DNA of 64,000 bases, taken from contig NC_043007.1 of assembly GCF_006345805.1 (NCBI RefSeq), forward strand, positions 15,004,001 to 15,068,000, given 5' to 3'. This document shows positions 1 through 64,000 of the stretch, piece after piece; the stretch's first letter is position 1, and every line of letters starts with the position of its first letter. The stretch comes from Octopus sinensis (Eukaryota). A program made the translations under genes and the position numbers. Below the pieces are notes generated by a model that was not told the origin of the DNA, did no database searches, and worked only from the letters and a program-made list of their open reading frames with translations.

Positions 1-1320
1 TCACCCATTCGTTTTTGTTTACTAAATGATACACCGCATAATATGTACCAATTATATACCTTTGCTACATATATAGATTTGTAGGGCACCGAGAACAAGC
101 AGGCAACAGTTTAAGTCTGTATGGACAGATTTATTAACCAGCCGAATTATCTGCGATACTTTCGAAGTAACGTGTTTAGCCACAGTTACGCGGAAATGCT
201 TCTACCTTAATTTGTCAAGATATATTTAGTACCCTCTGTATATATGTATGTATATATATATAAGTATGTATGTACATATATGTATGTAGATTTATATATA
301 TATATATATATATATCTATATATATATATACATCATACATATATATATATATATAATAATATATATATATATATATAATATATAAAGACTTGTTTTATTT
401 ATATTCCTGAGCGCCATACTAATACAATTGTTTGTTTGTATTCCACCTGCCTTCGTCTTTTGTTTATTTTCATAAAGCTTCCCGTTATATATATATATAT
501 ATATATATATACATTATATATAAGGGCTTAGTAAAATAAATTACTTTGCCACATACTGAACTCATTAGAAATAGCAGCTAAAGAAATTTCTTTAGCTAAT
601 TTAATTAATTTTACCCTCAATTGTTGAAATTATATATATATATGTAAAACATTGACCCAAGAATTCTGGAGTCGGAGTCGTGGAGTGATCTTTTCAATCA
701 AATCGGTTTGTTATTAAGGTGAACTCTTTTACTCTTTTCTACCTGCTTACGCAGCTACCGAGCAAATTACCAATCTATTCAAACAAAAAAATTGAACTGA
801 GAGAAATAACTCGTGTCCAGTGGCTTGTATTTGAAGAAGATAAATGAATACAGATATATTAAATGCCATACAACATAAATTCATGATTTATCAAAATTAT
901 TCTCGCCTCTAGAGGCTGTGTCATATTTACCATACGAGAAGGGGAGATAATCTTAAAAGTCAAGAATTTCTTCAAAATGTACGACATTAAGGACAGGGTC
1001 AAGCTTATTGTCTGTTTGTTAGAGTACAGTCGTGATAACATGTTTCTAGTTCAATAGCGCCCTGGTATATCTTCAGGTCTATCTATTTACCAGACACTAA
1101 ATGTGTAACAATCGCTTGATTTCACTCACTTTTATCTTATCAATCCTTACTGTGAAGTTGACAATCTACATTATATGAAAAGATGTGCTTTACTACAAAA
1201 TGTATTGATTGTGTATGCCAGTATATATGTATGTATGTATGTGTGTACATATGAAGATAAGTATATAAGTATGGAGATAAGGATGTAAGCATATGTATAT
1301 ATATATATATATATATTATA

Positions 1321-1373
<53 letters not shown>

Positions 1374-1854
1374 ATATAAGTATGTGTGGTGTGTGGTGTT
1401 TGTATGCTTATAATTACGTATTTGTTTCTGTGTTTCTACGTTACAAGGCCTACATATTTTATATATACATACATTTATATATATGTATATATATATATAT
1501 ATAATAATATATATATATATATAATATATATAATTATATATTATATATATATATATATGCACACACACACATATATGTATATATATATCTATATAAATAT
1601 ATATATATATATCTGTATCTGTGCACATGTAGGTAGTTTCTATACTTTAGATAACCTAAAGCAAAATGTTCACATTTTTAGTCTAAACACAGATACACAC
1701 CCACACACACACAACCACACACTCCTCGACACACAAACGCACTCGTCGCTCGTTTCACACGTTGTTCCTAGCCTTCTTCTGTTTTTTTTTATTAGTAACA
1801 TTAAATGGACCGATGTGAGAATGTGATTGTGAACCGAGATGTATTTATTTAATG

Positions 1855-1972
<118 letters not shown>

Positions 1973-2177
1973 TATATATACACACATACACAATAGCGTT
2001 TACACTATTTTGATAAGAGTATTTTGTCAAAGTTCATATCAGTAGCACTCTTATATACATATATATGTTTGTGTATATGTATGCGTATGTATGTATATAT
2101 ATATTATATATATAATATATATATATTATATATATATATAATATATATATATATATGTGCATATATATATATATCTA

Positions 2178-2222
<45 letters not shown>

Positions 2223-2335
2223 TGAATGTGAATTGATATTCGAAATGGGAAAAGAAATTAACACTTTTCACAGAATCAGTATACTTAGTTTGTTACAAGA
2301 CCATCAGGAGACTATATATATATAATATATATATA

Positions 2336-2377
<42 letters not shown>

Positions 2378-3799
2378 TATGCCTATGATTCCCACTTTAA
2401 GGAAGCAGCAAAACGCAACTGTTTAACGGAAGGGAACGGGTGGAACTTTGAAATTTGGCTTTTGAGAAATATGAAATTCGCTTCAAACTTTGTTGATTTT
2501 GCTTGATGTTACGTTATAAGGAATCTGCAGACGATCCTGTCAGTGTAATTCTAAGACGATTCGCTTTTTTTTTTCTAGAATTCATAAAATATCGATATCA
2601 GAACGAGACAAAATGTTAGGACGACCGTATTGTGTAGTAGATTTGGTTGATTGTCATGTGACTGGTATTCTATTTCAGTCTGCTGAAACGATAAAGAAGT
2701 AGAGTTTTATGTATGAGACACAAAAATTTCATCAAAAACAAAATGGTCATCTTTGCGCTTGACGTTAACGCTTTTGCCTTTTGTTATACATGCTGGTCAG
2801 CATCCTCTTTGGGAATTTGTGTAAATCACATCCTTTAGATCGTATGATTAATCAAAGACATGTCCTTCTAATCAGCTTAGAAATGCGAATTACACATATA
2901 AGAGTACAAGACTTTTACATCACTTTTTAAAAATTGTGATACCATTTGTAGCTTTAAATATTAACACTGGCGCACATTCAGTCTAGTAGATTAATACTTC
3001 GCAAATTGTTTTTACTTGCAGTTTACTTAAGCGCAAATAAAAAATATTTTGCTGCATATCGTGCATGAAATCAAAGAAGATACTATTTAGTGTTAACAAA
3101 AAACAAATAAAAATAAAAATAAAAATATTATATTTTAACGTAAAAAACCCAGATAATTCAAATGAAGGAAAATTATTTAGTATCCACTTCTCTTTCAACA
3201 AATGAAAACAAAGATGAAGATATTATAATTTAGAATTTCGTCATACTGTATTTTCCGATATAGAAGTCAAATTTTTCAGATCAAAATTTTTAGCTAAAAA
3301 GGTAGGTCGATTTATACACCAAGACAACGTTGGAGTCCCCAAAATTCCATATGAAATGCAGCAGGATTTGGAAAGATAGTGACGATGTTTGAACGTTTAC
3401 ACTACATATTTACATTCTATAGTAATGTCGACTTGTATGTCGGAAAACACGGTATGTATTTCACACTAAAAAATATAATTTGAACGCATTTGCGATGCAT
3501 CTGGCTACATATCGCGACACATATTGCTATACTGTATGGCATGCCAGTGTTTCGCGGCGCACCTTTTCAGAATCACTGGTATATGAAGAGGTTGCATAGC
3601 TAAGTGGTTCATCTACATATATAGATGTACAGGAACAAATTGCTACATAAATATTTCAGATAGAAAGAAATTTATTTATTTATCTTTATAATTCTACAAT
3701 ATCGTTGGTGAGGATTATCAGACTGTGTACAGTGCCGGACAAAAGATCTTACTGTCCTTAATTGCATCCTTTCTGCCCTGAATTCCATTTTGTTTCTGG

Positions 3800-4320
3800 G
3801 ATCCGCAAAAGAAGTAGCAGTTTAACACGGAGTTCGAGATAACCGATTGTCTCCTTCTCCAATATTTGAGGCTCTATCGCACCTTTCTACTTTCTATATC
3901 GGCTGCCAAAAAGGTTGGATCTCTCTTAGGGCTGAGAGCATCTTGTACCTTTATAAGGCCATCATTCGACCATGTTTTCGTCTTTGGCTGGAGCCTCCTC
4001 TGGGAGCCTTAATTTTCTTGATCGAATTCAGAATTGAATTCGTAACTCGAATTAGATCTTCTTTGGATCATCGTCGAGATATATCTTCGTTGTATATTTT
4101 CTATAAGAATTTTCATGCTCAGATGAACTTAATGCTCGATTACCTTCAGTCAAGAAGGTGTCAGATCAGAAACGAGTGTCCGGTTTCTCTTCCCAAGCAC
4201 ATCATTTCTCTGTTGAGCTTCGTGTTAATTTTTCTTCTAAAAATCTCTTCGTGTCTTTTTCTTCTAATAATTTCTTTCCTTAAATAACTGTTCTCTGGAA
4301 CTCGTTACCATCGTTTTGCT
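3800..4320 (+). mobile_element. Degenerate CR1/Jockey-like LINE 3' fragment
   Basis: LYLYKAIIRP and SLDHRRDISSLYIFYKNFH, typical of the post-RT region; frameshifted. Confidence 0.6.
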
Positions 4321-6529
4321 TCCCCCTGGTCATTATTATCCAGTCATTCAGTAGGCGGCGAGCCGGCAGGAACGTTAACACGCCGGACGAAATGCTAAGC
4401 GGCATTTCGTCTGCTGCTACGTTCTGAGGTCAAATTCCGCCGAGGTCGACTTTGCCTTTCATCCTTTCGGGGTCGATAAATTAAGCACCAGTTACGCACT
4501 GGGGTCGATATAATCGACTTAATCCGTTTGTCTGTCCTTGTTTGTCCCCTCTGTGTGTAGCGCCTTGTGGGCAGTAAAGAAATTGGAATTCCGTCTGTCT
4601 TTACGTTCTGAGTTCAAATTCCGCCGAGGTCGACCTTGCCTCTCATCCTTTCGAGGTCGATAAATTAAGTACCAGTTATCGACTGGCCTCCTCCCATAAG
4701 ATTTAGGGCCTTGTGCCTGGAGTAGAAAAGAATATCCAGTCATTCAATCTCTCTGTCAGTCAATACTTTTTGAATTTGTAGGCACCTTCTTTTCTCTCTT
4801 CAGAGTTTCTACAGTAACCTCAAGCCTTGTTTAGGACAGAATCTTATAAAAAATATCCATAGTGTAATACCATTAAATAACACGTATGATACAGAATAAT
4901 AGTTGAGGTGCAATGGCCCAGTGGTTATGGCAGCGGACTCGCGGTCGTAGGATCGCGGTTTCGATTCCCAGACCGGGCATTGTGAGTGTTTATTGAGCGA
5001 AAACACTTAAAGCTCCACGAGGCTCCGGTAGGGGATGGTGGTGAACCCTGATGTACTCTTTCACCACAACTTTCTCTCACTCTTTCTTCCTGTTTCTGTT
5101 GTATCTGTATTTCAAAGGAGCCAGCCTCGTCACAATCTGTGTCACGCTGAATCTCTCCGAGAACTACAGAATAATAACAAAGAATATAAAAAGCAATCAA
5201 ACTCTCTTGATTTATTTAAGGTAAATATTATTTGATGTAAAAAAGGTGACGAGTTGGCGGAACTGTTAGTACGCCGGGCAAACATTTCTTTATGTTCTTA
5301 GTTCAAATTCTACCGAGGTCGATTATTTTTGTGTTTATGGGATCGGTAGTATGAACACTGAAGTCGATGTAATCGACCTACCCAATTCCTAAACATTGCT
5401 GGTTTCGTGCCAAAACTTGAGAGCAATATTATTTAATTAATTTAAGGACGGCTGATTAGCAGGCTCATTAGATCGCCTGACAAACTACTTCTGTATCTTG
5501 GCCTAATTCCTAATGCTTTTGCCTTTTAATTACACTCCGTACTTTACGATCTGAGTCCAAAGTCTGGTGTGGTCAACTTAGCTTTTACATCATTTACCCT
5601 TTTCTTTTGGTGGTATGGTGGTGAGTAGAGGTCGATAAAATATAGTCCCAATCTAATGGTGAACTTGATATAATTCACTCTAGCCCTACACCAAATTTGT
5701 GGTCTGGTGCCAATGTTAGTTGAAAATATTATTAATTAGAATATAATAATTAAGACGTAATTATGATAAAAGAGGATGAACATGGCCTAGTGGTTAGAGC
5801 AGCAGACTCGCGGTCGAGGGATCGCGGGTTCGAATCTCAGACCGGGCTATGTGTGTGTTTATGGGCGAAACACCTAGGCTCCACACGGCTCCGGCTGAAG
5901 GTAATGGCGAACTTCTGTTGATTTTTCGCCACAACTTTCTCTCACTCGTCCAGGTGGGGAACCTATACGCCAAGGAAACCGAGAAACCGGCCCTTATGAG
6001 CCAAGCGTGGCTCGAGAAGGAACAAACATTGCTCATGTAATCATCATCATCACCACCACTTTTTATCACAGACTGTCAAACGCCTTGAAAAAAGATCGGG
6101 ATCGGTGCCGTTCCTCCCCTGACTAACTCATGAATAATAATAATAATAATAATCCATTCTACTATAGGCACAAGGCCTGAAATTTTGGGGGAGGGGACTA
6201 GTCGATTACACCGATCCCAGCGTTTCAATTTACCGACACCGAAGGATAAAAGGCCAAAGTTGACCATGGCGGAATTTAATGGTTTCAAATTTTGCCCCAA
6301 TGGTAGCAGTTTTAGGGGAGGGGATGAGTAGATTACATCGTCTCCTCTCCAGTTTGAACTGGTACTTATTTCATCGATCCCGAAAGGATTAAAGACAAAG
6401 TCGACCTCGGCGGAATTTTTTGAACTCAGAACGTAGTGACAGGCGAAAAACCGCTGAACATTTCGTCCAGCGCGCTAACGCTTCTACCAGCTCGCCACCT
6501 TGACTACTACTACTACTACTACTACTACT

Positions 6530-6564
<35 letters not shown>

Positions 6565-6577
6565 GCTACTACTAAAA

Positions 6578-7680
6578 TAAATGCCCTGATGCAGTGCCAG
6601 GCATTGGCTCTTATGGCTGTTGTACTATCATGTACATTGTTTTGTCTTGGTATAAAAGATGGACTACAGCAAATATTCTGCTCAATACCACAGATTTGCT
6701 TACCAGTAGTTTGACCTTAACCAGCTAACCATGTCCCTTAGAGGCTGACGATAGGTGTATCTCTGGTCATAAGCAGAAGTAGTGGGGGAGCATCATAGCC
6801 GTGTGTTGAGAGGATTTTCTTTGGGGTTTTGATAATTCACCGTTGGAAACAGATGTTTCATTCAACATCTTAAACAACCCTTATTCAGGGATCTTTTGGG
6901 CGGAATGGGCTACCCAACCTGAAGAAAATTCTAACTGGGCCCCACCTGCAAGGTCATGCGCTGTTAATCTTGATATGAGATCACCATGTCGCGCACATAT
7001 GGTTGTGATGCATGTGCTTAGTGTACTCTTATCAGATGGGTAGTCATGATGGGTATACTGGGCGTCGTATATTTGTACCCCAGTGTCACTTTGATGGCAT
7101 GCACTGCTCTCTCACTCAATAATAATAAATGTCCTGAGGCAATACCACGCACTGGTTCTCATGGTTTTTGATCTTAACAGATTGGAAATGTTATCATGTT
7201 CATTGTTTTGTCTTGGTTTAAAAAATGGGCTGCAGTAAATATTCTGCTCAATACCACAGATTTGCTTGTCAGTTGCTTGATCTTAACACGTTGAGCAGAC
7301 CCTTAGTGGATGACGACATGTGCATCTCTGATCATGGGCAGGAGTAGTGGGGGAGCATCATAGGCATGTGTTAAGAGAAATTCTTTGGGGTTTGAATAAT
7401 TCATCTCTGGAAACATGGGTTTTTCATTCAACATCCTTAAACAACCCTCATTCAAGGACATTTTGAGCGGGATGGGATACTCAACCTGAAGAAAATTCTA
7501 ACTGGTCCCCACCTGCAAAATCATGCGCTGTTTATCTTGATATATGTCGCGTACATATGGTTGTGATGCATGTGCCTCTTGTACCCTTATCAGACGCGTA
7601 GTCATGAGGGGTATACTGGGCTTCGTATATTTGTGCTCCAGCGTCACTTTGATGGCGTGCGCTACTATTACACTCAACAA
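6578..7680. repeat. Two diverged head-to-tail copies of an interspersed repeat of about 545 bp
   Basis: Units start at about 6578 and 7126; bounded by (TAC)n, (TAA)n and (CAA)n. Confidence 0.8.
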
Positions 7681-7730
7681 CAGCAACAACAACAAAAGAG
7701 AAACGATAAAAGTTCGTGTAACGCACGTAC

Positions 7731-7845
7731 CTTGCAGGTTGTGTTGAAACTCAAAAACGGCGGTACGACTCGCAAGAAACATTTTCCGATTTGGTTTTTG
7801 GTGTCTCTTACGTAAACTGTATCTCTGTCGGTACAGCAGTCATTG
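7731..7845 (-). CDS. VWA7: VWA7-like exon Q (NDCCTDRDTVYVRDTKNQIGKCFLRVVPPFLSFNTTCK), phase 2-0
   Basis: Acceptor attttcag, donor GTACGT, 115 nt; SxxCC...V.D...G.C motif. Confidence 0.82.
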
Positions 7846-8058
7846 CTGAAAATAGACAGAAAATGAAGTGAGACATCTGAAGAAAGATATATCTAGGAAG
7901 ATTTCCGAAAATTATCGATTAAATACACTCATATACACATACATTACAATACAATACAATACATGCATACATACATACGTACATACAATACATGCATACA
8001 TACATTATCTATCTATCTATCTATCCATCCATCCATCCATTCATCGATCCATCGATCC

Positions 8059-8127
<69 letters not shown>

Positions 8128-8285
8128 ATAGTATTTCTCTCTTGTCAACTATTCCTTGAAGAAGGACTCTCTCCGAAACGTTGGATTTTCCACTTTCAAC
8201 GGCATGTTCACTCTACTGATTTTGTTGATTCTAGTAAATTGCCAACGCAGACCAACATCGGTATCTCTGGAGTCTGTTTGATCGC

Positions 8286-8351
<66 letters not shown>

Positions 8352-8799
8352 GCACAAAATTAAGAGGAATGACCACTAAAGTGGACACCCTATTTGCTAA
8401 ATATAGACGTCAAATCGTCATTACCACGAAGAAGGTGTTCTCAAGAAAAAATCTCAGCAAAACGCTAAAATACAAAAATGAGCAAGACAAATGAAAATAT
8501 ACGAAATAAATAACTATTTCTTTATTTCCCACAAGGGTCTAAACACGGAGGGGACAAACAAGGACAGACAAACGGATTAAGTCGATTATATCGACCCCAG
8601 TGCGTAACTGGTACTTAATTTATCGACCCCGAAAGGATGAAAGGCAAAGTCGACCTCGGCGGAATTTGAACTCAGAACGTAGCGGCAGACGAAATACGGC
8701 TACGCATTTCGCCCGACGTGCTAACGTTTCTGCCAGCTCGCCGCCTTATATACGAAATAAATAACGATTATCTATATACCATTGGTTTCACTTGTTAAT

Positions 8800-9480
8800 A
8801 TCTATGTATATAAACACGCAGATATGGTGGATTGGATCTGAAGTCTTCGAATTAGCTTTCTCCTTCTTGATTTTGAGAAGCCTAATTTCCCAAGATTGAT
8901 ACTTAGGCAGTGTGTTACATATCCCCATATCCCAGGACTCCAATAATTACAGTTATAAACCCAAACTTGTAATCTGGATAGAGTAACTGCAGATTTCTCA
9001 ATAGTTCAGCATAAGTATTCTCTTTTTCACTGATCTTCAGCTTTATGTTAACATCCGCAGGGTAGCTAATTTCCACAACTGTGCACAATCCCAAATCCTT
9101 ATATCAGGTCTGTTGTGCTTACATTTTATTGAGGTCTTCACTGGTACATTCCACCAGCATTCCCTTTTATTATGAGGGGCTATGGATTCTATCATATGGT
9201 GGGTTCTGATTTCTCTGTCCTCGGGATTATCCTTCTGATTACAACGTCTTGTAGATAATACGGTGATGACATTTTCGGACAACTGTTTATGATGTGGGTG
9301 ATATCTTCAGTGTGAACTCCACAAAGTCTGCATAGGTTGTCACATTTGACTGTTTTTCATGTATTTCTATTCTTTTTGTCCATGGTTGATATTTCCTGTT
9401 CCTGGATTGCAAACGCATATCCTTCAAAGTGGGAGGTAGTAATCCAGCTTTTGGCCCATGATAAACTGTTTTGATAATCG
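8800..9480 (-). mobile_element. R4/Dong-like (RLE-type) LINE C-terminal fragment
   Basis: WWNVPVKTSIKCKHNRPDIRIWD (PD-D/ExK endonuclease); broken CCHC and IIIGALG-like motifs in shifted frames. Confidence 0.7.
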
Positions 9481-9727
9481 ATGTTACTATCATTACGGAG
9501 CTTTCAAAGAATATGCGACTTTCGCTTCGAATGTGTGTATGTATGTATGTATGTATGTATGTATGTATGTATGTATGTATGTATGTATGTATGTATGTAT
9601 GTGTGTGGTATGTATGTATGTATGTATGTATGTATGTATGTATGTAGGAATGTACGTAAGTAGATAGGTAGGTCGGTCAGTCGGTTGCTAGGTAGATATC
9701 TCTCTATCTCTAGATTGTTCCGTACAC

Positions 9728-9749
<22 letters not shown>

Positions 9750-9761
<12 letters not shown>

Positions 9762-9872
9762 TATATACACACGCACCTCACTACGTATATATATTCTATG
9801 GGCTTCATACACTCAAACTTTCTCTTGCTCTCTCTCTCTTTTGCTTTCTCTTTCTCTTGCTCTCTCTGTCTT

Positions 9873-9911
<39 letters not shown>

Positions 9912-11664
9912 CACACGCACAAGCATTTGTAAAATAAATTTGCTATTTTCATCTGATTTCCCTACCCATGTCGTTTGAGTCTCATAATATATTTAATAAT
10001 AAAAGAGATAATTAAAGACAGATGTAGTATCTATAAGAAAAGTCGTGGGATGTCGCCTTGTAAAGTGAAGTGTTTTTCATGACGATCATGTATTTTCTAC
10101 AGAGGAATACAAATCGCGATTCTAGAGGCCATCAGTAGAATCCCTAGCACCAATTTTATAGCTCATACAGTGCAAATTATGTAGTGAACCTAAAGCAAAT
10201 GATGCTGAATATCTAGGGCATATCATGTAGTTGAACTAGAGCAAGTCGTGTAGCGTATCTACAAATATTTATGTTATGTGGTTATATTGTGTCTCTAGAT
10301 CATGTAGTGCATCTAAGATAAATCATGTGTCTTTAGGGAGATTTACGGTGTGTATAGAGACGTTTATCAGTGGGAATCCGTTTCTGTTTCCACCTCTCGC
10401 ATTCACAGCAACAGTTCAAGCCAGAAATATAATTAAACATGTTAATTGAAACATACTCTCTTTTACTCTTTTACTCTTTTACTTGTTTCAGTCATTCGAC
10501 TGCGGCCATGCTGGAGCACCGCCTTTAGTCGAGCAAATCGACCCCGGGACTTATTCTTTGTAAGCCCAGTACTTATTCTATCGGTCTATTTTGCCGAACC
10601 GCTAAGCTACGGGGACGTAAACACACCAGCATCAGTTGTCAAGCAATGCTAGGGGGACAAACACAGACACACAAACACACACATATACACATATATACAT
10701 ATATACGACAGGCTTCTTTCAGTTTCCGTCTACCAAATCCACTCACAAGGCATTGGTCAGCCCGGGGCTATAGCAGAAGACACTTGCTCAAGATGCCACG
10801 CAGTGGGACTGAACCCGGAACCATGTGGTTGGTTAGCAAGCTACTTACCACATAGCCACTCCTCCTACTCATGACAAATGTTATGATAAATATTTTAGTC
10901 AACAGCAGGGGATTTTTACGACAACGGCTGTATGTATACATACAACAAAACTTCCCTATACTTCCCAAAACTAGAAATAATTAAATGTTACTCTTAGCCT
11001 GAATTAGAACCTCAATGAAAGACAATTATGTATATCAATATGTCAGGCTGAGTAAAAAGCAAGCAACGTTTTGAAACATGAACTTCATCACAATATATTT
11101 CAACAATGCGGAAATTTTATTCATCAAGTAGGCGTAGGAGTGGGTGTGTGGTAAGTGGCTTGCTTACCAACCACATGGTTCCGGGTTCACTTCCACTGTG
11201 TGGCATCTTGGGCAAGTGTCTTCTACCATAGCCTCGGGCCGACCAAAGCCTTGTGAGTAGATTTGGTAGACGGAAACTGAAAGAAGGCCGTCGTATATAC
11301 GTATATATATGCATGTATGTGTGTATATGTTTTTGTGTCTGTGTTTGTCCCCCTCAACATCACTTGACAACCGATGCGGGCGTGTTTACGTCCCCGTAAC
11401 TTAGCGGATCGGCATAAGAGACCGATAGAATAAGTACTAGGCTTCCAAAGAATACGTAAACACACCAGCATCGGATGTCAAGCAATGTGGGGGGAGACAA
11501 ACACAGACACACGAACATACACACACACACACACCACACACACACACACAGATATATACACACGCACCTCACTACGTATATATATTCTATGGGCTTCATA
11601 CACTCAAACTTTCTCTTGCTCTCTCTCTCTTTTGCTTTCTCTTTCTCTTGCTCTCTCTGTCTTG

Positions 11665-11696
<32 letters not shown>

Positions 11697-13297
11697 CACA
11701 CGCACAAGCATTTGTAAAATAAATTTGCTATTTTCATCTGATTTCCCTACCCATGTCGTTTGAGTCTCATAATATATTTAATAATAAAAGAGATAATTAA
11801 AGACAGATGTAGTATCTATAAGAAAAGTCGTGGGATGTCGCCTTGTAAAGTGAAGTGTTTTTCATGACGATCATGTATTTTCTACAGAGGAATACAAATC
11901 GCGATTCTAGAGGCCATCAGTAGAATCCCTAGCACCAATTTTATAGCTCATACAGTGCAAATTATGTAGTGAACCTAAAGCAAATGATGCTGAATATCTA
12001 GGGCATATCATGTAGTTGAACTAGAGCAAGTCGTGTAGCGTATCTACAAATATTTATGTTATGTGGTTATATTGTGTCTCTAGATCATGTAGTGCATCTA
12101 AGATAAATCATGTGTCTTTAGGGAGATTTACGGTGTGTATAGAGACGTTTATCAGTGGGAATCCGTTTGTTTCCACCTCTCGCATTCACAGCAACAGTTC
12201 AAGCCAGAAATATAATTAAACATGTTAATTGAAACATACTCTCTTTTACTCTTTTACTCTTTTACTTGTTTCAGTCATTCGACTGCGGCCATGCTGGAGC
12301 ACCGCCTTTAGTCGAGCAAATCGACCCCGGGACTTATTCTTTGTAAGCCCAGTACTTATTCTATCGGTCTATTTTGCCGAACCGCTAAGTTACGGGGACG
12401 TAAGCACGCCAGCATCAGTTGTCAAGCAATGCTAGGGGGACAAACACAGACACACAAACACACACATATACACATATATACATATATACGACAGGCTTCT
12501 TTCAGTTTCCGTCTACCAAATCCACTCACAAGGCATTGGTCAGCCCGGGGCTATAGCAGAAGACACTTGCTCAAGATGCCACGCAGTGGGACTGAACCCG
12601 GAACCATGTGGTTGGTTAGCAAGCTACTTACCACATAGCCACTCCTCCTACTCATGACAAATGTTATGATAAATATTTTAGTCAACAGCAGGGGATTTTT
12701 ACGACAACGGCTGTATGTATACATACAACAAAACTTCCCTATACTTCCCAAAACTAGAAATAATTAAATGTTACTCTTAGCCTGAATTAGAACCTCAATG
12801 AAAGACAATTATGTATATCAATATGTCAGGCTGAGTAAAAAGCAAGCAACGTTTTGAAACATGAACTTCATCACAATATATTTCAACAATGCGGAAATTT
12901 TATTCATCAAGTAGGCGTAGGAGTGGGTGTGTGGTAAGTGGCTTGCTTACCAACCACATGGTTCCGGGTTCACTTCCACTGTGTGGCATCTTGGGCAAGT
13001 GTCTTCTACCATAGCCTCGGGCCGACCAAAGCCTTGTGAGTAGATTTGGTAGACGGAAACTGAAAGAAGGCCGTCGTATATACGTATATATATGCATGTA
13101 TGTGTGTATATGTTTTTGTGTCTGTGTTTGTCCCCCTCAACATCACTTGACAACCGATGCGGGCGTGTTTACGTCCCCGTAACTTAGCGGATCGGCATAA
13201 GAGACCGATAGAATAAGTACTAGGCTTCCAAAGAATACGTAAACACACCAGCATCGGATGTCAAGCAATGTGGGGGGAGACAAACACAGACACACGA

Positions 13298-13330
<33 letters not shown>
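9750..13330. repeat. Near-identical tandem duplication, period about 1783 bp
   Basis: Identical ORFs offset by 1783 (10446/12229, 10646/12429, 11117/12900); only a few differences. Confidence 0.95.
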
Positions 13331-13340
<10 letters not shown>

Positions 13341-13927
13341 CATATATACGACGGGCTTCTTTCAGTTTCCGTCTACCAAATCCACTCACAAGGCTTTTGT
13401 CGGCCCGCGGCTATAGTAGAAGACACTTGCCCAAGGTGCCACGCAGTGGGAAATGACCCGGAACCATGTGGTTGGTAAGCAAGCTACTTACCACACAGCG
13501 ACTCCTGCGCCTAGAAAAATCCAAACCTCTGCAAAAATCCAGTACAAGTTTTTCATGGTTCAAAACGTTGCTTACTTTTTACTCAACCTGGTATATTATA
13601 AATCAATCAACAAGACCACCATAAACTAAGAAAACAGAAACCCTTTAACGAGTTCAACCTTTTGAGAATGAAGGGGATCTTAGAACAACGACATCACAAG
13701 ATAGAAAAGATGTACAAACAACATTGCCAGCATATATTCACATCATCAGCTGCCTATTTGAGCAGAGCACTTCATTTTACGTTGCTCCAGTCCACTCAGC
13801 TGGCAAAAATGAGTAAGGTTGGGAATATATACACCACTGAAACCGGGAAACCGGCCCTCATGAGTCTGGTATGGCTCAAAAAGGAAACAAGAGATAGATA
13901 GATAGATAGATAGATAGTCCGACAGAC

Positions 13928-13982
<55 letters not shown>

Positions 13983-14047
13983 AAGATAGACAGCCAGATA
14001 GATAGGTAGATAGGCAGACAGACAGACAGATAGATAGACTGACAGAC

Positions 14048-14094
<47 letters not shown>

Positions 14095-14636
14095 AGAAAG
14101 ATAGACAGACAGATAGATAGGTAGATAGGCAGACAGACAGACAGATAGATAGATAGATAGATATATAGATAGATAGATAGATAGATAGAGATATATATAT
14201 ATAGAGAGAGAGATCCCCTGCCTATGTACATACATACATACACATACACACAGACCTGGCACTCCGTCGGTCACGAAGACGAGTGTTCCAGTTGATCCAA
14301 TCAACGGAATAGCCTGTTCGTGAAATTATCGTGCAAGTGGCCGAGCACTCCACAGACACGTGTACCCTTAACGTAGTTCTCAGGGAGAACCAGCGTGATA
14401 TAGAGTGTGACAAAGCTGCCCCTTTGAAATACAGGTACTACTCATTTTTGCCAGCAGGGTGGACTGGAGCAACGTGAAATAAAGTGCCTCGCTCAAGGAC
14501 ACAATGCGCCGCCGGCAATTGAACCCACAACCCTATGATCGCGAGCCGAATACGCTAACCAATAAGCCACGTGCATTCACAAAGACACACGCACACGCAC
14601 GCACGCGCAGACACACACATGCTTGTGTGTACTTAC

Positions 14637-14878
14637 CTGATATTAGCTCTGTATGCTACTACACCGGAGGATATAATTTGATGCGACGATAAATTTGATG
14701 ACATGGAAGAAACCATATTTACAATAGGTGAAAAGTCGCTGCTGGCTTCTGCATTGATTACAGCAGACCACCGATGTCTGCAGCAGCTGAAGTCTTCAAA
14801 ACTCTTAATGCACTCTTCGGTTGAACTGACTGGGATTTCGAAGTCACACCTTGGAGGATTCTGTTTCACTGGAGGTTT
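14637..14878 (-). CDS. VWA7: VWA7-like exon P (KPPVKQNPPRCDF...CCRHRWSA...YRANI), phase 0-2
   Basis: Acceptor tttcag, donor GTAAGT, 242 nt; PPxC...C...W Cys-rich pattern. Confidence 0.85.
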
Positions 14879-15231
14879 CTGAAACGAAACGGATACGCAG
14901 GACACAATAAGAAATATCGGATCTTTTCACTTTGACCGGCAGATTTAAAAAATAATTTCTTTGTAACCAAACACTTTTAAACTTCGTATACTGGTAGAAT
15001 GTGTTACATAAAAAATCTTTTTCTCTTGGATTTCTTGAGAAAATCCTGTAGTTTGTAAGTTATTTGTTGTTAAATTTCTTGCATTTCGGCAATTTCAACC
15101 AATCAATGACGTCTATTGAGGTGAATACAATTTCTGCTGTTGTTTGCCAACAGATTCAACAAGATACACGTATCTATGTAAAAGGTTGTATATCTGAGAA
15201 TGTATATATATATAAAAAAACAAGGACTTAC

Positions 15232-15331
15232 TATGATTTCTCTCTTTTCAAGGATTGTGGTTTCAACCGTGTCATACTGAGTAGATGTACGTGTATCGCC
15301 ACCTTCTATTTCAGATGTGATCGTTATAACT
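15232..15331 (-). CDS. VWA7: VWA7-like exon O (VITITSEIEGG...EKREII), phase 2-0
   Basis: Acceptor tttctag, donor GTAAGT, 100 nt; bridges phases 2 and 0. Confidence 0.8.
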
Positions 15332-15345
15332 CTAGAAATACATAA

Positions 15346-15385
<40 letters not shown>

Positions 15386-15728
15386 TAATAATAATAATAA
15401 TAATAATAACAGCAACAAGAATATTCTTTTCTAATCTAGGCACAAGGCTCGAAATTTTTGGGGAGTGGGGCAGTCTATTACATCGATCCCAGTGCGTAAC
15501 TGATACTTAATTTATCGACCCCGAAAGATGAAATTCCTTGGCGGAATTCGAACTCAGAACGTAGCGACAGACAAAATTCCACTGAACAGTTCATCCGGCG
15601 TTCTAACGATTCTGCCAGCTCACCGTTTTAACAACAGCAACAACAACAATAACAACTGCAGCAGCAATAACAACAATAAACATCTGGTGAGATATTAAAA
15701 AAGAAAAATCGAGATTTGAACAACTTAC

Positions 15729-15930
15729 ACATTTTTTCCAATAGCGTCCCTCATCCTCACATTGAAATGTCCAGTAATATTTTGTCCGGAGCCCAAAGTG
15801 TACCTCTGTTTACTGTTGGTTACTGTATACTCAAGGGCCTCGCTCATAAACACCAGTATTCGTTCTGTTCTGCTACCCTCGTTGCTAACCATAAATTTCA
15901 CTTGTAAGTTCATTCTTGGATGTGAAATAA
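15729..15930 (-). CDS. VWA7: VWA7-like exon N (ISHPRMNLQVKFMVSNEG...IGKN), phase 1-2
   Basis: Acceptor ttttttcag, donor GTAAGT, 202 nt; Ig-like F.V.N.G pattern. Confidence 0.85.
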
Positions 15931-16864
15931 CTGAAAAAAAGACATTTATAGGAATTACACGTAAGAATATTTTTAGGACGTGCTCGCAGTATGTGCACAA
16001 TTAAATTAGAAGGTGAACTTCCGACTGGGATTAGTTTAGTTTAGCTATTCAATAATTTGAATAACAAACGAAATACAGAGATGCTCTATCGTCAGCTCCT
16101 CAGGCAAAGGCGACAGAATGGAGAAAGAACTTATGTATGCATCTCTCTCATTGTGTGTATATATATAAATATACCGTACGATACAAACAAGACAAAGATA
16201 TTCTTTTTAGAATACAAAATTGCCGCTAGAGCAGGAGAAATACTTAGTAAATAACCCTTACAAGGCAGAAAAAAATTGTCTACAAACAACCATAGAACGC
16301 GAACCTGCATCCCCCAAGATTTCGTCTGAGTACTTTACCATTAAGCTAAACTCCCCGCTGACAAATTTGACGCCGATTTAGATGCTAAATAGCTACACGA
16401 ACAGCACGTGTGTATAAACATAAACATAGTTGTTTTTATTACAAGCGTCGAAATGTGTATTGTACGATATAAACAAGAAGACATTTTTCGTATGCATGTT
16501 TGTTTGATTATATTTATACACGCGTGTTCAATAAGCTATTTAGCATCTAAACTGGTGGATGAAATTGTCTGCGGACAGTTTAGTTTAACGGTAAAACACT
16601 CAGCCGGAGTCTTGGAAGATGTGGGTCTGAGTCCCACAGCAGTTAGTTGACAAATTTTTCCGCCTTGCAAGGGTAAATTACCCAGTATTTCTGCTGTTCT
16701 AACGGTAATTCTGCATTCGGAAGAAAAAAAATCTTCTTCTTTGTATCGTACAATACACATTTCGACGCTTCTAATAACAACAAATGTTAATTTGTTTATA
16801 TCTATACACACTGACACACACACAGACACACACACACATATACACATGTATACATGCATATACA

Positions 16865-16981
<117 letters not shown>

Positions 16982-17442
16982 ACAAATGAGAGAAAGAGAA
17001 AACGTGATTAATAAAGAATCTCGTGAATTCTGTTTTCTCGTATATATTATATCCTCGACGGACCCGAAGGAATACCTGAAGTAAATCCTGTGGACCTTAT
17101 ATGCATACTGTTGATGACATCAGGTAACCGAAGACAGTAAACATGCATGTATGCATATTAGTATTTAATAACAGTTTGATTCGGCTCCATGCAATTCAAA
17201 TTTTCGTAGGCTCATCAGCTCCTCAGGCAAAGGCGACAGAATGGAGAAAATATATTAAATACTAATATATGCACTTCTATCAAATGTGTTGAGTGCCACT
17301 TTCGTTTGTCCAGGCACTTGTATATGTGTCTACTGTCTATTGGTGTCAGGTAATGCTGAATAAGTGCTATAGACAAACCATAGTTAAGTTCCAGATTCGG
17401 TAATATTGCGAATAAAGTGTTCAACGTTGGTTCTATGTCAGC

Positions 17443-17736
17443 GTGTGTATATATGAATTTTTTGCGTAATGAGATAAAAAAACCAAGGCTGTATAGATAT
17501 TAGAGCATTTATAGATAGAAGGTCTTACAGCTATTTCCAGGATATTAATTAATAATATCCCTTCATCGAAACTAACTATGACTTAAGTTTTCCTCTCACA
17601 CCGTCTTCAATGAAGGGATATTATTAATTAATATATTATTATTAATTAATATCCTTCTATCTATAAATGCTCTAATATCTATACAGCCTTGGTTTTTCAT
17701 CTCATTACGCAAAAAATTCATATATATATACACACA
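17443..17736. repeat. Foldback inverted repeat, arms of about 80 bp
   Basis: 17443-17522 is the reverse complement of 17653-17736 with few differences. Confidence 0.9.
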
Positions 17737-18425
17737 CAAGAGTTAATGATTGGAGCAGATAAGATCCAGGCTACACATGTTTCATACAGAGCCGGACCTC
17801 AGCGGTTCCGATCGCTATGAAACATTTGTAGTCCGGAACTTCCTACACCTTGATCCCTGGATCTTATATGTGTGTGTGTGCATGCACGCGCGCGTGTGTC
17901 TATGTCTGTGTGTGTGCATGCACGCGTGTGTGTGTCTATGTCTGTGTGTGTATTACGTGTGTAAGTGTATGTCTATGTGTGTTACTTGAGAAACGCAATA
18001 GACAGTAGACACACCGAATAGCAACAGAGTAAAGACTAAACTTAGAATAACATATATGCTGATACATAAATACATACATTCATACATACATACATAAATA
18101 CAGACAGATATACATACACATGCATTTCATGTATATAAATGTATAGAAATACGTATGTGTGTGTGTGTGTGCGCGTCCTTGTATTTACGCGTGTGTTTAT
18201 ATGACTACCAAATCAAAGCCCATAGTAATTTCCACGATTTTTGCTATAAATGAAGCAAACACTTACGTTTATATATTTGTTTTGCAAGATTCTTGATGTG
18301 AAATCGTGTGTTGAAACATATGTTGTTGTATTTAGGAATGGTCATTTTGCCAGTTTAGCCAATAAAAACACACGCACTATAATAATATATATGCAAAAAC
18401 TATTGCACGCTGTTGTTTTACTCAC

Positions 18426-18537
18426 CTGGAATTGGAGTCACTTCCAACTTCATGCTTGACGGAATATACGGTATGAATTTCGTACGTGTAAACGTATTTC
18501 CATTCTTATCTCTTCCTTTGATTCCAATATAGAAAGT
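18426..18537 (-). CDS. VWA7: VWA7-like exon M (TFYIGIKGRDKNGNTFTRTKFIPYIPSSMKLEVTPIP), phase 0-1
   Basis: Acceptor tatttag, donor GTGAGT, 112 nt; F.I.I.G.D..G..F.R motif. Confidence 0.87.
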
Positions 18538-19922
18538 CTAAATAGAAGAGAAGAAACAACAGATAAAGAACATCAATAAAAGATCATATCCGTTTTGATA
18601 AGTTAAATAATGGCCCCACCCGTTGATATAAACCTACTAAAAGGGTAAACAAGACACCTTGGTTCGTAAAGATCGCGTTGTATTCCTCGTTGTTGGTTAG
18701 TTCGAGATCAATCTAGCTTGAGTAGATTCATGATCTAGAAGAATCTAGCCATGAGCATCCCGTCTTTTTAAGCACAAGGCCGACTGTGTTGGGGGCAGTG
18801 AGCTAGCCGATACTTATTTCTTTACTACCCACAAGGGGCAAAACACAGAGAGGACAAACAAGGACAGACAAACGAATTAAGTCGATTATATCGACCCCAG
18901 TGTGTAACTGGTACGTTATTTATCGAACCCGAAATGATGAACGGCAAAGTTGACCCCGGCGGAATTTGAACTCAGAACGTAACGGCAGACGAAATACCTA
19001 TTTCTTTACTACCCACAAGGGGCTAAACACAGACGGGACAAACAAGGACAGACAAACGGATTAAGTCGATTATATCGACCCCAGTGCGTAACTAGTACTT
19101 AGTTAATCGACCCCGAAAGGAGGAAAGGCAAAGTCGATCTCGGCGGAATTTGAACTCAGAACGTAACGGCAGACGAAATACCGCTGAGCATTTCGCCCGG
19201 CGTGCTAACGTTTCTGCCAGCTCGCCGCCTTCTCACCCGTTTATATAAACCTACTAAAAGGATAAACACGATACCTTGTTACGGATTGTTGGTACTGGTG
19301 TTGGTGTTATTAGTTATGGGTCTGTGTATGTATGTACGTAGGTATATATGTATGTATGTGTCTGTGTGCGTGCAAGAGTAGATGAGCGTGGGTGTGTAAG
19401 TATATGTTTGTAAGTATGTATATACTCTTTACTCTTTTACTTGTTTCAGTCATTTGACTGCGGCCATGCTGGAGCACCGCCTTTAGTCGAGCAAATCGAC
19501 CCCCAGGACTTATTCTTTGGAAGCCTAGTACTTATTCTACCGGTTCCTTTTGCCGAGCACTAAGTTACGGGGACGTAAACACACCAGCATCGGTTGTCAA
19601 GCGATATTGGGGGGGACAAACAGACACACAAACAAATACACGCACACACACATATATACATATGCATATATACGACGGGCTTCTTTCAGTTTCTGTCTAC
19701 AAAATCCACTCACAAGGCTTTGGTCAGCCCGAGGCTATAGTAGGAGCCACTTGCCCAAGGTGCCGCGCAGTGGGACTGAACCCGGAACCATGTGGTTGGT
19801 AAGCAAGCTACTTACCACACAGCCACTCCTGCGCCTATATACGGACGGTAACCACTTAGAAGTTTCGGATTGTTGGATGTACACACAGCCATAATATACA
19901 TACACATACACACACAGACACG

Positions 19923-19958
<36 letters not shown>

Positions 19959-20231
19959 ACACACACACACACACACAAACACACACAAACACACACACAT
20001 ACACACATATATGCACGTGTATATGTTCAGTATTGTCACATGGTTAAGAAGTTCGTTATGCAACCTTGATCACCCGAGTTCGGTCCCGTTGCATGGCATC
20101 TGGGGAAAGTGAACCTAATCTCGAACGAGACGGTTTTCTGTTCGAAGCCCGCGAAACTTTAAGTCTCAGGAAGCCGAACCACACAGTTCTAAATTATAAT
20201 ACATGTAATTCCTAATAATAATACATATAGC

Positions 20232-20670
20232 GGATCTTTTCGGTTTGAACGGCAGTTTTTTTCTAGCGGTGTCATATGAAATTGTCACCCATTATCATGA
20301 CCTCAGAATCGCTCTATTGCATTTCAATGTCTTTTAAGGTTAGGGTTAGTTAGGGTTAGTTTGGGTTAGGGGTAGGGGGAAGGGTATCTTTTTTTCTTCA
20401 CAAATGTAAATAAACCCAATCTGTTTCTTAAACGAGGGACATATACATACGGTACAGAATGCTTTTTAACTCAATAGACGTCATTGATTGGTTGAAATTG
20501 CAGAAATTGAAGAAAAAACAACAACAAATATCTTACAAACTATAGAATTTTCTCAATAAAGCCAAGAGAAAAAGATGTTTTATAAACACACTCTAGCAGT
20601 ATACGAAGTTTAACATTTTTTAGTTACCTATAAATTATGTTAAAAACTGCCGTTCAAACCGAAAAGATGC
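20232..20670. mobile_element. Non-autonomous TIR DNA element with internal TTAGGG-like tract
   Basis: TIRs of about 26 bp (GGATCTTTTCGGTTTGAACGGCAGTT); related single-ended copy near 14916-15170. Confidence 0.75.
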
Positions 20671-20728
20671 CAATGAACTTCCCATATGACTGTATGTATG
20701 TATAACATATTCACATAATTCAACTCAC

Positions 20729-20898
20729 CGTTTTCGGAATAGCGAACTTTCCTTTGAAGCTTTGGTTTCTGCGATGTTTGCCTTGTTTCAGGTTGGATTT
20801 CAAAAGAATGTTACCGTATTTATCGAATAAGATTATCTCGTCCAGTTTATCGATCAGTTTAACTTTGGGAATTCTCACTTGTGCCGTGATCTTCGTCC
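20729..20898 (-). CDS. VWA7: VWA7-like exon L (TKITAQVRIPKV...LFDKYGNILL...FAIPKT), phase 1-0
   Basis: Acceptor cttctag, donor GTGAGT, 170 nt, open frame. Confidence 0.85.
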
Positions 20899-21327
20899 CT
20901 AGAAGTGTAAAAGAAAGAAGCAGAAAATAAACGCTTTAATAGCGAAATGGTATCAAAGAATCAACAACTTTGTTCTGGGACTAACAATACTTCTGGGAGC
21001 GTTGGTAACTTTCGGCTTTTGTTCAGGTGTTGTTAATGGTGATAGTAGCGGTGGTGATGGAGGAACGATAAATATTTATCTACAAATACCATGTCTTGCT
21101 TTTGTTTGGCCTTCACTTACGGTTCCGTACTTTCTGGTTTCAAATCTCACCGAGGCCGAGTTTGCCTTATATCCTTTCAAGGGTTGATAAAATAAAGTGC
21201 ATGCCAAGTTCTGGGGTCAATGCTGACAATTTCTTCCCTAACCTTAAAAACGCTGACCTTGCTTTTCAACCATATAGTTCCGGGTTCTATCCCACTGCGT
21301 GGCACCGTGGACATATGTATGTATACG

Positions 21328-21361
<34 letters not shown>

Positions 21362-21611
21362 TGTATGTATGTATGTATGTATGTATGTATGTATGTATGT
21401 ATGTATCTCTCTCTCTATCTATATGTATACACTATGTATATACTATCGTAGCTAGAGTGTATGCCGCCTGGGGCGTCCCTTAGCTTGCCGTCCTCGGGAT
21501 CCCAACAACATAATATTGCCTAGTGCAGACCATAAAAGAGCAGCCCTCCACCCTCTCCAGCTACGCTAGTATATTATATATGTGTGTGTCGTGTTTACGT
21601 TTATCCCCACC

Positions 21612-21658
<47 letters not shown>

Positions 21659-21704
21659 CTATATATATATATATATATATCTTTTATCCTCCACCGTATG
21701 TACA

Positions 21705-22881
21705 CACAGACATGACAGAAGTAAATAGACATGATATAAAACATCGTTTTATGTTTGTTCTAACTTGTAAAGGTTTATATATATATTTTATCAATCGACA
21801 TTTCTATGTTTCAGTTCTATATGCGACTGTTTAATCACGCCATGTACAAAAGAAGCTTTGCAGCTGTCTGAATTTCAAAGAGGCCGTATTCTGGGTCATT
21901 TTGAAGGTGGAATCCCGTTTTCTACAGTTGAAAGAGGGATTGTGCAATTCACCAGAGAGGGGAAGGAGTCCACATCACCTCGCCCAGGTTGACTAGGGTC
22001 CTTTGGCAGTACCTTTCTCTTTGTTAAGAGATGTGTGGCGGATAATTCATAGCAGATCAAGTTGGTATCAATCCCAGAACAGCTATCAGGTATCTCCTCA
22101 AACTTGGTTGCTATGGCAGAGCAGCAAGAAGGAAGCTTCTTCGACCAGCCAATATCAAGTGGAGAGAAGATTGAGCCAATAAGGTGGTGGAACGGCCACT
22201 AGCATTTTGGGATACTGTCGTATTCTCTGATGAGTCCAGATTTGTTGTATTTTCTGACAGTAGTCGAGTGTGAGTCTGGAGACTCTGTGATCAAGAATTT
22301 TATGTGAAGAGATTGCAGCCAACAATGAAACATGGCAGTTATTCTGTAATGGTCTGGGGAGCAATTTGGAGCAATGCTCAACCAGAGCTGGTGGAGAGTG
22401 AGGGAAATATAAACTCAGAGAAATAGATGTCCATATTGTAGAAAGGACTCCTTCCAATCTGCTCAAGTGGTGAAATGATTGAAGAAGACTCTTTATTTAT
22501 GGAAGATGGGGCTCCTTGTCACACGGCTAAAATGATGCAAGATTTGTTGGAAGAGAATGCCATTAAAAAGCTTCCATGGCCAAGCAAGTCACCAGAAATG
22601 AACCCTATTGAACACCTCTGGGGCATAATGGACAGGGCACTTCATAAAAAGAGTAACAAAGTATCTTTAAAGCCAGATCTTTTGAGATTATTGCATCAAA
22701 CTTGGCAAGAGAATATTCGCCATCTGATCAATTAGCATGCCTTATATGGTCCTTGCAATGAAAAATGCAAAGGGCATGCCTACTAAATATTAAATATTCA
22801 CATTATAACAATTAATGAATAATTTGAATGTATAATTTCAGATTTAAATAAATTTAAATGATTATAAGGGTGTCTACTTAC
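21705..22881 (+). mobile_element. Decayed Tc1-like (DD34E) transposon
   Basis: VVFSDESRF, SVMVWG, FMEDGAPCH and WPSKSPEMNPIEHLW in shifted frames; partial TIR similarity, right end cut by a SINE. Confidence 0.85.
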
Positions 22882-23361
22882 TCCATATCTCTTTTATTCT
22901 TTTACTTGTTTCAGTCTTTTGACTGCGGCCATGCTGGAGCACCACCTTTAATCGAGCAACTCGACCCCGGGACTTATTCTTCGTAAGCCCAGTACTTATT
23001 CTATCGGTCTCTTTTACCGAACCGTTAAGTGACGGGGACATAAACACACTAGCATCGGTTATCAAGCAATGCTAGGGGGACAAACACAGACACACAAACA
23101 TACACGCACACACACACACACACACACATATATATCTGGCCGAAATCAGATCGCCATGTTGGTTCGTTAGTTACTGCACGCATTTTTTTTCTCTCCTTCT
23201 TTCTGTGTTTTTTTCTCTCTGTGTATCTTTCTGTTGAAGAGCGTAGGCTCGAAACGTTAAAGACTTGTTTTATTTATATTTCCTGAGCGCCATACTAATA
23301 CAATTGTTTATTTGTTTCCCACCTGCCTTCGTCTTTTGTCTATTTTCATAAAGCTTCCCGT

Positions 23362-23423
<62 letters not shown>

Positions 23424-23786
23424 TATATATATTATATATATATATATATACATATACACGACGGGCTTCTTTCAGTTTCCGTTACCAAATCCACCCACAA
23501 GGCCTTGGCCGGCCCGAGGCTATCGTAGAAGACACTTGCCAAAGGTGCCACGCAGTGGGACTGAACCCGGAAACATGTGGTTGATAAGCAAGCTACTTAC
23601 CACAAGCCACTCCTGCGCCTATGTACGTACGTACGTATGTATGTACACACAACCATAATATACATACACAGACACACACAGACACGCATACACAAACACA
23701 CACACATGCACACACACAAACACGCAAGCTACTTACCACACAGCCACTCCATATATATATATATAATATATATATAAACTATTTAC

Positions 23787-23949
23787 CTGCAATTGGCCGA
23801 CCAGAAATCTCAAATTTCACGCCATCTTCGTTGTCATAGAGGTTCACTGAGAAGTCGACTTCACTCTGGGCAATGACTTTCACAAGCCACCGTTTCGGCT
23901 TCTGCTCGTTAGTTGTCCGTTCCAACGTCCATTTTCCGATTTGGGGTTT
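23787..23949 (-). CDS. VWA7: VWA7-like exon K ([10 protein letters not shown]...VIAQSEVDF...ISGRPIA), phase 0-1
   Basis: Acceptor atttcag, donor GTAAAT, 163 nt; PxxGxW and PIAG motifs. Confidence 0.88.
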
Positions 23950-24072
23950 CTGAAATTACAATCATATATAGCTGCTATTTTTCTTTTTTTAAAAAGTTGT
24001 TGTTGTTGTTGTTGTTGTTGTATACCTTTTATATCCATGTCTACCGACTGGCCTGTTCTCGTATTGTGTGTG

Positions 24073-24133
<61 letters not shown>

Positions 24134-24190
24134 GTCTATCTATCTGTCTGTCTATCTATCTGTCTGTCTGTTCGTCCGTCTGTCTGTCTC

Positions 24191-24229
<39 letters not shown>

Positions 24230-24233
24230 GTCA

Positions 24234-24286
<53 letters not shown>

Positions 24287-24287
<1 letters not shown>

Positions 24288-25850
24288 ATCGCCCGGCAAT
24301 GGGCCGAGAGGAAACTGTCCCTAAAAGGTCGGGCGGAGGTGGCGAACACGTACATCGCGTCCGTCATCTACTACCGCCTGACCGTCGTACCTTGTCCCGA
24401 CCCTACCATCACCAAACTACAACGCATTCTCTTTCGCTTCTTGTGGAAAGGATGCGTCCCGATGGTCAGGCGATCCATTTGCTGTCAACACCCGTTAAAA
24501 GGAGGGCTGGGCATGCCGTGGTTGATGATGCGCAGACACGCGCTGAGACTGCGACATCTCTGGTCTATGTAGACGACGGTGAACAGGTGTGGTCGCCGTT
24601 TGTGAGGCACGCTTTCCCGCAGCTCGTCTCCATGACCGAACTGCAGTCGTGGATCAAAAAGAGGCCGAGGAAGGGCGATTGGCACCGCGAGTGTCGCGTT
24701 GCTCTCAAGCAACTCTGCCGTCCTGGGTCGACCTTGAGTGACTTCAACACAACCAAAGCATTCTATAGGGGATTAGTGGAGGGGAGGTACGACGACGAGC
24801 TCGGGGCGAACCTGGACGTCGACGAGGAGTACCTGACCCGCCTGTTCAGGACGACTTTCGGGCCAGGGCCCATGGACAACTTCCAGAGATCCCTGGCCTG
24901 GCAGTGCTACCGAGAAGCGCTACCCGTTCGGGATAAGCTCTACAGACACGGCTCGAGAAACACGGGGCCGACCTGCCCGGGATGCGGTCAGAGCGACGAA
25001 ACCGTTCTGCACGCACTCGTGCAGTGTCCAACCATTTCCGACCTGTGGGCTTATGTCGAACAACTGCTGTCACGTGTGGGACGAGTCGGTTTATCAGCTG
25101 AGTCTATCGTCAATATTGTCACGCCTCCTTCCTTCAAACGGGAAGGAACAGCTATTTTCATCATCCTTGTGGCTATGGCGAAAGAATGTATCTGGTGGAC
25201 ACGTCTGAAAGGATTGGAGACAAACACTTTCCTCTCTGGTCAATCTCTCATCAACTTCTTCAAGTACCCTTGAAAGGAAAGTGAGAGTAGAGAGGAAGTG
25301 TTGTCTAGCGAATGTTTTAAAAAAAGATGGGTGAATGTAGCAAGGATGGCACGCATGAATGACGAAGCCACCTTGAGCATAATCCTATGAACCCAGAAAT
25401 TGAAAACAGAGGGTTACCCACTTGCAAACAAATGTGGTAACATATAACAATATTGACCAAGGTTACCGTGGTCTTTTTCGTAGGCTTTTCTTCCCACGGA
25501 TAAACCTTACTTGCTTTCCCCTTTACACCATATATCATAACACTGTGATACACGATCCCTATTGATCGTTCTTTTTTTCCTCTTCCCCTTTTTTTCCCCC
25601 TTTTTTCTTCTTTTTTCATTTCTCTTTCCTTTTGTTCCTTTACCTTTCCTTTTTTCTTTTTATTCCTTTTATTTTATTCAATTTTTTGTTTGTTTTTGTT
25701 CTTTTCTTCCCTTTACGATCCCTCTTGATCGAAAACCTACGCCACCCCTTTTTTTTCTTTTGCTTTTTGTTCTCTTCATCCCCCAAAAGAAAAGCTCTAC
25801 CTTGTAACTTGTCCCATCTGTGTGCAGCCCTGTGTGGCCAATAAAGAAAC
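24287..25850 (+). mobile_element. 5'-truncated Tx1/L1-clade LINE (ORF2 C-terminus with zf-RVT, plus 3' UTR)
   Basis: [11 protein letters not shown]...FLWKG...GGLGMP and ALPVRDKL...[18 protein letters not shown]; GC-rich; one frameshift near 24565; AATAAA at the 3' end. Confidence 0.88.
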
Positions 25851-25868
25851 TTATCTATCTATCTATCC

Positions 25869-25958
<90 letters not shown>

Positions 25959-25995
25959 GTCTGTCTGTCTGTCTGTTCGTCCGTCTGTCTGTCTC

Positions 25996-26036
<41 letters not shown>

Positions 26037-26050
26037 TAATCAGTCAATCA

Positions 26051-26140
<90 letters not shown>

Positions 26141-26174
26141 TTGTCTGTCTGTTCGTCCATCCGTCTGTCCGTCC

Positions 26175-26212
<38 letters not shown>

Positions 26213-26213
26213 A

Positions 26214-26288
<75 letters not shown>

Positions 26289-27219
26289 TTACCTACCTAC
26301 CTACCTACCTACCTACCTACCTATCTACCTACCTCTCTCCCTCTCTCTCTCTCTATATATATAACAAACCCACGCAAATACCTTTTTAAGCACTCTGTGG
26401 AAATGGAATCCGGCTAACTAAATTGTCTGTATATGCTGTTATTTTCCTTTTTTTGACAGGTAGAATTTGTAAACCAGAGATAAAATACCAATTATATTCA
26501 GTGTATTAATCATAGTGTACATTAGAACAAAATCTTTAAGAACAAAGATGCATTATCAATCACACACACGCGCATGCGCATGTAAATTAAAATGAGAAGG
26601 GAATAAAATATTATGCCATGAACTTCATTAGCTTACAGTTGTTTCTCCAATAAGATACATTGCACTTGTAGTTGAATGCTTGTGTATCAGCGCATCGCTT
26701 CATCGGAGTTTCCACTTCGTTTTTGAAGCTCCGATCTGTTAACTTACAGTGACATAAACACATCAATACCTGTTGTTAAAGGGTTAGAATCAAACGCAAA
26801 AGGCAAACAGACCTCCGCCCACATATATGGCCACATTATCCAATGTGTCCCTTTTCAGCTAGAACTTCTTTGATGGAAAGTTTCCTACTGACTCAATTAT
26901 AAGAATAACTATCTTATTATTATGTGATTATAACACAGAGAAGAAAGCAATATACTTGCTTACATTACCAAATATTTTCATTCATAACAAACTGACAAAC
27001 AATTAATTTAAAAAAGGTAAACATCCAAGGCTTAATTTTCAGTGTCAGAGCGATCTTCAGGGACTCATGTTAAACTTATACGTCCCTATATGATTCCCTC
27101 GCATCAAGGGATCCATGGGCTTCCTGGTCCCTCTAAACCTCAGCGCTATAGCACTCATAGCACATACTTTAATACAGCTCTGTTCGTTACAACAGAGATG
27201 AAGGGAGAGTAAGACTTAC

Positions 27220-27293
27220 GTCAATTTTTATAAGATACTTCGTATCCGTTAACTGGACTTGGTAGTTATTTGATCCTTCCAGCACATCTTTAC
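27220..27293 (-). CDS. VWA7: VWA7-like exon J (KDVLEGSNNYQVQLTDTKYLIKID), phase 1-0
   Basis: Acceptor tttgtag, donor GTAAGT, 74 nt; phases match both neighbours. Confidence 0.8.
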
Positions 27294-28342
27294 CTACAAA
27301 ATACAACATCCAGATAGTACATTAAAACAATGTATGTATGTATATATAAATATATATATAAAATTATAATTTAGGGTCAAATTTTGACTCTAAAACCGCA
27401 TTAAATGGTCATGCTGAACATTTAATGTGGTTTTAGAGTCAAATATTGACTGCTATTTCCAGCGTGGTGGTATCTCTTAGATACCCTAAATTATAATTTT
27501 AATAATAATTATTACCTTTGAAGGTTTTTATTTCCATACTGGCTACTTAATAAAATCTAATTTAAATTAACGATCTTATCCATATTTAATATATATATAT
27601 ACATATATATTATATATATATATAATATATATAATATATATATATATATATAATATATATATATATATATTATATATATATATTATAATATATATATATC
27701 TTCTATACATATAAATTTGACATGGGCGATTCTTTCTTGTCTTGGGATCACGGTCAAACGGATGGGTGAGATTGCGCGAAAAATTACACAGCTGTGTAGA
27801 ATGATTCGGTAGTGATGCTGGGCTTTGTATTTTTTTCATAGCTCTCATAGTTACCGAGATAATCTACTATAATAATACTCTTGCGTTTATGAATGAGAAA
27901 GGAAGGGGTGATAGATGAATTAGGAAGGAAGGGGTGATGTCATACTTGGTAGTGGGATGATGAAAAATGTACCCTGAAAAAAATCAAACAGCGTTTCAAC
28001 TCTGTGTGAATATATGTGTGTGTATGTAAAAGGAGGTATGTGAATGTGCGTGTGTGCGTGCATGCATGTCTGTGTGTGTTTGTGTGTGTTTGTGTGCGTG
28101 TGCACGCGCAAGGGAAGTGGGATGGTTCATCATTGTTCGCTTAGTATTTGGGTTTAGTTTTTGATTTGTTTGAATCTTGGTTGTTTTTTGTTGATCAATT
28201 ATTTTTAGCGTTTTGACAGAAGAACGTCGTTCTAAAATTGTTTGTTAACGTAAGCGTGCCCAAACAAGTAAAATGCTTACACAGAGCAGGTTTTACAGCC
28301 ACACCATCCAAACCGACCGGGTGAAGCAGGTCTTAGCTGCTA

Positions 28343-28379
<37 letters not shown>

Positions 28380-28498
28380 TATATATATATATATATGTAC
28401 ACAGTTCTATATTTAAGAGATGAGGAATTATGTACATTATTTAGATTATTTACATTATTTACATTCGACGGATATTTGTCCTCATCTTGTTTGTTGTT

Positions 28499-28544
28499 AA
28501 CACAACGTTTCGGCTGATATAATCTCCAGCCTTCTTCAGGTGTC
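28499..28544 (-). ncRNA. Predicted minimal type I hammerhead ribozyme in a Penelope-like repeat (GUU site)
   Basis: GACAC-CTGAAGA-A-GGCTG(loop)CAGCC-GAA-ACGT-T-GTGTT; 5 bp stems I and II, palindromic stem III. Confidence 0.65.
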
Positions 28545-28675
28545 TTGGGGGAAATTTCGAAACTGAGTTCTCATTCCCAAGGTATTTTTCAATGTTTTTG
28601 TTGTTGTTGTTGTTGTAAAACACAATAAAAAGGCCTCTTGGAGTCAAGTTGTACAAATACAAAACAAAAGTCAAA

Positions 28676-28806
28676 CAAGAAGAAGAAGAAGAAGAAGAAG
28701 AAGAAGAAGAAAAAGAAGAAGAAGAAAAGAAGAAAAGAAGAAGAAGAAGAAGAAGAAGAAGAAGAAGAAGAAGAAGAAGAAGAAGAAGAAGAAAGAAGAA
28801 GAAGAA
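28676..28806. repeat. (GAA)n microsatellite abutting the donor of exon I
   Basis: Direct reading. Confidence 0.97.
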
Positions 28807-28816
28807 ATACACATAC

Positions 28817-28976
28817 CATCGGGACTATAGAAGCTTACGGAAAATTTGTCTCCAGCCGTGTCGATCGTGATTCGAAGGTCCCAGAGGTTCTTATCGACAT
28901 AAATCTCCAAATAACTTTGATCCGCCGGGTGGAGTGTGGAACGCATGATTTCTACGGGATATTCAACTAAATTTTC
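28817..28976 (-). CDS. VWA7: VWA7-like exon I (ENLVEYPVEI...VDKNLWDLRITID...FYSPD), phase 0-1
   Basis: Acceptor tttcacag, donor GTATGT, 160 nt; VD..L..L.I...SPDG pattern. Confidence 0.88.
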
Positions 28977-29122
28977 CTGTGAAAGATACGAATACAAACA
29001 CATATTAGACAAGGCATAGGATAAGTAATACACATTCTTCTCCTCCTCCTTATCCTTCCCCTCCTCCTCACTTCCCCTCCTCCTCCCCTTCCCTTCGCCC
29101 CCTCCTTTTCACCACCACCACC

Positions 29123-29155
<33 letters not shown>

Positions 29156-29340
29156 GTCGTCATCATCGTCATCATCATCACCACTACCACAATCGCCTTA
29201 ACTATCACTATCAGCATCAGCATCATCTTCGTGATCAGCTGGCGATGATGATAATGAGATGCTGCTGCTGCTGATGATGATGATCATTATCCTCAACGTA
29301 ACCATCATCGTTATCAGCAGCAGCAGTAGCTTTATGACCA

Positions 29341-29375
<35 letters not shown>

Positions 29376-29674
29376 GCAGCATGACAACTGCTTCGGCGGC
29401 CATTTTCCGCAGCAGAAAGAAGAATTTCACGGAAAGACGCTGTTCCTTCGTTTCGGCCATCGCAAAAATCGACGAACGAGGGAGAAGCACTGCAAACCAA
29501 AGACGCACCACGTGGCAGTACGATCACATTCCACAACGCCAGTCGGCAGACTGATGCCTGAGGATCGCATCAAGTGGCTTCAGACGGTGAAGCCTGAACT
29601 ACAACGGATTTGTCCCACAGAGAACGTTTCCGGTTACTTTTGGATACTCTCACACACACACACACACACACACG

Positions 29675-29716
<42 letters not shown>

Positions 29717-30112
29717 CATACGTACATATATTTTGCTGGCACTCCGTCGGTTGTCACGACGAGGGTTGCAGTTGATCCGATCGACAGAACAGCCTGCTCG
29801 TGAAATTAACGTGCAAGTGGCTGAGTACTCCGCAAACACGTGCAACCCTAACGTAGTTCTCAGGGAGATTCAGCGTGACACAGAGTATAACAGAGCTGGC
29901 CCTTCGAAATATAGGTACTACTAATTTTTGACAGTATAAATTCTTATAGGTACAGTTGTGTTAGTGGGATAAAAACCAAGAGGTTCTGGGTTCAGTCCCA
30001 TTGCGTGGAAAGTGTCTTCTACTATACATTCAAAATTAATTAAAACCTTGTGAGTAGATTTACTGGACAGAAACTGAAAGAAGACCGTCGTACACACACA
30101 CACACACACACG

Positions 30113-30155
<43 letters not shown>

Positions 30156-30472
30156 ATTAAAATACAGTTGAAGATATATAAACCTCTGAGGGATAGAAAT
30201 ATCCAAGATTAGAAATATTTCTCCCAGCGTTCACTATTTCCTCCTCGCTCTGGTCTAACGACCCTCTATGTTTGTTTTCGTTCGTAGGTCACCACTGTCT
30301 CCACTGTCAAATTGAATTTGTTAGACAAAAACTACAGATGTTTGGGATGGTCTCGCGTCCTAACCTAAGCGGACAATAATTTTTATTTCTCCCGCGATTA
30401 ACGTTACGGAAAACCGGAGATAAACCGTTTACGAAAACGAGCATTATTTCACGTCAAAGATGAAGTACTTAC

Positions 30473-30594
30473 TTCGAGTACAGTAAGGGTATTTTCCAAC
30501 TGCTTCTCATTGGTCACATAAACTTGGCTTCCTGTTTTATCTGCAAGCTGGTCGAATATTTTATACCAACTGTTGATTTTATCGAAATCATAAT
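30473..30594 (-). CDS. VWA7: VWA7-like exon H (YDFDKINSWYKIFDQLADKTGSQVYVTNEKQLENTLTVLE), phase 1-0
   Basis: Acceptor ctctctag, donor GTAAGT, 122 nt; LAxxTGxxVY end of the vWA domain. Confidence 0.88.
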
Positions 30595-30890
30595 CTAGAG
30601 AGGAAAAAAAATGAGCACATTTATAACACATATATGACTAATAGCGACAAAAGCAATTTTAATACCAAACGGTAATATTTAAAATAGATAAATGCGTCCT
30701 TTTAAAGCTTAGCCAGGCTCATAGGCCCGCTTTTCCGGTTTCTATGGCGTATGTGTTCCCCAGCTGGACGGGATGCTAGTCCATCGCAGCGTTACTCATT
30801 TTTGCCAGGTTGCCCGGTCCAGGAATCGAAGCCAAAATCTTACGATCATGATGCTGACACCTTAACCACTAAGCCACGCGCCTCCAACTA

Positions 30891-30934
<44 letters not shown>

Positions 30935-31459
30935 AAATAAAAAAAACGTGCCCTTTTAAAGCCTAGCCAGGCTCATGGACCCGATTTCCCAGTTTCAATG
31001 GCGTATGTGTTCCCCAGCCGGACAGGACGCCAGTCCATCGCAGCGTTACTCATTTTTGCCAGCTGTGTGAACTGGAGCAACGTGAAGTGAAGTGTTTTGC
31101 TCAAGAACACAACGCGTCGCCCGGTCCAGGAATCGAAACCACAATCAAACGATCATGGTGCTGACACCCTAACCACTAACCACTAAGCCACGTGTACCTC
31201 CACAAAAGGTAATATTTATCATCTACTTAAAGTGGATATTGTGTTAGAACATAGAATGCTGCGTTATTTACCTCTTCTAGGGACTTGTGGTGTTTATATC
31301 GCTGACAGGTGATAACCGTCCGCGACAGTAGTCAGACACCACACACACACATAACGGCAAAACATCCACAGAGAGGTGTACGTATGCATACGCATAAAGT
31401 TTATACTGTTTAATGGTGATACATTCTTTTTTCTCTCGCTCTCTGTCTCATTCCATATA

Positions 31460-31504
<45 letters not shown>

Positions 31505-31756
31505 GGGAGAGTTCACGCAAAAAACAAAAGACGAAGGCAGGTGGTGTATAAAACAAACATATGTATTAGTATAATGCTCAGGAAATTGAAAAAGTCTTTT
31601 ATGTTTCGAGCCTAAACTCTTCTACAGAAAGGGACACACAAAAAAACAAAACAAAACAAGGAGAGAAACAAAATGTGTGTAGTGGCTACAGATCTATCAT
31701 GGCGATTGCCGGACAGAAGGGTCACACAGGAGAGCGAAGAAAGAAGTAGAGGGAAC

Positions 31757-31840
<84 letters not shown>

Positions 31841-32089
31841 TATATAATCTTTTATTAGTTGAAATCGCTACAGAAGTGGGACAACGGTCTAGGGGTTCGT
31901 ACCGATGAACTTGTCAAATATGATATAAATTAGTGCCTTCGCACAAAACCCTTGGCCCTTGGGATATTCTTATAACAATCTCAGTTAATATTTTATGTCC
32001 TGACTTGTCTGAAGAAGCGGTTGTACATTAAGAGAAACTCCAGGTCACTGAGGCATCCTAAATTATATATGATGCTAGTCTCTCGTGTG

Positions 32090-32472
32090 GGGGCGCAATG
32101 GCCCAGTGGTTAGGGCAGCGGACTCACAGTCATAGAATCGCGGTTTCGATTCCCAGACCGGGCGTTGTGAGTGTTTATTGAGCGAAAACACCTAAAGCTC
32201 CACGAGGCTCCGGCAGGGGATGGTGGTGATCCCTGCTGTACTCTTTCACCACAACTTTCTCTCACTCTTACTTCCTGTTTCTGTTGTACCTGTATTTCAA
32301 GGGGCCGGCCTTGTCACTCTCTGTGTCACGCTGAATATCCCTGAGATCTACGTTAAGGGTGCACGTGTCTGTGGAGTGCTCAGCCACTTACACGTTAATT
32401 TCACGAGCAGGCTGTTCCGTTGATTCGGATCAACCGGAACCCTCATCGTCGTAACCGACGGAGTGCTTCCAA
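32090..32472 (+). mobile_element. tRNA(Arg-like)-derived SINE family C, example (others near 4905, 5783, 38528, 39200, 45499, 45930, 55605)
   Basis: Box A TGGCCCAGTGG, box B GGTTTCGATTCCC; shared body; variable 3' modules. Confidence 0.85.
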
Positions 32473-32854
32473 GCTAGTCTCTCGTAGTGTGAGAAAGACG
32501 GTTCTGCAATTTCTTGCTGAGCCTGAACAAAGGATTTGTTTTTTTTTATAGTGATCAATGTTTGTGCTGTACATCAGCGCCCTCTATCCATGAACTCGAC
32601 GTTGCTTGAACAGGTGCACAAAATATCAGATGTCGAAGTGATCGCAGAACAGCGTGAGATCAAATGTTTTGCTCAAGAACAGAACGTACAACCCGGTCCA
32701 GAAACTGAAACCTCGATCTCGCGATTATGAGTGCAACACCCTCATCACTAGGTCGTGTACCCTGAATAAATCGTATATATGTATGATGTAACACTTGTGT
32801 TCATCCATAAAAAAAACACGTCTGAAACAGCTGTAGTGAACCTCAATCCATCTG

Positions 32855-32892
<38 letters not shown>

Positions 32893-34206
32893 ATGTATAC
32901 ACACACATACACAATATACGCACACACATAAACATATTTGTTGACCCTGGGGCTATCATGAATTATAAGGTTTTATATAAAAAGTTTGAACATGTTTTAT
33001 CAAAATAGTATGTGTTTGTTTGCTTGCTTGCTTACGCGTGTATGTGTGTGTATTATGGAATATACAATCCTTACGTATAAAGAATATAAGAATAGAGTAA
33101 TAAAGGTAGGTAGTTCATATTTCATGTCAAGTTTTGCTCGAGTTTAATAGATCTATTTAAAAAATTATCTACGACGAATATAGGAACACGAGCCTTCTTT
33201 GTGACCAGAAATAATGGTGGCAGGTTTTGTCAAGTGTAAATTGTTTTCCGCCGAGAACACTTATATCAGAGATAATAATCAGAAAAACGGAAGGGTCTAA
33301 TTATGATAGTATAGCATTCAATTACGACTGAATAATTATCCACACTTAAGTTTGGATGATGTGTGGGACAAAGGTATCTCGCGTCAAATAAGTCAATGAG
33401 CAATTGATAGAATCGTTATTTTATCATTTCTACCAAAGCACTCTATCCAGTCAGCGACTTAACAACATTTATAGTCACCTAAACACACATACACAAACAC
33501 TTATGTACACTCAAAGACGCACACACGTATGCACTGGCACACCCGAATATATAATGTCAACATCTACTTTCAGTGAGGGGCTGATTGCAACGATTGCAGC
33601 AGTTGGTTAATTATTGATAAAGATCTAAGCATTTAATATAATGTCCTGTTTCACTCACTTAACTGTTGCGCTCAACATGACACCAACACTGCAAAATTAT
33701 CCAATTATCTCCTTGTTCGTATTTCCATACATGCCAATGACTCATAGAGGTGCTACGACTTGCAACTGGTGGCTGTTGCTAAATCAAGCAGTCAGTATCA
33801 ACTGCAGCTTCACTTAAAACTATTTACGTGCACACTGCCTTTTAAGAATTCCGAATACAATCACGATTAAATAGTCGTGGATGCTGTACGTGGGAAGAGG
33901 AGCCGCATGGGTGTTGTGGAAGGATTCCGACCACTCCCAAGTGATTAGAAGGTGGACTGACTCATTGTTATAAAACAAAGAACTGTGTGCGATTGGTAGC
34001 TAGTGTTGGTAAGCAGTTCAGTGTAAGTCTTGGACATAGAGCGTTGAGTCTCGTGTGATAGTAATAGTAATGCGTCATGTTTTTACTTTCTTCCCACTGC
34101 TTCGTTATATTATATATTCAATACTAGAATATAAAAATAGGTCAGGATGTTACTGAAATAAATTACCTGGGGTCTAGTTTAGGGTTTATATTGATTAAAG
34201 GTTTAG

Positions 34207-34365
34207 AAAGAGTGGCTGTGTGGTAAGTAGCTTGCTTACCAACCACATGGTTCCGGGTTCAGTCCCACTGCGTAGCACCTTGGGCAAGTGTCTTCTACTA
34301 TAGCCTCGGGCCGACCAAAGCCTTGTGAGTGGATTTGGTAGACAGGAACTGAAAGAAGCCCGTCG

Positions 34366-34396
<31 letters not shown>

Positions 34397-34605
34397 GTGT
34401 GTGTGTTTGTCCCCCCCCCCCACCATCGCTTCACAATCGGTGTTGGTGTGTTTACGTCCCCGTAAATTAGCGGTTCGGCAAAAGTGACCGATAGAATAAG
34501 TACTAGGCTTACAGAGAATAAGACCTGGGGTCGATTTACTCGACTAAAGGCGGTGCTCCAGCATGGCCGCAGTCAAATGACTGAGACAAGTAAAAGAGTA
34601 AAAGA
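34207..34605 (+). mobile_element. tRNA-derived SINE family B with internal (TA/TG)n and (AGTAAA)n tail, example (others near 10455, 11130, 12240, 12913, 19425, 22880, 47730, 49915, 61100)
   Basis: Box A TGGCTGTGTGG, box B GGTTCAGTCCC, CORE-like GGGCAAGTGTCTT; many copies. Confidence 0.85.
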
Positions 34606-34833
34606 GCAATCATATCAACGAAATTCTCAAGTTATGAGATAATATATGATTAGTTCAAGACACATATACATACTACGGGCTTCTTTCAGTTTCCGTCTAC
34701 CAAGTCCACTCACAAGGCTTTGGTCGGCCCGGGGCTATAGTAGAAGACACTTGCCCAAGGTGCCACGCAGTAGGACTGAACCCGGAACCATGTGGTTGGT
34801 AAGCAAGCTACTTACCACACAGCCACTCCTGCG

Positions 34834-34883
<50 letters not shown>

Positions 34884-36015
34884 TATATACATGTGCATAA
34901 GTGATGTGAGCGTGCGTGTTGTGTGCGCGCGTGCATGCACATGCATATTTTTTGGTGAAGTGTGTGTGCATTTACTTGTTCTTGTGTATTGCTATGTGAC
35001 AACTGAAACCGTATGATCAAATGTCGTTTGATAATCCTGATAAACACATCAAACCGAGCTTTTACTAAGAATCTATCGCGCCCCCAATTGAAGCAATAAT
35101 TTTAAAAAATGGGTGCTACCCTCTCTGAGCACACCAGGACTGATTAAAGGGTCATATAATTGTTATCCTAGACGGGTGTTGTGCTTACTGTTAGGTTTTA
35201 CAATTTCTGTGATATAATATTATTTTCTTTGCAATTTTCTGTTTTATCCGCCTGAGTAATACTACCTGCAGAATAAACATATTTTCCTGTTTGAGCTGAT
35301 AAAAGATAGGTGGAGTGGGTTGGCTCAAAAGATAAGGAGTAAAATTCAAAGTGGATGAGAATAACTGATTTAAATAATACCCTGTTTCGCTTTTTGAACA
35401 ATACATTTCTTTCGTATATTTCTCTCATAACTGGACGAAATAATAAACAAGCAAAAACAATAACAAAAAAACAGAGCAAAAAAAAAAGACATTCTGGAAG
35501 AAAGAAAAAATATTTGAGAGACAGAAGAGATATCTGTTATATAAAATCCGTTCTGTCTGTCTGTGTGTGTCTTGTAGGATCTCGAGCATCCTCCATCCGA
35601 TTGCGCTCAAATTTGATATGTAGATACCGACGGTATCAGGGCGTGTATAAGTCTTGAAAAAATTACAAAAATCGATTCCAGGTGAGAATGCGATTGATAA
35701 AGCCGTGGGAACGTGCATTTGTACGTGCAAGTACATCAGCTGTTGCAATCGATACTACGCTAAGGGTACACATGTCTGTGGAGTGCTCAGCCACTTGCAC
35801 GTTAATTTCACGAGCAGGCTGTTCCGTTGATCCCAACCCTCGTCGTCGCAACCGACGGAGTGCCAACAACAAGATGAAATAAACAAAGGATATCATAGTA
35901 ACGGTACAAGAAACAGAGAGAGGAAATAGTGTGTCAGTGTGGTTAGAGGTTGCAGAGTTTAGATGATTGACAATCAACTGAATGGCATTATATGGGATTC
36001 GAACTCGGATGATAA

Positions 36016-36069
<54 letters not shown>

Positions 36070-36203
36070 TGCAACGACAGCATTGTGCACAAGACATGAG
36101 CAGAACTACCAGCATGGTTGTTAATTGATCTGAATAGAAACTAAATGAAATGGGAAATCTAATGATTATGATAATAATAATAATAATAATTACTAATACA
36201 AAC

Positions 36204-36383
36204 CAATTGTATCTGAAGCCTCTCGCCTTCTTCTGTCTTTTCCACAACCACGAGAAAGAATTGGCGTGATTCTAATGCGTTTCTTTATGGCTTTCGTTAG
36301 TACACTTTCGAACTTGGCTGGTTCCTTGGGTGGAGCGTCGGTAAAGAGATACACCTGCGATTCCGGAGTCGCCCGTTCGATTG
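36204..36383 (-). CDS. VWA7: VWA7-like exon G (IERATPESQVYLFTDAPPKE...GCGKDRRRREASDTI), phase 1-1
   Basis: Acceptor cttttag, donor GTTTGT, 180 nt; FTDA motif of the vWA domain; not in the ORF track. Confidence 0.85.
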
Positions 36384-36399
36384 CTAAAAGACATTAACA

Positions 36400-36470
<71 letters not shown>

Positions 36471-36486
36471 TAAAATAATAATAATA

Positions 36487-36539
<53 letters not shown>

Positions 36540-36759
36540 AATAATAATAACAACCCCAAAATGGGGCAGAAATTCAAAAGATAGTGCTCATGGGAGCTGT
36601 CCATATCCTACGTAAAATGCTGTGTATGTAATCTCAAATTTTAAAATAAACTCATAATTTCCTTATGTTTTCTTAAACATTCTCTAGAATAATACTATGT
36701 ACAAAACTAAATATATGACACCCGAGGCATAACACGGACTCGACTCTACACTTATCTTC

Positions 36760-37450
36760 CCATTTTGGGCTAGTTACTGAATAGTTATGCGATGATTCTT
36801 CAAAATGGCGACTTTCACTTTATGGATGGTGTGGTCATCAATGGCGGAATGTGGACGTCCAGGAATAGAAGTAGTTTCCACCGATGTCCGACCACATTTG
36901 AACTGACGATGCTTGTGCTTGACTACGTCGTACGATGGTGCATTATCTATATATATAAAAGTGAAGTTGTGTGAGTGTCTGTCTCCTACGATTTAGATTC
37001 CTAACTACTCCCACATTTTGCAGTGCAGTTTAACCAAATTCGGGTATCTTATAGTCATGATTCATATCGAGCCCGTCTGGGTATTAGCGCGCGTCTACGA
37101 TGAGTCTACGATTTAAAAAAAAATTTACCATAATTTTTTTCCATTTTAATGCATTTTTTCGCTATTATATAAGGGAAGTAACTCTCTATAAATGTCTACG
37201 ATGAGTCAACGATTTAAAAAAAACATTACCATCATTTTTTTTCCATTTTTAATGCATTTTTTTGCTACTTTTTGGCTATAACTCTCTAAAAAATGCTTAT
37301 ATAGTTATTTCCCTTACAAACCCGAGCAACGCCGGGCGATACTGCTAGTCACAATATAAACTTCTCTCATATCATCGAAAGTCTCTTTTGGTGCACGACT
37401 TTTCATGTATAAGAACCTGATCACTGATCTGCATTCAATCGCTTCCATCA
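36760..37450 (-). mobile_element. Mariner transposase N-terminal remnant split by a Helitron
   Basis: MEAIECRSVIRFLYMK...REVY on one side; NAPSYDVVK...GRTSVE...PGRP on the other. Confidence 0.8.
36946..37348 (+). mobile_element. Non-autonomous Helitron
   Basis: 5' TC, 3' CCC..GGG hairpin then CTAG, inserted between A and T, no TSD. Confidence 0.8.
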
Positions 37451-37822
37451 TAACACCTTAGTTTACTTCAGCAGCTGTAAAAGACAAATGAATACTAGCG
37501 GAAAGCTGCAATTTACAATGTGACAAGTAGAGACATGTATGATTATACTTGTACAAGTTCCGTTTCCCGCAATAACTGAAAGTGGGTCAGGGGAAACCTT
37601 TAATGAATGCCCCTCGTATCTAACTATATAACACATACGTTCGTACGTACGTGCCTACCTACTTACATACGTATATACTTACATATACTCTTTTACTCTT
37701 TACCCTTTTACTTGCTTCAGTCATGTGACTGTGGCCATTCTAGAGCACCGCCTTGTTTCCGAAAGTCACGGGAGCTGTGCTGTTTTCTGACATTGTCCAC
37801 GGGTGAACAACCTTAAATCTCC

Positions 37823-37855
<33 letters not shown>

Positions 37856-39904
37856 ACACACACGCACATCCCAGGCGCCACGCACTGCGCACGCACACAC
37901 ACCACATACGTACTTTCAAACACATAAATATATGCTTTTCAAGGCGTTGCTCAACATGGCCGCAGTCCAATGATTGAAGCACACAAAGATACCGCATTCA
38001 ATGCACCAATCTGTGACGCATACATACGTACGCTTACCCCATAAACTCACATCGTATTTATCAACACACATGCATGTACACGAACACTTGTCCTTGGGAG
38101 TGGTCAAAATCCAGTTAAGTACAAAGGAAACAAAACCAAATTATATATACTACGGCCGCCGCCAATTAACAACATTACTGAAGCCTTAGTTTCAATATTC
38201 AGGTGACACCATTGACCCTGTCGACAATGAGGGCACCGATTCTTTATCTCTTAATCTCCACTTTGCATTCACAATATAAATTGCAGACCATCCTTCTTTT
38301 CACTTAATTTAATTCTTGGCAAATATACACCTCAATTAAAAATTGCATCGTGTCATACAAATACTGTTCGTTTTCTTCTTTTTGTTTTTGTTCTTCTTCC
38401 TGCGGTGTGGCTCTTATTGTTGTTGACGATGTGATTGACCGAATAAAGTCAAACGATGCAGTTCAAACTGACATCATTCTATCAATTTTCTGGGGGCGTT
38501 CCATTCGTCTTGTATATTTTATTTTGGGGAGGCGCAATGGCCCAGTGGTTATGGCAGCGGACTCGCGGTCATAGGATCGCGGTTTCGATTCCCAGACCGG
38601 GTGTTGTGAGTGTTTATTGAGCGAAAACACCTAAAAGCTCCACGATGCTCCGGTAGGGGATGGTGGTGATCCCTGCTGTACTCTTTCACCACAACTTTCT
38701 CTCACTCTTACTTCCTGTTTCTGTTGTACATGTATTTCAAAGGGCCGGCCTTGTCACTCTCTGTGTCACGCTGAATCTCCCCGAGAACTACGTTAAGGGT
38801 ACCCGTGTCTGTGGAGTGCTCAGCCACTTACACGTTAATTTCACGAGCAGGCTGTTCCGTTGATTCGGATCAACCGGAACCCTCGTCGTCGTAACCGACG
38901 GAGTGCTTCCATCCATATTTTATTTTAGTAGTTTATGTTTCTTTATTACCTACAAGGGTCTAAACATAGAGGGGACAAACAAGGACAGACACACGGATTA
39001 AGTCGATTACATCGAACCCAGTGCGTAACTGGTACTTAATTTATCGACCCTGAAAGGATGAAAGGCAAAGTCGACCTCGGCGGAATTTGTGTTTAGTGTT
39101 AGTATAATTGTAGTTGTAGCATTTGGTGTTCTTGTAGTTAGCGACAAAGTGACTTGTGTTACTATATTTGATGTTACTCTGATGTTATTGTTGTTACGGT
39201 TGCTGTTGCTGTTGAGCGGTCCGAAACGTGGTCCTTTGCTATTCGTAAGACCCGCAGAAGAGAAAGCAGGTCAACCCCCGACACCGAGAGCATCGACGGA
39301 TGGATGAATGCGCATCCAGGCTCAGCGGTTGCGTAGGAAGTCGGGGACAAGAAACATGAAGAAAGAGTGAGAGAAAGTTTGGGCGAAAGTGTACAACAGG
39401 GGTCGCCACCACGCCCTGCCGGAGCCTCATGGAGCTTTAGGTGTTTTCGCTCAATAAACACACACAAGACCGGTCTGGGAATCGAAATCGCGATCCTCCG
39501 ACCGCGAGTCCACTGCCCTAACCACTGGGCCATTGCACCTCCTGTTGTTGATGTTACAGTAGCTGGGGACACCGTAGTTGGTCAGTTTGAAATTTGTGTC
39601 ATTGTATTTTGTATTGCTGTAGTTACTACTGTTAGAAATATATATTTCTTTATTGCCCACAAGGGGCTAAACATAGAGGGGACAAACAAAGACAGGCAAA
39701 GGGATTAAGTCGATTACATCGACCCCAGTGCGTAACCGGTACTTAATTTATCGACCCTGAAAGGATGAAAGGCAAAGTCGACCTCGGCAGAATTTGAACT
39801 CAGAACGTAACGACAGACGAAATACCGCAAAGCATTTCGCCCGGCGCGCTAACGTTTCTGCCAGCTCGCCGCCTCACTGTTAGAAATATAAATACACAAC
39901 TGAC

Positions 39905-40024
39905 CTTTCTCCAATCCGCTAAGAGCATACTCCTCGCAGTCTCCTCCGTTGGCCGCCTGTATGTTACGCAGCCAGTCTATCATCTCGTCAGCGTCGTTCG
40001 TTTGCCTGACTTGTGTCATACGTT
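39905..40024 (-). CDS. VWA7: VWA7-like exon F (RMTQVRQTNDADEM...ANGGDCEEYALSGLEK), phase 1-1
   Basis: Acceptor tttcacag, donor GTCAGT, 120 nt; GGDCxE motif. Confidence 0.9.
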
Positions 40025-40401
40025 CTGTGAAAGAGAGGAAAGAATAATTGTAACACCAGTTTAAACGAAACAAACGTGTAACGTGCTGTGAAACATAACA
40101 AAATGGTAATGGTACTGTTAGTATAACATTTGACAGAAGAATCGTCATATTTTAAGGGTACCTGTTTAATACATATGTTGTTTGGTGATGTAAAAATATA
40201 CAAAAACCAATTTTGGAAGAACCATCTGTGTGAATGTATGTATATATGAGTTTGTGTACACACACACACACACGCACGCACGTGCACACACATACACACA
40301 TGCTTTCGGTGTGGATAAGAAAGCCTTCGTTTTTCTGTTGAGGGCTTTTACGCCCCTCTATTAGACTATTTTCCTTAGTCATTGCACGGTGATCACGAAA
40401 G

Positions 40402-40451
<50 letters not shown>

Positions 40452-40689
40452 CTTTACTACCCACAAGGGGCTAAACACAGAGAGGACAAACATGGGCAGA
40501 CAAATGGATTAAGTCGATTATATCGCCCTCAGTGCGTAACTGGTACTTAATTTATCGACCCCGAAAGGATGAAAGGCAAAGTCGACCTCGGCGGAATTTG
40601 AACTCAGAACGTAACGGCAGACGAAATACCGCTAAGAATTTCGTCCGACGTGCTAACGTTTCTGCCAGCTCGCCGCCTTCTTATATATA

Positions 40690-41090
40690 TATATATGGTG
40701 TTTTTCATTTTCATTGGCATGAAGTGTAGGTGCGTAAACAGACATTAGTGCCATAAGGGTGGTAGCAGAGATCGGTATTCTGAGAGTCAAAAGCCGTTCG
40801 TTGATGGCAGAAAGTTTCAGATGGTGTTCCTTCACAAGCTTTTCCGTGAATTTTTCACTCTCCTTCTTTCCCTTTCCAGAAGAAGGTATAACCTGAACCT
40901 GTCTCTTCAGTCTTTCCTCCCCCAGGTAGACGTATTTCACTGAGGGAAGCGATGTCGATGTTAAATCTCGCTAGTTGTTCCAATGGTTAATTTAATTAAT
41001 TCAAGTTCTGTTGTTCGACCGCTTGAATGGGTGTTCTGCTGGATTCTGTGGTGACATCCGATTCTTTATCCCACGTACGTGTTTCCCCAT
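40690..41090 (-). mobile_element. RTE-like LINE endonuclease (APE) fragment
   Basis: FNIDIASLSEIRL, GYTFFWKGK and INERLLTLRIP...SVYAPTL across a frameshift. Confidence 0.8.
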
Positions 41091-41813
41091 ATTTTTCCTA
41101 GCCCATTCTTACTAATTTTGACAGCAATTTTGAAGGGAGGAATCAGTTGATTACATCAACGCCAGTCCTTGATTGATACTTATTTTGTCGACCTCGAGGA
41201 ATGAAAGGCGAAATTTAACCCCGGTGGAATTTAAAGTCAAAAAGTAACGAATCGGAAGATATGCCGCAGGGAATTTTATCCAACGCGCTAACGGTTCTTA
41301 TTTCTTTATTGCCCACAAGTAGCTAAACATAGAGGGGACAAACAAGGACAGACAAAGGGATTAAGTTGATTACATCGACCCCAGTGCATAACTGGTATTT
41401 AATTTATCGGCCCCGAAATGAGGAAAGGTAAAGTCGACCTCGGCGGAATTTGAACTCAGAACGTAACGACAGACGAAATACCTATTTCTTTATTACCCAC
41501 AAGGGGCTAAACACAGAGGGGACAAACAAGGACAGACAAACGGATTAAGTCGATTATATCGACTCCAGTGCGTAACTGGTACTTATTTAATCGACCCCGA
41601 AAGGATGAAAGGCAAAGTCAACCTCGGCGGAATTTGAACTCAGAACGTAACGGCAGACGAAATACCGCTAAGCATTTCGCCCAGCGCGCTAACGTTTCTG
41701 CCAGCTCTCCACCTTAGCGCTAACGATTCTGCCAGCTTGTTGCCTTCAGCTGTAGACTCCTGGTTTAATCTAGTTTCAGTTTTTATTAAGACAGATCGTA
41801 AAAATTGACTCAC

Positions 41814-42029
41814 CTGGATCACTGAAAGTCGACAGAATAAATGACGTCGGTGCGTTCCTCTTGCCTTTTGTTTTTTCGACAATCTCCACAGTCTTGTCTT
41901 TTACAGCCACAATTTCTTCTTTCATCGAACCGGTGCTGTCGATGACAAAAACTAGGGAACTGCGGGTGAGTCGAATGTTAAACAGCCCCTGGATCTGTTT
42001 GTGGGTCATGTTCTTAAATATTCCATGTT
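41814..42029 (-). CDS. VWA7: VWA7-like exon E, start of vWA domain (SSLVFVIDSTGSMKEEI...FSDP), phase 1-1
   Basis: Acceptor tttccag, donor GTGAGT, 216 nt; DxTGS MIDAS-type motif. Confidence 0.92.
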
Positions 42030-42070
42030 CTGGAAACATCGGAAAAAAGACAAAAACAAAACAGAAAGCA

Positions 42071-42213
42071 TGAGTATTATCATCATCATCACCATGATCA
42101 TCAGGATCATTATAATCGTGATCAAGATTAATCATTTCGTCGCCGTCGGCACTACCCTCATCATGACCATCCTCATCATGATCAGCATCATCAGCATCAC
42201 GACGACGACGACG

Positions 42214-42244
<31 letters not shown>

Positions 42245-43065
42245 ACATCATCATCATCATCATCATCACCATCACCACCACCATCACCATCATTATCATC
42301 ATCATCATCATGAGAATCAGCATCAGCATCAGCATCACCATCATCATCATCACCACCACCAGCCACCACCACCACCACCATCATCAGCAGCAGCAGCATC
42401 ACCACCACCACCACCACCTGAACGTACGCAAAGAGCCGGAACAAATGCCAGTAGGCATGTTCTCCGGCGGTCCTATGATTCAGCCGGTTCACCCGCTTAA
42501 TAGATGGAATGCGCACCAGGTAAGTATAAAGGTAGATTAAACAGAATGCAACACCTGTCTTTACTATGAATTCATAGCCTTGTACCAAAGTTAGAAATCA
42601 ACATGTCATTATCTGGATTACACACACACATGCACACACACACACTCACACACACACACTCACACCCTACACACTCTCACTCACACTCATACACACACAA
42701 ACTCACATCTGCACATTCACCCCCCCCACACACTCACTCACACACACAAACACACATCCACACACTCACACATACACACAAAACTCACACACACACAAAC
42801 ACACATCCACACACTCACACATACACTCACACCTCCCACACACTCACTCACACTCACACATACACACAAAACTCACACACACACACGCACACACACAAAC
42901 ACACATCCACACACTCACACATACACTCACACCTCCCACACACTCACTCACACTCACACACACAAACTTTCACACACACACAAACTCACATCTACACACT
43001 CACACACACAATCACCCCCCCACACACTCACTCACACACACACACACACACACATACACACACAC
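42071..43065. repeat. Compound (CAT/CAC/CAG)n then CA-rich low-complexity tract
   Basis: Direct reading. Confidence 0.95.
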
Positions 43066-43503
43066 AGAGTCTAATACTATTGTCTATAGACACCCTTCTC
43101 TATCTTTTGTTTATTACCACTTTCGAAGTTTCCAAATTATTTAACTAAATATTTTGTTGTATTTCAGAAGGGTCTTTATGCCGTTGATAATAAACACATG
43201 CACTGGTTATATTTCACTTCTTTTTTTAATGCCTCTAGCAGCAAACTTGGGAATGAAGCAGGCATGTCATTGATAATTCACGAATAGTGCCGAAATGACT
43301 TTAATAATCCTAGCTGTTTAACTGATCAAACGACTGAGAAGTTAATTGGCTAAATGGCTAACCAATAGATTAAGACAAATAATAAAGCGAAACAGAACCA
43401 GAGCGTGTGTTTATTATTGACCGTCCCGAGAAACAACAAAATTAACACATGAGTTCACGTGGGTTCACATCAAAAATTTTGTAAAACAAATATAAGAATG
43501 AAA

Positions 43504-43899
43504 TCTCTCTCTATATATAAAAAGGTGAAGTTGTCTGTGTATGGCAGGTTTGGTAGCCTTCAACTAACACTATCTCCTCCGAGACCCTGCGGCACAAGTT
43601 GACCAAAATTGAGAGTATGATAGAAGAAGGCTTACTCTTATTTCCGTAGAAGAAAAAATTCGAATTGGACCATGTTAACACCAAAAATTATTTATATGAA
43701 AAAGGTGCTTTTTTCCTATGAAAATCCCTATTCTTTTACGATTTTTTGACTGCTGTGTCGCCATTTTTCGGTGTATTTCAACCAGAAAAATGTTCACTTA
43801 AAGAGAATAACAAGCTATATAATGTAAAATATTTACTTTTCAAAAATTCCAATTCTAAAGGGTCGAAACAAACCCGACAACGCCGGTCAATACTGCTAG
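43504..43899 (+). mobile_element. Non-autonomous Helitron (same family as 46819 and 49023)
   Basis: TC start, subterminal hairpin, CTAG end, A|T target, shared internal sequence. Confidence 0.8.
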
Positions 43900-43976
43900 T
43901 ATAATGATACGTAAAAGTATATAAAATATGTTTGGCTCAAATCCATTTGGTTTAACAAAACAGACGTGGTACTAAC

Positions 43977-44162
43977 TTTCGTGAGTAAAAAACTTCTCTG
44001 TTGCTTTAATTGCTGCCCATGCTGCAGTGCGGTGAAGATAGTGATGTGGTGACAATACTGGATTGCTGGAATCTTTGTTTATTCCACCAGATGGCGTTTC
44101 TTTCCGGCTGTTATCGAATTTTCCACCATGACTGCATTTACCTTCATTTGGATTTTTTTGCA
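43977..44162 (-). CDS. VWA7: VWA7-like exon D (QKNPNEGKCSHGGKFD...GGINKDSSNPVLSPHHYLH...FFTHE), phase 1-1
   Basis: Polypyrimidine tract + CAG, donor GTTAGT, 186 nt; characteristic CSHGG/GGINKD/SPHH motifs. Confidence 0.92.
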
Positions 44163-44194
44163 CTGTGGAAAGAGAAGGAAAAAAAATTATACAG

Positions 44195-44432
44195 TATGTA
44201 TGTATGTATGTATGTATGTATGTATGTATGTATGTATGTATGCATGCATTTATGTATATATATATATGTATGTATGTATGTATGCATGCATGTATGTATG
44301 TATGCATGCATATATGCATATATATATATATGTATTTATGTATGTATGTATGTAAGCATGCATGCATGCATGTATGTATGTATGTATGTATGTATGTATG
44401 TATGTATGCATGCATGTATATATGTATGTGTG

Positions 44433-44464
<32 letters not shown>

Positions 44465-44524
44465 CATGCATGCATGTATATGTGTATATATGTGTGTATG
44501 TATGTATGTATGTATGTATATATG

Positions 44525-44556
<32 letters not shown>

Positions 44557-45000
44557 CATGCATGCATGTATATGTATGTATATATGTATGCATATATGTA
44601 TGCATGTCTGTATGTATGTATGTATGCATTTATGTATGTATGTATATATGTATGTATGTATGCATGCATGCGTGTATGCATGTATGTATGTATGTATGTA
44701 TGTATGCATGCATGTATGTATGTATGTATGTATGTATGCATGCATGCATGTATGTATGTATGTATGTTTGTATGTATGTATGTATGTATGTATGAATGTA
44801 TGTATGTATGTATGTATGTATGCATGCATGTATGTATGTATATATGTATGCATATATGTATGCATGTCTGTATGCATGTCTGTATGTATGCATGTATGTA
44901 TGTATATATGTATGCATGCATGCATGCATGTATGTATGTATGTATGTATGTATGTATGTATGTATGTATGTATGTATGATGTATGTATGTATGTATATGT
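44195..45000. repeat. Long imperfect (TATG)n/(TGCA) satellite, about 800 bp
   Basis: Direct reading; source of the MYVC/HTYI pseudo-ORFs. Confidence 0.97.
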
Positions 45001-45077
45001 CTAGCTAAAATGATTTTGCTTAGGTATGGCGATACTAAAAACCAGTTGTAAGAACTTAATATACTTATGCATTAGAG

Positions 45078-45324
45078 CAGTGGTTCCCAAAATGGGCGAT
45101 ATTTCTCCCTTGGGGGTGTGTGCAAATTTCAAAGAATTTGAAGAAAAGTGGGGCGATAATGGGGTGGCGATTCATGTAAAACATCAAAATAATGGGTCCA
45201 TTAGATTATTTGTGAAATACAGATGCTTTGAATTTGCTTCAGAAAGGGGTCTATGTTTGTGACCGTTAAGAATTCGGCTTGGGTGTCAAAGTGGCAGCAG
45301 CCCAAAAAAGTTTGGGAACCACTG
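45078..45324. mobile_element. hAT (Charlie-like) MITE
   Basis: 14 bp TIR CAGTGGTTCCCAAA and 8 bp TSD CATTAGAG (45070-45077, 45325-45332). Confidence 0.92.
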
Positions 45325-46818
45325 CATTAGAGTATTGTGTCAGGAGACTACAGTTTATTTCTTTACTGCTCACAAGGGGCTAAACACAGAGGGGACAAAC
45401 AAGGATAGACACACGGATTAAGTCGATTATATCGACCCCAGTGCGTAACTGGTACTTAATTTATCGACCCCGAAAGGATGAAAGGCAAAGTCGACCTCAG
45501 TGGAGGCACATGGCCTAGTGGTTAGAGTAGCGGACTCACGGTCGAGGGATCGCGGGTTCGAACCTCTGACCGGGCGATGTGTGTGTTTATGAACGAAACG
45601 CCTAAGCTTCACGCGGCTCCGGCAGAAGGTAATGGTGAACTTCTGCTGACTCTTTCGCCACAACTTTCTCTCACTCTTTCCTCCTGCATCTTGCAGCTCA
45701 TCTGCGAGAGATTGGTGTCCCGTCGAGGTGGGGAACCTATACGCCAAAGAAACCGGGAAACCGGCCCTTATGAGCCAGGCATGGCTCGAGAAGGAACAAA
45801 CAAAGTCGACCTCGGCGGAATTTGAACTCAGAACGTAACGGCAGACGAAATACGGCTACGCATTTCGCCCGGCGTACTAACGTTTCTGCCAGCTCGCCGC
45901 CTTTAAGACTACAGAGCTTAATATCTTAGTGGAAACACTCCGTCGGTTACGACGATGAGTGTTCCGGTTGATCCGATTCAACGGAACAGCCTGCTCGTGA
46001 AATTAACGTGTAAGTGGCTGAGCACTCCACAGACACGTGCACCCTTAACGTAGTTCTCGGGGATATTCAGCGTGACACAGAGAGTGACAAGGCCGGCCCC
46101 TTGAAATACAGGTACAACAGAAACAGGAAGTAAGAGTGAGAGAAAGTTGTGGTGAAAGAGTACAGCAGGGATCACCACCATCCCCTGCCGGAGCCTCGTG
46201 GAGCTTTTAGGTGTTTTCGCTCAATAAACACTCAGAACGCCCGGTCTGGGAATCGAAACCGCGATCCTACGACCGCGAGTCCGCTGCCCTAACCACTGGG
46301 CCATTGCGCCTCCACTAGAGCTTAATATCAATTAATGAATGACAAAAATACATGAGTTACGTAATAACTTTAATTAGCTTATAGCTTTCAGAGCTGATTG
46401 CTTGTGCAACATCCTATAGCTCCTCAGAACCATTAAAAGGAAGTGTATGGTTATTACGGAAAGCAGGATGTCCATGTTAGGGTTGATAAATCCATAAAGT
46501 TATAAACAAAAGCAACAAACATTTATTGATAGAAGAATTCAATACTTTTAGTAGTATTTAGATTTCTATATTTTGAGTTAAGCGGAACTTTAAACGTTCA
46601 CTTTTGGCAAGCGGCACGAGGAAAAAATCGAAGTCCCAGACAATCCAAAGCAATCATTGATATTTAGATTGATGATACGGATGATATCCAGCTTGCACAT
46701 CTATAAACCAGTTTTGTAGAACAGAAAAAAAAAATGAAAAATGAAAAATAAAAGCGGGAAGAGGTTTCCAGACGGTTGCAATTTTGTGGGGAGAAGAGTG
46801 ATGAAATAAACAAATAAA

Positions 46819-47253
46819 TCTATACATATAAAGCTGAAGTTGTCTGTGTATGGCAGGTTTGGTAGCCTTCAACTAACACTATCTCCTCCGAGACCCTGCG
46901 GCACAAGTTGACCAAAATTGAGAGTATGATAGAAGAAGGCTTGCTCTTTATTCCGTAGAAGAGAAAATTCAAATCGACCATGTTAACACCAAAAATTATT
47001 TACATCAAAAGGTGCTTTTTTTCTATGAAAATCCCTATTTTTTACGATTTTTTGACTGCTGTGTCGCCATTTTACCGTGTATTTCAACCAGAAAAATGTT
47101 CACTTAAAGAGAATAACAAGCTACATAATGCAAACTTTTTACTTTTCAAAAAAGATTGAAACTATGTCAAAACTTTGTTAGCGCGACATCAAAGTCTGCC
47201 GTTTTAAGCGCAACTAAAAAGCAAACTCGAGCAACGCCGGGCTATACTGCTAG
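46819..47253 (+). mobile_element. Non-autonomous Helitron
   Basis: Same termini and internal sequence as the 43504 copy. Confidence 0.8.
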
Positions 47254-47519
47254 TATATAAATAAAATCAAGGTCTTCATCGCGAGAAATGGAAGGAGGAT
47301 GGTGAAAGGAAGAGAGCATGATGAAACTCGTGAGACTGAACGGGAAAAGTATGCAGTTAATTTGTCAAGACGAGCAGAAGCTGTTGTAGTAACGGTGCAG
47401 TAGAGGAGATAGAGGAACAGAACAACATATTACTGAATGAAAAAACTGGAGCGTGTTAATGAATGAAACAATTTAGTCTTTGAGAACAGTAAAAAGCAAA
47501 ACGAAAAAGGTAAAATTAC

Positions 47520-47647
47520 CGTTAACTTTTTTGCCATTCCAGTAAACAGGACGGTTCCACCGTGGTTTCATAGTGTCTTGGCCACTTCGGTAACCACTTG
47601 TGAGGATGTTTCTTACGATGATGTTATTTCGGCATGTTCCAGTAACT
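47520..47647 (-). CDS. VWA7: VWA7-like exon C (VTGTCRNNIIVRNILTSGYRSGQD...NGKKVN), phase 2-1
   Basis: Acceptor acacag, donor GTAATT, 128 nt; C..N..LTSGY motif. Confidence 0.8.
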
Positions 47648-48456
47648 CTGTGTTGGTAAATGGAAATTAATTAGGTCTAAGAGAGTACGTAACGCTTGTC
47701 GTTATGTATATTTTTATTATTCTTTATGTATCTTTTACTTGTTTCAGTTATTAGATTGCGACCAGGCTGGGGCACTGTCTTGAAGAATTTTTAGTCGAAT
47801 GAGTCGACTGCAGTACTTATATTTTCTTAAAGCCTAGTGCTTATTCCATCAGTATCTTTTGCCGAACCGCTAAGTTACGGGGACGTAAACACACCAACAT
47901 CGGTTGTGAAGCGGTGGCGGAGAACACACACACATACCCCCCCCACACGCACGCAAACAACGGGCTTCTTTCAGTTCCCGTAAACAAGATCCATTCACAA
48001 GGTTTTGGTCTGCCCGAGATTTTAGAAGAAGACACTTGTTCACCGTGTCATGCTGTGGGACTGAACCCGGAACCATGTGGTTGAGAAACAAACTTCGTAC
48101 AACACAGTTACGCTTGCCCCTTATGTATATTTTTATACATACATGAAACATATACGCAAGCGTGTGTATATATATATATATATGTAGGAGGGGAAAAATT
48201 ATAATAAGGCAGAATGTGAAATTGAAATTAAATTTTAATAAAAATAGGTGTATGAAAAATTAAAAAGAAAAAATAATAAATCTCGTATGCAAGCCGGTGC
48301 ATACGAGATTTATTATTTATTAGTTTTTATTTTTTTATTTTTCATACACGCATTTTTATTAAAATTTACTTTCAATTTAGCATTCTGCCTTATAATTTTT
48401 CCTCTCCTATCATTTTTCCACGTGCGGTTAACACAACCCCACTATTTACTGACTTA

Positions 48457-48512
<56 letters not shown>

Positions 48513-48549
48513 TATTGGCACTGATGTTGCAACATTCGATAGTTTGTCT

Positions 48550-48628
48550 AGGTGAATATAGCTGATGAGAACTAATCAAATTTACGTTAACACGTAATTT
48601 GTTCGAAACCTAGGTCCTAGATTATCCT
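48550..48628 (+). ncRNA. Predicted type I hammerhead ribozyme (canonical core, GUC site)
   Basis: CTGATGA 48562-48568, stem II GAAC/GTTC, GAAA 48605-48608, palindromic ACCTAGGT, C17 at 48616, imperfect stem I. Confidence 0.7.
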
Positions 48629-49022
48629 CATCTGTGTTGTACATTTATTTAAAGTTCTTCCTACAGGTTAAATGAATTTTTTTTATTTTGGCCACCCGCA
48701 AACAACGGAAGTATAAACCCTTTTGTTACAAGAAATAATGTCGTGCTGATGACGGCTAATGATACAGGAATACATGTCCTTGACTATTTTCTTATCTCCA
48801 TACAATAAACTTCCCTTTTCCCAAATAGATTGCTTGATATTTTTCGAACTTTGCGAAGATTATTTCCCCTTCCCAATGGAGGTGATCTTAATTGACATTT
48901 GGTAATTACACAATCCTGTGGAGACGGAGATAATTTTAATAAATCAAGAACTTATGCTTTATGGCAATCTCTCTCTATATAAAGCTATATATACAAATGG
49001 ACCACTGCAATTTCGATTCTCA

Positions 49023-49417
49023 TCTCTACATATATAAAGTTGAAGTTGTCTGTGTATGGCAGGTTTGGTAGCCTTCAACTAACACTATCTCCTCCGAGAC
49101 CCTGCGGCGCAAGTTGACCAAAATTGAAAGTATGATAGAAGAAGGCTTGCTCTTCCTTTCGTAGAAGAAAAAATTCAAATCGGACCATGTTAACACCAAA
49201 AATTATTTCCATCAAAAGGTGCTTTTTTTTCTATGAAAATCCCTATTTTTTACGATTTTTTGACTGCTGTGTCGCCATTTTTCGGTGTATTTCAACCAGA
49301 AAAAATGTTCACTTAAAGAGAATAACAAGCTACAAATAAAGCAAAATTTTTACTTTTCAAAAATTCCAATTCTAAAGGGTCGAAACAAACCCGAGCAGCG
49401 CTGGGCGATACTGCTAG
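49023..49417 (+). mobile_element. Non-autonomous Helitron
   Basis: Same termini and internal sequence as the 43504 copy. Confidence 0.8.
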
Positions 49418-49518
49418 TATTTTATAAAAAAGCACGTTTATAATCTGTCCCCACTTATCTCGCGCTCTCAATTTCTCTCTCCTTCTCAAAGAAAACACAC
49501 ACGCACACACATACTTAC

Positions 49519-49579
49519 GAGCAGTTTTTACATGTGTCTTGAAATGTGTCTGCGACATAAAACTCTCGGTCTTCCATGC
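49519..49579 (-). CDS. VWA7: VWA7-like exon B (MEDREFYVADTFQDTCKNC), phase 1-2
   Basis: Acceptor ttttcaaag, donor GTAAGT, 61 nt; TCxxC motif; phases match neighbours. Confidence 0.8.
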
Positions 49580-50894
49580 CTTTGAAAATAAGAAAAAAGA
49601 AAAAGAAAGAAAATCAATAGAGTTACTTTTATGCGAATAATGGTGTATAATACTTGATAAATGGAAGCAATACAGAAATACATATAAAGAATAAAAACTG
49701 TGTTTCTAGAATGTCCTATATATATATATTCATCTTTTCGCGAGGAATTACACTTTCGTTCTTTGATATGGTAAAAAATCTTTTTAACATCACACTTAAT
49801 CTGTAAGCAGGACGATGTCTTCAATATATATATTTTAAGGTGGTAATATATTTCTATACGCCAATATAGTTTTTCTACCCATATACGTCTGTTATATTTT
49901 TTATATATTTATGTACTCTTACTCTTTTACTCTTTTACTTGTTTCAGTCATTCGACTGCGGCCATGCTGGAGCACCGCCTTTAGTCGATCAAATCGACCC
50001 CGGGACTTATTCTTTGTAAGCCCAGTACTTATTCTATCGGTCTCTTTTGCCGAACCGCTAAGTGACGGGGACGTAAACACACCAGCATCGGTTATCAAGC
50101 AATGCTTGGGGGACAAACACAGACACACAAACACACACACACAGATATATATACATATATACATATATACGACAGGCTTCTTTTCAGTTTCCGTCTACCA
50201 AATCCACTCACAAGGCATTGGTCGGCCCGAGGCTATAGCAGAAGACACTTGCCCAAGATGCCACGCAGTGGAACTGAACCCGCAACCATGTGGTTGGTTA
50301 GCAAGCTACTTATTAACGACCAGTTACGCACTGGGGTCAATATAATCGACTTAAGCCGTTTGTCTGTCCTTGTTTGTCCTCTCTGTGTTTAGCCCCTTGT
50401 GGGTAGTAAAGAAATAGGTATATATATGGAAATGTGTATGCAAAGTAACGTTAGAAAATCCCTTGCTTTGTTACTAGTTTAATTCATACTGTTTTAACTG
50501 ACTTTCTAGACTGAGATAGAGAAACATTGTACTTAAAATCTGAGCCAGAAGTATGACGTGAAAAAATGTAGTTCATTCACAAGGAAGCTGGACACACCTT
50601 CCTCTTAAGCGACACTATTCTTAATGCCAATTAATTATCGTCATTAACCTATAACTCCTCCGCTTAGCTTATGCAGCTAACAACATGGCTAGACGGTTGT
50701 GCAGCTAACAACATGGCTAGACCTTTGTGCTGGCTTACTTTCGTTTTTAATGTCTTCAGCATATATTATACTCCTGAGAAAATGAATGCTTGTGGAAACT
50801 TGGAGTAGTCGCGCAAACGGCATGAGTACATTAGTGATCATACTCAATAATGCATTGAGTATTTACACTCCCATTTGTTATGATATTATAATTT

Positions 50895-50953
<59 letters not shown>

Positions 50954-50980
50954 CACATACATACATATATATATATATAT

Positions 50981-51012
<32 letters not shown>

Positions 51013-51013
51013 A

Positions 51014-51046
<33 letters not shown>

Positions 51047-51120
51047 GCTCATTTAATTGAGCACTTACATAGCATTCCTATTAAACATTTTGTTCCTGAT
51101 AAGAAACAATCACTTTATTA

Positions 51121-51158
<38 letters not shown>

Positions 51159-51186
51159 TATATATATATATATATATGTATATATA

Positions 51187-51225
<39 letters not shown>

Positions 51226-51251
51226 GTATGTGTATGTATGTATATATATAT

Positions 51252-51289
<38 letters not shown>

Positions 51290-52155
51290 CACGTATGTGT
51301 GTGTGTGTAGGTGGGGTATATAGGTATGGATAAATTGATAAATTTCTACCAGAAATCAAACGTAGCTGCAAGTGCCAAAAAAGTTAATTGTTCACGTGTG
51401 TCTGACAACAAATTCTTAATTTTCCGTATCAGATTATGGTTAAGTGTTACACTATTATGAATAGGAAACGTCTAGAATAAGCTGTAAAATTTGCAATAAC
51501 CCTTCATATGACGCCAGCTACGAGAGAACTAAATACTTATTGTTACCAATCCTTCTTAGTAGTAAAAACTATAGACAAGAGTAGGTTGGCACCAAGTATA
51601 TGGCGCGTAATAAATGAAATCAAAATGCCTCTTTGATAAACAAAAGAAATAAAACGCGGTCAAGGCTGTAAAACAAAGAGGAAAAAACGGGAAAGGGCAC
51701 TTAATTGTTTAAAATCTTAACTTAGTGTTTCTCATAGCAAAGAGGATGGTTGTAACCATGAGTGAAAACGTGGTTTTGGGGGTTGGGAGGAACTGACATG
51801 TTTAATATAATCAGGATGGTTTCAAACATTTTAAACTCGTCCAACACATTGGGGAAGGGGAAAAGGAATTTATATAGGGCAAAATCTTTTGTAAGATGTG
51901 GGGAGATTTCATTAACATTTAACATTTCATTAACATTTAACATTTTTGAAGGGTAGGCAGGTGTTTGTCAGTTTGAGAAATTTTGCTCTAACTGGCTGGT
52001 GAGATCAACGGGATAAAAGGTTCACTTTAAATACCTGTAGATTGACTTCTAGAAAGATAGATATTAAATGGAAGTTAATGGTCTAAAGCAGGTTTAAGAA
52101 TAACAACGAAATATTTACTGATGGAACTGGGAAGGCAATTCTGAGAGCAGAGTCA

Positions 52156-52262
<107 letters not shown>

Positions 52263-54217
52263 GCATACACACACACACACACACACACACATAAATATAT
52301 GTATGTATGTATTATAAAATTCATGTTTATTGGGATTTTAAGTTCACTTAACGGCCTATTCATCCAGTCTGGCTGAATAAATAGCTTGACGTTTCGAGCA
52401 TAGCTCTTCGTCGGAAAGGAGAAAGGTGTGGTTAATAATTATATATATATATATATATTTGAAAAAGTTCATTATAGGTATAAATATACCATAAACAATT
52501 ATAAAAATGGGGAGATGTTAAATCATCAAAATTAACTTTAAGAAGTACATACGAACGTTTCAAAGGGCAATACAGATATGTAAGAAAAAATAATAGTAAT
52601 AATTATATTTAATGTTATGTATTACCATTCTCGTCAGTGTGAAGAACTTAAGGAAAAAATATCCAAAAAAGTTATTACTAAAAATCAAGAAGGAAAAACA
52701 AATGGGGTAACAGGGAAAATTTAAACGGATATTTACAAATAAGTTGTAAAAGGGAAAATTAAGAGAAACACATGTCAATGTGTATGCAAGTCTATTATTC
52801 AAAAAATCTTTAAATTAAATTGGTTAACGGATATATTAAAAAAATAAATAGTAAAAGAGCGAGATAAAACAGAATGTAAATAAAAAAAAATCAATCACAC
52901 GTGTCTAGCAAATACAAACATCACGTTCTGTAACAGAAAAAAATTATAGAGCCCTACACGTATATATAGTTATTTTGAAAAAAAAAAATACTATAATAAC
53001 AGTAAGCGTCTAAGAACATAAAAAAACTATATTCATATTGATTTAGTTTAAAAACTTCTTTTTTGTGTACGTGTATACGTATTTATTCCTTGTAAATTTT
53101 TTCCTTCATATATTTTTTCTGTTTTTATTCTTTGAAAATTATCTCCCCTACACTGGAAATCTTTTAAATGGAGGATATAATTTCTTTAGCAGTCATGTTT
53201 ATTATTTTTTTCTTTTCTACTCTAGGCACAAGGCCTGAAATTTTGGGGCAGGGGCTAGTCGATTAGATCAACCTCAGTATGCAACTGGTACTTAATTTAT
53301 CGACCCCGAAAGGATGAAAGGCAAAGTCGACTTCGGCGGATTATTAACTCAGTACGTAAAGACAGACGAAATACCTATTTCTTTACTACCCACAAGGGGC
53401 TAAACACAGAGAGGACAAACAAGGACAAACAAACGGATTAAGTCGATTATACCTACCCCAGTGCGTAATTGGTACTTATTTAATCGACCCCGAAAGGATG
53501 AAAGGCAAAGTCGACCTCGGCGGAATTTGAACTCAGAACGTTGCGGCAGACGAAATACTGCTAAGCATTTCGCCCGGCGTGCTAACGTTTCTGCCAGCTC
53601 GCCGCCTGCACTACTAAACCATATAGCCTTAACCTCTGACCGTGTCTTACTTAAACTTCCAAGCGGCTCAGAAATTGAAGAGGAGCGATGTGTTTCCTGT
53701 CTGTAAACAGGAAGTTTTACGTTTGGGACACAAATTTGACAATGTTATACTTACGAGAAATACAGATTATGTTACACCACAGACACCACAGACACCAACA
53801 ACAGAGAAGACAGAACAGTCAAGAACGACAAGAAGCGCATATTAGTAAATATGAATAGTTAATTGGGTTGCCGAAAGAGGTGGGATAAGAGTTGTGTGAT
53901 TCTCGAAGTAGATGTAATCAGATGTGGGTTCAGGAAAAGTAAAAGTTTAGACGACATCGACGGCGATGACAACAAAAGGAATAATTTTAGGAATAGCTTT
54001 TATTGGGAAAAGGTCACTCGGTCAAAGAGATTTAAATTACGACTTCCGGTTTCAGAGCAATGAAAGCGATGTCGATTTAATTGATATATATATATGTATA
54101 TATACATACATACATATATATATATATGTACACACACACACACACACACGCGCACACACATATATATATAAATATACACACACATATGTATATATGTGTG
54201 TGTGTATGTTTCAGAAT

Positions 54218-54307
<90 letters not shown>

Positions 54308-54358
54308 CTTTCTCTCTTTCTGTCTCTCTCTGTGTCTCTGTCTGTCTCTCACTCACTC

Positions 54359-54418
<60 letters not shown>

Positions 54419-56069
54419 GTATATACATAAATTTTTGAGGAACGAATTGATAGACTGACATCAATGCATGACAATGAAGAGTGTCTGTAATCTGAAATGC
54501 AAAGAGAGGAGAGAAGGAAGCTGTTGGGTAATATATGGAGAATTGTGAAAATATGTATGACAAGTATCATCACCATCATCATCATTACATTTTAATCATC
54601 ACCGTGTTCCTTTCCTCCTTCCTTCTCTTACTCTTTGCTTTCTCCCGCTCCTCATATCGTCAAACACTACGGAAATTGAGGTGGTCGGCGCCACCCAAGA
54701 AAATACGAAGTGGTAACAGGGGGACACATTAACTAAAGTTAGTGCTTGCAGCTCAGCATCATGGTGGCCGTCGCTGTGGATCTAGTTTGGCCTAGCTCTC
54801 CAGCTGCATAGAAACTGGAACGGACTTGTGAACAATGTCGCCAGTCTCAGCTAGAAATGAACTGAAGAGAATGTATTTCTAAAAACACAGACAGATGTGG
54901 AGAAAGTAAAATTTTCTTAATATTTTTAACACCTCACATTTGTACTGTGCTCTAGTTATCACCTCACCAAATTGAAGCGTCCTTCTTTTTCGCTTCTTAT
55001 GGAAAAGACGTATTTCGTTAGCCAGAAGATTTTTTTAGTGTTAACATCCTTTATATCAAGCCTTCGGCGTATCGTTGATGATACGCAAGCATGTGCGGAG
55101 GCTGCGTTGTCGTCAAAGGTTCCTGCCCGATAAGAAGTTGAGGTAACCGTATGAGAATGTAATTATCTCTTGCCCACAGATCTTGGATTATGTAGAAAGT
55201 ATTTGTGGGGGTTCTCCGTTTGACCCCGGTTGTTGTCTATGTTTTGGGCATTTCATTTTTATACAGATGTATTTTATGCTGAATTTTTCATAGCTGCTTC
55301 TATGTAAAAACTTTACCGTTTTAGTATTTATCCTTCTAATGTCTCTCCCAAATCAGTCTTGTGGCAAATAAAATAAATAAATAAATAAAATAAACAACAA
55401 AAACAACAATACTAATAACAGCAACAACAATAATAGAGGTAGTGGTAGTTCTAGTAGTTGTTATTCGCATCTGTCGAAACTGGTTTATCTAACCAATAGA
55501 ACACAGCGCGCATCGAGGTCGAGATATTCAACCAAACTTATCTGAGGGGCATCCCCGACAAGTTAAACTGATAAACAGCAACAACAAGAGCAGCAGCAGC
55601 AGTTGAGGCGCAATGGCCCAGTGGTTAGGGCAGCGGACTCGCGGTTTCGATTCCCAGACCAGGCTTTGTGTGTTTATTGAGCGAAAACACCTAAAGCTCC
55701 ACGAGGCTCCGGCAGGGGGTGGTGGCGACCCCTGTTGTACTTTTTCGCTCCAAATTTCTCTCACTCCTTCTTCCGGTTTCTTGTCCCCGACTTCCTACGC
55801 AACCGCTGAGCCTGGATGCGCATTTCATCCATCCGTCGATGCTCTCGGCGTCGGGGGTTGACCTGCTTTCTCTTCTGCGGTTCTTGCGAATAGCAAAGGA
55901 CCACGTTTCGGACTTCTCTCACTACAGAGGCGCGATCTTGCGAGCTCTGGGGCGAAGACCGCTTCGCTCAACAAACAAACAAAAAAACTCGCTCAACAAG
56001 CAGCAACAACAACATCAACAATAACAACAACAACAACAACAGCAATAACGCCAAATATGAATACTTTAC

Positions 56070-56240
56070 CAAGGTCTTCGCTTATGGCGTCTCCATGCAT
56101 TTCGACCCAGTTGGTATTACTGTAGAATGACTGAAGCAGATGGAGTGCCTGGGCAACGTATACTCTCAAAGATGAATACACCGAAGAGTACTTCAAAGAT
56201 GCAAGCAATGTATTCTTCAAAATCAAAAGTTCCAGGGAAC
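56070..56240 (-). CDS. VWA7: VWA7-like exon A (SLELLILKN...AQALHLLQSFYSNTNWVEMHGDAISEDL), phase 1-1
   Basis: Acceptor ttgcag, donor GTAAAG, 171 nt; Het-C-like/VWA7 NWVE motif. Confidence 0.85.
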
Positions 56241-56634
56241 CTGCAATTGTAAGAAATAAAGAAACATATTAATATATAATTAATATAAAAGACAGTTATT
56301 CATAGTTGCACTTTGGTATAATTTTTTTCTCATAAGAAATTCAATCTGAAGCCATGTGTCAAAACGGATATTAATAAATTGGGTAGAATCATATTGGATA
56401 TTTATAAATATCACATATTAAGGCGGCGAGTCGGGAAAATGCTTAGCGGCGTTTCGTCCGTCTTTACGTTCTGAGTTCAAATGCCGCCGAGGTAGACTTA
56501 GACTTCCACTCTTTCGGTGTTGATGAAATAAGTACCAGTTACGCACTGGGGTCGAAGTAATCGACTCGCTCCTTTCTCCAAAAATTGCTAGTCGTCTGAT
56601 TATAGTATTGTTTTAGGTGTAGCGTTAGGTGGTA

Positions 56635-57551
56635 CTAGAATACCCGTGACCCGTTGGGTCACCAGTAGTTCAAGGTACCGCCCCGCCAAACAAAAAAAAA
56701 AACGCGTATCCCGGGAACCTGTGGCCTGATTCACGCAATACTTGTTTCATTCCGTTTGTATTAACATTCCAATGGTACTTTACTTTCAAAGCACTTTTCC
56801 ATTACCGCCGGTTTGGCTATTTAGAAAGGTACCCGCAAAAAGCGCGTATCTCGGGAACCCGTGGTCTGATTCACGCAAAGATTGTTTCATTCTGTTTGTA
56901 TTAACATTTCAAAAGTTCCTTACTTTCAAAGCATTTTCCCATTATGCGTCAGTTTGGCTATTTATAAAGGTACCCGAAAATTATGCACGGTTTCGCTGTA
57001 TTAAATTACAGACAAGCACGCAAGCATCATCATCATCATCATCAACATCATCATCATCATCATCATCATCGTCATCGTCGTTTAACGTCCATTTTCCATG
57101 CTGGCATGGGTTGGACGGTTCGACTGGGGTCTGGGAAGCCAGAAAGCTGCACCAGGCTCCAGTCTGATCTGGCAGTGTTTCAACAGCTGGATGCCCTTCC
57201 TAACGCCAACCACTCTGAGAGTGTAGTGGGTGCTTTTTTACGTGCCACTGGCACGGGGGCCAGAGGGGGCTGGCATCGACCACGATCGGATGGTGCTCTT
57301 TACGTGCCACCAGTACGGAAGCCAGTCAAGGCGGCGCTGGCATCGGCCACGTTCGGATTGTGCACCCGGAAAGACCACGAATCTCGGGAACTCGTGGTCC
57401 GATTTACGCGAAATTTGTTTTATTTCGCTTGTATTCCAATTCCAAGAGCACTTTACTTTCAGAATATTTTCCCATTATGCACCAATTTGGCTGTATTAAA
57501 TTACAGACAAGCACGCAAGCAAGCAATCTCAGAATTTTAGTAGTATATAGA
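56635..57551 (-). mobile_element. Helitron-like element with internal 140 bp tandem units, interrupted by another repeat (about 57027-57362)
   Basis: CTAG and hairpin GTGACCC/GGGTCAC at the low end, TC at the high end; units start at 56703 and 56843. Confidence 0.6.
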
Positions 57552-58385
57552 TAGATCAATACAGAGTAATTTAATTGAGAAGAATATAGTATGGTATAAT
57601 ATAGTGTGTTGTCAAGCAATGTAGAGTTGTGTTACATAGTAGTGTTATAGTACATAACACTGTGCAGTATAGCAGAGACGTATGATGGGACTCTAATGCA
57701 GTATAGCACGGTAATATGTAATGTCGAAGTAGAGCGGCGAGATGATGGAATCATTAGCGAGCTGGGTATAATGCTAAGCGGCATTTCGTCCGTCTTTATG
57801 TCCTGTGTTCGAATTCCACCGAGGTCGACTTCGCCTTTTATCCTTTCGGGGTCAATAAAATAAGTATAGGGGACGTTTTAATCAACTTAGCTCCTCCCTT
57901 GAAATTACTGGCCTTGTGCCAAAATTTGAAACCAATATATAATGATGAAGTGTGAAGGATTGTAGTGATGTGTAATGTTGTTTGCTTCTTTTTTTTTTTT
58001 CATGATCCCTAGGACTCAGGAGCTCGGTTGCCAGGTTACCACAGCGCGAAAATGACTGAAATCACATTTCCCCGGAACAGGACGCCGGTCAGTTGTAGGT
58101 TTCAAAGCCAGCAGTTTTGAAGGGAGCAGGGAGTCGATTAGATTAACCCAAGTACTTAACTGATACTTTATTTTTATGGACCCCGAAGGGACGAAAGGTG
58201 AATCTGACCCCGGAGTGATTTGAACTCAGAACGTAAAGATGTATAATATAGTAGCATGAAAGTATAACAGAGCTTGTGATATTATGTAACACAGTATTAT
58301 ATTGGATCTAAAGTTTGGTACAAGGCCGGCAATTTTAGGGCAATATAAGTCGATTACATCGACCCCAGTGTTCAAATGGTATCTA

Positions 58386-58950
58386 TTAGATTGTCCGGAA
58401 AGTTCTTGACGGTTTATAGTAGCTTAACTTTCGACTTATTTAAGAACATGGTTGAGTTCATAAAATAGGATTTCACTACACCTCCATTTAGAGCACAGTT
58501 TAAGCTATCTTTTTGTGGAAGAAGATTTATGTTCCTATAACCTGTGTTAATTCTGTAACCCTTTAAAATGGAAGATAAGAAAGTTCATTTTCGGCACTTG
58601 ATGCTTTGAGAACCAGACAAAAATTGCTGCAACTCGGCTGGGATGTGTTACCCCACCCTCCATATTCACCAAATATTGCTCCTTCGGATTTCCGTTTATT
58701 CAAGTCTCTGCAGAATAGTCTTAATGGTAAAAGTTTCAATTCCTTGGATGACGTAAAAGATACCTTAATGAATTCTTTGCCATGAAACCACCTCAACTCT
58801 GGGAAGAGGGTATTTCCAAGTTAAGGGAAAGATGGAGACGCATTGTGCAACAAAATGGTCCATATTTGGTTGATTAAAAATGTAATGGCAAGTATTTATT
58901 GACCTTTTTCTTTCCTTTAAAAATCGGCACGAACTTTCCGGACAACCCAA
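58386..58950 (+). mobile_element. Internally deleted mariner element inserted into a SINE
   Basis: TIRs TTAGATTGTCCGGAAAGTTC / GAACTTTCCGGACAACCCAA, TA on both sides, HPPYSPNIAPSDF motif; SINE halves flank it. Confidence 0.88.
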
Positions 58951-59809
58951 TATTTTATCAACCCAGAAGGACGAAAGGCAAAGTCGACCCCTGCGGCATT
59001 TGAACTCCGTACGTAAGGTCGAAAGAAATACCGCTAAGCATTTTTCCAGGCGCGTTAACGATTCTACCAGCTCGCCGCATTAACGCGGTACAATTAAGCA
59101 ACAATGGTGCATTATATTGATATGTAGTGAAAAGATGTAATGTCGTATGGCAAAGGGTTACATAATATAATAGTGTAGAAGCTCAAAGCATTACAGTAAA
59201 ATAATTTAGTGTTTGGAATTGTCCCAACATTTTTACGCTTCAACATTTTGATAGCTTTAAGCATCCACATAAAAGCCGCTACGTATTCTAGTATTTCCCT
59301 ACCAGCTGTTCAGTTCATTTTATTCGTTGGAGTGTCTGACTTCCGTCTGACAACTGTTTGGAGAGATAGGAATATTGCCAAATTTTAGCTCCAAGCAGCA
59401 AAATATATACGAATCTTTACGACCAAAGCGGAAAGCTTGCTTCAATTATTTTGAAAGGTCAAACGGCAACATGGGTCAGTTTTCAATTTTGCAATACGCA
59501 ATTCTGTTATCTTATCTACACCGGAAGTGATTACGAGAAGTAAGAACTGTTAGCTTTTTAACACACGACATGCTATAGCTAGCAGTAGGATAAGTCCACC
59601 TCCCCAAATGACGAATAGCATTCAAATGTTCAAAGAAAGCACACACACACACACACACACACACACCGTCTTTCCTCTTCATATGTTTTCCTCTTTTCTC
59701 TCTTCATATGTTATTCGAGCTGTTTTTTCAGCAAGGATCAGTTTGATAAAATCTAGGACAGACCCGGTTTTAACGAAAGCCACTGCATTTCTCCCGATCG
59801 TTCCAAAGG

Positions 59810-60290
59810 AAGTCAGTTGGCAGCTAATTTCCACAACTGCGCACGGTTTCTCCTCTCTGCCCCAAATCCTTATATCAGCTCTGTTGTGCTTACACTTTGT
59901 TGAGGTCTTCACAGGTACATTCCACGAGTATTCATTTTCACTATGAGGTGACTATGGCTTCTACCATATTGTGGGTTCTTATTTCTTTGTCCTCGGGATT
60001 ATCCTTCCGACGGATTTCATTATAAAGTGTCCTAGCTACAACATCATGTCCATCGGTAGATAATACCGTGATGACATTTTCAGACAACTGTTTATGATGT
60101 GGGTGATATCTTAAGGGTGAACTCCACGAAGTCTCTATCGGTTGTCACCTTTTACTGCTTTTCCTGCATCTCTATCCCTTTTGTGCATTAGGTATTTGGT
60201 TGATATTTCTTGTTCCTGTATTGCAAACGCCTACCCTTCAAAGTGGGGGTGGGGGTAATAATCCGGCTATTGGTCCATGATAAACTGCTT
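59810..60290 (-). mobile_element. Second R4/Dong-like LINE fragment
   Basis: KCKHNRADIRIWGREEKPCAVVEISC; nucleotide similarity to 9050-9480. Confidence 0.7.
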
Positions 60291-60345
60291 TGATGATGTA
60301 TGTATGTATGTATGTATGTATGTATGTATGTATGTAGTATGTATG

Positions 60346-60449
<104 letters not shown>

Positions 60450-63394
60450 TCTTCTTTTAGACGTCTATTATAAATATAAAACAGTTCTACTTTGATCATT
60501 TTCTACCTATTTTTGAGCTTTTTGTAGTTTGTTTGGGAAAGTAATTCTCCAAAATCCTTTGTTTATTTTTCTTCTAATTATCAGGAAATATCACAAGACA
60601 GAACTCGAAATTTCTTTTTAATTCCTTTACAGAAACAAAACAAAACAAAACCCTAAAAAACAAAAAACAAAAGACAACAACCTAAAGTAAAAAAAAAGAA
60701 AACAAAATGAAAGCTTTCAAAAACTTTGTTGCAAACACTCTGCAAAGAACTCGTACGCACACATACATACATACACAGAAACACAGATGCACACTTACGA
60801 ACATAGACACACACACACGCACAACTACACACACAGCCACATACACAACCACATACATATATACAGCTAACATTACGAACGCAGCGGGGGTAATGACTGT
60901 GTATACGGAAATGATATACAGTTTGTTTAGTAAATATATATTCTGCTTTGCTGTGGAAATATAATCTGGCGAATAAACCACCTGAGCTTCGATAGCTAAG
61001 AATGAGGATGGTACTCGTAGTTCTGTCTTTCTTGAGACTCATCAGGTATCGCTTACCTCGCTTTATGGCTCTGAACATAAATGGCTGTCTGTAAACGTTG
61101 CTCTTTTACTCTTTTGCTTGTTTCAGTCATTTGACTGGGGCCATGCTGGAGCACCGCCTTTTAGTCGAGCAAATCGACCCCAGGATTTATTCTTTGTAAG
61201 CCTAGTACTTATTCTATCGGTCTCTTTTTACCGAACCGCTAAGTTACGGGGACGTAGACACACCAGTATTAGTTGTCAAGCGATGTTGGGGGGTGGGGTG
61301 GGGGACAAACACTAGTCACACAATCACACACATATATACATATACATACATACGACGGGCTTCGTTCAGTTTCCGTCTACCAAATCCACTCACAAGGCTT
61401 TGGTCGGTATGAAGCTATAGTAGAACACACTTAGCTGCAGTCAAATGACTGAAACAAGTAAAAGAGTAAAGAATAGCCATAAATGTCATTGAGAAGCATA
61501 AAAATGTCGAGTGTTTGCTAGCAAAAAAAGGGAGCATGTTTTTAAAGGCTACATATGGTGTTTCATAAGCTGTCTACAGTGAACACATTATTTTAAGAGA
61601 ATCCATGAGTAAAGAAGAAAAAAACTTCAAGGAAAGACCTATGTCAGATATATATATATATACATATATTTATTTCTTTACTACCCACAAGGGGCTAAAC
61701 ACAGAGGGGACAAACAAGGGCAGACAAACGGATTAAGTCGATTATATCGACCCCAGTGCGTAATTGGTACTTAATTTATCGACCCCCGAAAGGATGAAAG
61801 GCAAAGTCTACCTCGGCGGAATTTGACCTCAGAACGTAGCGGCAGACGAAATACCTATTTCTTTACTATCCACAAGGGGCTAAACACAGAGAGGACAAAC
61901 AAGGACAGACAAACGGATTAAGTCGATTAAATCGATCCCAGTGCGAAACTGGTACCTTATTTATCGACCCCGAAAGGATGAAAGGCAAAGTCGACATCGG
62001 CAGAATCTGAACTCAGAACGTAACGGCAGACGAAATACTGCTACGCATTTCACCCGGCGTGCTAACGTTTCTGCCAGCTCGCCGCCTTTTACTTCAGATA
62101 TATACATATTACGTACGCACACACGCACACACATACACACAGACACACAGACACACAAACACACACACACACATGCACGCATGCATGCACACACATGTGC
62201 GCAGTGCAGGAGTATATATATATATATTTATAAATATACTGTTGTTGGTATGTAATAGTGTCTATACTGTTCATCGCTTATAAACATCTGTTTGTTTGTA
62301 TTGCAAAGGATAGACGCACACACGCACACCGATGCAAAATAAATGTAAAAAAAAAAAATAAGCAAAAGAGAGAAAAAAAATTAATTAATAACAAAAACAA
62401 AACAAAACAAGTGTCCCTGTTGTTTCTTAGCAACAGAGTTCTGTGTGGTCGGAAAAACACCCTTATTAACAGCCTCAAATTTAATTATTATTGGAACGAG
62501 GCGATGAGATAACTGGCACAAAAACACTCTACCCCCTTCATTCTACCCCTCTCTCTCTCTTCCTTGCTCGCTCGTTCTCTCTCTAATTCTGTTCCTCTGT
62601 GTTTTCTCCCTGTTCTTCATAGTGACTCTATCTTTTAAATTAGTAGTGCTTTGATAGCAATGGCTATTAACGCGTAAGCGTGATTTTAAAGTCAAGAATT
62701 TAGGGAAGACATTGCATTTTGGAAAGTTTTCTTGTTATTAAATTAAAAAAAAAATGTACTTAAACCGATAGTTGAAAGACAGAAAAGAACTTGTCTCCGT
62801 AAGCAATGAGACAAGATAAGAACACCAGACTTTTTCCTTCCTGAAGGTTTGGTAACATATTCCACACAAGGTTCTGCTATCTGAAACTAACTGGCCTTTA
62901 TCGACTTAACTAAGTAATAATTAAATTCGAGTAATCAAAATAATTGAAACAAGAGCGAACATAAAAGGGGTGGGGAAACCAAGTGGAAACTCAAGTATGT
63001 TTAGCACTTTTAAACTAAGAGTATGGCGGAAGCTGTAACACGTTGCTCTAAATAAATTGCGTGCTAATGAGAAAGCCTCCATGTCGTCGCTTGATCTGAT
63101 GGAAACTTTACTAGAAATTCACCTAAGTCAAAAATTACTGCCTAACAAAAAAAAAAAAAAAAAAAATCTGAGATGCGTGGCTGTGTGGTTAAGATGCTCG
63201 CTTTTCAACCACATGGTATCGGGTTCAGCCCACCGCGCAGCTTATTTGCCAAGCGTCTTCTACTATACCCCGAACCGACCAGTGCCTAGTAAGTGAATTT
63301 GGTAGACGTGTTTGTGTGTGTGAGTTTGGTAGACGTGTATATAGTGTATATATATGTGCGTGTGTGTTTGTGTGTGGATATATATGTGTTTGTT

Positions 63395-63627
63395 AAGGCG
63401 GCGAGCTGGCAGAACCGTTAACACGCCGGGCAAAATCCGTAGCCGTATTTCGTCTGCCGTTACGTTCTGAGTTCAAATTCCGCCGAGGTCGACTTTGCCT
63501 TTCATCCTTTCGGGGTCGATAAATTAAGTACCAGTTACGCACTGGGGTCGATGTAATCGACTTAATCCGTTTGTCTGTCCTTATTTGTCTCCTCTGTGTT
63601 TAGCCCCTTGTGGGTAGTAAAGAAATA
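63395..63627 (+). mobile_element. tRNA-derived SINE family A, full-length example (others near 4351, 8515, 18816, 39645, 40448, 41295, 53220, 61670)
   Basis: GGCGGCGAGCTGGCAGAA head, box B GAGTTCAAATTCC, shared GTCGAC..TTTCATCCTTTCGGGGTCGATAAA core; many copies. Confidence 0.85.
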
Positions 63628-64000
63628 TATATTTGTGTTTGTCTACCCTTCGCTTGACTGCCTCATTTTCTTTTCCCAACACAACTCGTCTCATTTTTTT
63701 TTATATGCTATTAATGTTCCTGTTGCTGTTTAACCCGAGTCAATTCTCAGTGAGCAGATCGATGAAAAGTGGTTTTCTAACCCATTTCTAGGTCATCCTT
63801 CTCACGAGTATTACATATCTAGAATCACAGATTCCCCTCTTTTGTCAAGATAACAGAGCGTAATTTCAGTCAATTTGGCTATTTTCCGCAGACCCAGAAC
63901 TACATTTTACATTACCACCTGACACTTAGGTATCTTTAGCAGAGTCCACTTTGTTGCGAGTATTCAGGCCATGTATACCACCTGAAGCAAAACAGTCCTA

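What the first reader, a model, noticed from the sequence alone, without database searches (positions are those of the whole stretch)
28499..28544. Minimal hammerhead in sense orientation inside the VWA7-like pre-mRNA
Seen on the minus strand: GACAC CTGAAGA A GGCTG-gagattatat-CAGCC GAA ACGT T GTGTT, giving 5 bp stem I, 5 bp stem II, palindromic ACGT stem III and a GUU site (cut between 28504 and 28503). An extra A after A9 is known from natural viroid hammerheads such as CChMVd. It is transcribed with the gene, in the intron between exons I and J and about 270 nt from exon I. Inference: it could cut the intron, probably only as an intermolecular dimer, and so affect splicing or transcript level.
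Basis: partly seen in the sequence, partly recalled or inferred. Interest (0 to 1): 0.72.

Follow-up and report, generated by a model that had tools for sequence, protein, structure and literature searches.

The report
Retrotransposon-type minimal hammerhead in octopus intron
The sequence is a real minimal hammerhead ribozyme motif with an intact core, but it is most likely one of several leftover copies of a Penelope-like retrotransposon scattered through the introns of an octopus VWA7 gene, not a device that controls the gene.

Summary
Window 28544-28499 (minus strand) reads exactly as reported. It lies in sense orientation in the intron between two exons of the Octopus sinensis VWA7 gene, 273 nt after the upstream exon. 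It is far beyond chance: 0 of 300 shuffles gave this type, and a relaxed descriptor found 4 such motifs against 0.035 expected.

These are an extra nucleotide after A9, a G10.1-C11.1 pair, no helix III and a palindromic ACGU.

A metagenome scan with the candidate's core and helix II found at least 120 loci. Many show covarying stem I, and some sit beside RT plus GIY-YIG (PLE) reading frames.

The window holds four more, degenerate copies on both strands. Four of the five motifs are followed about 92-103 nt later by a (TA)n microsatellite (the fifth by a mixed one). At least five elements form a 5'-truncated repeat family.

The candidate is the only copy with an intact core, and it has no partner. 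A trans dimer rests on a 4-bp helix worth about -1.7 kcal/mol. Published single min-HHRs do not cleave in vitro.

Verdict: an ordinary transposon relic and a new member of a known kind. A regulatory role is unsupported.

The parts
28499..28544 (-). Minimal hammerhead motif with an intact core. Helix I is 28544-28540 paired with 28503-28499. Core CUGAAGA is 28539-28533. The extra A is 28532. Helix II is 28531-28526 paired with 28517-28512, with loop 28525-28518. GAA is 28511-28509. The palindrome ACGU is 28508-28505. U17 is 28504, so the predicted cut is 28504|28503.
   Evidence: It scores 44.6 bits (E 9e-11) against a covariance model built only from metagenome min-HHRs. That model shares the positions used to fish those sequences.
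28404..28498 (-). About 95-100 nt of 3' region between the hammerhead and the (TA)n microsatellite; presumed 3' part of the retroelement copy.
   Evidence: Three copies (candidate, copies 2 and 3) show the same spacing of 98-103 nt. No sequence similarity to the other copies.
28343..28403 (.). (TA)n microsatellite abutting the presumed 3' end of the element.
   Evidence: The background chance of a (TA)n locus starting 85-115 nt downstream of a random position is 0.018.
28545..28640 (-). Sequence upstream of the hammerhead, up to the (CAA)n and (CTT)n microsatellites; possible 5'-truncated body of the element. The boundary is not defined.
   Evidence: unique in the window, no similarity to other copies.
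28817..28976 (-).
   Evidence: 100% identical to residues 488-540 of P0002; tblastn.
27220..27294 (-).
   Evidence: tblastn of P0002 residues 541-565, 100% identity.
8153..8185 (+). Degenerate min-HHR copy 2 (UUGAAGA, C3 to U; extra A; ACGU; U17), antisense to the gene. (TA)n starts 103 nt downstream.
   Evidence: Covariance model hit, 29.7 bits, E 2.8e-6.
23226..23263 (+). Degenerate min-HHR copy 3 (CUGUUGA, A6 to U; helix II GAGC/GCUC; helix I UCUUU/AAAGA), antisense to the gene. (TA)n starts 98 nt downstream.
   Evidence: 20.2 bits, E 0.0018.
31455..31706 (-). Copy 5: an 80%-identical paralogue, about 235 nt long, of the copy 3 element. Its degenerate hammerhead is at 31634-31593 and it ends in (TA)n. 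Sense orientation.
   Evidence: BLAST, alignment A3, nhmmer E 6.9e-85.
52385..52417 (-). Degenerate min-HHR copy 4 (CCGACGA, U4 to C), sense orientation. It is a diverged member of the copy 3/5 family, 5'-truncated at the hammerhead.
   Evidence: nhmmer 52420-52210, E 1.1e-4.
384..525 (+). 5'-truncated member of the copy 3/5 family. Only the part 3' of the hammerhead plus (TA)n remains.
   Evidence: nhmmer E 1.7e-32, profile positions 142-294.

Best explanation
The motif is a min-HHR, the minimal type I hammerhead without helix III that metazoan Penelope-like elements (PLEs) carry in their terminal repeats near the 3' end. Here it sits on a short copy, either 5'-truncated or non-autonomous, that inserted next to a (TA)n microsatellite in an intron of the Octopus sinensis VWA7 gene. 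The copy happens to lie in the sense orientation.

In its parent element such a motif is thought to work only when two identical copies lie on one transcript. The palindromic ACGU segments then pair into an extended helix III, which allows slow cleavage that may need a protein. As a lone copy in this intron it is transcribed with the pre-mRNA. It most likely does not cleave and has no role in VWA7 expression.

Shown here: the motif, its significance, its family traits, sister copies in the window, and the PLE association of the same hammerhead class elsewhere. Inferred: a PLE origin for this particular copy, and its inactivity.
For: 1. All published min-HHR hallmarks are present (PMC4209133; sequence). 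These are a nucleotide between A9 and G10.1, a G10.1-C11.1 pair, palindromic 15.2-16.2 with no loop 3, a short 5-bp helix I and a longer helix II.

About half of the 85 distinct sequences have a stem I of 3 bp or more, against my estimate of under about 10% by chance. Sixteen motifs of the same 4-nt-palindrome class show stem I covariation: 4 of 5 pairs carry double changes, and 0 of 500 shuffles reach the observed score.

3. One family, from ENA assembly ERZ1740055, matches the candidate in core, N7, the extra A, helix II, ACGU and U17, but has TTTCC/GGAAA as stem I. Its copies have varied 5' ends and a common 3' end about 95-130 nt after the hammerhead.

4. Reading frames beside such hammerheads carry RVT_1 plus a C-terminal GIY-YIG domain, which is the PLE architecture.

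5. The window itself holds four more motifs of this class, each with the extra A (copy 5 has ACAU for ACGU) and each with one inactivating core change. Their helices differ but still pair. A relaxed descriptor finds 4 motifs against 0.035 expected.

6. In three copies (the candidate, copies 2 and 3) a (TA)n locus starts 98-103 nt after the hammerhead, against a background chance of 0.018 per position. Copy 5 has (TA)n at about 92 nt by my reading of the alignment. Copy 4 has a mixed microsatellite at about 85-95 nt, also read by eye. PLEs are reported to favour microsatellite or AT-rich targets.

7. Copies 3, 4 and 5 and two further fragments form a family with a shared 3' end and different 5' ends.

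8. The five motifs lie 3 sense and 2 antisense, so there is no orientation bias.

9. Single min-HHRs show no detectable cleavage in vitro. The ACGU duplex is worth only -1.7 kcal/mol.
Against: - No PLE reading frame or remnant lies in the window.
- The candidate's flanks match no other copy in the window or in the fetched loci. Its membership of a repeat family in the octopus genome is therefore not shown directly.
- It is the only one of the five with an intact core. That could mean a young insertion, luck or selection.
- The metagenome hits were found with a pattern taken from the candidate, so similarity in those positions is not independent evidence.
- Rfam reports no hammerhead here. It also misses PLE-type min-HHRs of the same class in three metagenome loci, so this says little either way.
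Confidence: 0.8

Rival explanations
1. It is a functional intronic ribozyme. On this view the sense-strand min-HHR cleaves the nascent VWA7 intron, as a dimer or with protein help, and so lowers or shapes the transcript.
For: The core is fully intact, whereas the four sister copies each carry an inactivating change. It lies in sense orientation inside the pre-mRNA. The isolated motif folds into helices I and II. At least one PLE hammerhead cleaves when its element's protein is present.
Against: No compatible partner lies on the sense strand of the window. The other sense copies have different stem I sequences and broken cores. A trans dimer gains only about -1.7 kcal/mol. Single min-HHRs are inactive in vitro. 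No RNA-seq ends were seen at the Anolis PLE hammerhead site. In a 241-nt context the hammerhead fold is not the minimum-energy one. Sister copies lie in both orientations in the same gene. Conservation could not be tested.
Confidence: 0.03
2. It is a chance match to a loosely defined hammerhead consensus.
For: The motif is short. No Rfam hammerhead model matches.
Against: None of 300 shuffles gave this type, and relaxed versions appear 0.003 to 0.06 times per window. Features nobody selected for match the published min-HHR traits. Four more motifs of the same class lie in the window against 0.035 expected. Three copies share the same spacing to (TA)n.
Confidence: 0.02
3. The carrier is not a truncated autonomous PLE. 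It is instead a short non-autonomous element, SINE-like or a solo retrozyme monomer of about 200-260 nt, that carries a min-HHR and a (TA)n tail and is mobilised in trans.
For: Copies 3 and 5 share both their 5' and 3' ends over about 235 nt. No PLE coding remnant lies anywhere in the window. A 2026 preprint argues that animal retrozymes derive from PLE terminal repeats.
Against: Other members of the same family have different 5' ends, as expected from 5' truncation of something longer. There are no tandem arrays such as define retrozymes. With only 64 kb of this genome in hand the full-length element cannot be defined.
Confidence: 0.25

Closest known systems
min-HHR of metazoan Penelope-like elements (Cervera and De la Pena 2014, PMC4209133)
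   Same: Type I topology. Intact CUGANGA...GAAA core. An unpaired nucleotide between A9 and G10.1. A G10.1-C11.1 pair. No helix III or loop 3, with palindromic 15.2-16.2. Helix I of 4-5 bp and a longer helix II. Mostly solitary dispersed copies. A predicted need for a dimer.
   Different: No PLE terminal repeat or reading frame lies next to this copy. Helix II has 6 pairs rather than the 7-8 described for Schistosoma. Cleavage was not tested.
Canonical type I hammerheads of animal satellite DNA and non-LTR retrozymes (newt, Schistosoma, mussel, axolotl; PMC7229834)
   Same: Type I topology, a weak helix III with a palindromic element, activity as dimers, and a link with retroelements.
   Different: Those have a real, if short, helix III hairpin. 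Many of them (newt, Schistosoma, one of the two axolotl groups, though not the mussel families) also have conserved loop 1-loop 2 tertiary contacts. They sit in tandem repeats of roughly 170-400 bp. Here there is no helix III, there are no tandem repeats, and Rfam Hammerhead_1 does not match.
[quoted passage not shown]
   Same: A hammerhead in sense orientation inside an intron of a protein-coding gene.
   Different: From my own knowledge, those are canonical and stable as monomers, and are conserved across species. This one is a minimal form that depends on a dimer, lies among sister transposon copies, and its conservation is untested.
CChMVd plus-strand hammerhead with an extra A after A9 (De la Pena and Flores 2001; the virus name is from my own knowledge)
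   Same: An extra nucleotide between A9 and G10.1 that the core tolerates.
   Different: That is a type III viroid ribozyme with three full helices and is unrelated in origin.

Membership tests
PLE-type minimal hammerhead (min-HHR) | Intact catalytic core: C3 U4 G5 A6 N7 G8 A9 ... G12 A13 A14, A15.1, U16.1, and H17 not G. | tested here: met
   CUGAAGA ... GAA A..U U.
PLE-type minimal hammerhead (min-HHR) | One unpaired nucleotide between A9 and G10.1. | tested here: met
   The extra A at 28532. The trait is listed in PMC4209133.
PLE-type minimal hammerhead (min-HHR) | A conserved G10.1-C11.1 pair at the base of helix II. | tested here: met
   G28531 pairs with C28512.
PLE-type minimal hammerhead (min-HHR) | No helix III hairpin; positions 15.1-16.1 are contiguous and palindromic. 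| tested here: met
   ACGU at 28508-28505.
PLE-type minimal hammerhead (min-HHR) | A short helix I (4-5 bp) and a longer helix II. | tested here: met
   Helix I has 5 bp. Helix II has 5 Watson-Crick pairs plus 1 G-U.
PLE-type minimal hammerhead (min-HHR) | Belongs to multi-copy families in the same genome that show covariation. | tested here: inconclusive
   Four other motifs of the class lie in the window, with different but still pairing helices. None shares flanking sequence with the candidate.
PLE-type minimal hammerhead (min-HHR) | Located in the terminal repeat of a PLE, next to an RT plus GIY-YIG reading frame. | tested here: not met
   No PLE coding remnant lies in the window. The source paper says most copies are solitary, so this feature is not required of every copy. 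The same hammerhead class lies beside RT plus GIY-YIG frames in metagenome loci.
PLE-type minimal hammerhead (min-HHR) | Self-cleavage as a dimer or multimer. | not testable with these tools
   This needs in vitro transcription of monomer and tandem constructs.
Canonical type I hammerhead (Rfam RF00163) | Three helices including a helix III hairpin, and a match to the family model. | tested here: not met
   There is no helix III. No hammerhead family matched at E up to 10 in a 701-nt search.
Non-LTR retrozyme | Tandem repeats, each unit carrying a hammerhead. | tested here: not met
   No second copy or tandem unit lies near the candidate.
Conserved intronic regulatory hammerhead | Conservation at the orthologous intron across species. 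| not testable with these tools
   DNA for the O. vulgaris and Argonauta hians loci could not be fetched. The related contig L001 does not reach this intron, and its introns do not align.

The most novel reading that the evidence does not exclude
The one copy with an intact core, sitting in sense orientation, may have been kept because it does cleave the nascent VWA7 intron in vivo. That could happen with help from a PLE-encoded or host RNA-binding protein, or by pairing between neighbouring nascent transcripts. The transposon hammerhead would then act as a brake on the gene.
Probability: 0.03. Interest if true: 0.55.

Novelty: new member of a known kind. Interest (0 to 1): 0.17.

Why it matters
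As found, it matters little. It adds an octopus example to a class of transposon-borne minimal hammerheads already described in thousands of copies across animal genomes.

Two modest points are useful. First, Rfam does not detect this class, so genome annotations will miss such motifs, and scans should use a min-HHR descriptor. Second, the octopus copies show a regular layout of hammerhead, about 100 nt, then (TA)n. This may help define the 3' end and target preference of the carrier elements.

If the intact sense copy did cleave in vivo, it would be a rare case of a transposon ribozyme co-opted inside a host intron.

Tried and rejected
- **Rfam.** The gathering search of the whole window found only a tRNA-like hit. 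The permissive search around the motif found no hammerhead. As a control, Rfam also missed PLE-type min-HHRs of the same class in three metagenome loci, so this negative carries no weight.
- **Self-BLAST.** BLAST of the motif and its flanks against the window found only microsatellites.
- **Similarity between copies.** Local alignment of the flanks of the first three copies found nothing significant.
- **Misleading alignment.** MAFFT placed a stretch just upstream of the candidate (about 28582-28551) against the hammerheads of the other copies. The covariance model gives that stretch no score, so I treat it as spurious.
- **27067-27020 (minus strand).** This weak model hit (E 0.89) has no helix II and is not a hammerhead.
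- **My error.** Model R1 was built with a structure string shifted by one column and should be ignored. R2 is the correct model.
- **Shuffle run.** A 3000-shuffle run timed out. I rely on the 300- and 200-shuffle runs and an analytic estimate.
- **Orthologous introns.** O. vulgaris P0002 is not on record. The gene ranges for P0005 (O. vulgaris) and P0006 (Argonauta) are too long for DNA to be returned. L001, from a distant relative, aligns only in exons.
- **SINE.** The abundant tRNA-derived SINE contains GAAACGTT but no hammerhead.
- **PLE proteins.** tblastn of PLE reading frames against the window found no remnant.

Full report
**1. The observation**

The minus strand from 28544 to 28499 reads GACAC CTGAAGA A GGCTGG agattata TCAGCC GAA ACGT T GTGTT.
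- Helix I has 5 bp, one of them G-U.
- The core CUGANGA...GAA is intact.
- One extra A lies between A9 and G10.1.
- Helix II has five Watson-Crick pairs plus a G-U, closed by an 8-nt loop.
- The four bases ACGU stand where helix III should be.
- U17 places the predicted cut between 28504 and 28503.

My descriptor scan finds this as the only exact-core motif on either strand of the window. In 300 dinucleotide-preserving shuffles this type never appeared. A relaxed palindromic version appeared 0.003 times per window, and a very permissive version 0.06 times. My analytic estimate from base composition is about 4e-5 per window for the exact type.

Taken alone, 63 nt around the motif fold into helix I plus helix II as the minimum-energy structure (-13 kcal/mol, z = -2.46). 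Within 241 nt a competing fold wins.

**2. Organism and gene**

The translated upstream exon is 100% identical to residues 488-540 of a 967-residue protein, P0002. Its sources name P0002 as Octopus vulgaris VWA7, and it clusters with the O. sinensis VWA7 isoforms.

The O. sinensis locus L122 (GCA_006345805.1, CM016869.1:15004575-15062100) is 100% identical to the window in all four stretches compared, about 1.8 kb in total. The window is therefore O. sinensis.

tblastn places 17 exon segments on the minus strand between 56241 and 2578. The exon before the motif is 28976-28817 and has a GT donor. The next exon is 27294-27220. The motif thus lies in that 1.5-kb intron, in sense orientation, 273 nt after the exon.

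**3. What kind of hammerhead it is**

Cervera and De la Pena (PMC4209133) defined a minimal hammerhead, the min-HHR, in the terminal repeats of metazoan Penelope-like elements (PLEs). Its traits are:
- no helix III or loop 3;
- a palindromic 15.2-16.2;
- a conserved G10.1-C11.1 pair;
- a short helix I of 4-5 bp and a longer helix II.

Thousands of copies occur per genome, and most are solitary, presumably from truncated elements. The candidate has every one of these traits.

Rfam reports no hammerhead here. It also misses min-HHRs of this class in three metagenome loci used as a control, so that negative is uninformative.

**4. Relatives elsewhere**

I scanned metagenome contigs with CTGANGANGGCTG, a gap of 3-20 nt, then CAGCCGAAACGT. 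I had roughly estimated fewer than one chance match.

About half of the 85 distinct sequences have a stem I of 3 bp or more in one of two registers. My estimate is that under about 10% would by chance.

Sixteen distinct motifs share the candidate's 4-nt palindrome. Their stem I covaries: 4 of 5 pairs carry double changes, 18 cells in all, and 0 of 500 shuffles reach the covariation score. One caveat applies, because I had preselected sequences with a stem I of 3 bp or more.

One family, from ENA assembly ERZ1740055, equals the candidate in core, N7, the extra A, helix II, ACGU and U17. Its stem I is TTTCC/GGAAA rather than GACAC/GTGTT. Its copies have varied 5' ends and a common 3' boundary about 95-130 nt after the hammerhead.

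[quoted passage not shown] The hammerhead lies 100-230 nt after the frame, or about 70 nt before the next frame in tandem copies.

Similarity between the candidate and these loci is confined to the motif itself.

**5. Sister copies in the window**

I built a covariance model from the 16 metagenome motifs (R2) and ran it over the window without filters. It gave the candidate 44.6 bits. It also found two more hits, at 8149-8189 (+) with 29.7 bits and E 2.8e-6, and at 23224-23265 (+) with 20.2 bits and E 0.0018.

A relaxed descriptor found four motifs against 0.035 expected per shuffle, with a maximum of 1 in 200 shuffles. The fourth is at 52417-52385 (-).

A fifth, at 31634-31593 (-), lies in an 80%-identical paralogue, about 235 nt long, of the element at 23.2 kb.

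All five carry the extra A, and four carry ACGU (copy 5 has ACAU). The four sister copies each have one core change expected to kill activity: C3U, A6U, A6U and U4C. Their helices I and II differ from the candidate's yet still pair.

In three copies (the candidate, copies 2 and 3) a (TA)n locus begins 98-103 nt after the hammerhead. Copy 5 shows (TA)n about 92 nt downstream and copy 4 a mixed microsatellite about 85-95 nt downstream; I read both distances by eye. Only 1.8% of window positions have a (TA)n locus starting 85-115 nt downstream.

A profile of the 23.2-kb and 31.6-kb elements finds further members. One is at 384-525 (+), with E 1.7e-32, and starts just after the hammerhead. Another is at 40532-40406 (-). 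The copy at 52.4 kb also belongs, and it starts at the hammerhead.

A shared 3' end with differing 5' ends is the usual footprint of target-primed reverse transcription. PLEs are reported to insert preferentially in microsatellite or AT-rich DNA, and to carry the hammerhead near the 3' end. Downstream (TA) runs are also about four-fold enriched after the metagenome hammerheads.

The five motifs lie three in sense and two in antisense relative to the gene.

**6. Can it act where it sits?**

The window has no second sense-strand copy compatible with the candidate. The two other sense copies have different stem I sequences and broken cores. By my reasoning, a double hammerhead needs matching helix I strands, so they could not be partners.

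For two separate pre-mRNAs, the only net gain on dimerising is the ACGU/ACGU helix. That is worth -1.7 kcal/mol, which corresponds to a dissociation constant in the tens of millimolar.

In the source paper a single min-HHR showed no detectable cleavage, and dimers or trimers cleaved weakly. The Anolis PLE hammerhead cleaved only with the element's protein present, and no RNA-seq reads ended at its cleavage site. No PLE coding sequence is present in the window.

**7. Conclusion**

The best reading is a min-HHR of the PLE type, carried on a short truncated or non-autonomous retroelement copy. It inserted beside a (TA)n microsatellite in a VWA7 intron. It is transcribed passively and most likely inert.

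The weak points are these:
- The candidate's flanks match nothing else in the 64 kb.
- The rest of the octopus genome was not available.
- Orthologous introns could not be fetched.
- It is the only copy with an intact core, which leaves a small chance of retained activity.

I rate it a new member of a known kind, of low interest.

Noticed in passing
window 8718-8745, 19202-19229, 39846-39873, 40650-40677, 41686-41713, 45874-45901, 53579-53606, 62059-62086 (all -); 4354-4381 and 63397-63424 (+): A tRNA-derived SINE (GGCGGCGAGCTGGCAGAAACGTTAGCAC...GTTCAAATTCCGCCGAGATCGAC) occurs 10 times. Eight copies are in the sense orientation of the VWA7 gene. It contains GAAACGTT but no hammerhead.
   Followed up: partly
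window 16574-16645 (+): Rfam reports a tRNA match (39.8 bits, above the gathering score), but ARAGORN finds no tRNA gene in the window. It may be a SINE-derived tRNA-like segment.
   Followed up: partly
window 24068-25273 (+) and 22475-22735 (+): A non-LTR retrotransposon fragment with a zf-RVT domain and a Tc1/mariner-type DDE_3 transposase fragment lie inside VWA7 introns, both antisense to the gene.
   Followed up: partly
whole window: There are 37 separate (TA)n loci of six or more units in 64 kb, plus many CA, CTT, TATC and GAT microsatellites. Several (TA)n loci mark the 3' ends of hammerhead-bearing elements.
   Followed up: partly
window 28551-28582 (-): Just upstream of the intact motif, CCTTGGGAATGAGAACTCAGTTTCGAAATTTCC loosely resembles a decayed hammerhead, and MAFFT aligned it with the other copies' hammerheads. 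The covariance model gives it no score, so it is probably spurious.
   Followed up: partly
loci L002-L121 (metagenome contigs, many from insect-gut samples): A second min-HHR class with a 6-nt near-palindrome (ACGUGU) and mostly an extra U is abundant in these contigs. A few hits (for example L042, L055, L080) look like hammerheads with a long helix III, of a different and possibly microbial type.
   Followed up: no
window 20726-20932, 7713-7886, 14588-14878 (-): The O. vulgaris protein P0002 matches these exon regions at only 64-87% identity, while the other exons are 95-100% identical. This suggests differences in annotation or exon boundaries between the two octopus gene models.
   Followed up: no
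window 23226-23263 (+) and 31593-31634 (-): The two paralogous elements share the same A6-to-U core change (CUGUUGA and CUGUAGA). Their source element may therefore have spread with a hammerhead core expected to be inactive.
   Followed up: no
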